A stretch of 64,000 nt of DNA from Phoronis australis (GCA_002633005.1 NMRA01000618.1:118232-182231), one strand, 5' to 3'. Positions 1 through 64,000 are shown, numbered from the stretch's first letter. Notes: generated from the sequence alone by a model not told the origin. A program made the numbers and translations.

Positions 1-1018
1 AATTCTCTCAGGTTATTGCTGAAGGATTGCTTTTCACTTTGTCCAACGGTGAAATAGATGGTCAGGCGGTTGGTTTCAGTTGTTTTTTCTTGCCTGTAAC
101 AGAATAGAAATATTAGCATATTGTAAAAGAAAAGACAAGACAAAACTACTTTTGTAAGGCAGAACTAATAACCTTTGTACCCAAGTCTTATTTAATATCT
201 GAATTAATATATGTGAAACAGGCTAAAAGTGATTTAACAAAGTGTATTTTTCATGGCACTTAAAATGTGCTTTTGATCTCAACAAGTAAAATTCATTCTA
301 GGTGTCAATTTTGTTCCAATGCAACGTTACGACATTTACTGAATTAAGGCTTATTCATGTTAATTCGATAACTGAGCTGGGGGTGGGGTCCACGATAAAA
401 TAAGGAAACAAACTCATCTTGAGAATTTTATTGGAAACAGCATAGTTTTGAAGAGAAAATGCTGTGAAAAAGTCACTCTTGACTTCTGTGCATCACGTAC
501 CATACACCTCTTATTTTGGGAGCACTCCCACCCAGGACAATATGAATATGTGCTCCTAGCCTACCCGGCATCGGGTGAGTTTCCAAAAAGAAACACTTAG
601 TTCCACTCAATAAAACTGTTATTCAGTGGGGTAACTGGTGGGGATAACATCACCGAACGATGTTGATAGAAACTGATTGCTAAAAACTTACCAAGTAATG
701 TTGTGTAGCCTCCGAACGGAACTGCTTAGTCCTAGAGCACACACGGGGCTTCAGTATCCACACACTTTTGTCAGTTAGTTGACCCTGTTGACCGCAATTG
801 TCCACGAATATAGTAACCTTAGGTCTTTTGGGAATTTGTGGCCACCTGTCGAAGACTTGCACCAGGGAAATTAGCAGTAATAAGGCTTAGCGCGACGACT
901 TATTTTGATAAAAATTCCATCTTTTACCAGTTGTTTACATGCAGACAGCCACTCATGCGCAATTCAATCACCACTAGTACAGCAGCGACACCGCGAGGAG
1001 AATTCTCCGAATAGCCCC
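1..1018. mobile_element. Right part of an ISL2EU-like (PIF/Harbinger-related) DNA transposon, copy 1
   Basis: Near-identical to 6282-7361. Ends in TCCGAATAGCCCC followed by AT. Minus strand has a THAP-like remnant (KPRVCS). Confidence 0.75.
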
Positions 1019-1879
1019 ATTTGTTGTCGTTTGGTTTTAGAAGCAGCGCTACCCAGCGGCAGTTGACGGTACTAATTCAGCTTGAACGCAGTACTGTTAT
1101 AAAAGATGAAATTTTACTATGGTGTGAAAAAATTTTACCTGCGTTCCTGTTTTCCTGGTGAGGCCAAGAACTTATTGAACGACCCTCATATGTCCATCCA
1201 GAATTTCATAATACTGACGAACTCCAAAGAATGTTGCCTGAACGACAAATCAAAGGGGAAGGGCGGGGGCTAACCTCGACTTCCGATGGGAACAAAACCA
1301 CGCGCTCTTAAGTTTCTTGACATTTAATGCCGATTTGTTGCCTGGTAACCAGTAACAGGTACGGAACAGGCTGGAATTGAGAGCATACTCTACTTCCAAT
1401 AATACGAACATCGTAAAACAAAGCGGTGCCTTCTGAAACCAGCTTATGGACAGCCATGATGGACATTGTCAAAGGTCATTTTCAAGTCTAAGTACGGCAC
1501 AAATATGGCGTTCTCTCAGTCCAAGTCGGACAGCAAGCAATATGAAACGTCAGTCAGGGCTGTGGCTGTGTAATGCTCGGGTCTAAAACGAGACTGATAA
1601 CCAGAAATAATATGATTTTCCAGCAGATAAACAGTAGGCCTACATAATCCTGAGAGTGAACGATCCTCTCAAAAACCTTCATGACTTCGGTAATACCGTG
1701 ACAGTTAGGTCTGTATTTCCAGAAGTAGGCCTAATTTCGTTCACTCTTTTTACATCAGGAGAAATTTTAGACCCTCCTTTGTATCTGCTGTCAATGAAGG
1801 AAGGGGAATCGAGGGAAGGAAGCGTCCGATGTGAGAATTTATACGACGAGAACATTTTGGTGCGTTGCTTCTGTTTCAG

Positions 1880-2053
1880 TCAAAGAAGAAGCAACCATTG
1901 AAAGTTTTGCTAGCCGTCTTTCACAGAGCATCCTATCCTACGCTGGAACTGTTATGAAACTGAAAGAGGTTCAGAAAGTTTTTGACGAAGCTGAGTACAA
2001 ACTTCACGTTAATAACGGTACACGTAAAATCCTGGAAACCAAGAAGGCAGCGG
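1880..2053 (+). CDS. alpha2delta-like exon (N-terminal helical region)
   Basis: tttcag acceptor; KEEATIESFASRLSQSI...GTRKILETKKAA; G|gtgagg donor; phase 1-1; joins 8575. Confidence 0.75.
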
Positions 2054-5000
2054 GTGAGGTGTTCAGGGGTTTATTGAAATCCGTAGAGCAAGTTTCTGGC
2101 GACAACGCGATTAAAAGTTGTGGGTTTTCCGGCTATAGTGTAGACAAGAAAAATGGTTGTCCCTGAAATGATGAAGTAATTGGTCCACATAACTGGAATG
2201 TTGTATTAGAGAAAATTCAACGGAAGAGGGTCGCCAGTGTCTTGCGCTACGGATTGTAGACGAGGGCCCTGAGTCCATCTCCGAACTCTTACTATACTCG
2301 AAGTTTAACCTGTCAAGCACAAAGTTCCATGGTACCGTGCAATTGGTCAATTTTCAAGGCACGTTTCAAGTATTCTACTGAGACTAGACTTCGGGCCCTC
2401 AGTGATACCGAATTGAAATGTGCAGTCTCGTATTTGTAGAGCGGCACTTAAAGCCCATCGTATGCTGTGGTCCCATATTTTATGATTCATATCCCAGTAT
2501 ACATTGAACCGACAGCCCAATGTAGTATTCTAACGGAGCGCTATCAAGGGCAGGGGATGAAGCAGTTAACATAAATCGTGGATTTCAGCTTTGATTCACT
2601 TAAAGCGACATTGTCGGCGAAAAAAGGCAATTTTCAGAAACCCGTTGCTGAGCAGATTTGAACCGAAAATCTTCGCGTTCGAAGCCAAACGCTCTGTTGA
2701 CGAGCTAAATAATAAGCGATGAGCGACTGATTACTATCAGGGTATTGAACTGATTGTCATTGACATTGAGGGATAATTGACTGTTGATGCCGTGCATTAT
2801 TTTTGTCATTGGTTATTGTGTTTTATTTTCATACCACGCTGTTTATTTTCTTTATAGGTAGCAGTACATCTTTCGCCCCTGTGATTGGGGTTTTTTAGTA
2901 AGCCGGTTCTTTCCAGTGGTTACAATACCATTTGCATAGTCTAATAGCAGCTTGACCGGCCGGCTATTATTGCGTATTAGCCTCTGTACATATATTACGC
3001 GGGTTTTGGTGACTAGCGTTTCTCGTGTATAGCGACATTCGTTGACAAGCTCTGTAACGCGAATCATGTGTTTTCCTCGGACTGTTGGCCAAACTGTTGT
3101 AATATTACTCAGTATTATGGCATAGCATGATGTACTTATGTGTATCTACTAGCTAAGTTCAGAGCGTGTATAGTTGTTGTTTATCGTATAGTTTCATTCA
3201 GCTGCTTTTTTGGCGTATATGTTGCGCGGTACCCAGTTCATAGACTAAATAGTTACGGGTCGCAGTTAGGCAGTTGTTTGTGCATGGTAATGGTTTCCAG
3301 TTGTAAAATAGACAGTACGGGTTCCAGTTAATTGTGTATTGTTAGCGAGGTACATGTAGTATATGCCTGTGATGGAGTCATTGTCGCGAGTCTTTCTAAC
3401 GCTCCTTGGTATATAGTGCTTGTTAATTACGCTTGCTTGCCGAGTACTCAGACTGTGTTTTTCTTCATTACAGATTACCCCTTTTTCAATTTCTCCTTTT
3501 CAACGCTTGTTCGGACACTTTTTTCATCGTTTGCAACTAAATAATAAAGTGTGTTGTGCAAACGGCTTTCAACTTATCCCTGTAGCCAGACGCGGCTACA
3601 TTGACAATTCGTAACAAAATCACCAAAATACAACGTATATTATTGTTAGGCAGATCTGTTCAAAACATATCATTTCTAAAAGTTTATCCCGTTCAACACT
3701 TAACCAAAATGCGTTTTCGGCCGTCAAACAATGATGTTCCTTTAAACGAATCAAAACTTTTTCGAAAAATAACCGAATTGTTAAATTTTACATTATATCA
3801 CAGAGTTGACAGCAACTTTTCGTTTCTCTTGATAATGGGGCTATTCGGAAAATCTACAATAACTAGAGGGCGTGCGTGTACTAGTGGTGATAGATTAACA
3901 GCCTCGATTTCGCGAGCCCTTTAAATACATGGTGAAATGGCTTGCAGCCGTGCCAACTGAATCTGAGATTGCGTAAAAAGGGTGCTTCTATGAGAGGAAG
4001 TAAGCACGACCTCATACAAAGGTAAGGTTTGTGATTATTTTTACCATTATTCCATGATTATTCTACCGATGCCTGTTAACTGAGGCACTCGCCGATGTCG
4101 ACTTCGCGGCAGTCAGTCGCCAGCCAGAGTCTGGTTAATCTTTATATGTTGTGATATGTGATACGATACTTGACGTAGCAATCGGGATCTTTTCGTACAT
4201 CAAAGCATTATTATTGTTTGGAATGATTTCTAAAAGTTTATCAGTGACAGTTACATCAATCAATGCTGAATGTTTATGCTGTCAACTCGATACAGGTTAA
4301 TGAGTTAAGATTACAATCCAATCCCAATGGCAAAGGGTACGTGAGTGATAAATATCCATTGCATTAGACTATTTGTTTACTCCCTATCATATGTCTTCTG
4401 GAAATCTATTACACGTTGAAATGGAAATCTATCACGTCAGTTTTCACGTAACCTTTGGTTTTTAGGTTTGAAGGCTTGTACCGTGCAGAGGAGATATGCA
4501 TCGCTTCTGCACCGTCCCTGAATGGACAAAAATTGGTTTTTAGCATTTGACTGCAGCTAACCAACAAGATCTTCCCATCCAGTGCAGATCTGTTGTCAAA
4601 GCCTACTTTCAATATTGGAGACAACGAACAAAGCCTTTGAAAAGGAACAGCTATTTTTAAAGTCATTTTGTTAAATTACTTATTCAGGTCCCGAGGGGGG
4701 ATTGGCATGGGGGGTTGTAATATTTGGTACAACTGAATGTGTGGAAATAACAGGTGATACATGTTTGGGGAAAAGAGCATGGTGAGGTAATTCTTAACCT
4801 TCACGAAGTCCCTTCAAGTTGATTTCATGAAACTGTTTTGCTACTTGTATCAATTGTAAAACCACGAAAATATATTACATTTTCCGAATTCACAGTGACT
4901 GAATAGTCTTAACTCATGCCTTGAAATGTTGCAAGTCGTTATAAATTCAAATGACTGCCATTTTTGTGAAAATTGCATTTTTGATGGTGCCTTACGATTT

Positions 5001-8000
5001 GTAATTACTCTTAAACAACAGAAAGATTATCCATCATTTTTAAATGACCCAAGTCTTCATATCTTCTATTAGAAGAAAAACGGTTCCCTCAACCTTAGGC
5101 TAGAAGTATGCTTGACAGACCCATGAACCTGTAATCTGAGTTTAAAATTGCTGAAAGTATCAAAATTAAAAAGGCTTGAAAATGGGTAACAAAGGTTTGA
5201 AGTTGTCTCAAAAAACTTGTATATTTTACAGACAAGTGATGCGTTTAAAGAATTGTTATGGCTAGGGATAAAAAATAAAGACACAGTTTTATGCAATACT
5301 CATTATATACACCCTTGGTTTCTGAAAATAGTAATTATTTACTTTTATGTGAAACTGTAGACCAATCACCATATATTTTTGAAAAACAGGGATAACATTT
5401 TTGATCCAATCTGGAGTACTTAATTATTCATATTTCAATATTTGTTCCAGGTTCAGTGACATTTTAAGGCCACTTCAAGCTGTATCATAGACAAGCTTTG
5501 TTACTCCGTTCTCTTCCCACAGCACTTCCACACACCAGCAGTGCTGCATGGCACAATGTGCAAGTCAGTGGCCCTGGAGAAATGTGAATCGCAGTACTAA
5601 GTTACCATAAGACAATGTGCCAGTGGAGTGTCTGTGTATCCAGATGAACTATATCTGACTGCTACACAAATAAGCCTTGTTGGCGAGGATGCCCTTTCAT
5701 AGGCAATGAGTCATGTGTGGACAATAGCTTATTTCCTTTCCTGGAAGAAACATGAGGGACTGAAGCTAAAGAAGACCTAGTCACACTCTGGTCTAGTTCA
5801 GAGTCTGATTTTGGGCTCAAAACGATTCAAGTGATATGCTGCTGTGTTTACCTTCAAGGGTCTAATTGTGGATGTTATTGAGGCTGAATGAGGTTACATG
5901 AAAGAAAGCCACGTGTTGAAACTGGACCTTTTTTACAAGCGCTTCTATAGGCCATTGAAACTAGAACCCAGTGAAATGAAAGCCAAAAGCTGAGTGACAT
6001 TAAATTTTCCTTTCAGAAGAAAGGCTTTATACTATTGGTAAAAACTTTTCAATTTGGTACAGATTATGGGGAAATGACATTCAGTGACTGCATCGATTGT
6101 CTTATTGTATGTTTTCAATTGTAGCTAGCTGGATAAGAATCTGCTATGCACAAGATTCGAGAATAAACAATTATCAGTGTATTTAAAAACAAATGGCAAA
6201 CTGAAAAAGCACAGAAAGAAACAACATTGCGAGGGAGTCCATAATCAGACATATCAGGTGCTGAATTTCTGAATTACGTTCAATTCTCTCAGGTTATTGC
6301 TGAAGGATTGCTTTTCACTTTGTCCAACGGTGAAATAGATGGTCAAGCGGTTGGTTTCAGTTGTTTTTTCTTGCCTGTAACAGAATAGAAATATTAGCAA
6401 ATTGTAAAAGAAAAGACAAGACAAAACTACTTTTGTAAGGCAGAACATACTTGACATTTCATCTTCATGTTTATGTGTAGAAACTAATAACCTTTGTACC
6501 CAAGTCTTATTTAATATCTGAATTAAAATATGTGAAACAGGCTAAAAGTGATTTAACAATGTGTATTTTTCATGACACTTAAAATGTGCTTCTGATCTCA
6601 ACAAGTAAAATTCATTCTAGGTGTCAATTTTTTTCCAATGCAATGTTACGACATTTACTGAATTAAGGCTTATTCATGTTAATTCGATAACTGAGCTGGT
6701 GGTCCTGGGGGTGGGGTCCACGATAAAATAAGGAAACTCACTCATCTAGAGAATTTTATTGGAAACAGCATAGTTTTGAAGAGAAACTGCTGTGAAAAAG
6801 TCACTCTTGACTTCTGTGCATCACGTACCATACACCTCTTATTTTTGGAGCACTGTCCCACCCAGGCGAATATGAATATGTGCTGCTAGCCTACCCGGCA
6901 TCGGGTGAGTTTCCAAAAAGAAACACTTAGTTCCACTCAATAAAACTGTTATTCAGTGGGGTAACTGGTGGGGATAACATCACCGAACGATGTTGATAGA
7001 AACTGATTGCTAAAAACTTACCAAGTAATGTTGTGTAGTCTCCGAATGGAACTACAGTACATAGTCATAGACATTAGAGCACACACGGGGCTTCAGCATC
7101 CACACACTTTTTGTCAGTTTGTTGACCCTGTTGACCACAATTGTCCACGGATATAGTAACCTTAGGTCTTTTGGGAATTTGTGGCCACCTGTCGACGACT
7201 TGCACCAGGGAAATTAGCAGTAATAAGGCTTAGCGCGACGACGTATTTTGATAAAAATTCCATCTTTTACCAGTTGTTTACATGCAGACAGCCACGCATG
7301 CGCAATTTAATCACCACTAGTACAGCAGCGACACCGCGAGGAGAATTCTCCGAATAGCCCCATTCTGACCGGGGTAGTACCAACATCAGTACACATCACC
7401 AAGATGGGTGTCTGTGCTGTTCACAGTTGCTTGACTTAACGTGATGATGGAGCACGTGCTTTGAAAGGCAATAGGTAAACAGTTGTTCACTACCGAGCTT
7501 ACGTGTACGGAGAAAAAAGACATATAATATCCCCCGTGCGTTTACTGGGAGGAGTATACGATCCGATAAATTACTACAACAGCAAATTTAAATCAAAGGA
7601 GTCAATACTCAACATTGTCGTTGTGTGTTCGCATACGGTGAAGTTGTTGCAAATATACCAATTTTTAAAATTTTCAAAGACTGTTTAAGTTATTGAAATG
7701 TTTAGAAAAAAAAAAAACAGAAATCTTACATTGAAAACTCTGTTCAATATTAATCGTGACATTACTTATACGTTTATTTTTGTTGTCCGCCATCTTGTGT
7801 GCCAGGACAGAACCATTTTCTTTTCAACGCATGAATCGGAAAGTGCCTGTTCACTGATTTCCGATTGAGTTTAAATTCGTCATCATGAGTCCGTGGGCTC
7901 AGAATTTCAAAATCTTTAAAACAGTTGTCTGAGTCACCTAGCAATTTTATATTGACATTTTCACCTCGTTAATACGTGTACATTGTGAATAAAAAAATAC

Positions 8001-9244
8001 CAATTCACGTGCAATTTGGCTGTCAACTTCGTGAAAATAACAAAATGCTCGAAGTTAGAATTGATCTTAATTCCTTCATTTTCAACTAAAAAATGCTGAT
8101 TTATATAACAATGGTAGAATGGCCCTGAAGTGACTGAACATACCCACGCACTGATTAGACGTACATGTAAACACCGAGTAACGTGACATACATGTATACC
8201 TTTTTCTAAACTTAGAATCGCATGTTCATTCTCATTAGATATTCCAAGGAAGATCATATTCTACGTGTAGATATACCGCGTGTCCCATAAAGAATTTGAT
8301 TGGTCAATGCTGTACATGTAAGTTACATCATCCACAGGCGATTTTCATTTTCGCAGACTATGTACAATTTGAAATGTGGGAACTTTTCAAAGAATTATGT
8401 AGAAATTTCTCACCTAGCCTTACAGGAAAAAATAAATGACCTGTTGAAAGTACTAACACAGTGTTCTCCTACAGCCTAGGGCTCACTACATGTATGAGTG
8501 CTCAACAAGGACGTTCACGCAGGCTTGGGCTAAAGGATCTTAACTTTCACCAATTGTGCTTATTGATTTTTCAGAAAAGTTCTTCAACGCAAAAATCAGG
8601 ATGATTCAGAGGACGGTTTCCCGTATCCAGGCGTTGTACGATGACTTCCACTTTGACGATCACTATAAACACGTGGATGAGCTAACGGTCCACATATTTC
8701 GTGACACTTCGTTCCCGGAGCGTTACGTGGATTATTTCCCATTAAAGTATAACAGGTTAGACAAATTCTTACACTTGTAAAGCACGTGTTGAAAGTAACT
8801 GTATAACTTATGGTTGATCAGGACAAGATTTTCTGGCTCAAACAATTTGGTTTTGCCCAGACACAGAACATCGTCTTATTCTAAGTCCTTCTTTATTCAG
8901 ACCATCAAACAGTGGAACAATTTGCCTAATAGTCTTAAGTTGCTGATTGTTATGATAATTTCAGTCACCACCTCATCACCTGTGGTCGTCACAGATGTCC
9001 CTCCTTCTTGTCTTTGAAATACATTTACCAAAATTTTTTATTTATATATTTATTTATCGTTAATTCAATTTGTTTATCCAATTTGTAAATACTATTTTAT
9101 TTAATGTATCTTATTGTATCTTAATTTAATCTGTTTATCTAACTTTTTAATTAATTTAATTTCTTGCTGCAGAGGACCATGCTGGATATTAGCCTTTGGC
9201 TAAAGCATGTTTTACATTTATTATATTTTTATCCTCTTTAATTA

Positions 9245-9275
<31 letters not shown>

Positions 9276-9374
9276 GTAGTAGTAGTATTGTTATTAATAT
9301 TATTATTATTATTATTAAGTTGATAATAATAACAATAACAATAATAAATTGTCATAATATCTACAATACCAACA

Positions 9375-9459
<85 letters not shown>

Positions 9460-12400
9460 CAGTAGCAGTAATAATAACAACGACAACAACGGTAATGATA
9501 ATGATGGAAATCACCTCATAGATTATTACATGGCGGAATCGTTATCGTTTTGACACACCTATTGTTAAAAGGCATCAACTATAACAACAAAGCGATTTAC
9601 TTTAACTTTGCTGCCCAGTTCCACACCTCGCTTTTACACCTGTCAGTACTAATTTCTGCGAGCCAATACCATCCTGATTGTGACGGCCTCCTTATTTGGA
9701 TAATCACGTGATTTGACTCGCCTGTTAGGTGTAGTTATTTTACACTCTTCGCAATGCCTTGGTTCACCACATGATAACGAACAAATACATGTACTTACTT
9801 TCACATTTAAAAGGGCTGTAGTCAATACATAAACGCTTTTTATCACCCTGTGCGCAATGTATTATTCCAGTAAGGTGATTCTCTCTAAGCAGGTTAAAAT
9901 CTTTTACTAATATTTTTTCTACTTGAGGTTGGGACACGAAACTGCATAAACGTAAACAAACTCTATGGCAAATAAATTATTTAGCAAGCAAACGTCGAAA
10001 TGTGGTCCATAGGCCAAAGTGTGTTTTCATTTTGGAAATGTACCTGTACGTGTAGGTCGAGTTGTTCATAGATGCTGATGGGGGGAAATTTTCCTCATTT
10101 GGTGAAAAAACTATTGTATTCAAAGTAGTACAATTAGGCTTGTCTTGTCAGCTTAACTAGGCCACCTTTAACACAGGCGTTCTTAGCTTCCGATTGTCTT
10201 CAATACACTATATACATGTATGATACTTTCCCATTGTCTTCAATACACTATATACATGTATGATACTTGCGAGTCACATGAGTTACAGTAGTACGGAAAT
10301 GTTGCTGATTTCTCACGGAAGGTCAAGAACTCCCCACTTAGCTGTTATCTATCCATAAACCATCGGATCATTCAGTAAATGACGTTGAACCGACTCGCGA
10401 GAACAGGACCCTCCAAATGCTGTTAAGAGAAATAATAATTGCTCTTGGTTTGTTGAATTTCTGTTTTGTGTAAATTTATTGAGATTTGTGTTCAATATGG
10501 ACGGCTGTGGAGTTCCAGACCCGAGTGTCAGACCTTTTGGTAATATGTATATGTATACCTGATCATTTTTATCGCTATTTATGGGCCATAAATAAATCAA
10601 TATATCGAAGCTGTCAAGTCTCTAGTTCACACAGAGGTACGCTTGCCATATAGGATTGAAGTTCACGCATGCGCAGACAGCGTTCACTTCCAATGGCGTT
10701 TGGAACATCTCAAGTGTTTTCGTAACGCCTGCATATCTGTGGTTTTTGTCAGGGCAGTTTGATCATTGCTCAGCAATTGGCATTTCTTTCAGCAAGTATG
10801 GACTACATGTCAATTTGGAAGGATCTGCTTTGATCATGCCTTATCATCAACTACGGTCTGACAAAAAGCTGGTCGATTTCGTACTATGGACTCACCAAGC
10901 CGACAAGATGTTTGTCGCCAATGCAAAAGAGGATACTGATATAGCGTATGTGTAGAATTTGAGGATGATTTGATTTGGTTAAGGTTGAATGAACATTAAA
11001 TGGAATGCGTCGCCAGGCCCTTGGCCCATGTTCATCGTGCGAGTAATTTGAGACTGGATTCAACTTCAATAACCGTGACGCGGTATGACGCATATAGCCA
11101 AAATCACGTGTTCGCATCGAAAATACATTGCTATATCTCGCCCAATGTTGCGTCATTGAACTCGACCTACGCTACGTCATGCTTGGTTAAAAAGTTAAGA
11201 CTGTAAAAAGAGTTTGCTTTAATGTTGTTGTAAAAAGGAAGCTTAACTAGCTTTTTCTTTACTTAGCTCGGAAGTGATTTCTGGTTTGGAAAGAACAGAC
11301 TTGTAATGGCGGGATCTTCATGCGGGGAACAAAGTGAACTGTGTTAGCTTTAGGGCAGCTTTAAACACCAAAATTGCAAATGATTGCCTCAATCGCACAT
11401 GTAATCTAGATGACCTTTCCGAGGTGAAATTTGAATGAGTCGGTTGGGTGGAAAATCTACTATTTATAGCCACGGAAAATAACATTCTCATTTCACCGGA
11501 GGATTGTTTTGGTACTCTGACGCTCATTCGTCACCATTTCATTGAATGACGATTTTCTGACGATCGATGTATAGTGAATTGCTTAAATAATACCCCCCCT
11601 GTCTAAGGTCATGACTACCTTGGAAATCTCAAAATGCCTGACGTCTCTAAATCTTACCTGATCAGAAATGACTGATCGATTCAAGTGCAACTTGTTATAG
11701 GCCTAGTATGATTTTTGACATTTACTTATTAGAAACTGTTTGGAGAATGTGTCTTTTTGTAAAAGCTGCTATGAAAATGGGGACTGATATGATTTTCATG
11801 AAAGGAATCCAAAGCTGCGTAAAAGAGAACGAAAACATAATTTAGAACGACAAGGAGTCTGACCATTTTACCCCGTATGCAATTCCTTTGTCGTCCAGTC
11901 AGGCATTCAGAAGGTCTACAGTTATGACGTGTATCAACAACTGGAATTCTTTTCCAGTCTCAACAACGAAAAGCAACTCTTTTACGAGTTTAAAAAATTA
12001 GAACTGCTTTTCACAATTTTGACTACTCAATAGCCCTGACACAATTCTTGCTTGCCTACCTAAACGAAATACCATTGTCCTGATTGAGATGGGGTCTTTT
12101 CCTCAACTCCGACAAGTATAGACTCAATTTTAGTAATATCTCTCCAAACTGTAAATGCGGTGACCACCAATCTTATCCTCATGTTTTCTCCAAATGCGCC
12201 CTCATTGAATAACCGAGAAACTCGCTCTTTCGTGCACTCAATGAAAACCAATTAATTGTAAAAGCTTTCAATTCATGTCATAATATTTCTACTAAAGTTA
12301 CATTCTTATTAAATGGTAGTCCAAGCTTCGACCTTTTTCTCAATGAATTCCTCTTAAGCAATGTTAGTAAATTTTTATGCATCGCGTATAAATCTTGCTG

Positions 12401-15400
12401 CTTTTGATTTCCATATCTGTACATGTTTTTGTGCTTAATATGTTCGTAATAGCATACATGTAACTAAATATTCCAATACTTATTTTAGTTACTACTTGCA
12501 CGTATATAGTTCTGTGTATACTACTTTCATCTATGTACTGTCTACAACCCAGATGGTTCGCGATTTCTGGGCTTGTCATTATTTTCCTTGTATGTTCTCA
12601 TGTGTGTTCTTCAATAAATTTATATTACCTAGAAATAAACAAGGAGTCTAGACACGACTCCGTGACCGCTACTGGATTCCAGCTTCGACCCCCTGAATCC
12701 CAGTCCCGGTCCATGAGCAGACATGAAACCATTTTGCTCCAGAACATGGGTTCAAAAGATCGTAGCTGGAATCTGGTGACGCAGCCGTGGAATTGTTTCC
12801 ATTTTTTTAGTCCAGTGACACCTTCTCACGATTTCTTCGTGAACTTGCTCATGGAATTTTAAACAGGAGTCCCCGGTACACCATCTTGAATATCTACATG
12901 TAGTTAAGTGCATTAAACAATCCAATTTGGGTGCGTTTCCCGTTTACGAAGACGGAGGAGTAACGGAAATTAAGACCAGTACATTTGGAAGAACATCGAA
13001 TTGATTGTCTGAAGTTTGAAATTCTGTCATTCATAAAACATCCAGGATTGTCACATATCGTTTTTTAACAAACTTAGTCAGCTGTAACGCAAGGCTTGCT
13101 CGTGGATTGTCTTCTCATTCCACGGAAGCCTATTGCAACCATAGAAATACTAATGGCTTTACCAGCACTGTACAAGTAGATACACGTACGCCTCGAGGAC
13201 GAAGCGTCATGTGCAGCACTTCGTCTCAAACGTAACAATTAAAGTCAGTGGCTGAAAACTCTCCTTGATTCTATTGCACAGAAAAGTCACGGGAACGTGT
13301 GCAATAAAATAATGTACAAAACTGTGCGCCTGTTGATCATGCCTAGTAAATATCCAGATCACAGCTTTAACTCGTACAAACATACTCCTCACGAAAATTG
13401 CTGACAGACGCCAGTAGCAGAACGCTCAAACGAGGTGGTTTGTTTCACTGACCATTAGATAGCATAAGTGTACAGGGTAGCACGGTCGACCACACGCTGA
13501 CTAACAATAGGTGTATACTATCTATTCTGCAGACTGTACTGATTAAAAGAGTAACGCTCCGATCGAGGGGAATACTTTAATTTATTTTAAAGCCGACATC
13601 ACAGTAGTTTACATGCGCGCATCGGAAGTGAGCAAAAAGGTCAGCCTCAGAGAAACGAAGACTACGAGAAGATGAGACAAAAATCCACTAAAAGAGCAGG
13701 AACTACCGAAATTAGGCGAACACGTAATTCACGGCTCTCGTCGTACCGCATTTTTTAGTAATAGGTCCAAATCCCCAAAAATCGAGCCCCTATTGTTTAG
13801 GCTGGGTGCGTGCATGGTTTACCTATTTTTTAACAGTCATTAACTGCACGACGTTTCAAAACCTCTTTTAATGGGAGAAAAAAATCTTGTTCAGCTGCAT
13901 ACACAGACTTGCAGATAACGGAAGAGATTTGATTCCATGAATATTATTAGTGTAATCATCATGTAGTACATTGTACACGGATAGCCATCTCTGAATACAT
14001 GTATTCGAATTCGCACAAGGCTGTAAACTACCATTCACTAGCAGGGCCAGCTGAGCCACGCTTTTACATCCGGTAAATAGGTCACCTGCTAATTAACCGG
14101 AAAGAAGCGCCCCCTCTGAAAACTCCACATAGCAATATCGTAGCTGTGAATCTCTTGTCTATAATCATTATAGTACAACACGCCTCTTCCAGGTGGCAAT
14201 ACTTTTCCAGCCATATTATCAACTGTACCTGTTTGTATCCGATGCAAAAACCGAGCACCGATCACATTGGGTTTCCAATAGAACACGATGTTCGCGACAG
14301 ATCGTGGTACCTCACAGCTACCCGCACCAAGAAGGACCTGGTTATTATACTAGATACTAGTCTGTCAATGGAGCGGGTTGGGAGGTAGGTCGTTGTTTGA
14401 GCTGCTTTGCACTGTTTTGATACATGGGAACTGTGTGATGACTGGGCTACTGCAAACAACAAATAATTCCGACACATGCAGTGAGTTAGGCAACGTTCAC
14501 CATAATTCAGTGCCATTGCAGAGTCTCACAATCGCGGAAATTATTCTTTTGATATGCCCCTGATGGCGCTTCAATGAAATTTCTTACCTCATGAGACATG
14601 TTTGACAAACGGCGCTAGTAACAAATTAACTGTCGCAAGCAACTGTAAATGATTCCAAGCACATTCATAGATTGCCAACCCTTTCCCATCAACTGAGATT
14701 CACTGATTCATTTGTCGTCGATTCAAAAGCTACATCTACATTATGTAGAGTAGGCGCTAGTACAGTCTGTATGTTATGCACTTGCCTATAATTTCAATGA
14801 ATTCATTAGGTGCACTGGAGATGCAATAAACAGCCTACACCTGTGTTCAAGTGGAATTGTTAAGAATAAGAATACACTTGTTCTGTCATCCACATATATT
14901 CCCCACTTTGCTCGCCATCTTTCATAGGCTACGGCTTGCTCGACAACTCATCAGTGAGATCCTGAAGCTTGTTACAATAGTTGATAAAATCAACATAATC
15001 TCTAGCCAAGGTAGCTATGTGACCAAGCAGGGCGTTATCACAAGACTGGAACATATCCAATCGGCGTCCTGCTCAGACGCCTCCAACGTTTCCAATCTAG
15101 TGGAGGGAACGGAATACAACAAGAAACGGCTACTCAATTGGTTGGCGACTGTGCAGCCGGATGGTTCGTCTGTATTCCTGCTGTAAGTTACCTCGGTGCC
15201 TCGTTTCCATTGAAACCCACGATTGACGTATAATGCACGAATATTTCCTTCGCACTTACATTTTTGTAAACGCTGCAAGAGAATGCTCTGGTAAGTATTC
15301 AACATGTTGGCACCTGTAAGTTTGAGTTGCCTTAGGTTTGTATTTTTGTCAACATGATGGAGCCTGTAAAACTAAGGATGTCAAGTATGCATAGCTGATG

Positions 15401-18400
15401 CGGATTTCACATGAAAAAATAATCAATGACGTGTGTCTTAATTGCACCATTTGACAAATTCGAATGTTTTATGGAACGTATCTCGTTTTTGAAGGTAAAA
15501 TAGTTGTTTTGCCTAAAGTTGAAACATGACTTTCTTTGAATTATGTTATTTTAGTTGTTTAGAGTGTATTTTCTAGGAACACTGCACCTGGAGCCTCTGA
15601 CGAAACGTACTGTACCCTATTTCGTCTCAGGTTGCATCACTTACGATTGACAAACATGTACGAAATGTGTCTTATTTATTCACAGCGATGCCTTTGCTAG
15701 AGCGTTTGACGTTCTTAAGAAAAACTCCGAGACTCGCTCTTGCCACCAGAAAATAATTTTTATTACCGATGCAGAAAAACACGATGGTGATAGAATACGG
15801 TGTACCGTAGGAGAACGTGAGTAAAAAGACATGCACAGCAAACCTTAGAGGAGCATGCCACCCAAAAAACAACCTAATTTGTATCGATTTAGATCGAGTA
15901 GTTCTACTCCATAACGACGCGTACGGTTGGGTTACCTGACATCTGACGGCAGACGGAGGTGTTGAAATTATCCAATGACGTCATCGGTTTCACACGCAGT
16001 CTGTTCAGCAGTTCACAACACGGGTTACTGGTGTCAGCTTATTGCTTGAAGACATCGTTTAACACCGATAAATCATCAAACTTCGATGTAAAACCCTTAA
16101 AAATACACCGAGTTCTTATAAAAACGTGTTGTTTTATTTCGCTCTAAAGGATTTATTGGTATTTGGACACACCGTAGCCCACGAAGTTTGGCAGACCAAT
16201 GTCCGTAGCAACGGGATTTTGGGGTCTGTTCGGAGATAATTTCGAAGTATTTTCCGTGAGATACAGACAGGAGAACCTAGATCTGTGTTGTTTAGACTTG
16301 TGATTTTTTGAGTTCTAAACACCAAACGCTGAGTATCCTGGCCAGTGGCTCGGAGCCCGATCAGGCCCGTCGCGGCCGGCCGGATTGACTCGTTATCCCG
16401 GCCAATGGCTGAGAAACTGACCAGGCATCACGAACATAAACCAGCCAAAGTTCAGTGGAAACTAAACTTCCAGTCAAGAAAATAGTATACTTGTGAGCCA
16501 AAGTAATGTGCACGTGATTATGTTGGTGAATTAGCCACGAAACTGCAAATCTATTTACTCGTCGAGTGCCGCGGAATTCAGGTTCCGCTTTGGCCACAGC
16601 ACCGTCAGGGCAGAAGTTGTACATTGACAATCATTATTTGAGTAATGTAAATGTACGTAAAGATTCTCCTATCACCTGGCAGTGGGATGGAAATCGAGTT
16701 GTTTCACAACAGTTTCTGTCAGCAAACACGAAATTAGCATAAGCTCACACGGCCTTGTACGTTTCCCGTCAATTAGTTTTATTGCACCTAAAGCCGGTAA
16801 CGCAGTGATTTATTCATTGCTGGCTTTTCAAATCATTTGCACTCACGAAAACTCCAAAGGCATTGCAAATTGCACCTAATGAGACAGACTTTGTTTCAGT
16901 TTTATATAAGTATTGGTTAGGGTGAGAATAATTCATTTTGAAACAGAACGCCAACATGGCAACTCGCAATCCCGACGAGCTAGAGCTCATCAGTCCCGAC
17001 TTCACAGGTGGATCGTTAAGTTTTACAGGCTATCAATTCGAACAGGAATACCGTGATGAAGAAATACTAGAGAGGCGCCGTGAACAAGCTCAGACAACGG
17101 AACGTATGGAGTTATTTGGTAAGCCGGCATTCGTCAGGCACTTTCTACGCCTGCAAAGGCCACAGACAAGGAGATGTTTCACAGCCTCATACTTACTTTT
17201 TACAGCGTAAATTTCATTCTTCACTACCATGAGCCATTTCCTAAGCATTTTGGACTATCGAGAAAGTAAAAAAACGATATACCCGCTTTCCTCGCATCTG
17301 CTTAGTTCGGACAAGCGGGAACGATGCACCGCAACATAGCGGCATTCACTCTGCATATGAACCATTGACGGCGCTAGCGTCGTTTCTCACCTTCCTCACA
17401 GGTTAACGCGACACCTCTTGGCAAGGTAAGGTCGACCGTATGAGAGGCGATGTGGATACAGACCTATTAAGACGGCAAAAATGACTAATTAAATTTGGTG
17501 GCATTCTCCTTTAAACAGCACATCTGTTTATAGTTTGTTTGCATAAACAGTAGTGTCGCGCCTTTTGGCCTGTGGCCGACTGCACTTACACGCGAAACTT
17601 AGGCGCACGCGCGCCAGTATGCGAATCACTTTAGTAAATGAAAGGCCGCCAAAACGGCATTAATTCGGATATAGGTCCGGCGCTGCAATACTCTGTGCCT
17701 ACATACAATATCAAACGAACCGCTAAACTTCAGTCAAACATGTGACGGAATGACCAATATATGTATATGTAAATGGTTCCACATGAGCACAACTTCTCAC
17801 GAACTGGAAGCAATCTTGTATCAAGTTCAAAGGTCTACCTATGTTGATATAATACTGTTATGTGAACAACCCTTTGCCTATGACAAAGAAAAAATTATAT
17901 AACAAAAGACAAAAGTCCTTAAACCATAGTCAATCCAGTCTGCTGCACTACAAAACCTAATGGCGGGGGATCAAACGTGTTGTCCGGACGTCAAAATGCG
18001 ATGGCCTCACCCAAAAAACTAGTTGGCTAGACCACGATGGCCGGTGCTACAATTATTTGGCCGGAGATCAAACACGACGGCCGGACTTCCTGTCAGACTC
18101 ATTATTAATGTCTCGAAGCATTCAAGTGATATCTAGTGGTTATTTTCGTACACGTGGGTTTGTTTAGCACAAAATCAGCGATTTGTTTGGCCATTGAGTT
18201 ACTTGTAATGCTTGCCTGAAATTAAGCGAAATGTCACACATTCTATGTGTGTACTGTATTTATCAGAAATACGTACAGAACGTGATGATACGGCTGTGCA
18301 AAAACTTTGCCATTCAACGGTGAAATACGAAAGAACTACTTTCCTCAAACTGCGATGTAATTGCCGTTACATAGTATTTTTACAAGCGTAATGCGCGTCG

Positions 18401-21400
18401 AAAGATGCACAGAAATCCATCGTGAGAGCGCGCCGACCTAACGTGAGCGCTGGCGAAGGACTATAATAAATCAATTTTGGCGTGTGTGTACTCGGGCGGG
18501 AGGGTATCTGTAGTTTCTGAGTGTGGATGCAATTTTTGTAATTTGTTTGTGTATAGCGACATCAAGATGACCACGTGTGTAGATTTGTTACGCTTGACCG
18601 GTGCAAAATGTTTAAGTAAAATGCACCCATCACGGGTGTATCGTGCCCTGATTACAAAATACGCGACAACGCATATGAAACAAAATGAACGTGCTTACAA
18701 ACACAGTACAGGTTGCTGGAGAAGATGCTTTTCTGAAAAACACCTACATGTACATGTATTGCGGGTATGAGACACTTTTGGTGTAAACTTGAGCAGTTTA
18801 TGATGTCGCTCCTTTGACGTTTTAACTTATACTGTAGTATCGCTGAATGCAACAAAACACCTTCATGAAACAGACATACATTTTCTAACACGTAACTAAT
18901 GTTGATCATAACCTACTCAGTAAATTGAAATTTTGCAAAATAAGTAGGTCACCTCATTACGGCGTTTTCCAGTTGCTCCCAACTTGTTCGATTCTATAGC
19001 CCAACAACAAGTTGGGAAGATCACCCCTGTAGTCAAAACTCCATTCTGGCATTTACAGTTAGAGGACCGGCTCTCTTTTGTTCGATAACTGCTCTAATCT
19101 CCGATTAGATCGTTTCTAACCTGACTGGGCTGTGCTGTTAAAATGAAAGTTAAGTTATAACATATTTGAACATTAACCAATAGCATTTCTGAATTCCTTG
19201 TCAAATGCTGATGATGTTTAGTTTTTGAATCACCAAAATCGCCATACTACAACAGAAGTTAAGACAATCCATTCTGCCAGGTTTCTGTAACCCTTTGAAG
19301 CCTGGCGATAATTGGCCTGCTTGTTGCAATACAGGAAAAAAGGCTGTAGGCTACAGGGCAGTTAACAAAGGCGCCAGATGTTATCGCACATTCAGAACCC
19401 CTTACGTCTGGAAAAGTTGCTGAACGACAACGCCGTCATGTGTCATTTGAAAAAAGTTCCATTAACCCTCAAAGAATGGAAAAAAAAAACAGCTATTGAA
19501 ACATCTTTTTAAAACTATTTCCACGTATTTCAGGATATCTGATAACTATACTGTTCATTGGTAAACCAAAGATCACGCTTTGCCCTCGCTCATAAAGTCC
19601 ACAAATGCCTACAGCTCTTTCGGACTGTTTCATACAGAAGGTACGGATGTAGTGACTTACAGGTGTACATGTATGCAGAGTAGAAGACCTTTTGCATGCC
19701 TAGACAGACCCAGCTACACTGCGGCGATTACCCCCCCCAAGTTCAATACAAATTGAATTACAAATGTCGCTTCTTTTGAAAGTCAGGCAGACATTAGAGT
19801 CTGGTTGAGCTCTTTGGCCATTTTATATTATTTCATGTGTTTAAGTTTGTCATTCGTTGTTTCAGATGGCGAGGTCGTCTTGAGTGAAACGTCGTACAAA
19901 ATTTGCTTTCACCAGTGGGAGCGATTTCCTGAACGGCTGAAAAAACTGAGGACAAAAATGAATATATCGGTGAGTTGCCTACATGTATAGTATGTTGATG
20001 ATTGTGGTGTAGCGTATAGTGTGTTAAGCAGTCACAACTTTGGATTAGTGCTCATGTGTTACCGCTTGTCGGATGCGGCATTGTCCTTCAGTACATGACT
20101 TCGTTATTACCGATCATGACAGCTACCACATCAGGTGGCTATAAGCTAAATATTATTAAAGCTGTGTGGATCGTATATTTTGAGCCGGGAATTCGGTTTC
20201 ACAAGTCAAATTCTCATCTCAAAAAACCTGTCCTAGACCAACTTCCTTGCTGCTATAAACCTTGGTCACCGGTCGCTCAACAACACCATTGTTACCTCGT
20301 TTCAGCCTGAAATATACACCTTCATCGTAAAGAAACAAGGAGTGCTGTCATCGGAGCTGCTGTGTTCTAAAGTGCATCGAACATTTCTGGTATCACTGTT
20401 AGCTTACCATGTTATTTCTATGGCTCATTTCAGTTTAAAAGGATACCAAACCATGCTGTGGGAGGTTCGACCAATCCGTGTTCCGTTCCCGCTAATGCAC
20501 CATGTACACCCAACTGACAGTCAAAGTGTTATTCTTTGAATGAATATATATAATGTACATGTATGGTTCACTTTCTGTATTCCAGTGTCAAGACTTAGAT
20601 AATAAAGACTGCGATCAAGTTAAGCGTTAAATTAGTTATTGAAACGCAGGGTAGAGGGAGTGTGACCGGCAAAGTCTTGATCACTGAGTGGCCGCGGGAA
20701 TCTTTCTAAATTCAAGGGTTATTGCTCAAATGTCTTTAGATTGCTATTGGCAACCGATTTATGATCAATAATGATCGTCTAGTTTAAGAGCTATTAACAG
20801 ATGAGCAGTCGCTTTTGTTGACTCTTCACTCAAGTTTTCCCTGGACAAGGTGTATGTTAGTAGTCTACATTATGACAAATTATGGAAATTGCTTTCACTT
20901 TCGTGTAAGTTTTAGTGAACTATAGAAACCCACGAACTGGATTTCTCATCATTTCGCTTAGGCAAGCTCTTTTATGGTTTACCTCGCATTGATAGCACTG
21001 GTAATTACCAATAATGATATTGATTACTTCATGTCGATTTTTGTTCGATTAATGGAGCCTTAAGCGATGGTCAGGAAACACCGATATCTTCAGCTTTTTG
21101 TTCCGAGAAAGTGCCCATGGCCGCTATCCTTTTTTCCGAAAAAACGAGCACTTTCGGATGTACCCGGTGACCATGTATAACGAGCGTTACGTTTTCAAAT
21201 GGATAGCCTTGTTTCCTCTTTGCTGGAGAAGAGAGATTGGTGCACGTTAATGACGATGACATGGTTGCAATTCTTTTACTCTCCGTAAACCTGGACAAGG
21301 TCGGTCTCTGCAAGAGTTATAAAAAAAAAATCGAACATGGCGTTACACACTCTGCCGCATAACTATGAGGTTGAGTTGCCTGCATGTAGAATTTTTGTAG

Positions 21401-24400
21401 ATCGGACACAACGAGCATCACTTTCAGAGCCTTCATAGCTCCAGTAACGAACTATATACCTAGCTGACAATTTCGATAGGTGTTTGCATCCACTAGGCTT
21501 ATTATTCGACGGCGAAAACACGAGAAATAAGGGTCTTAAGAAAGATGGCAATATTAACCGAGATATTGGGCCAACACCTTTTTCAATGAACGATATCGCC
21601 TCGTTTATTATGAGAATACTTCTTGTTGTTTATGATATGGAAAACCACAAAAACACTCCCACAGGTTGTATTTTCTGCACCATATACATGTAATATTAAA
21701 TTTTAAACAAATCGGGCTAATTTAGTGCGCGGATTTCGATTTGTGCTTGCAACTGGAATGTAAACAATCAGTCTTGGTATTTAAGACTCGTTTCAAAAAC
21801 AAGAATATGTATATTCATGAGTGCCATGTTAAATGGCCTTTGGAATGTATATTATGAATCTTGGCAGGCAGTATTTCCCCACACTTGTGTAACTCGACTA
21901 AAGCCTTGACGTAGGTCACGCTTGCCGATTTAGCAGACTTTTAGAGTTTACAAAATGGCCTCCAAATTTTGGATGGTTGGCGTGAGTTACACAGCATCGT
22001 TTTGTTTTCGAAAATGTGACGGTAAAGTCGTCGGGTTTTGTATCCTTTTAAATTAATAATAACTTTTTTGTTTCAATATTATTTAATATGACGTGTATTT
22101 AGTTTTCTTAGATGTGCATGTACATGTAGGTCCGTCATTTTGATTAAAAGTCGAAACATCGGAGGGATGTTCAATTAAGACGGTATGCACGTGAAGTCAA
22201 ATTTGTTGAATTCAAAGATCGATTATTATAAAAGATGACTTGAATTTCCTTGTCAAAATAGCGTACTTTAAGTCTGTGCTTGCGGTTCAGTATTCAAGCC
22301 ATGTGGATGAGCAATAATATAATGTAAACTGTTTTAATTGACGATACTATCGATCAAAGAATCATGGCTTTGTTACTCTTGAGCGGTTTGGAGAGTTAAA
22401 GTTCCATGTCTATTCCAATATGAAATTTCTTTAATAGGCGGAGACACAAAGTCACAACGTTTCGCTTAGAGAACGTGTGAGGCCTTGCGTCGGTGCTACA
22501 TCAAGCTTGTTAATTTGCACGACTCTTGCAGTATCTCTAAAATTGAGTTACTGGTTCTAGCTGCAGGGAGAGTCCGATTTGAAGAGTAGTCTAGAAAAAT
22601 TGAAAAGCCAAATGGATGTCCTCAAGACTCCTAAAGACCACACGGAAGTGAGCGTTACCGAGCCGTACACGGATTCAACAGGCTTGGGGCCCGTCATCAC
22701 TCTGAGTGCCCCCGTGTTTTCCAGGAAAACACACCAGTAAGCATGCCATTTTAGTGGAGCAGTCTCATTTTAAACTATACTGTTTGTTTAAATGCTTAAC
22801 TTTAGTTGTGGGGCTTATATGAGAGGCAATGTTAGATTTGCAGTCTCCAATTGATTCACCAACATATTCACGTGCACATTACTTATTTGGCTCACTAGTA
22901 TAGTATTTTCTTAAATGGAAGTTTAGTTTCCAACTTTAGCTGGTTTATGTTCGTGATGTCTTCAGTCCGGCCGGGATAAAAAGCGTTTTGTGTGTTTAGA
23001 ACTCAAAAATTACAAGTCTAAACAGCACATATCTAGGTTCTCCTGTCTGTATTTCACGGAAGAATACTTCGAATTTATCTCCGAACAAATTAAAAAAACT
23101 CCTGCTACGGACTTTGGTAAATTGGCCCGCCGATTTTTGTAGGCTACGGTGTGTCCAAATACCAATAAATCCGTAACACCGAAATAAAACAACACGCTTT
23201 TATAAGAACTCGGTGTATTGTTAAGGGTTTTAAATCGAAGTTTGACGATTTATTGGTGTTAAACGATGAATTCAAGCGATAAGTTGACACCAGTAACCCG
23301 TGTTTTGAACTGCTGAACAGACTGCGTGGGAAATCAATGACATCATTGGATAATTTCAACACCTCCGTCTGCCGTTAGGTAACGCAACCGGACGTGCCGT
23401 TATAGAGTAGAACTACTCTATCAAAATTGATACAAAATAACGGTTGTTTTTTTGGTGGCATACTCCTTTAAGGATAGCCATTCGCATAAATAACGAATAG
23501 TTCAACACCATTAGTGTACAGCTGTATTCCCTTGTCAGTTACGTTGAGAACTGAGTTCGTTGTCATCAATATAATATTGCTTTGTATCACACAGGTTACT
23601 TGGGGTGTTTGCCGCTGACATTATGACATCCACCTTAAACAGCTTAGTAGCACACGTTTGGAAGAAATCTTATGGGTTTATTACCGACCTGACCGGCAAT
23701 GTTGTGGTCCATCCGTCACAGGTACATGTACAAATGTATGTTATGTGTTATATGATTTCAAACACTATTAAACATTCTAAATGACCCATCGGAATTTGGG
23801 ATTTTATCTTAGGCTCAGGTCTAAATTGTAGGAAAAAGTTAAGTTGGGGGAAACATTCCCGCTATACAGATTGGGCGTTTCAATAAAAAGGACGCGCATT
23901 CCCTAATAGAAACTGAAAATACTTGTCATTGTGTTCGTTAGTTAATTTAGATACAGTTCCAATTACGGAATAGAATTCGTGAAATATGGAGTAAAATTTA
24001 CTTTGACCGCTCCATTAAGCCTACCGAAGAGGTTTCGACGTGAGAGCTAACTTGTGTCTCGCGCTCACGTTACGGAGTACCAGAGATAACCGGCAGCAAG
24101 AATCATCTATGAGCCAACGTTGATTTTTTACAATAAATTTAGTTTCTGGTTAGCTACATGATACTATCCTGTGGTTGTAGGGATCAAAGTGTGTCGTACT
24201 CACCCCGACATATTTAAAACGGAGGTATAAGAGTGATCGAACTGGAGTAGAAAATGGGTTGGTCACTTCAAGATTCCATAGGTGCTTCGTTTCTTTATTA
24301 CTTGAAAACATGAAACATCTAGTTAACGGCTGAGTGTGTGATTAGTACACTGTACGAGGAATGTCTACTGTCCTTTTTCGTAATGAAGTTTGGACCATAA

Positions 24401-27400
24401 TATATCGAGTGGAATAGTTGTTCAAGCAGCGAGAACAAAGAACCCCAAATTGTAAACGTGTCTCACGGCGATTCACGTGTATGAAGTATAGTGTCATTGT
24501 AGCTTAATTCTGAAAAAAAAATCTACGCGAAAGAGAAACGCTGGCCAACGGAAAATGCGGCAGGTACCATGGAAGCGTTCTACTTTTAAAACATGGTTCA
24601 CGTCCAGGAATATTATTTTCAGACTTCCAACTCACGCAGTTCTTGAGCGCAATTGTGAGGCATGGTTTTGCCACTGAAAGTACATGTACAAGTAGACACA
24701 GCGTCTGGAATTGACACAACTTCTGAATTGTAACAAACTGGGTCAGCGTTGTCGCCGTAGGCCTAAATTGCCATATGCAAAAGTAGTTCCGGCAGTTTGG
24801 GCAACTTACATCCATTTGGGTCGGCAATGTCGACTCAAATTGTTTACAAATTACATGTTGTGTATAGTGCGGCTGTTTTATCAATTTGTGGCCGCACAAG
24901 TGCATCACTTTTCAGTTGCTGGAAATCTATTTTATAGTTGTCACATTTATGTCAGCAATATTGAAATTGGAGCTAAGACAAGGACTGCGGGAGGGTAAGT
25001 TATGCCAAAGACTTCATCTGTTAGCCAAGGTACCCGAGGCTGAGAATATTGACTTATGGAACAGAAATTGTGAATTCCTATTATCACAAAATTCACGAAT
25101 GGTATCTCATGATACAGCATTCCAACCTAACAGACCAATCATTTTAAGAATCGCCATTTTGGTAGGTTACGCAAGTAAGGTCTTCAGCATTTTCGCGAAG
25201 AACTCTCGGCATTTCGCGTGATGTCGCGTGATCTTGCTTTTTACCGAGACTTTTGTGTCTACGGAACGTATCCCTGGTCCCGGGCTAACTTTGAAGTCGG
25301 AAGTCGATTCTAAAGCTGACAAAAACTGTCAAAGAAGCTCAAAAGTTAAAAAAAATGAAAAATGAAAACACTATGGCTTGCGGAGTGGGAAATGTTTTTT
25401 AAGCTCCGACGGCAGTGGTTGTTGTATGAGAAGCCTTTATATGCCCATTGCCGATTCTTACTTCCACCCAAAATAAGTCAATTTTACGTCATTTTAGTTG
25501 GAGCGTAGAGCCAGCGATGAGGAGGTAATAAATCAACAAATCAAGCAAATAGAAATAAGCATGGAACAACCAGCCCATGCAAACTTACTGGAAAACAACT
25601 TGAAAAAACTGAACGAAAAGGATTCCATTGACTTCACCATCTACAATGTTCAAAGGCGGATAACTGGGAAATTTGGCTCAACTTGGAGGACCACTCAGCA
25701 CGTGCGGTACTTTGCTACGTACATAAAAGGTGAACATTTGTTTTTAACGCGATAAAAAGATAGGAAAATACTTCTATCCATTGGACCTTGAAAACATCTC
25801 CAGGAGTTGCGCCTGGGGGGAATGACGCGTTGTGCTGTACGTCTGCTACATATATTTGACATGATCAGTAAAAATCAATCACGTTGCTTTGAATTGCCTA
25901 TTTTTCAGATCCTGGTTTTATTTTTGGATTGGCAGTACCGTACCAGGACGAACAATTTCATCACGTGTTGCATACCGAGCGCCCTCTACAGGAAGTCAGA
26001 TTATGTACCCAGGGGAACGATCGCGTTGAAGGCGGTAACAAATAGAACCTTTATCACGACTTATTTGCAGTGTTCTATGTACTTCTTGTCAACAGTAATG
26101 TTTCGTACACTCTTTCTTGCAAAGTCAATCAATATTATTTGTGTTCGTCATGTGTTTCGAAAAAGATCCATCAACAGCTGACTGCTTCCAGATATTAAAA
26201 AACCAAGCTTCTAAAAAAGCCACAGTTATTAAGATAAAACATTACAATTATTCAATATGTCCAGTACATTCTCATGTCGTGCATCCAAGTAAAAAGCGGG
26301 CACTGATTTTATGAAACATTCTTGTGTTTTTAGGTGAGAGTTCCTGTGTTTTAGTCTCTACTTCAGCGTTTTGTGGCAAACGCGACCAGCCAGTAACGCC
26401 TCAGGAGCTGCGCCGTTATTTGAACCAAAGTACGTGCCTATTTATGTAAAAACAGGGTACAGCCTCAAGATGGCGCTGATCAGGTTACATGTAGTTATTT
26501 GAGGCTGCCTTAGGGAAAATCAAATGTGTCAGAATTCTGACACATTTTTACAGCAATCTCAACAATATCATGAGTAACAAGAGTTATCAACTTTGAAATT
26601 TTCTGCAGTATAATATAAAAATGAAAACTAACAGTAGAATACATCAATTTAGGTATAAATTTTTGAAAACATGATGTACTTTGATTCGAAAACAGAATAA
26701 CTCCAAAATGAATGATATTATTAATATGAGAACAGATTAAAAATAATCTTTGTTTAAAACATTAATAAAAATGCCTTCTGATTTATGAATGGCTTCAACA
26801 ACGCCTGCGAAAATAATTAAAATCTGGCTTTGTTTTAATGACGTCAAGGCACCGGCCAATCATTGCGCAGAAGGTATTTACCCTAACCAAGCCTCAAATT
26901 GCTAAACCAATCAGTGACATCTTGAGGTTTTGGGACGAGGCTGGAGCAGGGTATAGTTTCGTAGACGCAGAAAGTAGTTCGATCACGTGCTTAGCATACA
27001 TGGCGATATCTCGCAAAATCATGGCCACGTATTCCCATGAGACAAAATAATGAAAGTGGTATCTTTTGATACTTCAATCCATTATGGATAGCATCCCCCA
27101 GACCTGCGTTTTGTGAGTAGTGTAAACAGAACTACTACAAAAAACATTCGCGCACTCATTGGGCGGGGGGGCTCGGCGCGAAGTGGGCAAAAAGGTCCGC
27201 CTCGGAGAACCAAAAAGTCCGAGTAAACGAGACATAAGTCCACTAAAAAGGCGTGCTAGCCCCCTTTTTAGTCCTCTCGCTTTTTGTTAGCAAAAGGTCC
27301 ACACCGCCAGAAATTCGAGCCCCCCATATTAAAGGGTGTGTGCGCGCATGGAAAAAATCGACCTCTTTAAATGTTGAGGAAACACAGAACCCTTCGCAAC

Positions 27401-30400
27401 ACTAGAACTTCCACGAGCCAAAATACGGAGGCCGCCATTACGTGATCACGTGAGCACGCACCATTCAGGTACTGAAACCAGTGCAGTTCAGCACCCGATA
27501 ACGTACAGTAGATGTGAAGCATATTTAAAGGCCTAGTATGGTGCCCATTTGTACATCTAAAATACGTTCATTGGTGAAAAACATCACAATACTGTGTCAC
27601 ATCATACCCCAGTCGTTAATTAAGTAGGCCTTCGACAATGCAGTAGCCCCATCACGAACCCCATTCAGCGCCAAAAAACTTAAGATGGCGCTTGCCCTAA
27701 TCGAAGTCTATGACATCATCGTTACAAAGAATTTGTCTTTCACCGTCTCTCCACAGTATTGGAATCAGCGATGACTGGCCGTTTAATTTAGTTCAAAATA
27801 CGTGGAATATCAAGGAAACACATTAACTTTTCATTTCATGTCAGCTAATATTACAATTGATCAAAATCNNNNNNNNNNNNNNNNNNNNNNNNNNNNNNNN
27901 NNNNNNNNNNNNNNNNNNNNNNNNNNNNNNNNNNNNNNNNNNNNNNNNNNNNNNNNNNNNNNNNNNNNNNNNNNNNNNNNNNNNNNNNNNNNNNNNNNNN
28001 NNNNNNNNNNNNNNNNNNNNNNNNNNNNNNNNNNNNNNNNNNNNNNNNNNNNNNNNNNNNNNNNNNNNNNNNNNNNNNNNNNNNNNNNNNNNNNNNNNNN
28101 NNNNNNNNNNNNNNNNNNNNNNNNNNNNNNNNNNNNNNNNNNNNNNNNNNNNNNNNNNNNNNNNNNNNNNNNNNNNNNNNNNNNNNNNNNNNNNNNNNNN
28201 NNNNNNNNNNNNNNNNNNNNNNNNNNNNNNNNNNNNNNNNNNNNNNNNNNNNNNNNNNNNNNNNNNNNNNNNNNNNNNNNNNNNNNNNNNNNNNNNNNNN
28301 NNNNNNNNNNNNNNNNNNNNNNNNNNNNNNNNNNNNNNNNNNNNNNNNNNNNNNNNNNNNNNNNNNNNNNNNNNNNNNNNNNNNNNNNNNNNNNNNNNNN
28401 NNNNNNNNNNNNNNNNNNNNNNNNNNNNNNNNNNNNNNNNNNNNNNNNNNNNNNNNNNNNNNNNNNNNNNNNNNNNNNNNNNNNNNNNNNNNNNNNNNNN
28501 NNNNNNNNNNNNNNNNNNNNNNNNNNNNNNNNNNNNNNNNNNNNNNNNNNNNNNNNNNNNNNNNNNNNNNNNNNNNNNNNNNNNNNNNNNNNNNNNNNNN
28601 NNNNNNNNNNNNNNNNNNNNNNNNNNNNNNNNNNNNNNNNNNNNNNNNNNNNNNNNNNNNNNNNNNNNNNNNNNNNNNNNNNNNNNNNNNNNNNNNNNNN
28701 NNNNNNNNNNNNNNNNNNNNNNNNNNNNNNNNNNNNNNNNNNNNNNNNNNNATGATGAAAGCGTACTTTTAAAACATGGTTCACGCCCAGGAATATTATT
28801 TTCAGACTTCCAACTTACGCAGTTCTTGAGCGCAATTGTGAGGCATGGTATTGCCACTGAAAGTATAAGTAGACACAGCGTCTGGAATTCACAACTTCTG
28901 GATTGTAACAAACTGGGTCAGCATTGTCGCCGTAGGCCTACATTGCCATATGCAAAAGTAGTTCCGGCAGTTTGGGCAACTTATATCCATTTGGGTCGGC
29001 AATGTCGACTCAAATTGTTTACAAATTACATGTTGTGTAAAGTGCACCTGTTTTATCAATTTGTGGCAGCACAAGTGCATCACTTTTCAGTTGCTGCAAA
29101 TCTATTTTATAGTTGTCACTTACATTTATGTCAGCAATATTGAAATTGGAGATAATACAAGGAATGCGGGAGGGTAAGTTATGTCAAAGACTTCATCTGT
29201 TAGCCAAGGTACCCGAGGCTGGGAGTATTGACTTATGGAACAGAAACTGTGAATTCCTATTATCACAAATTTCACGAATGGTATCTCATGATACAGCATT
29301 CCAACCTAACAGACCAATCATTTTAGGAATCGCCATTTTGGTAGGTTACGCTAGTAAGGTCTTCAGCATTTTCGCGAAGCACTCGCGGCATTTCACGTGA
29401 TGTCGCGTGATCTTGCTTTTTAGCGAGACTTTTGTGTCTACGGAACGTATCCCTGGTCCCGGGCTAACTTTGAAGTCGGAAGTCGATTCTAAAGCTGACA
29501 AAAACTGTCAAAGAAACTCAAAAGTTCAAAAAAAACATGAAAAATGAAAACACTATGGCTTGCGGGGTGGGAAATGTTTTTAAGCTCCGACGGCAGTGGT
29601 AAAAGTTTGTTGTATGAGAAGCCTTTATATGTCCATTGCCGATTCTTGCTTCCACCCAAAATAAGTCAATTTTACGTCATTTTAGTTGGAGCGTAGAGCC
29701 GGTGATGAGGAGGTAATAAATCAACAAATCAAGCGAATAGAAATAAGCATGGAACAACCAGCCCATACAAAATTACTGGAAAACAACTTGAAAAAGCTGA
29801 ACGAAAAGGATTCCATAGACTTCACTATCTACAATGTTCAAAGGCGTATAACTGGGAAATTTGGCTCAACTTGGAGGACCGTTCAGCACGTGCGGTACTT
29901 TGCTACGTACATAAAAGGTGAACATTTGTTTTTAACGCGATGAAAAGATAGGAAAATACTTCTATCCAATGAACCTTGAAAACATCTCCAGGAGTTGGGC
30001 CTGGGGTGAATGACGCGTTGTGCTGTACGTCTGCTACATACATATTTGACATGATCAGTAAAAATCAATCACGTTGCTTTAAATTGCCTTTTTTCAGATC
30101 CTGGTTTAATTTTTGGATTGGCAGTACCATACCAGGACGAACAATTTCATCACGTGTTGCATACCGAGCGCCCCCTACAGGAAGTCAGATTATGTACCCA
30201 GGGGAACGATCGCGTTGAAGGCGGTAACAAATAGAACCTTTATCACGACTTATTTGCAGTGTTCTATGCACTTCTTGTCTACAGTAATGTTTCGTACACT
30301 GTTTCTTGCAAAGTCGATCAATATTATTTGTGTTCGTCATGTGTTTCGAAAAAGCTCCATCAATAGCTGACTGCTTTCAGATATTAAAAAACCAAGCTTC

Positions 30401-33400
30401 TAAAAAGCCACAGTTATTCACAGACACTTGGGTTTATCGCAAATGACGTCACTCAATACTATATATAAGAAAACCTAAAGGTTGGACACTTAAACTTTGC
30501 CAAGCCGAGGCTCCCAACTTCAACCGTCCAAAATCCGAATAAAATCTGCATGCACCTCCCTCAGTCTGATGTTGCATAAAACTTCGAAGCCTTATCTTTC
30601 CTAGATCCCATTAACTGTCTTCGTGAGTGGTGAATTGGCGATGAAATTTCCAAAGCAATCTCAAAACTCTGAATCCAAGGACCTGAAATAGTAAACATGG
30701 CGGATTTAAGTTGTGCTTCAACTTGCACGCTTGTCGTAGGTGAAACTTCGAGTTTGAGCAAGCAACCAATATTTCAAATTCAATAATTCTAATCCAAAAC
30801 TCAACTAATTGAGAATGTTAAAGTTAGTATTTTAATGATTATTTGTAACTTTATTCCACTGACTGCTCATTTTAGCCCTTAACTTAGAATATTATTATAT
30901 AAACTGGCGTATCTTGTTTCTCATCTTGACATCACGCACTTTTTTGATTGAAGCACAACAAACACTCGGCCAGAAAACGCAGTCCATGCAAGTATTACAA
31001 TGGGCGTGGCCGACGAGTTAACTCATGGTTTTGGCCAAAAGTAAAACCTTCATAAGAAATCACAGTACATAAAAAACTTCGCATATCAATACAGTATCAG
31101 GATAATATATATTTGACACAAATATGTGAGTAACTACATTTATTTGGCAATAAAGTGCTCTCTGCTTCTCATGATCAAGTAGTCGAGGGATTGACGGCGA
31201 AAGCCGCGCGAAATTAGACTTTCGGATTTAGCTCGCGAGCGTCCTTCAAAAACCCGGATGTGCGAAGACCGTCTGCCATGACATCACGGAATCAGGTCCT
31301 TGAATTTGTGATTTTGGCATTCTTTTGGTATTTTTGTCGCCAAATCACCACTCGACGGCAATTTGAAGAGATCGAGTGAAAGAAAGTATTCTAAGAGTTG
31401 TCCGATGCTAGTTTCGTGGAGTTCCATGCACATTTGAGTAGAAAATTCTGAGCAAACAGATTTCGAGTGTCCAACCTTTATGTTTTCTTATATATATATA
31501 TATATATATTATTGAGTGACGTCAGTAGCGATAAACCCAAGCGCCTGTGCAGTTATTAAGATAAAACATTACAATTATTCAATTTGTCCGACACATTCTC
31601 ATGTCGTGCATCCAAGTAAAAAGCGGGCACTACTTTTATGAAACATTCTTGTGTTTTTAGGTGAGAGTTCCTGTGTTTTAGTCTCTACTTCAGCGTTTTG
31701 TGGCAAACACGACCAGCCAGTAACGCCTCAGGAGCTGCGCCGTTATTTGAACCAAAGTACGTGCCTATTTATGTAAAAACAAGGTACAGCCTCAAGAAAG
31801 AGCTGATCAGGTTACATGTAGTTATTTGAGGCTGCCTTAGGGAAAATCAAATGTGTCAGAATTCTGACACATTTTTACAGCAATCTCAACAATATCATGA
31901 GTAACAAGAGTTATCAACTTTGAAATTTTCTGCAGTATTATATAAAAATGAAAGCTAACAGTAGAATACATCAATTTAGGTATAAATTTTTGAAAACATG
32001 ATGTACTTTGATTCGAAAACAGATTAACTCCAAAATGAATGATATTATTAATATGAGAACAGATTAAAAATAATCTTTGTTTAAAACATTAATAAAAATG
32101 CCTTCTGATTGATGAATGGCTTCAACAACGCCTGCGAAAATAATTAAAATCTGGCTTTGTTTTAATGACGTCAAGGCACCGGTCAATCATTGCGCAGAAG
32201 GTATTTACCCTAACCAAGCCTCAAATTGCTAAACCAATCAGTGACATCTTGAGGCTTTGGGACGAGGCTGGAGCAGGGTATAGTTTCGTAGACGCAGAAA
32301 GTAGTTCGATCACGTGCTTAGCATACATGGCGATATCTCGCAAAATCATGGCCACGTATTCCCATGAGACAAAATAATGAAAGTGGTATCTTTTGATACT
32401 TCAATCCATTATGGATAGCATCCCCCAGACCTGCGTTTTGTGAGTAGTGTAAACAGAACTACTACAAAAAACATTCGCGCACTCATTGGGCGGGGGGGCT
32501 CGGCGCGAAGTGGGCAAAAAGGTCCGCCTCGGAGAACCAAAAAGTCCGAGTAAACGAGACATAAGTCCACTAAAAAGGCGTGCTAGCCCCCTTTTTAGTC
32601 CTCTCGCTTTTTGTTAGCAAAAGGTCCACACCGCCAGAAATTCGAGCCCCCCATATTAAAGGGTGTGTGCGCGCATGGAAAAAATCGACCTCTTTAAATG
32701 TTGAGGAAACACAGAACCCTTCGCAACACTAGAACTTCCACGAGCCAAAATACGGAGGCCGCCATTACGTGATCACGTGAGCACGCACCATTCAGGCACT
32801 GAAACCAGTGCAGTTCAGCACCCGATAACGTACAGTAGATGTGAAGCATATTTAAAGGCCTAGTATGGTGCCCAAATGACTATTTTTACATCTAAAATAC
32901 GTTCATTGGTGAAAAACATCAAAATACTGTGTCACATCATACCCCAGTCGTTAATTAAGTAGGCCTTCGACAATGCAGTAGCCCCATCACGAACCCCATT
33001 TAGCGCCAAAAAAATTTAGAAGGCGCTTACCCTAATCGAAGTCTATGACATCATCGTTGCAACGAATTTGGCTTTCACCGTCTCTCCACAGTATTGGAAT
33101 CAGCGATGACTGGCCGTTTATTTTAGTTCAAAATACGTGGAATATCAAGGAAACACATTAACTTTTCATTTCATGTCAGCTAATATTACAATTGATCAAA
33201 ATCATTACCTTAAGAATTTTTTATTCAATTATTTAGCACACATTCTAATACGGGCCCATATGGGAATCCCCGGGAGTGTGACTGGAGCCGCCGAAACAAA
33301 ACGCTTCGTCTGAATTGTTATAAGCAATTTTACAATGTTTATTATAAAGTGTAATTTGCTTGATACAAAAATTTTGATGTTAGGAACTTTGCATTCATGT

Positions 33401-36400
33401 CTTTTTGAAGCCGAATGTGTGAAAGCTGCGCAATTCCAATACGGGCGGCTGTCGAGTGTCTGTCTTGTATTGGTATAAGGGACAAAAGGCCGTTTAATTT
33501 GGTGCAAAATACTTGGAAACTTTACAACACATGTCAGCTTGATCTTTTCGTACAAAGCAATTATATACAAATTCATTAAAAATTTTATATTAGAAACTCA
33601 TGTTTCAAAATAAGTCGCCTTGAAATGCCGCAACCCGTAATCGGCGCCATTTTGACTAGGTCAAACTCAAACAATTGAAAATTTAATAGCAATACGACAT
33701 TGTGAGTGCCTGTAATAAATCAAAACTAGGAAATAAAGTCTGGATTGCCTGAAAACATACCCAATTATAAGAATTTATAATCAATTGAACGTTTTAAATT
33801 CAGTCTCAGAATTCCGTTAGGCCTAGGGGATCGCCGGACCCAAATCACACAGAATATTCTGGATTTGGGCCGGAACAGTAACACAAAACGTCGAAGTGCA
33901 CACTGCGGATATTTTTGTAGCCAGCCATCTAGCTTTTTCAAGACTATCGCCAAAATACAGCAAGATAACACTGTGAATTGAGCTCTGTTAAACCTCGAAA
34001 TTTCATACAGGCCGGGTATGAGTTGGGTTAGTCACCTCGTCGTGAAACTTATATCGCAGAGCCAACGACCGACGGCCGGGGCGCATGCAAAATCTGGGAC
34101 ACTCATCTTACTCGTTACCAGTCGTTTAAGTGAAGAACAATCTAATAAACGTCATTTTCTAGCATTACTCTCAGCCTTTTGAGTTTTGTAACGAAGAAAG
34201 TCTGCCGTCGTTTTGAAAACAGTACGCTCGTGACACGCGCACGCGCCGCACTAAAATTTTGCGACTTCTTTTTGGACATGATGACAGCTTCGCAGCAGTA
34301 AAGTTGGTTCTAAATTCGGTTTACTGGTCTTAAAAACTCTTATAAGTTGAAACAAAATGAAACCAGTTCAGACAATTTGTTGTGACAGTACGCAACCTCG
34401 TGACAGCAAGGTCACAGTTGATAGAAGAATAAATCGGGGAAAAGAAACTGTTCACGTCAGGTGACGTATTTGTCAAAAGCCGACTAACAAGAGCGCTCTT
34501 CAATGTTAGCCGAGTAGACGAGCGGTAGAACGATAATTCTTCCAACACCGGTAAATAATTTGGTTTACTCATAGAGCGGTGCTGCTTTTAATGGCACTAC
34601 TTTTGAGTCCGATTTTATTTAGTAATTTTTACCCACATCGGCGCGAAGCTGTAGATTTTGGTATACAGCTTTGCACCTAGCCTAAAACAGATCTTGCCGA
34701 TCGGGAATCTTTGTCGACAGTCCTTGTCGTGGATACGCATCTATTCCACTAACGGCACACGACAGGATCGGTTTGGAAATTGTGCAAATGTATACCATTG
34801 CCGCCGACATTGCAACACCCTCATACCACACGAAGTGGCAGTTTATCCCAGAGATCGAAAACTACAGAACGTCCAAGAAATGGCACTCAGCTATTACGGA
34901 GTACGGCTTCCGAGTAATTTCGTGGCCACGATGATGTCACATGAACCACTATACGCTGATTGGTTGAGATTTTTTTTTCTGGGGCGCTCGAAGGGGCTAC
35001 GAATTATGAGCGGTGTAATTTGCGTTGCAATTAGTTACTTTCCGTGGTATGAAAGAAACAAAAACAATATTATTGTGAACAGTACTTGCATTTCTGATGT
35101 CAAAAAGTGTTTTAGCCGCTGGAGGCTGTCTTTAAACCATTTAAATCGTGGCAGAGTCGCAGTCTACTTCATTGCCAACGTCACTGGCTAAAAGTTACAC
35201 TGTTGTATTTTATAATATCGCAGTGCTATGTTTACAAAACTATAGATTTCGTCAGCTTCAGGCTTGTGATTTGTAGACCAGAGTCGCCGTCAGCAGACAA
35301 TGTAATGCAACGAACTTAACTGCATGTTTGATTTTTCAACAGTACCCTTAAATATGAGTATCGTTACTAGGTATTTCGATACCTGTCATACCCCCGACTC
35401 GCAAAGCATTCACAAATTTGACAGTAGTTATATTACAAACTGCTCATGACTCTTCTGCTAATGTTGAATAACCGTAAAAGATGGCAATATCGTTTACTGT
35501 GTAATTATCGTTTTCTTGTGCGATGTCTAAATATTCGAACAACACTAATAACTGATCTCATGATGATGATTCTTTTTAAATTTCATCTACACACAGATTT
35601 CATGAAGCGGTCTCCAAACCGATAATTTTTTTCTTTAAATAATACATAGATGTGGGAAGTAACGAACCTGGTCGCCACTCCTGCATGTGAATTCGCTGAC
35701 TTAAAAAGACACTTCCATACAAAAAGAATTCATGTAAATCATTATTAAAAAGTGGTTTGAGCCACTTGGCATTCTTATAAGTGCAGGAATTATTCAAATA
35801 TGATTTAGTTTGTGGTTTTGCTCCACTGTTTGTGCCTCACTCAGTTTCATCAATATTTGAGAAATGTCAACACAGTATTTGAGAAATGTCAACACAGTAT
35901 TTGAGAAATGTCAACACAGTATTTGAGAAATGTCAACACAGTATTTGAGAAATGTCAACACAGCATTTTAAACTACACATGACCCACATTTCTCCAATTA
36001 CAAAATATTATGTTTTGTATTATTTTCTGCTTATTACACGTGACCATGCTCTACAGCTTAGAGAATTACAGGAAACATGCTGAACGACGGCAAACACGGG
36101 CAATCTTGATGATTTTCTCCATATTCACTACAAATTGATTGCTTCCACGCTTGGAACTCTAATTTGTTGTGACAGCCCACTACGACATACTGTCGTCCAC
36201 CATTTTTTGCACGGCATAATTTTTCAGTTTTTTTTCACACTTTCATCACTCACCGTACACATCCGTTTTCAGCACCTCAATGCCGAACGATATGGCCACT
36301 CTGTCGGTATCGCTTGCGGAGAAGGGTCCATACAAGAACATTGCAATCTGTGGGTGGACTTTTTTCGTTTACAGTCTACCGACTTGTTATGCTAGTACCT

Positions 36401-37149
36401 TCCAACACTATTGAGGTTTTTGTGTTGTATCTTCTACGGTTATCAGATGGGCTAGATCTAATAGTAGTTGTGGTTTGCAAGTCCATCGTTTACATTCACC
36501 CCCATTGACATACATGTATGTGGGTTGACACAGGTCAAATCAGCTCTATCTCAGTACTGGAAGGGATTTTGATGGCAACGTTGTACAAGTTCTTGCTTTT
36601 CTCGCAACAAGTAGGTCTATGGAACACACACCTGCTATCTGCATTCACTTGTTGAATACGAGCACTCTTAAGCTGGTCTACTGGTTTCAGTGTCTGGAAA
36701 TTTCTATATCGAAATCATATTCTGCCAAGAAAATGCCGTCCTCGCATTACTGGAACTTGACACACTTGCTCACAAACAAAACGATTTGTACCAGTTAAAA
36801 CTTGTAAAAGATTTCGAGCTACATGTGTGTTCAAAGCTTGAAATTCAATTCAATGATATTAAAGCATTGTATCGGACTTTCTACAGACCGATTAACATAT
36901 TACTTGACCATGATTCTAATGTGCGCAGAATACAATAGCGTCGAGTGTCGACATATTTGACGGCAGGCAGCTGCGTAACACAATGTGTTTAGGAAGCATT
37001 TGAACAACAACAATAAAACACCAACAGAAACAATAGCAATAAAGAGAATAATAACAACAATGATAGTAATAAGGCATATTGGTTATGATACTGATTATCT
37101 TCACGATACTATAATGATTATGGTAATGACAAGGAGGCTAGTGAGGATA

Positions 37150-37203
<54 letters not shown>

Positions 37204-40200
37204 GTGATGTTGATGATGAAGTTAGTGATGGAGATGATAGGAATAACACGTAAAATTTGATCCATACTTTCAAATCTGACGAAATTTTTTATAATTTGCT
37301 GCCGACTTTCCAGAACTACCAGACTCAATCTCTTCAGGACTGATAACCGATTCCCGTGGAAATTGCGTTGTCCTCTACCGGTGTTCCCGGACAATAACTC
37401 CAGGGGCCTCAACCATGCATTAGTCAAACAATTTAAATCTGACAGAATCGTGTCTGATAAGGGAATCCTCGTATTTCATCCACGAGGCATCACTGAAGCT
37501 TCGCTCAAACCACTAAGCATGTTTCGCATATCTTCTTACCCCGTCTTAAACCAAAGCAACTAACGTTTCAGTTAATTTTCAATGTCTTCCTGAACAAACA
37601 CATGTGTTCGTATCGCTGAAAGAGTGTTGCCAATGGTTTCAAGAACGCTGCTGTATTTGCACCTTACAGACACAAAACGAGATTTCTAGACATACTGAAT
37701 TCATGGTTCCAGCAGGAGACAAAAGAGGGTTTGCCTGTGAACGCCAAAATTGATCCTTCAATTTACATGTATACCGCGGCGGTGTCCGATTGTCACTTGT
37801 TTAACCATAGACTATATAGTACATTTGTTGTCTATAATCTATGGTTTAACTCATTTTTAATTGCTCAGGAATCCCTCGGAGGGGCCTACTCCACAATCAG
37901 TGTCGATAGTTAGGTGGTTACGGTACACTGTATATACCGGAACATTGGTGAGTAACTTTCGTGAATAGATCGGCCAAATCCGCCACTAACCGTAACATTA
38001 AAGTGTACGCAACATGACTCTAGTACCTCAAAATAAATGTTATTATGATATCTTATTTGATTTCAGTGCATTTAGTGCACAGCTCATAAAGAAACACGTA
38101 AAAATTGAAAAAAAAAATAATTATGTACAACGTCATGGGTTGAACCCAAGTCATTCGGCACACTGTTCGGATCAGCAACTAAGTGTATAGAGTGAAGAGA
38201 AAGTAAAGTACATTTAGCGTCGAGAAGGTTCGTAGAGGGATGAAAAGATGTGTTTGCGGAGGCTGCAGCAACAGCAGTCAGACGGAGAACGTCTCGGTGT
38301 TCCGAAGGACGCCAAAGTTGCGCAGTAGTGGCATCGCTTCGTGCGCCGAATGAGAATGTGGGACCTCAGCGTGGACCAAGCGATTCTGTCGGGGGCCACT
38401 CTGTGTTCTGCCCACTTTGAGGAGTCGTGTTTCGACTCCAATCAGAGGAGATGTTACTATGAAGTCCTGGTTCAATAAAGGACAATATTTACTATTCAGA
38501 AACATCGGCTCTTTATTCAGGATCGTCTGTTGGATGACTGAGTTGACTGGCCGAGCCCGAGGCCGCTTCTCTCGCGGGAGGATCCAGTTCGTAAGGCCTC
38601 AAAGTAGAAAACTACGCAGCTGAAAACATATCAAACTCGTTCTCGCTTTCATGCAACCCCATTTCGTCATCCTGACCACCATTCTCGTACGTTTCTTCAT
38701 AGTATTTGTGCGCTGATCTCCTGTGTTCAACCCATGATGTCACATGGCGGGAAATGTGAAAATTGGCAAAATTGAAAGAGAAATCAAAATTTCGAGCTAA
38801 TGACACAAAATAATCATGGATTTGGCTAAATTTTACGTCATACATTTTGGTCTGTGGCCACCGGTAATTCGAAATCCATGGTGTGTACTGTTTAAAGTCA
38901 CGCCCCGTGGAAAGCGTAACAAATGGCCAGTTGCCGACTTGTGTAACTGCATGGAGGACTGTTGGAAAGCAGTTTAATTGCAGGAGTATTTGTACGATCT
39001 GGGAAGAGTTAAATACGTCAACGGCCTTCTAAGGTGTCCCTCTATGCATAAAAGGTACTTATAGCAACATGATTTGGATGATTTATTCAGTGTGGGGCAT
39101 AATTTGCCGAAACGTCCCTATGTGATTGCGACCCTCTCTACTTGATTAAGAGGACGGTACAGCTTACTACTGCTACTATTTCTACATCTATTGCTGCTAT
39201 TAGCGCTACAATTACTAAATAACTATTAGTAACGTCGTACCGACTAACTAGTACTTCTACCTTAGCCTATACTACATACTACTACCCTCTACTATCACTG
39301 AGTACGACCACTATCACTTCTACCATTACCACCACTACCATTGCTACTGTCACTGTTGCTACTACTACGGCTAATACTACTGCTAGTACGACTAATATTG
39401 ATAACATAGTATTGCACTGCACCGTGCTGAAGCAATTGCGAACTGCGTGTTTTGAGCATCGTGGTTCGTGAAAAGCTATTTTCTCAATAGCACGCATGTA
39501 TTTCTTTCGCGTGTTTTCATTCTTGCAGGCGAAAATGGAGCTGCACAGTGTCCTAACTCCACTCTAAACGCATTTGCATGGAACCACATTCATTTGACCA
39601 ACTCCTTTGACGATTTATGGCGGAACGCCACCGGATACAACGCAAGTGATATCGTGCGCATAATCTATACTACCGATCAGGGATTTCAGCGAATCTTTCC
39701 GGGCACCAAGGTTCCTGACTACTTGCAAGAGACATTCCACAGAGCCGAGTATAAACAAAAGAGGTATTTAATTGTTTGGGTACATATATATAATCTGGTG
39801 ATAAATGACGTATGGATCCACGCTGATCAACATAAAGAAACGGGCACTTAGCATTTAGATGACTGAGTCACCTACATCTGACCAAAGGCGCACGTAGAGT
39901 ACATGTAAACCCCCGTATGTAAGAAAGGGATGTCTGTCTATGTCTGTACTCTGCAGCCTCCAAGAACTTCATAAGAGGGCCAAAATAGAACTGGATCAGC
40001 AATTAAAGTTGCCGGTCAAAACAAATTCTAAACGAAGAATCGTGTCACACAGAGTAACGAATGATCCATTACAGACAAATTTCAACGTGGGAAGGTCTCC
40101 GTGGAAACCCACGAGGAATCTCAGAATCAACCTACTCACATATTCGAGCTACGGTAAAAACAATTACATAGGATGCAGCACTGCCAACCCCTGGCCTCAG

Positions 40201-43200
40201 GAGCTCTTACATGCATACTGCATCCCGGTATCAACATACCTGTTTGTCTGCCGGTGTCTCCTGGGGCTTTATCAGGGATACGTTAGGCATTCGAGGTACC
40301 ACCCATAACCGACTTAAAATGACCATTCGTACCTCACCAAGTACCGAATGACTCGTAACAAAACAAATTGCTCTCAAGAAAGGTCCTGTCAGAAAATCCA
40401 AGACATTTCTAATGTTGAAGGAACTCAAACATTCAAGATACAAAACATTATATGTGCTTCAGTGCATATCACTGATCACGAGATTCCGTTCGCGCAACTA
40501 ATTTAAGATGAATAACTGTGCCACAGTGAGAATGGAATGACTCACTTGGCACAAAAATGTCCACCAGAAACTCACAAAAAACACAGTTGAGCTTGTTTTC
40601 AAACATTCAAATTTCCAAAAACTATGTTACGTATACTTATTAAAACAACGGTCAAAGAATTGTTTGTCGGTCAACACAAATTCATAATGTAGACTTATAA
40701 TTACATATATTTTTAAGATATAATGTACAGCCGTGCTTCATATGTGTTTTACTCAAAATGAAAAGAAATGTACCGACAGTAAACTGAGGAAAGTTTTCGC
40801 TAAATCACTGTAAAATTCGTGTATGGTGCTCGCAGTCACTACCGTCACCGTGATCTTTCTTACGTTCCTCATTTCTCGTTTCCCACTCTACAATATTAAA
40901 TCCAGTGGATGCAAGCATTATCCGAAAAAACCCAGCCAACTACAACGTATAACGTTGTATGCAGGAGCTGTTGAGTGATCATCGCTCTCGGAAGCGAGTT
41001 TCCCTAAATCTTTAATTTAGCTGAAACTCACCTGTCTACGGTACGTAACATACGATTAAACAGAAAACAACCAAATAATCTTCATTATATGCACCAGTTT
41101 CCTTCTTTTTCAACAGAGATGACGGTTAATGTAATTGAGAACGTACCGCTCGTGGCTCGCGGTGCTGGGGATTTCCGTTAAAGCGTGCTCATCACCACAG
41201 ATCGCCCAAAATGTGCTTTTCGGAAAAAAAGAAATATAGCCCGTGAGCGTTTCTTTTCGGAACAAAACTTGAATCAATCGCTGTCTCTAAAAACAGCTCT
41301 CACGTGCGCTTTTTCTGGAACAAAGAGCGACTTGAAGAAATCATCGTCGACTAGAGCACTTCATCGGTGATCGCCGGTATTAAAATACGACGTAAACTTG
41401 GAGCTAGAGACAATTTTGATGAGGAGAAAATGACATTTTTTAATTTTTAATAGAAAAAAAAATTGCAGGCGATCTGGCACACGTTGTACCAGACGTGTGC
41501 AGGCTGCGCATGTGGGATCATTGCACTAATCACCAATAACTATTTTTATGCTTTATCAATATATAGTTAAAACCGAGCTGAGGAGCTAGAAACCTGACTC
41601 AAAGGTCTAGCAGTGTGACCCAGTGGGACTCGGACCTACAACCTCGAGTAAACAAGGCGGACACCTACATGTATCACACTAGACCACACTGCCTCCTCAT
41701 ATTCCAGTTCGTTGATATCTATTGTTTTCTTAAAAATCACACGAAAGTGACACTAATTTGGGAATTTTTTTGCTTACTCATATAATCTTAATTGTGAAAT
41801 GAGGACTTTACCTAAGAATTAGCCGTCTCAAAGCTAAAACATACCGGTGCTCCAAAACTTAGTTGCAGAATGACGAGAAAGTACCTGCATTGTTTTCATA
41901 CCAATTCCGATAATTTTGCCGAAACGTTAACAAATGATTATACATATTGGTTTCCATTGCCAATGTGAAAACTTGTCTGCAATTGTTCTAGAGGAGGAAG
42001 TTCTATTCCATGCAACTAGCCCCAGAGTGAACCCATCTCGCACACATGTCCCTGTGTTTCAATAATTGACAAGAAGTACATGTATGAATATATCGTAGTC
42101 TTTATAAGGTAACACTTTGTTGGGGGAACACCAAGACATGTGCATTAACGTTCCAAAAACAAAAGTCCTTGAACCCTTGTGATTTTGTACATGTAAGTAT
42201 TGGAAAAGATATGGATCGTTCTTTACATGTAGGTACTCTTGGTATTTACAAGCGATGACTAACAAAGGTAAGCAGCTGTCAGTCACCAGTGTTATGGGCG
42301 ACGACTACGGCAAGGACATGAGCGTAGAGAAAATTATAACCCTGTCGAAAGCCATCTTCAAAAGAGAAAATGAACACCAGTATTCAGTAAAGAGTTGTCT
42401 CCATAGTAAGTAATGTAAACATTAGTTGACCTCATAAGATATGACCTGCTATATCTATTATTTTGGCGGGAATTGTATTGTCTACGTGTGCACTTGTAGA
42501 CCTCGGCACTCTTACACATTATGTTGAACAGACGTCGCTACAGAGACAATAGAAGTGTCATCTATTGCATGTTGCCAGTCAGGTGTACATGTAGGTGTTC
42601 TTCGAGCTTCAGATTTGACATTTACTTTAGTCGAAATTTGCCGGTTTCAAAAAACGTGCTAATGTAAGTCTTTATGATTTCCGCACACGTTGTCTCTAGT
42701 TTGGAGCAGTTGCTTGGTAAAATTTTTCAGAACAGTACATGTATGTTGCTGATATATGAAGAGCGTATGTACATGTACTTATAAAATTCTCAAATAAGAC
42801 CATATCAATAACTGTTGACACGTTCAGTTCATGAACACGAAGTGAATTATAAGTGCCTTGTGACATTTCAATCCAACACTAACAAATTCTGAGCTCAATA
42901 TCTGAAACTCGCTTCCTGAAAGCTTATACCAAAATTATCAAGACATATTATGAAACAGTTTCCATCATAAGCCATAACCGAAAGCGAAGAACGCCTTTTT
43001 ACCACAGGGCTGGTAATCTGAATAAATAACTTGTTTGAAAAGTATTACCATAGAGTATACAGGTATACATACACAACAGATATTTTACAACGCAATTCCC
43101 TGAAGAGTCGCCACTTCATATATTATTTTCAGTTTCCGCTTAGTGACGAGATAACCCTATAGCCCAATTTTACTGCCTAGAAGTACGAATTTTTTTTGCT

Positions 43201-44991
43201 CTGAAAGACCGTTCAACGTCTTTCTTTATTAGAGATCTCGGTTTCGAGAGTAATTTTGGCACTGATTCAGGTAACGCGTTTGCAACAATCAAGCTCTAAG
43301 AACACGAACCAAAGACATTGGGCTCACACACGAAAAGTAAAACGGACCAATTCGCTAGGTGGCGCTAATTGAATGAAGGCGTTGCGGCTTGAGCAGAGAT
43401 GTCGCGCATTGAGGGCATTATGCCTACCTGAAGTAGTTGGTGGTCCATGTAGTGAAGTCTTTGATTTTACATGGACAGTTAAAACGAAGGCTGTTTTATA
43501 GTACGGTAATACTGAGTTCTTGAGGAATTTTATAATATACGGTCTGAATCAAGGAGCGTTTCCTTTTATGAGGGTTTCATGCGCACTGTATATCAATGTA
43601 GTATATGCTTTTCTACTACATGTATCTCGTGACTACGTGAATTCCCTCCCGTCTAACTGACATACTTTTGCAGAACCATATGGCCCTTCTTGCCCCTGTA
43701 CGTACTCCAGTGACTGCATTACGCATGCGTGCTTGCCCTGCTCGGCGGGCTACAAAAATCCTTATATGGGCGGAGCTGAGAGCCAACCAACGTGCAGTCG
43801 CAAACTCTTCTGCAAGAATGAGGTGGAAGGAGTGCTTGCTGTGGATGTGAAATACGAAGCGTTCAAAAAGTTGAAGAAGAAGGCCGAGAAACGAAGTGGG
43901 GGTTTTAAATGCGGAAAACGGTAAATTATAATGCTTGCTGCGAAAGTTAAGTTATACTGTACGTCCATACTGTTGGTGAGCTTTGCGATGCAATTTTGAA
44001 AATGCTATTTCCGAATCAATCCAAGTCGATTGGCAGTTCACTGGATCACTGCGGCGGCACCTTTTGCTTGGTTACATGGCACGCTTTCCGTAACCTGAGA
44101 TCCATGCAGGTGAAAATGGTCTCATGCTTTGATTGTTCTCCTGGTCATGTCCCTTTTTATCGCAGGAAACTTCCTCTGCGGAACGCAACATCTTAAATTG
44201 CTTAGATACCGTAGAGGGACAAACAGTGTATACAACACCAGCCTCCCAATAAGAAGAAGCGAGATACAACGACAGCATGCCTTGCGGGCTATTGTCATTT
44301 CATGATCAGAAATTTTTAACGTCAGTGATGAATGATTCACTATCAAGTCTTTGGTGACGCCCCTCCTCGCTGTGTCAGATGTCGTAGTGTCCAGTTTCCT
44401 TTGTGCCTCTCCATGGCTATAGATACGCTTCTAAGGGCTTGGCATACTGTACATGCATCAATGTAAGTGAGATATGAAACACGGGTCTGTTTCGTGAAGT
44501 ACGAGATCAGACATTTTAACAAACTAACCAACCCGCTTCGTGTATTTTCTGATTGTAGATGTTACATTCTTGACGCCAATACCAACATAGTTATTGGTGG
44601 GGACACCAGTAGTATACCCGGCTACCACAAGTACACGTACCAGGACCGATCCGTCAGTTCTTACGAGGGGTTCGCCTTCAGAGATCTGATGTTGAAAACG
44701 GTCATTTCTCAAAGGAGCACATATAAGCAGGCCAAAGAGTGCTCGTTGATTTTCCATTACTGCCATCTGGTAAGGATATTATGGTGTCTGCCTTTGTCCG
44801 GTATTAAGAAAGGACGATCATACGGCAATGCAGTGTAAGCACGTTGTCATGAAGGTGGCGCTGCATTTTATGTGAGCCCCAAACGGCCGTAAAAGGGACT
44901 GTAGCTCATATTCAAGTTGAGATCACACCTTCATAAGTTTCGTAGAGGCTGTGAAGGACTTTATCGACAGATCTGTTTACATGCACACACA

Positions 44992-45065
<74 letters not shown>

Positions 45066-48000
45066 CATACATGTACATAATACATAGACATGCTGTAGAC
45101 AGACATAGACAGACATAGACATAGACTTATACCCACACACACGCGCGCGCACACACACACACATGTATACACATATATAAACAAATATTTAAAGTAGAAA
45201 ACCTGCAAAATTTGAATTTTGACTTTTTCCATTCTGCCATTAATGGCGGTTACATGAGCATGTGTTTTTAGAATAAAATTAAAAAATTGATAACAAAACA
45301 AAAGCTGTTTTAACCAAAACTAAATTAATGCTGTTACATTCCTCTTAATCATCACTTCGTTTTCGTTCCATGCAGCTTTTGAGTGATTTCGTGCAAATCA
45401 TAAGAGCGCCATTTTTGACAAACCCTCCATAAAAAGTGGAGCGTAAAAACGATTCCTGACAACGACTAGTAGAAAAGTACATCAATCATCGTAGTAAAAC
45501 TTTATATAAACCCGATTACACATTTCTGAAATAGAATATTCGTAAGTTAGCCACAAGTGGTCAATTTAAATTCAACATAAATGTAATGGATGGTGTGCCA
45601 ATATAAACCATGATTCGTTCGTCATAGTTGAGATCATGCATAAGTTACTGGACTCTGGGCCGTTGAGATGAACTCTGCCATCGACACTAACCCCTCTCTA
45701 TGTAATTTCTACTTGATAATTTGGTAGTTACATCGCCATATTTGTTATTTACTTGCAGTCACGAAATCACTGTTGACAAGACTTGCGACAACATGTTGGA
45801 GCAGGTTTGATCGTTGCACATGATTGTGCTCCAAAAGGGAATTCGTCTGTAACTAAAAATAGTTTAAAATAGATAAATACTGTAAATGACAGGTAATTTA
45901 TTGAATGACGTGTAGTGATAAAGATAATCAAAAAATTAAATTTGTAATTTCGATCCAAATCAAATAATATATTGTAATTCTGAATTTGTATTAAGGCTAG
46001 GTGATATAAATATTGTGGCATAGGCCTAGTATAGATGGACATTTTGGTTTTAGTACTACAGTTGAGATTCGAGACTGATGCTGCTGGTAGAGTATTGAAA
46101 TTAGATTTTAAACACATCCTAAACATGGCGATGTATTACTTTTTATGTTTTCTACAAATTATGATGTTAGTGAAGAAATGGGGTGGGAACCATCAAATTG
46201 TACGTATTGGAACAAATTGAACATATATAAACGAGGTTCATGACCTTACCAAATGATTTTTGAAAGGGACTTCTAGACTTGTGGAAATAATGGTTCTGGT
46301 GTTGTTACGAAATTTTTACTGGAAAAGCAACACCTTGAAGGTTTTATTGATATTAATAATTTATAATTCAAGATTTTCTAAGCAAAATATTTCTTAACAC
46401 TAAGAATAAACGGTGCGAAACAAGCTTAAATTAAATATTAATTTTACGTCTTGTTTAAACAACTTTTTCTGAATACATCGTGATCAGTGATACATGTATA
46501 ACTTTGACCTCAATTTTGATCGAAAAGTTTGCCTTTAAAAAGAGACTGGGCGATTTACAAATATCGCTAATGATGAAAGATCGTACTGACTACAGTTTAA
46601 ATTAAATAGGAATAAATTTCGCTGAATCATCTAGTCACTTAAGAAGTAATCTATTCTATGGAATTGCTTCTCATAACTGGGACTGGAATCATTTGAGTGT
46701 CAGACACATCATATGCTCAAGTTATGTTTCATGTACATGTAATTTCTTGTCAATTAACAGGAAATTGTTCAAGATGCTTTTTCAACCGTAATGCAATGTT
46801 ACACCCTACAGTTTAAGTATACGTGCATGTACATGCACATGTGACGTAACTAGAAATAGAACTGGCAATATTTATATTTAAGGTTTGCATAAATAATTGT
46901 TGAACAATTTCTACGGTAATTATCAGTACAACCTACATGTGTGAAGCACTACTTTCTACTTCTAGGACATACTTCATCACAAGGCCAAGACAACGAATGC
47001 CAAGCTAAAACTGCCGGTTAAACCATGCGTATTTAAACGGGTTTATTATGTAGTCGATGCAGAAATTATGAAAGAGCTCACAGTAACAGGTAAAATGAAA
47101 AATGTTTTCTTGTCATTTTATAAATTAAATATGCGGTAATTTTCGAGCGATACTAAACAACGCCAAAATTCAACAAGCTTCGGTCCACAAATCCAAAACT
47201 AAATGGCGATTTCTTTTTGACTCTCAACACTATTTTAATCTCGGCAAAACCGCAACAGATGCTCGATCCACTTTGTTGAAAATGAGTCAGTCTATTAGAA
47301 TAAACATTTACCAGCTTGGTGCAATGACGCCATGTCAACCTACAGGAGTTCGACGTCAACTCAATTTTGTTGCGACACAAGTTCGACTAAGTTGCCGAAT
47401 AATTTTGGCAAAATATTTATCCAAGTTTGGCAGAGTATGACACAATTTTGTTGAAATCTGTCTAGTTTACTTTGAAAATTCCATAGCCATTACTCATATT
47501 CATTGGCCTTTTAAGGGATGTCGATAAGTGATAAGAGCGCGTGCTAGCGCATACAGGTAACTGTGTGTGATCCAAACAATTTAACACCTTTACTAATATT
47601 GATTCGCTGGCAAATAATGTCACAGCTGTGCTGACTAATGCCATCAATGTTGCCTGTCCGATGACGATGGTGCGGCTTACTGGTAAACCTAATCGGCAGA
47701 TATGTTGGACCACAGAGCTTGCATCTCTTCAGAAGAAGGCAAGAAAACTAGCTCATCGGATTGCCTAGCGAGAAGACTCTGAAGAGGACTGGAACGCCTA
47801 CCGTCAGGCAAACAGAACCATCAAGTCTGCTACACGTAGGGCAAAAAGGGGCTCGAGGAGAAAGTTTTGCAACCAATATTTAAGTTTGTGAGCAACGGGA
47901 AAACTTGTTTAGATTCTAATGAAGGGCAAGACTGCTCAGTTGGAGACTGTCCAACCAAAAGACGGTTCATACACCAGTTCACCTGGCCAAACTCTCAGGG

Positions 48001-51000
48001 CCATGATGGACAAACATTGTCCCGGTAGTTTGATTTCTTGGTCATGGAACTAGAGAAGTAGCATGTGACGGGCAAGAACAGGAAATCCATATGGACTTTC
48101 TTGATGAGATGGTTAATATTCATCTCGTTAAATTGGCCGTCATGACTTTTAAACCATGGAAGGCCCCCGGGCAAGATATGGTATTTCCTAAGATGGTACA
48201 GGAAGCAGGAACCAAGCTTTTCCAAATCCTGTCTAATCTTTACAAGTCCAGTCTTAGACTAGGTTACGTCCCAGAAACCTGAACTGAGACAAGGGTTGTT
48301 TTTATTGCCAAACCTGGCATGGATTCTTACTTCAAAACGAACTGCTTTAGACTATAACTCTAACCTCCTTCTTCTTGAAAAGTCTTGAGAAATTGTTTCT
48401 CTGGCAGTTAGAAAGGCAAGATGTTATGAGCACACTTCTGAGAAATCAGTTCGCTTACAGAGCTGGCTTTTCTAAAGAGACTGCTCTTCATCTTCGTGTC
48501 AGACAGCTTGAAAATGCTGTATACAATAAATTTTTGCTCTTGGCACTTTCGTCGACATTGTTGGTGCCTTCAGCTACATTAAACACGATGCTATCTACAT
48601 GTATAATGCACTTGTTCAATTTCAGATTGACAAAGTGCTTATAAGGTGGATTATGTACATGCTGAGCAGTCAGACTGTAACAGCTAAGCTTGAGGGAGCT
48701 AGTGTGACTGTCCGTCTCACTAGAGGTACTCCACAAGGTGGTACCGCTTCACATGCTCTCTTCAATGAGGTCATGGACTGCCTGTTAAGGCAACTGTTGG
48801 CTAACATTGGGCAAGGTCTAGTTGTACAGGCCTATGCTGATGACATTGCCTTCTGCGTGTCAAGTGTTGATGCTTGCACATGCCGCAGTATTGTCCAGAA
48901 GGCACTTAATATTGCTATTCGATGGACTGAGACAGTTGGCTTGGAGATCAATAGCATTAAAACAAAAGTGTTGATGTTCACCTGGAAGTGGAAGTGGAAT
49001 GTAAAACCATTAAGCTCTATAGTACTGAACTCCCACTCCAAGAAAAGTCACCTACCTAGGTGTTACTCTCCACCATCGCCTTTTCTGGACACCTCACATG
49101 ATGGACAAGATAACCAAGTCCAAGTCGGCCCTGGTAAGGTGTTGCCGAGTAAAACTGTGGACTCTCCTGAAAATTCTCTCTGGATCTACACTGGTGTTAT
49201 CAGAACGATGTTAGCTTACTTAGCATCAATAAGGATAACATCTCTTGGACAGAGCACTGTTAGAACTAAACTGACACAAATATAGCGTTTAACTTGCTTG
49301 TGTGTTACTTCTGCTTTTCCAGGGACACCTACAGCTGCAGTGGAAATACTTATTGGTTTGCCACCCCTGCATATTTACCTCAGGGGTGAAGCTGTGCTTG
49401 CAGCTTACCGTATGAGGTGTAATGGGCAGTGGAGTAATGTACGAATCATTGATACTGTTGCAACAAGTTAATGTCAGAAACTGGACGACTCTTGGCAGTG
49501 CCAAGTGATGTTTTAGTGACGACCCTAAATCACTGACACAATTTCTATACAGTAATTGGAGCTGTTCACGAAATCATTGATTACAATGACTAACAGTCCG
49601 TTTGTTGCACTGATGGCTCTAAACTTGACAACGGACAGTCAGGATCAGGAATTTACTTTCCAGACTCGGACCTTGCAGGTAACGACAAAGAAAGCTGGAT
49701 CTCACTGGGCAACAACGTAACAGTGTTAGCTCATACAGGTTAAATAGTCTTTCTGTTATTCTGAAACAAATGAGGAATACATTGGAGTCGTGTCCCCATG
49801 AGTCATAATCAGGTGATTAGTGTAATGGGCCTTGCCTTTTGGCCTAAACACGCCTGATGTACCGCAAAAGGCATCAGGCCACCTGCACCCCTTTTTAAAA
49901 AATAATTTAATCCAGTATCCAGTGTCGTGCAGGCGATCGTTTATTTGGCATTAGGTGGTAGGTAAGTTGGGAAACTAGATGGTGTATGTACCTAGTATTC
50001 ACACGTTTCTATGATCAACGATTTTATGTCTGATTGAAATGCTACTAATGTGAAGAGATCGCAAATCTTACAGCTAGGTCCTCTGTCTGTGCTACTCGGG
50101 ACCACAGATGCCCCACTTTCACTTGCGTTTATGACGTCCCCAGGGGTCGGTAAGGCCAATCGTCATCACCTTCACCATCCTCATGATTCTCACCAATACC
50201 ACTATATTCGTACCAGTCACTGCATATGTACTCTATCATAAATGTGGTGTAATGTTTGGGCCAATAGGAAGTTTAGAAGACGATCCGTGCAGTGGGACTG
50301 GCACGTATTATTTCACATGGGTACCGGATCTTGACCTGTACATACTGAAAGCTAACGCCACCAAGGCGAAGACGCATTTCGATTTCAACTGCCATATCAT
50401 GAACAGGTAGGTGAAAGCTCTTGCTTCAGGTTTTAATATTATCGCAATCTCGTGTTCGTGCACGAATCTTGCAAAAAAGAAACGAGGACATGACCAACAC
50501 AATGCAATGAAATGCGCTGATGATGCATACATGTAGTAACCGTTATGATCGCAGAGGTGTTCATCAGCTTCCTGTAAGGTACAGCACAGGCCGTGCGCCG
50601 TACAGAACTCCATTCTTGTGACCATGTTGTTAGGGAAGCAACTTTATTTTTTCTCTGCAGCTAAACATATTTTTAACATTCGATACCCGAAAAGTACCCA
50701 TACTAAAATTGCAAATAAAAAAGTTTTCCACGCCCAGTAGTCCTAATTTAATATTTTTAGCGAGATGGGCCGCTGTGTGCTGTCTCTTTAGCCAATCACA
50801 AGCTTAGTAATGGAGAAGATAAAGAAGTATTTCAACATGGCTACCTCCGTATGTTGTGCCGTGAACCATACACTGTAGATGGTCAAGCAGTGTCAACGGT
50901 TATCATTTCTTGGAAACAACAGAGGAAAAAGTCAGCGAGTGTGTAGAGAATGTCTTTTTATAAGATAAAAAGGGTGCTAGTGATGAACATAATGTATGTG

Positions 51001-52663
51001 ATCTATTATCAGTAATGACGTAATCTAGTCTGGCCTCGGTTTTACAAGACATGTGATAAAGGTAGGATGTGTAAAGCATTATAACAGACATTCAGCAACA
51101 CAAAAATGTTACATGTGAACAGATTTGTAGTTACATGTACGCCGGAGCACAAAAATGAAATCGAACATTGCTCTATCACACGGACACTTCAATACGGCAC
51201 ATACTTGTACATACTTGGAAAATGTCATTCCGAATAACCACGTTTTTGCAGTCCTCTATAAATCTACCGTATGTTTAAAAGTGAAAAGCGGCCGAGACCC
51301 TGTACCAACACGGTTAATTAAAGTTGATCACTTGAGGTCAGCGTTTGCGCTCTCGCCATCATTTTGCCTGGATGCATCCCTGTCCAATGTATGCTATCTG
51401 TGGGCTTTGAAAGGGTACATGTACTTTTTATACGGATCACATGTAACCCTGTAATGTAAAATGCCATTTGGTCCAATCTGCACATGTAAGCCTACCTACA
51501 TGTACTACTCATGTGTCCTCCTGATAAAAAGTTGAACTTTGTTGCGTGCATCCATTCGCATCAGTGAGACAGGAATGTTTGTTGGAAACTAAGATTTAAA
51601 GTATTGCGATGCAAGCGCTACCTGTTGCTGCTAAAAAAGCAGCCTCTTTCGTCTCGGTCTACGCTTATTCATATTGGGTTTTCTATTTGCCTTCGTTGTT
51701 GCTTCGGACTAGACCGCGCTGATCTAATGGTCGGGGGTGGCGGGGTGAGGAATTAACAATTTGGAAGGAATCCTATACGAATGGCCATAAAATGGCATGT
51801 CGGCGGCGTTTTATTATTTGGTCATATCCAGAAATCATCTAGCAGTACTTAAAAATATAGTTGTAGGCGGTCTGGCGCTCGTCGTGACACATGTACGCAT
51901 GCCAGTTATGAAGTGATCACCTCGGACCATATCAATGGTCTCACACTGCGGGTTACTATCAGTCGCCAATTAACTGAAGCCGTCAATCATATTCCTGGCT
52001 ATTAACTGTCAGCACTTTGAAAACAAGCAAAGAGTTTCAAGAAAGAGCCCACTAACCCCGCTGTAGAGAGCGAACCAAATTCAAGGCGTTGAAAAGGCAG
52101 ACATGTTTAGCCTGCTCAGTAAAAGACACCGGTTTTCGTTTCAACGAACGTGTGGCAGACGACGAGAGAACTTCGCGATTTGTAATCGAATGGCAAAACA
52201 TACAACGGATTTTGTTGTTTTCAAGTTGAAATCTAAATTAATAACTTCAAGAGGTCTGCCCCATCCAAGAACAAGCTGCAGACTTGTTTTGTCGTAAAAC
52301 AGATTATTTCCCTTTGCCCACCAACTGGGTTAAAACTACGACGTCTTCATTTTATTTATTCAGGCATGTAATGCTTGGACCCAAGCTGAGCCCATTATAT
52401 TCATGTCATTTCCTTTCTATGTTTTCAGAGTCTTTACTTTTGGAGACTTCCAAGAATCGCCAGACATGTGCACAAGTTTAGCACCGTCGCTCATTTCATC
52501 CGAGCAAGATTTGGATATTTGTGGGTCATACATGACCGGTGAAATAAAACAAACTGACGGACCGTGTGCTCATCAGGTCGCTCCCGGTGTATCACCTCCT
52601 CTGGTTTTGATCTTATTTGCGTTGTGTGCATCCCGGTTATTTGGAAATTACGGTCACTGTTAG
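1880..52663 (+). CDS. Multi-exon gene span: divergent alpha2delta/CACHD1-family protein (VWA_N, VWA, double Cache, GPI-like tail), ~1140 aa, 5' exon not found
   Basis: About 21 GT-AG exons join in compatible phase. Motifs in the expected order: VN..S.L..P...WT....F..N; WQYFSS; DVRDRSWY; LVIILDTSLSM (MIDAS); IIFITDA; TEPYTDSTGLGPVITLSAPVF; LLGVFAADI; YGFITDLTGNVVVHP; TDQGFQRIFP; CYILD; hydrophobic C-terminus. Confidence 0.9.
2640..2710 (-). mobile_element. tRNA-derived SINE head (degenerate)
   Basis: gatttgaacc...cttcgcgttcgaagccaaacgctct...gagcta reads as a reverse tRNA-like A/B-box segment. Confidence 0.4.
3837..7361. mobile_element. Decayed ISL2EU-like DNA transposon, copy 2, both ends present
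   Basis: TIR GGGGCTATTCGGA at 3837 and its reverse complement ending at 7361, with AT on both flanks. A + strand remnant at ~5630-5970 (LKLKKT*SHSGLVQS...AVFTFKGLIVDVI...KLDLFYKRF) resembles a YqaJ/lambda-exonuclease C-terminus. A THAP-like remnant lies on the - strand near 6950-7200. Confidence 0.75.
8575..8755 (+). CDS. alpha2delta-like exon
   Basis: ttttcag|..EKFFNAKIRMIQRTVSRIQALYDDF...PLKYN|gttaga; phase 1-2. Confidence 0.8.
8810..9240 (+). mobile_element. 3' end fragment of a CR1/L2-group LINE
   Basis: RTRFSGSNNLVLPRHRTSSYSKSFFIQTIKQWNNLP is the typical ORF2 C-terminal pattern; an AT-rich tail runs into a microsatellite. Confidence 0.6.
9242..9505. repeat. Compound microsatellite (ATT/TAA)n-(CAG)n-(TAG/TAA)
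   Basis: Directly visible; about 25 CAG units at ~9379-9455. Confidence 0.95.
10194..10268. repeat. Short direct duplication (~35 bp x2)
   Basis: ttgtcttcaatacactatatacatgtatgatactt occurs twice. Confidence 0.85.
10793..10945 (+). CDS. alpha2delta-like exon (VWA_N)
   Basis: KYGLHVNLEGSALIMP...FVLWTHQADKMFVANAKEDTDI; phase 2-2; gtatgt donor. Confidence 0.85.
13612..13816. mobile_element. MITE (CATGCGCGCA...TGCGTGCATG family)
   Basis: Terminal inverted repeat plus a gcaaaaaggtc(c/a)gcctc core shared with ~27145-27349, ~32472-32676 and ~53875-54108. Confidence 0.6.
14193..14384 (+). CDS. alpha2delta-like exon (Cache motif + VWA MIDAS)
   Basis: WQYFSS...LYP...HDVRDRSWYLTATRTKKDLVIILDTSLSMER; phase 2-2. 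Confidence 0.92.
14928..15182 (+). CDS. alpha2delta-like exon (VWA)
   Basis: RLRLARQLISEILKLVTIVDKINII...LVEGTEYNKKRLLNWLATVQPDGSS; gtaagt donor. Confidence 0.88.
15686..15816 (+). CDS. alpha2delta-like exon (VWA)
   Basis: DAFARAFDVLKKNSETRSCHQKIIFITDA; cacag acceptor, gtgagt donor; not in the ORF track. Confidence 0.88.
15849..17510 (+). mobile_element. Kolobok-like non-autonomous DNA transposon with a KolX/P2X7-tail-like ORF remnant
   Basis: TIR AGGAGCATGCCACC ... GGTGGCATTCTCCT with flanks TTAG and TTAA. Internal GYQFEQEYRDEE and GIRQAL...EMF remnants at ~16950-17210. Confidence 0.7.
19866..19969 (+). CDS. alpha2delta-like exon
   Basis: tttcag|(H)GEVVLSETSYKICFHQWERFPERLKKLRTKMNIS|gtgagt; phase 1-0 fits both neighbours. 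Confidence 0.7.
20306..20389 (+). CDS. alpha2delta-like exon (end of VWA)
   Basis: PEIYTFIVKKQGVLSSELLCSKVHRTFL matches the IFTY...AC pattern; phase 0-0. Confidence 0.7.
22561..22736 (+). CDS. alpha2delta-like exon (Cache)
   Basis: EVSVTEPYTDSTGLGPVITLSAPVFSRKTH; alternative acceptor 6 nt downstream; gtaagc donor. Confidence 0.9.
22850..23467 (-). mobile_element. Truncated inverted copy of the Kolobok-like element at 15849
   Basis: Reverse-complement similarity to ~15849-16540; ends GGTGGCATACTCCT followed by TTAA. Confidence 0.8.
23595..23721 (+). CDS. alpha2delta-like exon (Cache)
   Basis: LLGVFAADIMTSTLNSLV...SYGFITDLTGNVVVHPSQ. Confidence 0.92.
25498..25729 (+). CDS. alpha2delta-like exon A (duplicate at 29686-29917)
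   Basis: LERRASDEEVINQQIKQIE...QHVRYFATYIK; phase 0-1. Confidence 0.8.
25909..26034 (+). CDS. alpha2delta-like exon B (duplicate at 30098-30223)
   Basis: DPGFIFGLAVPYQDE...; differences from the duplicate fall at third codon positions in this frame; phase 1-1. Confidence 0.75.
26334..26429 (+). CDS. alpha2delta-like exon C (duplicate at 31661-31756)
   Basis: GESSCVLVSTSAFCGKRDQPVTPQELRRYLNQ; phase 1-1; joins 39529. Confidence 0.65.
27869..28751. other. Assembly gap (N run)
   Basis: Run of n. Confidence 1.
28752..33203 (+). repeat. Copy 2 of the duplicated block (starts at gap); carries exons A' 29686-29917, B' 30098-30223, C' 31661-31756 and a 1.1-kb insertion
   Basis: Collinear with 24570-27868 apart from the 30419-31549 insertion. 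Confidence 0.95.
30419..31549. mobile_element. Non-autonomous TIR DNA transposon, P-element-like
   Basis: Imperfect ~70-bp TIRs starting CACAG(A/G)C(A/G)CTTGGGTTTATCGC; 8-bp TSD CAGTTATT (30411-30418 and 31550-31557); empty site at ~26223 in copy 1. Confidence 0.9.
35854..35963. repeat. 22-bp minisatellite x5
   Basis: TATTTGAGAAATGTCAACACAG repeated five times with no spacers. Confidence 0.95.
36050..36750 (-). mobile_element. Highly decayed BEL/Pao LTR-retrotransposon pol relic (RNase H region)
   Basis: Frameshifted minus-strand fragments in BEL/Pao order: LVARKAR...PSKSLPVLR.EL (like SKSRVAPLK..SIPRLEL), NR..IQ, WKV, YGP, EWP. Confidence 0.5.
37148..37220. repeat. (GAT)n microsatellite
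   Basis: Directly visible. Confidence 0.95.
38002..38891 (+). mobile_element. Internally deleted Kolobok-like element with a THAP remnant
   Basis: TTAA flanks; imperfect TIR AGTGTACGCAACATG / ACAGTACACACCATG. From 38240: MKRCVCGGCSN...VSVF/PKD...W.RFVRR.R.W...LCSAHFEESCF (THAP, frameshifted). LRPYELDP on the opposite strand near 38580-38610. Confidence 0.7.
39165..39400. repeat. Degenerate (ACT/ACC)n low-complexity tract
   Basis: Directly visible. Confidence 0.8.
39529..39763 (+). CDS. alpha2delta-like exon (second Cache pair)
   Basis: QCPNSTL...DDLWRNATGYNASDIVRIIYTTDQGFQRIFPG; phase 1-2. Confidence 0.88.
41565..41700 (-). mobile_element. tRNA-derived SINE fragment
   Basis: gggactcggacctacaacctc...caaggcggacacc...cactagaccac reads as a reverse tRNA-like head. 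Confidence 0.45.
42233..42405 (+). CDS. alpha2delta-like exon
   Basis: RYSWYLQAMTNKGKQLSVTSV...IITLSKAIF...SCLH; gtaagt donor; phase 2-1. Confidence 0.85.
43674..43920 (+). CDS. alpha2delta-like exon with Cys-rich insert
   Basis: KPYGPSCPCTYSSDCITHACLPC...CKNEVEGVLAVDVKYEAF...FKCGK; phase 1-2. Confidence 0.85.
44559..44769 (+). CDS. alpha2delta-like exon
   Basis: CYILDANTNIVIG...YEGFAFRDLM...QAKEC; gtaagg donor; phase 2-0. Confidence 0.85.
44983..45165. repeat. (GCAC)n/(CA)n compound microsatellite
   Basis: Directly visible. Confidence 0.95.
46761..46787 (+). CDS. Candidate 27-nt micro-exon (EIVQDAFST)
   Basis: taacag acceptor, gtaatg donor, phase 0-0; no motif support. Confidence 0.35.
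46966..47089 (+). CDS. alpha2delta-like exon (delta region)
   Basis: KLPVKPCVFKRVYYVVD...VTG matches the PC.....Y pattern; phase 0-1. Confidence 0.75.
47510..49900 (+). mobile_element. Decayed non-LTR retrotransposon (LOA/R1 group) with RT and RNase H remnants
   Basis: PWKAPGQD, LRLGYVP, VVFIAKPG, QFAYRAG.S.ETALH, RGTPQGG, QAYADD, GLEIN..KT, WIYTGVIR, GTPT.A.E...GLPP, TDGSK; many stops and frameshifts. Confidence 0.9.
50268..50406 (+). CDS. alpha2delta-like exon
   Basis: GSLEDDPCSGTGTYYFTWVPDLDLYILKA...FNCHIMN; phase 1-2. Confidence 0.8.
52429..52663 (+). CDS. Last coding exon with GPI-anchor-like hydrophobic tail
   Basis: RVFTFGDF...DMC...DICG...GPCAHQVAPGVSPPLVLILFALCASRLFGNYGHC*; AATAAA at ~53115. 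Confidence 0.8.
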
Positions 52664-53874
52664 CTCTGCTGGCGTCAATGCAGATGTATGCAGTATATTT
52701 TTCAAAAACAGAATTTACGAATTCATTTGAATTTCGTCTTACTTCGTCGAAGTTAAACATACGTAAGATGCTTCTAAATCGTTGAATTGAGTGAATTCAG
52801 ACTGCACGGGGACAGTAGTCAAACTCCCATCATGCAGTAGAATGTCACTGATCCTTGTTATAATTTCGTACAACGCAAACTCTAAATGCACAAGGGGAAC
52901 CCCTGTCATCATGATGAAACGTGAACTGCAACTTCGATCCGAAACATTCACCCGGCACAACGTGTAGTACCGTGACCTGTGACCGAAGAGCACGATAACT
53001 TATTAAAGGCGAGTTGCAAGTACTCCACTTCGTCTCAGTTGCAGCCCACAATACAGCAGTGAAACTTCACTGTCATTGGAAGGTCGAATACAGCTAATGC
53101 AGTTGAGAAAACGTAAATAAAAAACAAGGCACCACCAAAAAAAAAACAAAAACGCCAATGGCGCTATAACAAGGTTAGATAACTGCACGGCGGGTGCTGC
53201 TGCATTGTGGGTAAATAAGGGGAGATTCAAGAGAGAATGTCACTGTGTAATCCGGGAACGTCCAGTTGCTATTGGTACATTTTGGAAGCATTGTATGTAA
53301 CTCGGACGGAAAACCTGGAGAGCTATCGTCAAAATGTCATGGAAAAGGTGATTTTGTTACATTGATCTTAAGTATGGTTACATTTACCCTCAGCTCTATC
53401 CTTACGCAGTCGAAAACGTTGGCAATCCTAGGACTGATTTCTTAAGGGAAATTGTCTGCCATGAGAACAGCATTGTTTGTGATGAACATTGAGTGTTCAA
53501 CTCCAATCCCTATCAAACTGAAATGTTCAAAAGAATTTATAATGCAAATTTTGTGAAACATGGTGTAAACCGGAGAATATGTGTTATTTTTGGTGATAGT
53601 TACATAGTTTGACGCCTTACGGAAGCACGCCGGCTGGGGATGTACACAACTGAGGTCGAATAATTTTCATATGTTTACGATTCCCATGATTGCCATGTCA
53701 CTATAAGTAAAATATCATAAACATATTTATTTCATTAAAAATACTCTCGGATAGTTGGTGTGCAATCAATTACAAACATTGCATACTGAACACGAAATCT
53801 GATACCGCTCGGCCTACAGGTGGTGACCTGGAGTAATTGTATAGCCACTTCCAGCAATCATATAGACAACCATA

Positions 53875-54108
53875 TCCTGCTCGAACCGGACCCCCCTATT
53901 TGGCGCAGTGGGCAAAAAGTCCCGCCTCTGCGAAACAAAACTCCGAAAAAAGTAGAAAACTAGACAAAAGTCCCCACTAAAAGGCAGGAACTACCAGAAA
54001 TCGGACAATGGAAAATTAGGCTCTGAAGGTACCCGTGAATCTTTTTTGTAGTAAAAGGTACAGATTCTCAAATATTAGAGACCCCATTTTTAGGCTGAGT
54101 GCGTATGC
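53875..54108. mobile_element. MITE related to the 13612 family
   Basis: gtgggcaaaaagtcccgcctc...cactaaaaggcaggaactacc...taggctgagtgcgtatgcat shared with the other copies. Confidence 0.5.
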
Positions 54109-55426
54109 ATTTTTACGCTGTATCCCCCAAAACAGGATGGTTAGGTGATGATTAGGCTTCGCGACACGCTTCATGCTCACAAGAAATACAGTTACAAAGT
54201 TCAAAAAGACTTAAACGTGCAAAATCACATTCACGATGAATTTTAGGTAACGGGTAACAACACAATTTCACGTTTGTGCAAAAGCAAAATTGTTTCGAGG
54301 TTCACAAAAAAACTTCACCGTCTCTTCAGGAAGCACCGATTTCTCAGACAGAATGTGCGAGGGACCAAATATAAATCAAATAGAACTATAAAGAAAAATT
54401 ATGAAAGGCGACCAAACTGAAATGTATATGAACGCCAGAAAATAAACAAGGAAATAATAAGTAAAAACAGAATAACACAACAAAGAAAGAATCAATACGA
54501 CAAAGGATCAAAATGTTTAGGTGGACTTATTGCACGTTCCAAAACACCAAAGTTCAAGTGTTAAAGAGGTTATTGTAACCAGGCGGAGTTACAAAAATGT
54601 GGAAGATTTCTTAACAGAGCAACAAAAGCACGTCTTTCAGCAAATTCAAAGACAAGAGTAAGTGACAAGTAGCTTAACAAGCGGCAAACCTGAAAGCTAT
54701 CAAGCACTCACTTGTGCCATCTATTGACGGTTCTGAAATTAAAACGCATTATACATCCAATATACATGTATACATACACTTATTGCTAAGACACAGTGTA
54801 AAACTGCCGAATGAAAGATCAGTGCATAACAAAAAACTAGGATTGAGAAAGACGGGGCATGCATGACCCAGTTCTAGAACAATGACACGATGGGGTGTAC
54901 ACTCAGGAAATGTCCTTTGAGCCTACATGTATCGATTGCCTTCGAATTGGATCTAAAGTGATATCCATGTGTGTTCCCACTTCTAGCAATAGGCGTTCGC
55001 ATGAATGAATGACTTACTGCTTTAACAAAATTCGATGGTCCGAAGGAGCACTCGGGATTCGCCAGGAAGCTCTTAACGAAACACTGTTACTTTGGCTAAG
55101 AAGGTAAAACAATTCCAGACGACTCGAAACAGTGGTTCACAAAGTCATTATGTCAAGGTAGCTTTGACAATGCAGTCGAATGGCATCACACAGAACCTGT
55201 GCACAAGTTTATCAATACTAATGGTCGTAGGTAAGCCCAACCCGTTGGTTACGACCATTTTCTTCTTTTTTAACATAATCACAAAAATAAGACACACAGT
55301 ACTGCCAAACAGCATTTGTTCCATTTTTGCATGCTCTGAACGTAAAAGTGATGAATTTGCAGAGTCTGTGTTGACAACTGTCACATTTGTCATTGTAGCA
55401 CAGACTACAGTTACGGACAGTGGCTC

Positions 55427-56794
55427 TCAACAGCTCTCAAAGCGTAGCTTTAGGCGACGATTCCATTCATTTTTCGCAAGGCAAATTTCTGCAGCAATTC
55501 TTCGTTTTTTGTCTGCTGCCTCGGGTTCATTCACATCGTCAAGACATTTCGCCCAATCCTGATATACGGTATGGTCTTTGTCGCCACCTGTGGCTAATTC
55601 TGCTCGTTTGAAATATTCAAGTGCTAAATCGTACTTTTTGGTGTAATGTAAAACAACCGCGATATCTCTCATGGCAAAAGGTGGCCGATAATACTTGTCA
55701 TAAGCTTTCATCAAGTCGTCCAAGGCAAGCTGCAAATGTTCTTCATGGTTTGGACCACCATTCCTGTAAAGTTGGAAGTGCAGTTGACCGCGAACATAAA
55801 ACGCACTACCAAGTGGTTGAGCTTCGATGGCTGCTTCAGCAAAGGTTTGTGCTTCTGCTAACATGTTGCACTCCATGCATGTCTGCGCTATACGTCTGAG
55901 AACAGATCCACACTTTGGCACACTTTCCTTTGCTTTCCAAAGACACTGCAAACCATCGAAGTGAGCGTGTGAAGGATCGCAATCCTGCACAACCGCTGAC
56001 AAATTGGAAACAAGATCTTTGTACCAGACCAAGAGAACTCCCGCGAAAGCCCATGCTTTGCCGCTCATATCACGGACTCGCTCATTGTTTCGAGCATTAA
56101 CTGAAGCGTAACTGTCCACATCGCCAGTTTCCAGTTGATCAAGTGATCTCATTATTACTTCCGTTTCGCAATATTGTGCCACATCATACAACTCCTTCAG
56201 CGCTTCCTTTAAGAAACGGTCATTAACGTTTTCAATTTCCTTCGCTTGGCGGGCCAGTCGCATCAAATGGAATGCGTATCCCATCCGCCAGTCATGATAT
56301 TCATCTCTGTCAGGGTTGTGGGCACCGAGTGACAATGCATTCTGAAACATCTTTTTAACACACAATATGTCGTCCTGTTGAAGGTGTTGATCTGTTAAAC
56401 AGGCTGAACGAGCAATCTCGATCAGAGCACGAGCTTTCAATATCAGACACTCACTGTTAGGTTTGGTTTCAAAGATCGATTGTAGGCGCGCCTTGGTTTC
56501 TATAGCCTTTTGTTGACGTCCAATGGTATTTTCTACCCACTCAAGGTTCTTCAAGGCATTCAGATTGTATTCATCTTCTTCCAACACACGGCAAAACCAT
56601 TCTTTTCCTTCCGTTGCACTATCCAATAAACAAGCGGCAACTCCTATGATGTTCATTATGGCATGCCTTCTTGCCCATGGCTCATCAGCAAATTCTTGCT
56701 TTAAACGATCTTTTCCGACTTCTAAATATTTTTTGTCCAAGGATAAGTTATGAACGAAAGGCTGCGCAAAGTGCCCCAATACCAAGTTTCTTGT
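55427..56794 (-). CDS. TTC22/IFIT-like TPR domain, terminal 1368-nt exon
   Basis: Open 452-aa frame, ttttcag acceptor at 56795, no ATG start of its own. GHF...RLKQE...AIMNIIG...EWFCRVLEEDEYNLNALKNL...ARALIE...NALSLG...W.....LMRL parallels TTC22 as I recall it; C-terminal TPR helices (AFYVRGQLH, KYDLALEYFKRA). Confidence 0.8.
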   Translation of the reverse strand, partial: TRNLVLGHFAQPFVHNLSLDKKYLEVGKDRLKQEFADEPWARRHAIMNIIGVAACLLDSATEGKEWFCRVLEEDEYNLNALKNLEWVENTIGRQQKAIETKARLQSIFETKPNSECLILKARALIEIARSACLTDQHLQQDDILCVKKMFQNALSLGAHNPDRDEYHDWRMGYAFHLMRLARQAKEIENVNDRFLKEALKELYDVAQYCETEVIMRSLDQLETGDVDSYASVNARNNERVRDMSGKAWAFAGVLLVWYKDLVSNLSAVVQDCDPSHAHFDGLQCLWKAKESVPKCGSVLRRIAQTCMECNMLAEAQTFAEAAIEAQPLGSAFYVRGQLHFQLYRNGGPNHEEHLQLALDDLMKAYDKYYRPPFAMRDIAVVLHYTKKYDLALEYFKRAELATGGDKDHTVYQDWAKCLDDVNEPEAADKKRRIAAEICLAKNEWNRRLKLRFESC

Positions 56795-57129
56795 CTGAAA
56801 ACAAACATGTAAAGGCAGTTACATATCAGAAATGCATTGACAATCATTTTGAGCGACTGTAAATTCATCACTTGTATAGATTAGACGGACGTCGCACGTA
56901 AAAACCAGGAGTTGGGTTCGCCACATTGTAGGGCAGATTATAAAGTGTTCTGGCAACCAGAAACACTGCATGATCTACAGAAATGCAAGAACAAGCGAGT
57001 GAAATGTTAAGATTTCGCGAGAATGCTCAATACCGTACCACTGTAAACTAACAAATTAGTGACTTCTAAAGTGAATGTTAAATGCCTGTTACCACCGACA
57101 CTTGTAGCTCACATTGGCATGGCGTTTAA

Positions 57130-57270
57130 ATATGTATATTTCCAAAAACGTCAGGTGTCACAGCATTCTTATCAGAACCCAGCAATATATTGTCCACGTC
57201 CAAGGCGGGGTTTAAACTTGGGACCTCTCGGTTGTCAGGCCAGCGCTCTAACCACTGTACCCCTGAGTCA
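57130..57270 (-). mobile_element. tRNA-derived SINE fragment
   Basis: ggcggggtttaaacttgggacctctcggttgtcaggccagcgctctaaccactg reads as a reverse tRNA-like head. Confidence 0.55.
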
Positions 57271-57571
57271 TCCGTTAATTTGAATGGAGATCTGCCATAC
57301 TTGCATAGCCTTGGGAGTGGCTATTTGGTAAGCCAACTTGAGTCATTGCTGCGTAGCTTCAACTGCTACAGCTTCGTTTATCTCCATTTAAGTTCGTCTT
57401 TCTTTACCGACAAAGGCCGGATGTACTCCTGGATCTGGATGTTGTGTTGTTTCGACCACATACATGTAAGCTCAACTACTCCTGATGAGATATTGCCTCC
57501 TCTACAGCGTGTCTTGTGTTCATCAATCCTAATTTCAAGTGACCAAACTGTTTCATTAACAAAAGATTCAC

Positions 57572-57670
57572 CTCATGCACAGTAAGCTCGCTTGGTCTTC
57601 TCTCCCCATAACTGTATTTAGTCAGTTGTTGATCCAAGGTGTAAGGTATATTGTTCTTGTTTCGAACTTC
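57572..57670 (-). CDS. Candidate kinase subdomain XI exon (5' boundary uncertain)
   Basis: ...YGERRPSELTVHE|gtgaat; the phase-0 donor matches the phase-0 acceptor at 56794. Confidence 0.5.
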
Positions 57671-58523
57671 CTGCATATGAGTCCTATGTTTTCAGAAACC
57701 CCAAGTTTGTTTGGAAAGCATGTTTTTTGTAGTCTTCTTACACGTCACCTTTTTCTGGTTTACTAAGCATTCACCAGGTTCAATCCTCGCCAGGCACAAC
57801 GAAAATGCAATCCAAGATCCCATCATTAGATTACCTGATACACTTGAGTGTTCTCCTGCAAACGCGGCAACACCTGAGGATGGCCGGAGAAATGAGCGAC
57901 CGAAACGTCGTACCAATGTGAATAGATTAGAAGCTGGTGTAAATAGACATAGAGCTTTCAGAAAAGATGTTAGAATACCACAACATCAAAGTGCTTTGAG
58001 AAAGTCGCTAATATTACGCGTGCCACTCCACCATGAATGTTAATAACCAGCCCTGTGTTTTTCTGTGGAGAAAACTGGTTCTCAACAAGTGGCATTTGGG
58101 TTTGGTTTTCCCAAGTGGTACATGGATAAAGCATCAAAACTTCTGCCATAAAACCGCTCTTGGTTTAAAGTCTGATGTTAGCAAACCCACTATATCAGCT
58201 TTTTAAGAACCCACCATTAGAAAACGAGTGCCTTGTACATGTATACACAACTATCACTTATGGATTATCGGTGACACTACTTCACATTAGATTGTGTCAT
58301 TGTTATACCATTACTGTGTCACTAGGTACACATTGGCTTCATCTGTAACTTAAAACAACGTAAGTCACTCTAATCAAAGAATAGACCTGCAATAAAAATA
58401 AAATTGATTACATCTCGTGAAAAAGCAACATTTTTCATGTCAAATGAACGTGCCTCTTTACCAGTGACATGTATGATCCAATGAAAACTGTCAAACTGAG
58501 AAAAATGTTTTTCCTAACCATAC

Positions 58524-58607
58524 CATTATCCAAAGATTGACGTCTTCCGTTTTCTCCAAGCCATCAATAAAGTCGTCTGTAGCATTGTCCATCTCCACGC
58601 AGATAGT
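58524..58607 (-). CDS. Candidate kinase C-lobe exon
   Basis: ttctccttag|TICVEMDNATDDFIDGLEKTEDVNLWIM|gtatgg; the only open frame; phase 0-0. Confidence 0.5.
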
Positions 58608-58711
58608 CTAAGGAGAAAAGATACAATTTAGAGTGCTAATGAGTTCCCACCATGACCATGTGTTTCAAAAGAAATGTATTAATGCATCTTAAGAGAGAGA
58701 GAGTTAGAGGG

Positions 58712-58834
58712 NNNNNNNNNNNNNNNNNNNNNNNNNNNNNNNNNNNNNNNNNNNNNNNNNNNNNNNNNNNNNNNNNNNNNNNNNNNNNNNNNNNNNNNNN
58801 NNNNNNNNNNNNNNNNNNNNNNNNNNNNNNNNNN
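58712..58834. other. Assembly gap (N run)
   Basis: Run of n. Confidence 1.
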
Positions 58835-59039
58835 TACAAAATAAATAAATGGAAATGCAAAAATCAGTAGGAATAGATGAAGAAGCCATATATATAACAT
58901 ACTTAAGAAAACAAAGTGAGTTAGCACTGAAAACGACCGACACGCTTGAAACTAAGAAGAGGACTGGCACAGCTCAGGATATTTTGAGAATACAATTAGA
59001 TACTGTTACATATCAAGCAATTAGAAATATGACAGACTG

Positions 59040-59520
59040 GATCGTAGTTGCTAATACTAAAATTGGTTAAGAACCTGGAGAATGCTTGCAAAGAATGTGT
59101 TTTTATTATATTTAGAGCTTAGACTGGTATTTCGTTGTTGTCTATAAGTTGAGGACTTTCAAATCTAATACATGCTTTTGATGACAATTTGTTGGAGGGA
59201 GGAATTAAAATTTTGGGTTGTATTGTCGGAATAGCAGCTGAGTATTGATTCAGGTATGTAGGAGTATAATGTGTCTGCTTGGTTTATATTGGATGGGTTT
59301 ACTTAAGAAGTTGTTAGTGTAATAATACTTAGGAAGCTGATTATTGAGGAATTTCATGTAAAATTTGCAGTTGAGATTTTAAAAATGTCTTGAAGTAGAG
59401 GGAGGCGAAGTTCCATACATATGGGCAGAGAGTGACCATTATAACTGAAATTTGAAATAAGAAGAGATATAATAGCCTTTAGTATACTGGTTTCTAAGAA
59501 ACAAGCCAAAAATTTTAAAA
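59040..59520 (-). mobile_element. L2/Crack-group LINE 3' fragment
   Basis: KAIISLLISNFSYNGHSLP..ELRLPLLQDIFK resembles the RAIRII.NS.Y..HT.PLF..L..L.L.DI pattern. Confidence 0.5.
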
Positions 59521-60252
59521 GATATTTTTCTGTTGTGGGGGTTGGCGTTAGGATGAAGGAATGGTCACATTTTAAGTGTATTTGCAAATTTCATAAATAA
59601 CGAACAAATTGCTTCCATTGTAGGACGAGTGATGTCAGTCCTTTGACGCCGATCCAAATCGAGTGCTACCACAAGTAGGCTTATACATTTTCTTGAGGCC
59701 AACCTCATTCCATTATGGCAATTATGAATTAGATGTGACCCTAATTTACTGTGGTCATTCTCAGTGTCCAAAGCATCTCTCGTGAAAGTGGGTCGACTTC
59801 ATACAGCCACAAAGCCAACGAAAGTTCGAAAGTGGGAAATCAAAATCATTGTTTGAATTCTCAAGCACTTAGAGTGGTGGTCTTATCCACTCTCCTCTCT
59901 GTCTGCATATAAATTGTTCAGTTATAGCTCAAAATTTCCCTCGTCTTCTGATCTGCTACAGTTGTATGTTCTGCCATTGCAATTGATTGTCAAGTGACCA
60001 AATATCTTCCACCCATTAAATCATTTGGTGAGAAACTGAAACTTAGAAATAAGTAATGTTGCTAATAAAAAATTGCGACTTTTTGGTATAAAAAGTGCTT
60101 ATTTTGTTAGATTTTATGGTAGTCATTTCATATTAGATAACTGAAACCTTAAAAACTAAGCAAATGCATGGCGTGAAATCTTTAATTAGAAAATACAAAA
60201 CGAAGGAAACCAAGAAATACACAAGAGTTATAAAACAGTGCATGCAATTTAC

Positions 60253-60341
60253 CTGATATTCTTGTGTTAGAGTGGCGAGATGTTCCAGATAATCTGTTTT
60301 ATATTCTCTAACATATTCATCATGAAGTGCAAGCGCCATTT
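60253..60341 (-). CDS. Kinase gene exon (after subdomain IX)
   Basis: tttttag|(E)MALALHDEYVREYKTDYLEHLATLTQEYQ|gtaaat; phase 1-0 fits the 61827 donor. Confidence 0.6.
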
Positions 60342-60879
60342 CTAAAAAATAATGATGTATTAACCACATGCCACGTGTTATATTTGTACAAAGAAATGGT
60401 GAAACGTCATTTAATCGAATGAAATGACCAGAAATCTTAACGAACGAATGATAAATGACTGTTACATATTGTTGTTGAACGCCTTTGCTAAGACTGTTCA
60501 CAGTTTTTAGCTGCCAAAACACGAAACATCAATTGAGTCTTATCAGCTCACATAATCTAGACACATCACGTCCGACTCACTCTCAAAATTTGTTCTGTCA
60601 CTTGGCTTATACTGAAGGCAGTCTGAAACCAGTATTCTCAAGATCCGGGGCTCACACTCCTGTAGCTGTTCCATGCAGTAATCTTTAATTCCATTCAAAA
60701 TTTGTTGTTTTATGGATTAAGTTGGCAAACCTGAAATAGTTAGAAATTGCTGCGTTGGCGGCAGAAGCATTTTCATTTGGTGTGTCAAATGAACGGCGAA
60801 ATCAGAAAAGGGAGGTGTGTGGCGGACAGAAAATTTTGATAGTTAAAGTCTCATTTCGTGTATTCTAGAGACATCGAAA

Positions 60880-61450
60880 TGCCTTTTGACTATGTTATGG
60901 ATATTGGTCTGGCATCTGCCGGACCACTTCCGGCACCCATGAAAAGAGGAATTCCTTCCTCACTAATTTTGGCAAACATACATTTTTCTACATCGGTGCC
61001 ATGCTATGTGACTTTCCCTATTATCATGTTTGTCAGTGAAGCTATAATTATCTTTAAATCCAGGTACTTAGGTAATATTAAATTGTATGACCTTTCATTT
61101 ACCTGTTATCATTTTGTTGTCAAACTTTTTATTTTCATTTTTGACCAGAGTTTCTCATTCCAGTTTGTTGTTCCATGATTTTCTTTCATATTGGACTCCA
61201 GATGACGGGACAAGTAATGCAAAATAGCTTTATGTAATGAATAAAGGTATCTTTCTACTTGCACTACCACATTAACTATTACTATGTACCTATGACTCAA
61301 AATTTCAAACCAGGTTACCCAACAACTCAAATATATGTCTAAAAATTTCTAAAAGTAGAAAATAAGTGCCCTATATATCCAAGCAACCAATCGACAGAAA
61401 ACAGAGCCAATTAGCCATCAATTTTAAAATCCATGGTCAACATGACTGTC
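60880..61450 (+). mobile_element. Possible Penelope-like RT relic
   Basis: Fragments in order: KRGIPSSLILANI, SRYLGNI, YLHY, PYI; very decayed. Confidence 0.4.
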
Positions 61451-61826
61451 TCGGGTTTGAAGATTTTCCTTACCAATTAAACACTATATCACAATTCATT
61501 AATTCATTTTGGTGGCAGGGACCAACACCTATAATGAGGACGACATTTCTGGACTTTTGAAAGACCTCTGTGACGACGAGGGGGATTTCCAGTGGTGACG
61601 AAACAATGCCTTCTAATAATGAAAGTCCCTAAACCGCAACTTGCTAAGTTTCATGGATACCCGTCCTCACGATTTATAATACCTCTGCCCAGACAAGATG
61701 GCCTCCCTATTTTGCCCGGGGGCTTCAAGCTGAAGCTGATTCGGTGGATTTACACAGGCAATTTCGTAATGTCCTAAACTTGGCCAAAGGCAAATATTTA
61801 GCAAATGACCAATAGAAAATAGTTAC

Positions 61827-61882
61827 CTCTGCATGTGAATAGCAATTCTTCAGTGATGAGTTCAAAGAGCGTTACTCCAAAG
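61827..61882 (-). CDS. Protein kinase exon (subdomain IX)
   Basis: (S)FGVTLFELITEELLFTCR; phase 2-1. Confidence 0.88.
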
Positions 61883-62377
61883 CTGAAAGTATATAAAGAA
61901 GCATACGGAATTAGTGCTGTTGTTCTTGGTGCACAACATTTGAAACTTAAATAGCGACTATGAACCTGCTTTTTTGGTTCAGACCACTCTTCATTATGAA
62001 AATTATCTCAAAATGTTCCTTAGTCGACTTACTGATGCTTTCAAGGTTTCAAAAGTACAGACAATATTGGTTATTGCCTGATACCATTCAGTCTGTAAAG
62101 ATTATCAGGACGTGTCATTTACGACGCTGAGAATGGTCTCAAAGAATAACGAATCGAACAACAACTGGCATCGCTCAAGTTTTCACTCCAAACGAAAACA
62201 TTAGAATTGTTGTACCTTGCATTCAGCAATATTCAATGCCCCCTCATCATTTTAATTGTGCAAAAATCTTGCAAGGAATTTGCGGTCTTCATGCAGTTAC
62301 CGTTTAATGACAATGCACACTTGTCTCAGAACCAGATAGGCTTGTAGTATAATTCAAAATGGACTTCAAATATTTAC

Positions 62378-62538
62378 CTCCAAACATCTGTCTCAGGACT
62401 GTTCTTGGGCATAGTACGGCCTGCAATATCTGGCTTCAACAACTCGGGGGCTAAGTGTGACAACGTTCCCTTAGCATGGGTTGAGCTGTCCAGGTCGGTT
62501 GTGAAGCCTTGGAGAGTAGACACTCCAAAGTCCCCAAC
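62378..62538 (-). CDS. Protein kinase exon (subdomains VII-IX)
   Basis: VGDFGVSTLQGFTTDLDSSTHAKGTLSHLAPELLKPD...SPETDVW. Confidence 0.92.
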
Positions 62539-63012
62539 CTATAATTTGAAAATCATTAGTGAAGATACTTTCTTGTAGATTTAAAAACATATTTTTCTGT
62601 AATGCCTTATCACAGATGATACATCATATGGTCCCTTACAAAATTTCCTCAACTAACCTTAGAATATTTTAGTCACCAAGACAAAAATGTAATTGACCCA
62701 CTAACTGCACAAGTCAAACCTAACTACTGTGTAAAAAGTACAATTAATGCAATGACTACCATAAACTCAGTTTCCCAGTCCCCAAATAAAGTAGTGACTG
62801 TCAAAGTAAACGTATTGATGTTTGCTATTGGACCCCTGAGAAGATCATTCTGAGTTAGAGATTGGTAAACGAATAATAGCACCTCGTGATCAAAACATTG
62901 ATTTTCGTCTTCAGTTGTCTACTGTTATTAACCTCTACCACAGAAACTAAAATAACAGTAATTAGAACTTGATGCCATTTTATACCTTGAAAAAAGCTTT
63001 CGCTAAAATTAC

Positions 63013-63132
63013 CTTAGCCTTGAATCTGTCACTTAGTAAAATATTGTCTAATTTTAAATCACAATGGACAAGACTCGGAGTAGCACTGTGTAGATATCTC
63101 ATGGCGTCCGCGACATCCACCATCATTTCAAC
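63013..63132 (-). CDS. TKL-type (RIPK/IRAK/MLK-like) protein kinase exon (subdomain VI)
   Basis: VEMMVDVADAMRYLHSATPSLVHCDLKLDNILLSDRFKAK; cag acceptor, gtaatt donor. N-lobe exons lie further upstream or outside the window. Confidence 0.93.
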
Positions 63133-64000
63133 CTGCCACAGACACAGATAAACACTAAATACATGAAGCAAACTAGCCTGAGAAGTGTACTGATCGTGTC
63201 AGCTGGAAACTAATTATAATGCAAAGCATTAGCGATGTCCCGATTTAAGGACCAACCGTTGGTTTCCTTTACCTTCAACAACACGCAAAACTCCCTCACT
63301 ATACATGTACATAAAAATGCCCTTCAAACGACTCAAAAATATTTGCAATGTTAGAGTCGGTTATAACCCACGCAGACACTCGGTTTGTGAAGCCGTTATC
63401 AGTATAGAATAGTATAGAATAGTATACTGCTCCCTGGTGCGAAAATAACTAAACAACCATCACACACAAGTAAACGTTGAAAATGAAGCTGTTTACCAAA
63501 CTAGTTTTACTAGCAACATTCTTGCGTTTCAACTCACGCTTTCAATGTCACCGGATTTTACGAGCCAACGGCCATCCCAAAATTCACTTGAAAACTTACA
63601 GAAGCGCGGTAGATAGCCCCAAGATCATTTGCCTTGACATGCGTGATACATCAGCTCAACTATTATCCACTTTAGGTGCACACCTGAGCTGGTACCTTTC
63701 TGTCCCCAGTTGCCCAAAGTATAGCATAAGGCAATCGCTAAATAACCGCAAAAATACGTTAGTTTTGGATATTTTTTTACAATAGCCGACGAGAGGTGGT
63801 ACAGAGATTTATGAGAAAGCACTTAATTATGGTAAGACAACTTCTTGCACACTATTCGAGTTGCAAGCACCATCACGCACCTGTACACTGATTGGTATAT
63901 GCGATTCGATGCACTTTAGTTTTTCCTGTAAGTCCCTCAGAGAGCCATTATGCATGAATTCCAAAACCAGCCCACACATATTGTCCAAAATGATGCCGTA

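Follow-up and report, generated by a model that had tools for sequence, protein, structure and literature searches.

Can one gene of Phoronis australis encode both a protein kinase and a tetratricopeptide (TPR) domain of the TTC22/IFIT type, and if so, what might such a protein do? The locus lies on the minus strand of the window, as we call the whole 64,000-nt stretch analysed (GCA_002633005.1 NMRA01000618.1:118232-182231). An initial annotation had proposed a single protein with a TKL-type kinase and a TTC22/IFIT-like TPR domain, and RNA joints, sequence relatives and the predicted fold of the terminal exon all speak for that proposal.

A spliced gene from kinase to TPR exons

RNA evidence came from three runs of raw reads and one run of contigs, matched by species, with joints of fewer than three reads left unlisted. 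The kinase and TPR exons belong to one spliced, transcribed gene (Table 1). Seven introns lead from the kinase to the TPR exon, each crossed by 9–23 stranded RNA reads: 23 at A/B (63881/63132), 10 at B/C, 20 plus one contig at C/D, 16 at D/E, 9 + 7 plus one contig at E/F, 9 plus one contig at F/G (60253/58607), and 7 directly at G/TPR (58524/56794). At this last joint a further 9 reads, from a diverged allele or paralogue, make the splice with six other letters at the joint and the frame kept. The first mate lies on the plus strand in all joint reads, the expectation for minus-strand RNA. One 299-nt contig covers exons E, F and G; the kinase–TPR link as a whole is a chain of short-read joints, none of the reads or contigs spanning both ends. 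The RNA-supported exon chain comes to 2148 nt and is in frame but for one TAA.

Table 1. Features of the kinase–TPR gene, in window coordinates.
Feature	Position	Strand	Remarks
Kinase exon A	63881..64000	-	Hinge region, subdomains IV-V by eye; reaches window edge
Kinase exon B	63013..63132	-	Catalytic loop HCDLKLDN (non-RD)
Kinase exon C	62378..62538	-	DFG, activation segment, APE, DVW
Kinase exon D	61827..61882	-	SFGVTLFEL
Kinase exon E	60581..60730	-	End of C-lobe; contains in-frame stop
In-frame TAA	60717..60719	-	In exon E; GAA (Glu) in most reads
Linker exon F	60253..60341	-	Joint to exon G
Linker exon G	58524..58607	-	Phase-0 donor spliced to TPR exon
RRPS exon	57572..57670	-	Open, in phase; intronic or minor cassette
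Terminal TPR exon	55427..56794	-	455 codons + TGA; phase-0 AG acceptor
Probable 3' UTR	54500..55426	-	At least this long; same-strand read depth

Kinase exons B, C and D, already recognised from their motifs, were confirmed as minus-strand exons with GT-AG introns, as was the terminal exon with its phase-0 acceptor and no Met at its start. The claimed link of this exon to the kinase exons at 62378-63132 is borne out by RNA joints that follow one another without a break; the route differs from the one first drawn. A junction 57572-56794 had been postulated, and no such joint is listed; exon G joins the TPR exon instead. The RRPS exon was therefore rejected as the linking exon, reads joining 58524 straight to 56794. 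It has no listed joint in or out, its depth is low (1.7, 1.0 and 0 in the three runs) and of the eight acceptors its own has the poorest pyrimidine tract (0.44 vs 0.56–0.83); it may form part of a minor isoform. The exons between 60253 and 57670 had also been described as incomplete, with a gap among them. The N gap (58712-58834) is present, but it is intronic, lying within 58607/60253, and the path now runs via exon G. A coding exon inside the gap was discarded, since 9 reads and one contig skip that intron. Exons E, F and G are newly resolved.

Same-strand depth of 1–3.5 in two runs continues past the TGA down to 54500, the end of the stretch examined, and the polyA-type hexamer nearest the gene end is at 53731. 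At the other end, the start codon and kinase N-lobe lie upstream of base 64000, beyond the window. A search of the 64-kb window gave neither a further kinase nor a further TTC22-like copy.

The kinase exons and their in-frame stop

The HxD, DFG and APE motifs and the residues of subdomains IX and XI are present in the translation. In Pfam, exon B matches PK_Tyr_Ser-Thr at 25.8 bits (cut-off 23.1), exon C matches Pkinase (E 0.008) and exon E after the stop matches PK_Tyr_Ser-Thr (E 0.026); exon A on its own has no match. The best PDB match of exon B is RIPK2 (E 2.6e-6), followed by CTR1 (4.6e-5) and IRAK1 (1.2e-4), and exon C is closest to RIPK3 (E 0.053) and BAK1 (E 0.061). An atlas search with exon B returned short generic kinase clusters only. 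By these comparisons the kinase exons weakly resemble RIPK2/RIPK3 most, a call made from two short exons taken individually, with plant CTR1, LysM-RLK and BAK1, and IRAK1, close behind. The earlier assignment to a TKL-type non-RD kinase holds in its catalytic loop, but IRAK1 was set aside as the closest kinase because RIPK2/RIPK3 score better for exons B and C. The protein may be a pseudokinase, the N-lobe (Gly-loop, beta-3 Lys, alphaC Glu) being outside the window. The linker exons match no Pfam family, including none of death domain, CARD, RHIM or ankyrin, and the terminal exon matches TPR families only.

The kinase exons had been taken to be free of stops. The window copy has one: the TAA at 60719-60717, codon 157 of the coding part inside the window, truncates the kinase before subdomain XI. 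It is not spliced around, because the RNA uses the exon E acceptor at 60730 (16 reads). In 19 of 23 reads (8/11, 5/6 and 6/6 per run) the codon is GAA, with C at 60719 on the plus strand, and the X4 contig has the same C. A pure assembly error was rejected as the source of the stop, since the other 4 reads are without the open base. We infer that most transcripts come from an open form of the gene and that the copy in the window is either a nonsense allele or a damaged paralogue; the short reads give no phase between the stop and the G/TPR joint.

More than half of the reads aligned at only 90–95% identity to the window. The in-frame splice from linker to TPR exon occurs in both sequence classes, which makes the fusion older than their divergence. 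Of the read differences within the TPR exon, 296 are listed; in a selected subset, the 19 with the best support, 11 are synonymous, suggesting that the protein is under constraint. In one run, 3 of 16 reads have a 1-base insertion close to where this exon begins.

Relatives and predicted fold of the TPR exon

A HMMER search of 1.84 billion representatives found 19 relatives of the TPR exon at 24–32% identity (E 5e-8 to 1e-3) and none above 32%. TTC22 or TTC22-like is the name of 10 of the 13 named matches, and the closest sequence relatives are found in gar, amphioxus, acorn worms and echinoderms. Similarity begins at the N-terminal motif and stays collinear across the TPR array, with 21% identity over 331 columns to gar TTC22. 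These data place the TPR exon in the TTC22/IFIT superfamily as a divergent domain. The pattern originally read as that of TTC22 is thus upheld at the level of the superfamily by collinear relatives, while TTC22 orthology is not established by the tree (20 rows, no IFIT, unrooted): a gar and amphioxus TTC22 clade (98/98) excludes the window domain, which groups weakly (77/94) with a TIR-bearing group and sits on a long branch (1.99). The domain is also shorter than its TTC22-like relatives.

Seven of the 19 relatives carry a TIR match and 12 have no effector-domain match; a kinase domain occurs in 0 of 19. A profile search of proteins of 1155–3295 aa gave one strong match (453 bits), a Ptychodera GT4-conflict protein with a C-terminal TTC22-like module, and 29 generic TPR matches (36–67 bits), two of which, a Gigaspora protein and another (43 and 38 bits), have kinase domains. 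Word-index searches with the TPR exon gave no match at 250–797 aa or 798–2275 aa, blanks that are weak because relatives exist by HMMER. Proteins of ~800–1150 aa, the likely fusion size, were covered by single-sequence searches only, and no second species with a kinase–TPR fusion was found in these searches. Among the relatives compared, TTC22-like modules stand beside TIR and GT4, not beside a kinase. TTC22 had been described as a stand-alone family; this is not always so, since TIR (XP_033639975.1, XP_070566814.1) and GT4-conflict (XP_070550220.1) fusions exist among TTC22-like proteins.

The predicted model of the domain, built on 24 sequences, reached a pLDDT of 88.5; a single-sequence model was poor (51.7). 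In the structural comparison with IFIT5 that had been suggested, the predicted model matches IFIT5 best (Z 26.8, rmsd 4.4, 370 residues aligned), and the top 11 matches are all IFIT5 or IFIT1 (Z 22.9–26.8, 359–370 residues), with the best non-IFIT match at Z 20.4 over 135 residues. In Foldseek, IFIT5 has the highest query TM-score (0.55) among the matches listed. A wide structural search, in which no IFIT1/5 chain is listed, ranks generic TPRs (Z 19.8) above IFIT2 (Z 16.1). A single-sequence PDB search with the TPR exon was uninformative, and some PDB searches with the TPR family were dominated by TIR matches. A profile alignment to IFIT5 runs from the N-terminus (E 2e-11, ~16% identity) and places GHFAQ opposite the IFIT CHFTW, with H and F kept and C and W not; GYAxxxxRL is kept. 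Taken together, a full-length IFIT fold is predicted for the domain.

The RNA contacts of IFIT5 (E33, T37, Q41, K150, R186, Y250, R253, K257, R260, Q288; contacts as given in PMC3950709 and PMC9677429) were mapped through this profile, which at ~16% identity may be off by one residue, and 2 of 10 are identical: R186 (R179 of the TPR domain) and R253 (R300). Of 22 relatives, 17 have K/R at the R186 position. T37 corresponds to R30, where IFIT1 has R38. K150, the strongest contact, corresponds to L133, and none of 19 relatives has K/R there; E33, Q41, Y250, K257, R260 and Q288 become V, E, S, Q, M and V or Y, and the aromatic W146 becomes R129. The domain has a net charge of -8 and a pI of 6.0. 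With 2 of 10 contacts identical, there is no support for a triphosphate pocket of the IFIT5 type, and the nucleic-acid binding suggested in the initial annotation finds no backing at the residue level.

A candidate ligand-gated kinase and its alternatives

On balance we lean towards a ligand-gated innate-immune kinase, assembled from a RIPK-like kinase, a short linker and a predicted IFIT-fold domain. Its TPR superhelix would bind a ligand (protein, peptide or RNA end), the ligand would cluster the protein or relieve an inhibitory contact, and the non-RD kinase would then trans-activate or scaffold NF-kB or cell-death signalling. RIPK2 and RIPK3 signal to NF-kB or cell death on clustering. A kinase gene may have taken up a single-exon TTC22/IFIT-like module as its final exon, in parallel with related modules joined to TIR or GT4 effectors in invertebrate deuterostomes; the IFIT-fold module would be swappable and the sensor-kinase lineage-specific. 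The module does recur beside immune effector domains, given the seven TIR-bearing relatives and the Ptychodera protein. Ttc22-null mice are described as having no phenotype (PMC13693868), a result that we counted against an immune-sensor reading.

TPR superhelices usually bind proteins, and by analogy with plant BSK the domain might serve docking or autoinhibition without sensing, perhaps in a non-immune pathway. Such a role is somewhat unlikely. The mostly unconserved IFIT5 pocket and transcripts in all three read runs (treatment unrecorded) fit it, as does a report that human TTC22 works via RPL4 (PMC13693868); against it, related modules recur with TIR and GT4-conflict, and a non-RD, RIPK-like kinase favours an immune setting. 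A special case of the ligand-gated kinase would be an RNA-end sensor in which the IFIT-fold domain grips the 5' end of foreign ssRNA and activates the kinase, PKR-like. The full-length structural match to RNA-bound IFIT5, the retained arginines, the arginine at the T37 position and the frequent K/R of relatives at R186 would suit such a sensor, and among the electrostatic contributors to IFIT5 RNA binding R253 comes second and R186 third (PMC9677429). We nonetheless regard it as unlikely: K150 has no K/R counterpart in the 19 relatives, six further contacts and W146 are changed, the domain is acidic, and Q41E and K150M lower RNA binding by IFIT5 (PMC9677429).

The nonsense codon, the reads without the open base, the 1-base insertion and the lack of closer relatives among the representatives searched could instead mark a chimera in decay: in a fast-turnover family, a kinase paralogue would recently have been spliced onto a TPR gene without yielding a functional product. 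This appears improbable, as most reads are open, the fusion is older than the split of the two sequence classes that splice it in frame, and 11 of the 19 TPR differences considered are synonymous. Were the TPR exon to have a first exon of its own, there would be two separate genes, and the TPR gene would recall IFIT genes, typically a tiny ATG exon and one large exon (PMC3688568); TPR exon depth is somewhat above that of some kinase exons. The RNA joints largely refute this highly improbable arrangement: listed joints into 56794 come only from exon G (16 reads), G, F and E share a contig, and the TPR exon starts just before the family N-terminal motif with no Met there.

The ligand-gated kinase that we prefer has partial counterparts in several known systems. 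With vertebrate IFIT1/IFIT5 (PDB 4hot, 5udi) it shares a predicted fold, residues 3-443 of the model against 14-412 of IFIT5, and a whole domain within one exon; ~70 C-terminal residues of IFIT5 are without a match, and the window domain has a 29-residue insertion. That exon, however, is spliced to kinase-linker exons, and the domain is fused to a kinase, whereas the published description of IFITs has them as stand-alone proteins of jawed vertebrates only (PMC3688568). In RIPK1-5 and in the RIPK-like kinases of amphioxus, too, the kinase precedes a C-terminal interaction module, which in RIPKs is DD, CARD, RHIM or ankyrin and here an IFIT-fold TPR. The domains shuffled among the amphioxus kinases are LRR, DEATH, Zalpha, SH3 and ZU5, and neither 'TPR' nor 'tetratricopeptide' occurs in the main text of that account (PMC9573974).

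More distant parallels may have no more than the kinase fold in common. Plant BSK, which is immune-linked, is a kinase with a C-terminal TPR, the same domain order, its TPR being a short ordinary array. PKR joins dsRNA-binding domains to an eIF2-alpha kinase, and would follow the same sensor and kinase logic if the ligand were RNA. A literature search, mostly without subscription papers or supplements, found no description of a kinase–TTC22/IFIT fusion, in keeping with the initial claim of novelty, and no papers treating TTC22 together with TIR.

Here, then, is an invertebrate protein with a whole predicted IFIT fold wired to a kinase, and relatives wired to TIR and glycosyltransferase effectors. 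This suggests that the IFIT fold served first as a receptor module and only later as a stand-alone antiviral protein, and it gives TTC22 a testable ancestral role. Invertebrate TPR look-alikes of IFIT have been set aside as unrelated (PMC3688568). A bolder and quite unlikely extension would make the protein an RNA-activated kinase in which a clamp for RNA ends, of IFIT fold, is coupled to a RIPK-like kinase, the invertebrate TPR-TIR, GT4-TPR and kinase-TPR proteins unrecognised IFIT-fold pattern receptors, and the vertebrate IFITs their effector-less descendants. The fusion offers autophosphorylation as a direct read-out in the search for its ligand. If that ligand is an ordinary protein partner, the gene would be another case of domain shuffling in invertebrate RIPK-like kinases.

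Exon chain and RNA joints

The proposal that one minus-strand gene joins the kinase to the 455-codon TPR exon is borne out by a chain of joints, splice junctions seen in RNA reads, running from kinase exon A through linker exons F and G to the last exon. In the DNA reading, every intron of this gene has GT-AG borders and matching phases. The RNA evidence comes from three stranded raw-read runs and a contig run, with about one-fifth of each read run aligned; joint counts are sums over the three runs, and joints were listed from 3 reads upward. The first mate lies on the plus strand at every joint of the gene, as expected for minus-strand RNA, and one 299-nt contig covers exons E-F-G. The RNA-supported chain comprises 2148 nt, or 715 codons and the final stop. 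No single read in the three read runs spans kinase to TPR domain; set beside the chain of joints, two separate genes, one for each part, are highly improbable. The RRPS exon, which the initial annotation had used as the kinase-TPR link, falls out of the model: no joint to it is listed at the 3-read threshold in the read runs or the contig run, its acceptor is the weakest among 8 compared, and the RNA joins exon G to the TPR exon directly.

Exons of the minus-strand gene, with RNA reads supporting the joint to the next exon
Feature	Coordinates	Strand	Joint to next exon (reads)	Basis and remarks
Kinase exon A	64000-63881	minus	23	read from DNA; open at window edge
Kinase exon B	63132-63013	minus	10	read from DNA
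Kinase exon C	62538-62378	minus	20	read from DNA
Kinase exon D	61882-61827	minus	16	read from DNA
Kinase exon E	60730-60581	minus	9 exact, 7 of diverged form	read from DNA; in-frame TAA 60719-60717
Linker exon F	60341-60253	minus	9	read from DNA
N gap	58712-58834			sequence
Linker exon G	58607-58524	minus	7 exact, 9 of diverged form (6 other letters, frame kept)	read from DNA; joined to TPR exon
RRPS exon	57670-57572	minus	none listed	read from DNA
Last exon, TPR	56794-55427	minus		read from DNA

The kinase had been described as stop-free, and the TAA in exon E had been missed. A GAA-making base is present at 60719 in 19 of 23 reads (8/11, 5/6 and 6/6) and in the contig, and these reads also differ from the window at at least 2-3 other positions; 4/23 reads are without it. 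The window copy is therefore a real nonsense allele or a damaged paralogue, and the codon is open in most transcripts, though the reads are too short for phasing the stop with the last joint. Among the best-supported rows, beyond which lie 256 further differences, 11 of 19 read differences in the TPR exon and 3 of 7 in exons D-E are synonymous. Identity to the window is at least 99% in 156 of 904 aligned reads and 90-95% in 572, which means that diverged alleles or paralogues are also expressed; part of the latter reads sit on intronic repeats. Repeats in the F-G intron (region 58600-60200) are transcribed from both strands and show many loose read ends. At 56749, near the TPR exon start, one run has a one-base insertion in 3 of its 16 reads, which is either a misaligned paralogue or a further broken allele.

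Kinase and TPR domain: relatives and predicted fold

Exon B lies above the Pfam PK_Tyr_Ser-Thr cut-off, with RIPK2 (E 2.6e-6) as its best PDB match, followed by CTR1, a LysM receptor kinase and IRAK1; exon C best matches RIPK3 and BAK1 (E ~0.05-0.07). The catalytic loop is non-RD, as is that of RIPK2. With moderate confidence, the sequence suggests a RIPK-like kinase; its N-lobe is beyond the window edge, so activity can be judged only in part from the window.

Pfam gave sub-threshold TPR matches only on the TPR exon, and in an atlas ranking TTC22 clusters led (0.96-0.97), followed by IFIT clusters (0.95-0.96), at a recognition value below the reliable range. HMMER against 1.84 billion representatives returned 19 matches (24-32% identity, E 4.5e-8 to 9.5e-4). 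Thirteen are named, 10 as TTC22 or TTC22-like and 3 as uncharacterised; these belong to brittle star, sea stars, crinoid, acorn worms, amphioxus and gar. The closest are invertebrate deuterostome proteins, at an identity too low for a lineage placement. A TIR match occurs in 7/19 and a kinase in 0/19. Additionally, a profile search of long proteins found Ptychodera flava XP_070550220.1, with an N-terminal GT4-conflict glycosyltransferase and a C-terminal TTC22-like TPR module. A midpoint-rooted tree of 20 rows, without IFIT and with 4 short rows dropped, puts the window row on a long branch, apart from the clade of gar and amphioxus TTC22 (98/98) and weakly beside a TIR-bearing group (77/94). 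The TTC22/IFIT-like label fits the relatives and the IFIT matches; this tree does not establish orthology to TTC22. Aligned with its relatives, the TPR exon starts a few residues ahead of the family's N-terminal motif, as expected if the whole module was added as the last exon. In four proteins from sea star, crinoid and acorn worm, an N-terminal motif resembling that of IFITs (CHLTW, CHFTW, SHLTW) occurs with a TPR array, and one or two TIR domains lie at the C-terminus; these TPR-TIR proteins are better IFIT-fold receptor candidates than the window protein.

The fold was modelled at pLDDT 88.5 and pTM 0.85 with a 24-row alignment and at pLDDT 51.7 without one. Foldseek E-values ordered TPR proteins in a mixed way, with IFIT5 having the highest query TM-score (0.55) among matches listed. 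On realignment of 955 chains, the 11 best matches of the predicted model were IFIT5 and IFIT1, with Z 26.8-22.9 and rmsd 4.4-4.9 over 359-370 residues; residues 3-443 of the model superpose on IFIT5 14-412. A designed TPR came next (Z 20.4 over 135 residues). A wide structural search placed IFIT2 at rank 27 (Z 16.1, aligned residues 2 to 442), with no IFIT1/5 chain among matches listed. Family profiles also find IFIT5/IFIT1 (E 1e-10 to 7e-12), in alignments that start at the N-terminus and rank below designed TPR arrays.

Candidate ligand pocket and proposed mechanism

On the observed exon chain and homologies and the predicted fold, the gene product is, by a modest measure, probably a ligand-gated immune kinase; ligand, gating and immune role are suggested by the non-RD RIPK-like kinase and by a module recurring with TIR and GT4-conflict domains. 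The IFIT-fold domain would bind ligand, binding would cluster the kinase or release it, and the kinase would then signal in the manner of RIPKs. RNA as that ligand, a special case of this mechanism, is rather doubtful. IFIT5 residues were mapped by eye through one profile: E33 to V26, T37 to R30 (R38 of IFIT1 occupies this position in the excerpted text of PMC3950709), Q41 to E34, W146 to R129, K150 to L133, R186 to R179, Y250 to S297, R253 to R300, K257 to Q304, R260 to M307 and Q288 to V333 or Y332. The excerpted PMC9677429 gives K150, R253 and R186 as the three strongest electrostatic contacts, with K150M cutting binding ~15-fold. Since 2/10 contact residues are identical and K/R occupies the K150 position in 0/19 relatives (the R186 position in 17/22), an IFIT5-type triphosphate pocket is not supported by the mapped sequence. 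The initial nucleic-acid sensor claim loses that pocket and keeps some basic lining, which leaves room for another anionic ligand or RNA end.

That the TPR domain serves simply for docking or autoinhibition, with no part in sensing, is possible, if on the unlikely side; the module's recurrence with TIR and GT4-conflict domains speaks against it. A decaying chimera, with the window's nonsense codon in its favour and the mostly open transcripts against it, is improbable.

Kinase plus ordinary TPR is a common combination, plant BSK being one, and the long-protein profile search gave 2 matches of a kinase with generic TPR. The domain combination is real and expressed; it was seen in one species, and the copy in this window carries a nonsense codon. 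It is apparently undescribed: the literature searched yielded no kinase-TTC22/IFIT fusion and no paper on TTC22 together with TIR. In excerpted text, PMC3688568 places IFITs in jawed vertebrates, setting aside acorn worm and lancelet TPR matches; PMC13693868 reports no phenotype in Ttc22-null mice; PMC13197388 mentions neither TTC22 nor invertebrates; and PMC9573974 describes amphioxus RIPK-like kinases with LRR, DEATH, Zalpha, SH3 and ZU5, never mentioning TPR. The fusion belongs among domain-shuffled RIPK-like kinases, a kind already known.

Other features of the window

A reverse-transcriptase fragment at 48530-49285 on the plus strand (Pfam RVT_1, E 8e-18) is likely a retrotransposon remnant by sequence; Pfam matched none of the other 9 ORFs scanned in the window. 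Four copies of a ~1.65 kb unit, 95-98% identical in pairs, occupy 24569-33203 around an N gap (27869-28751), by tandem duplication or assembly artefact. Positions 1-1021 and 6282-7364 form a direct duplication (~1 kb, 92% identity), and 15843-16553 and 22833-23473 an inverted repeat pair, ~84% identical over 514 and 141 columns.
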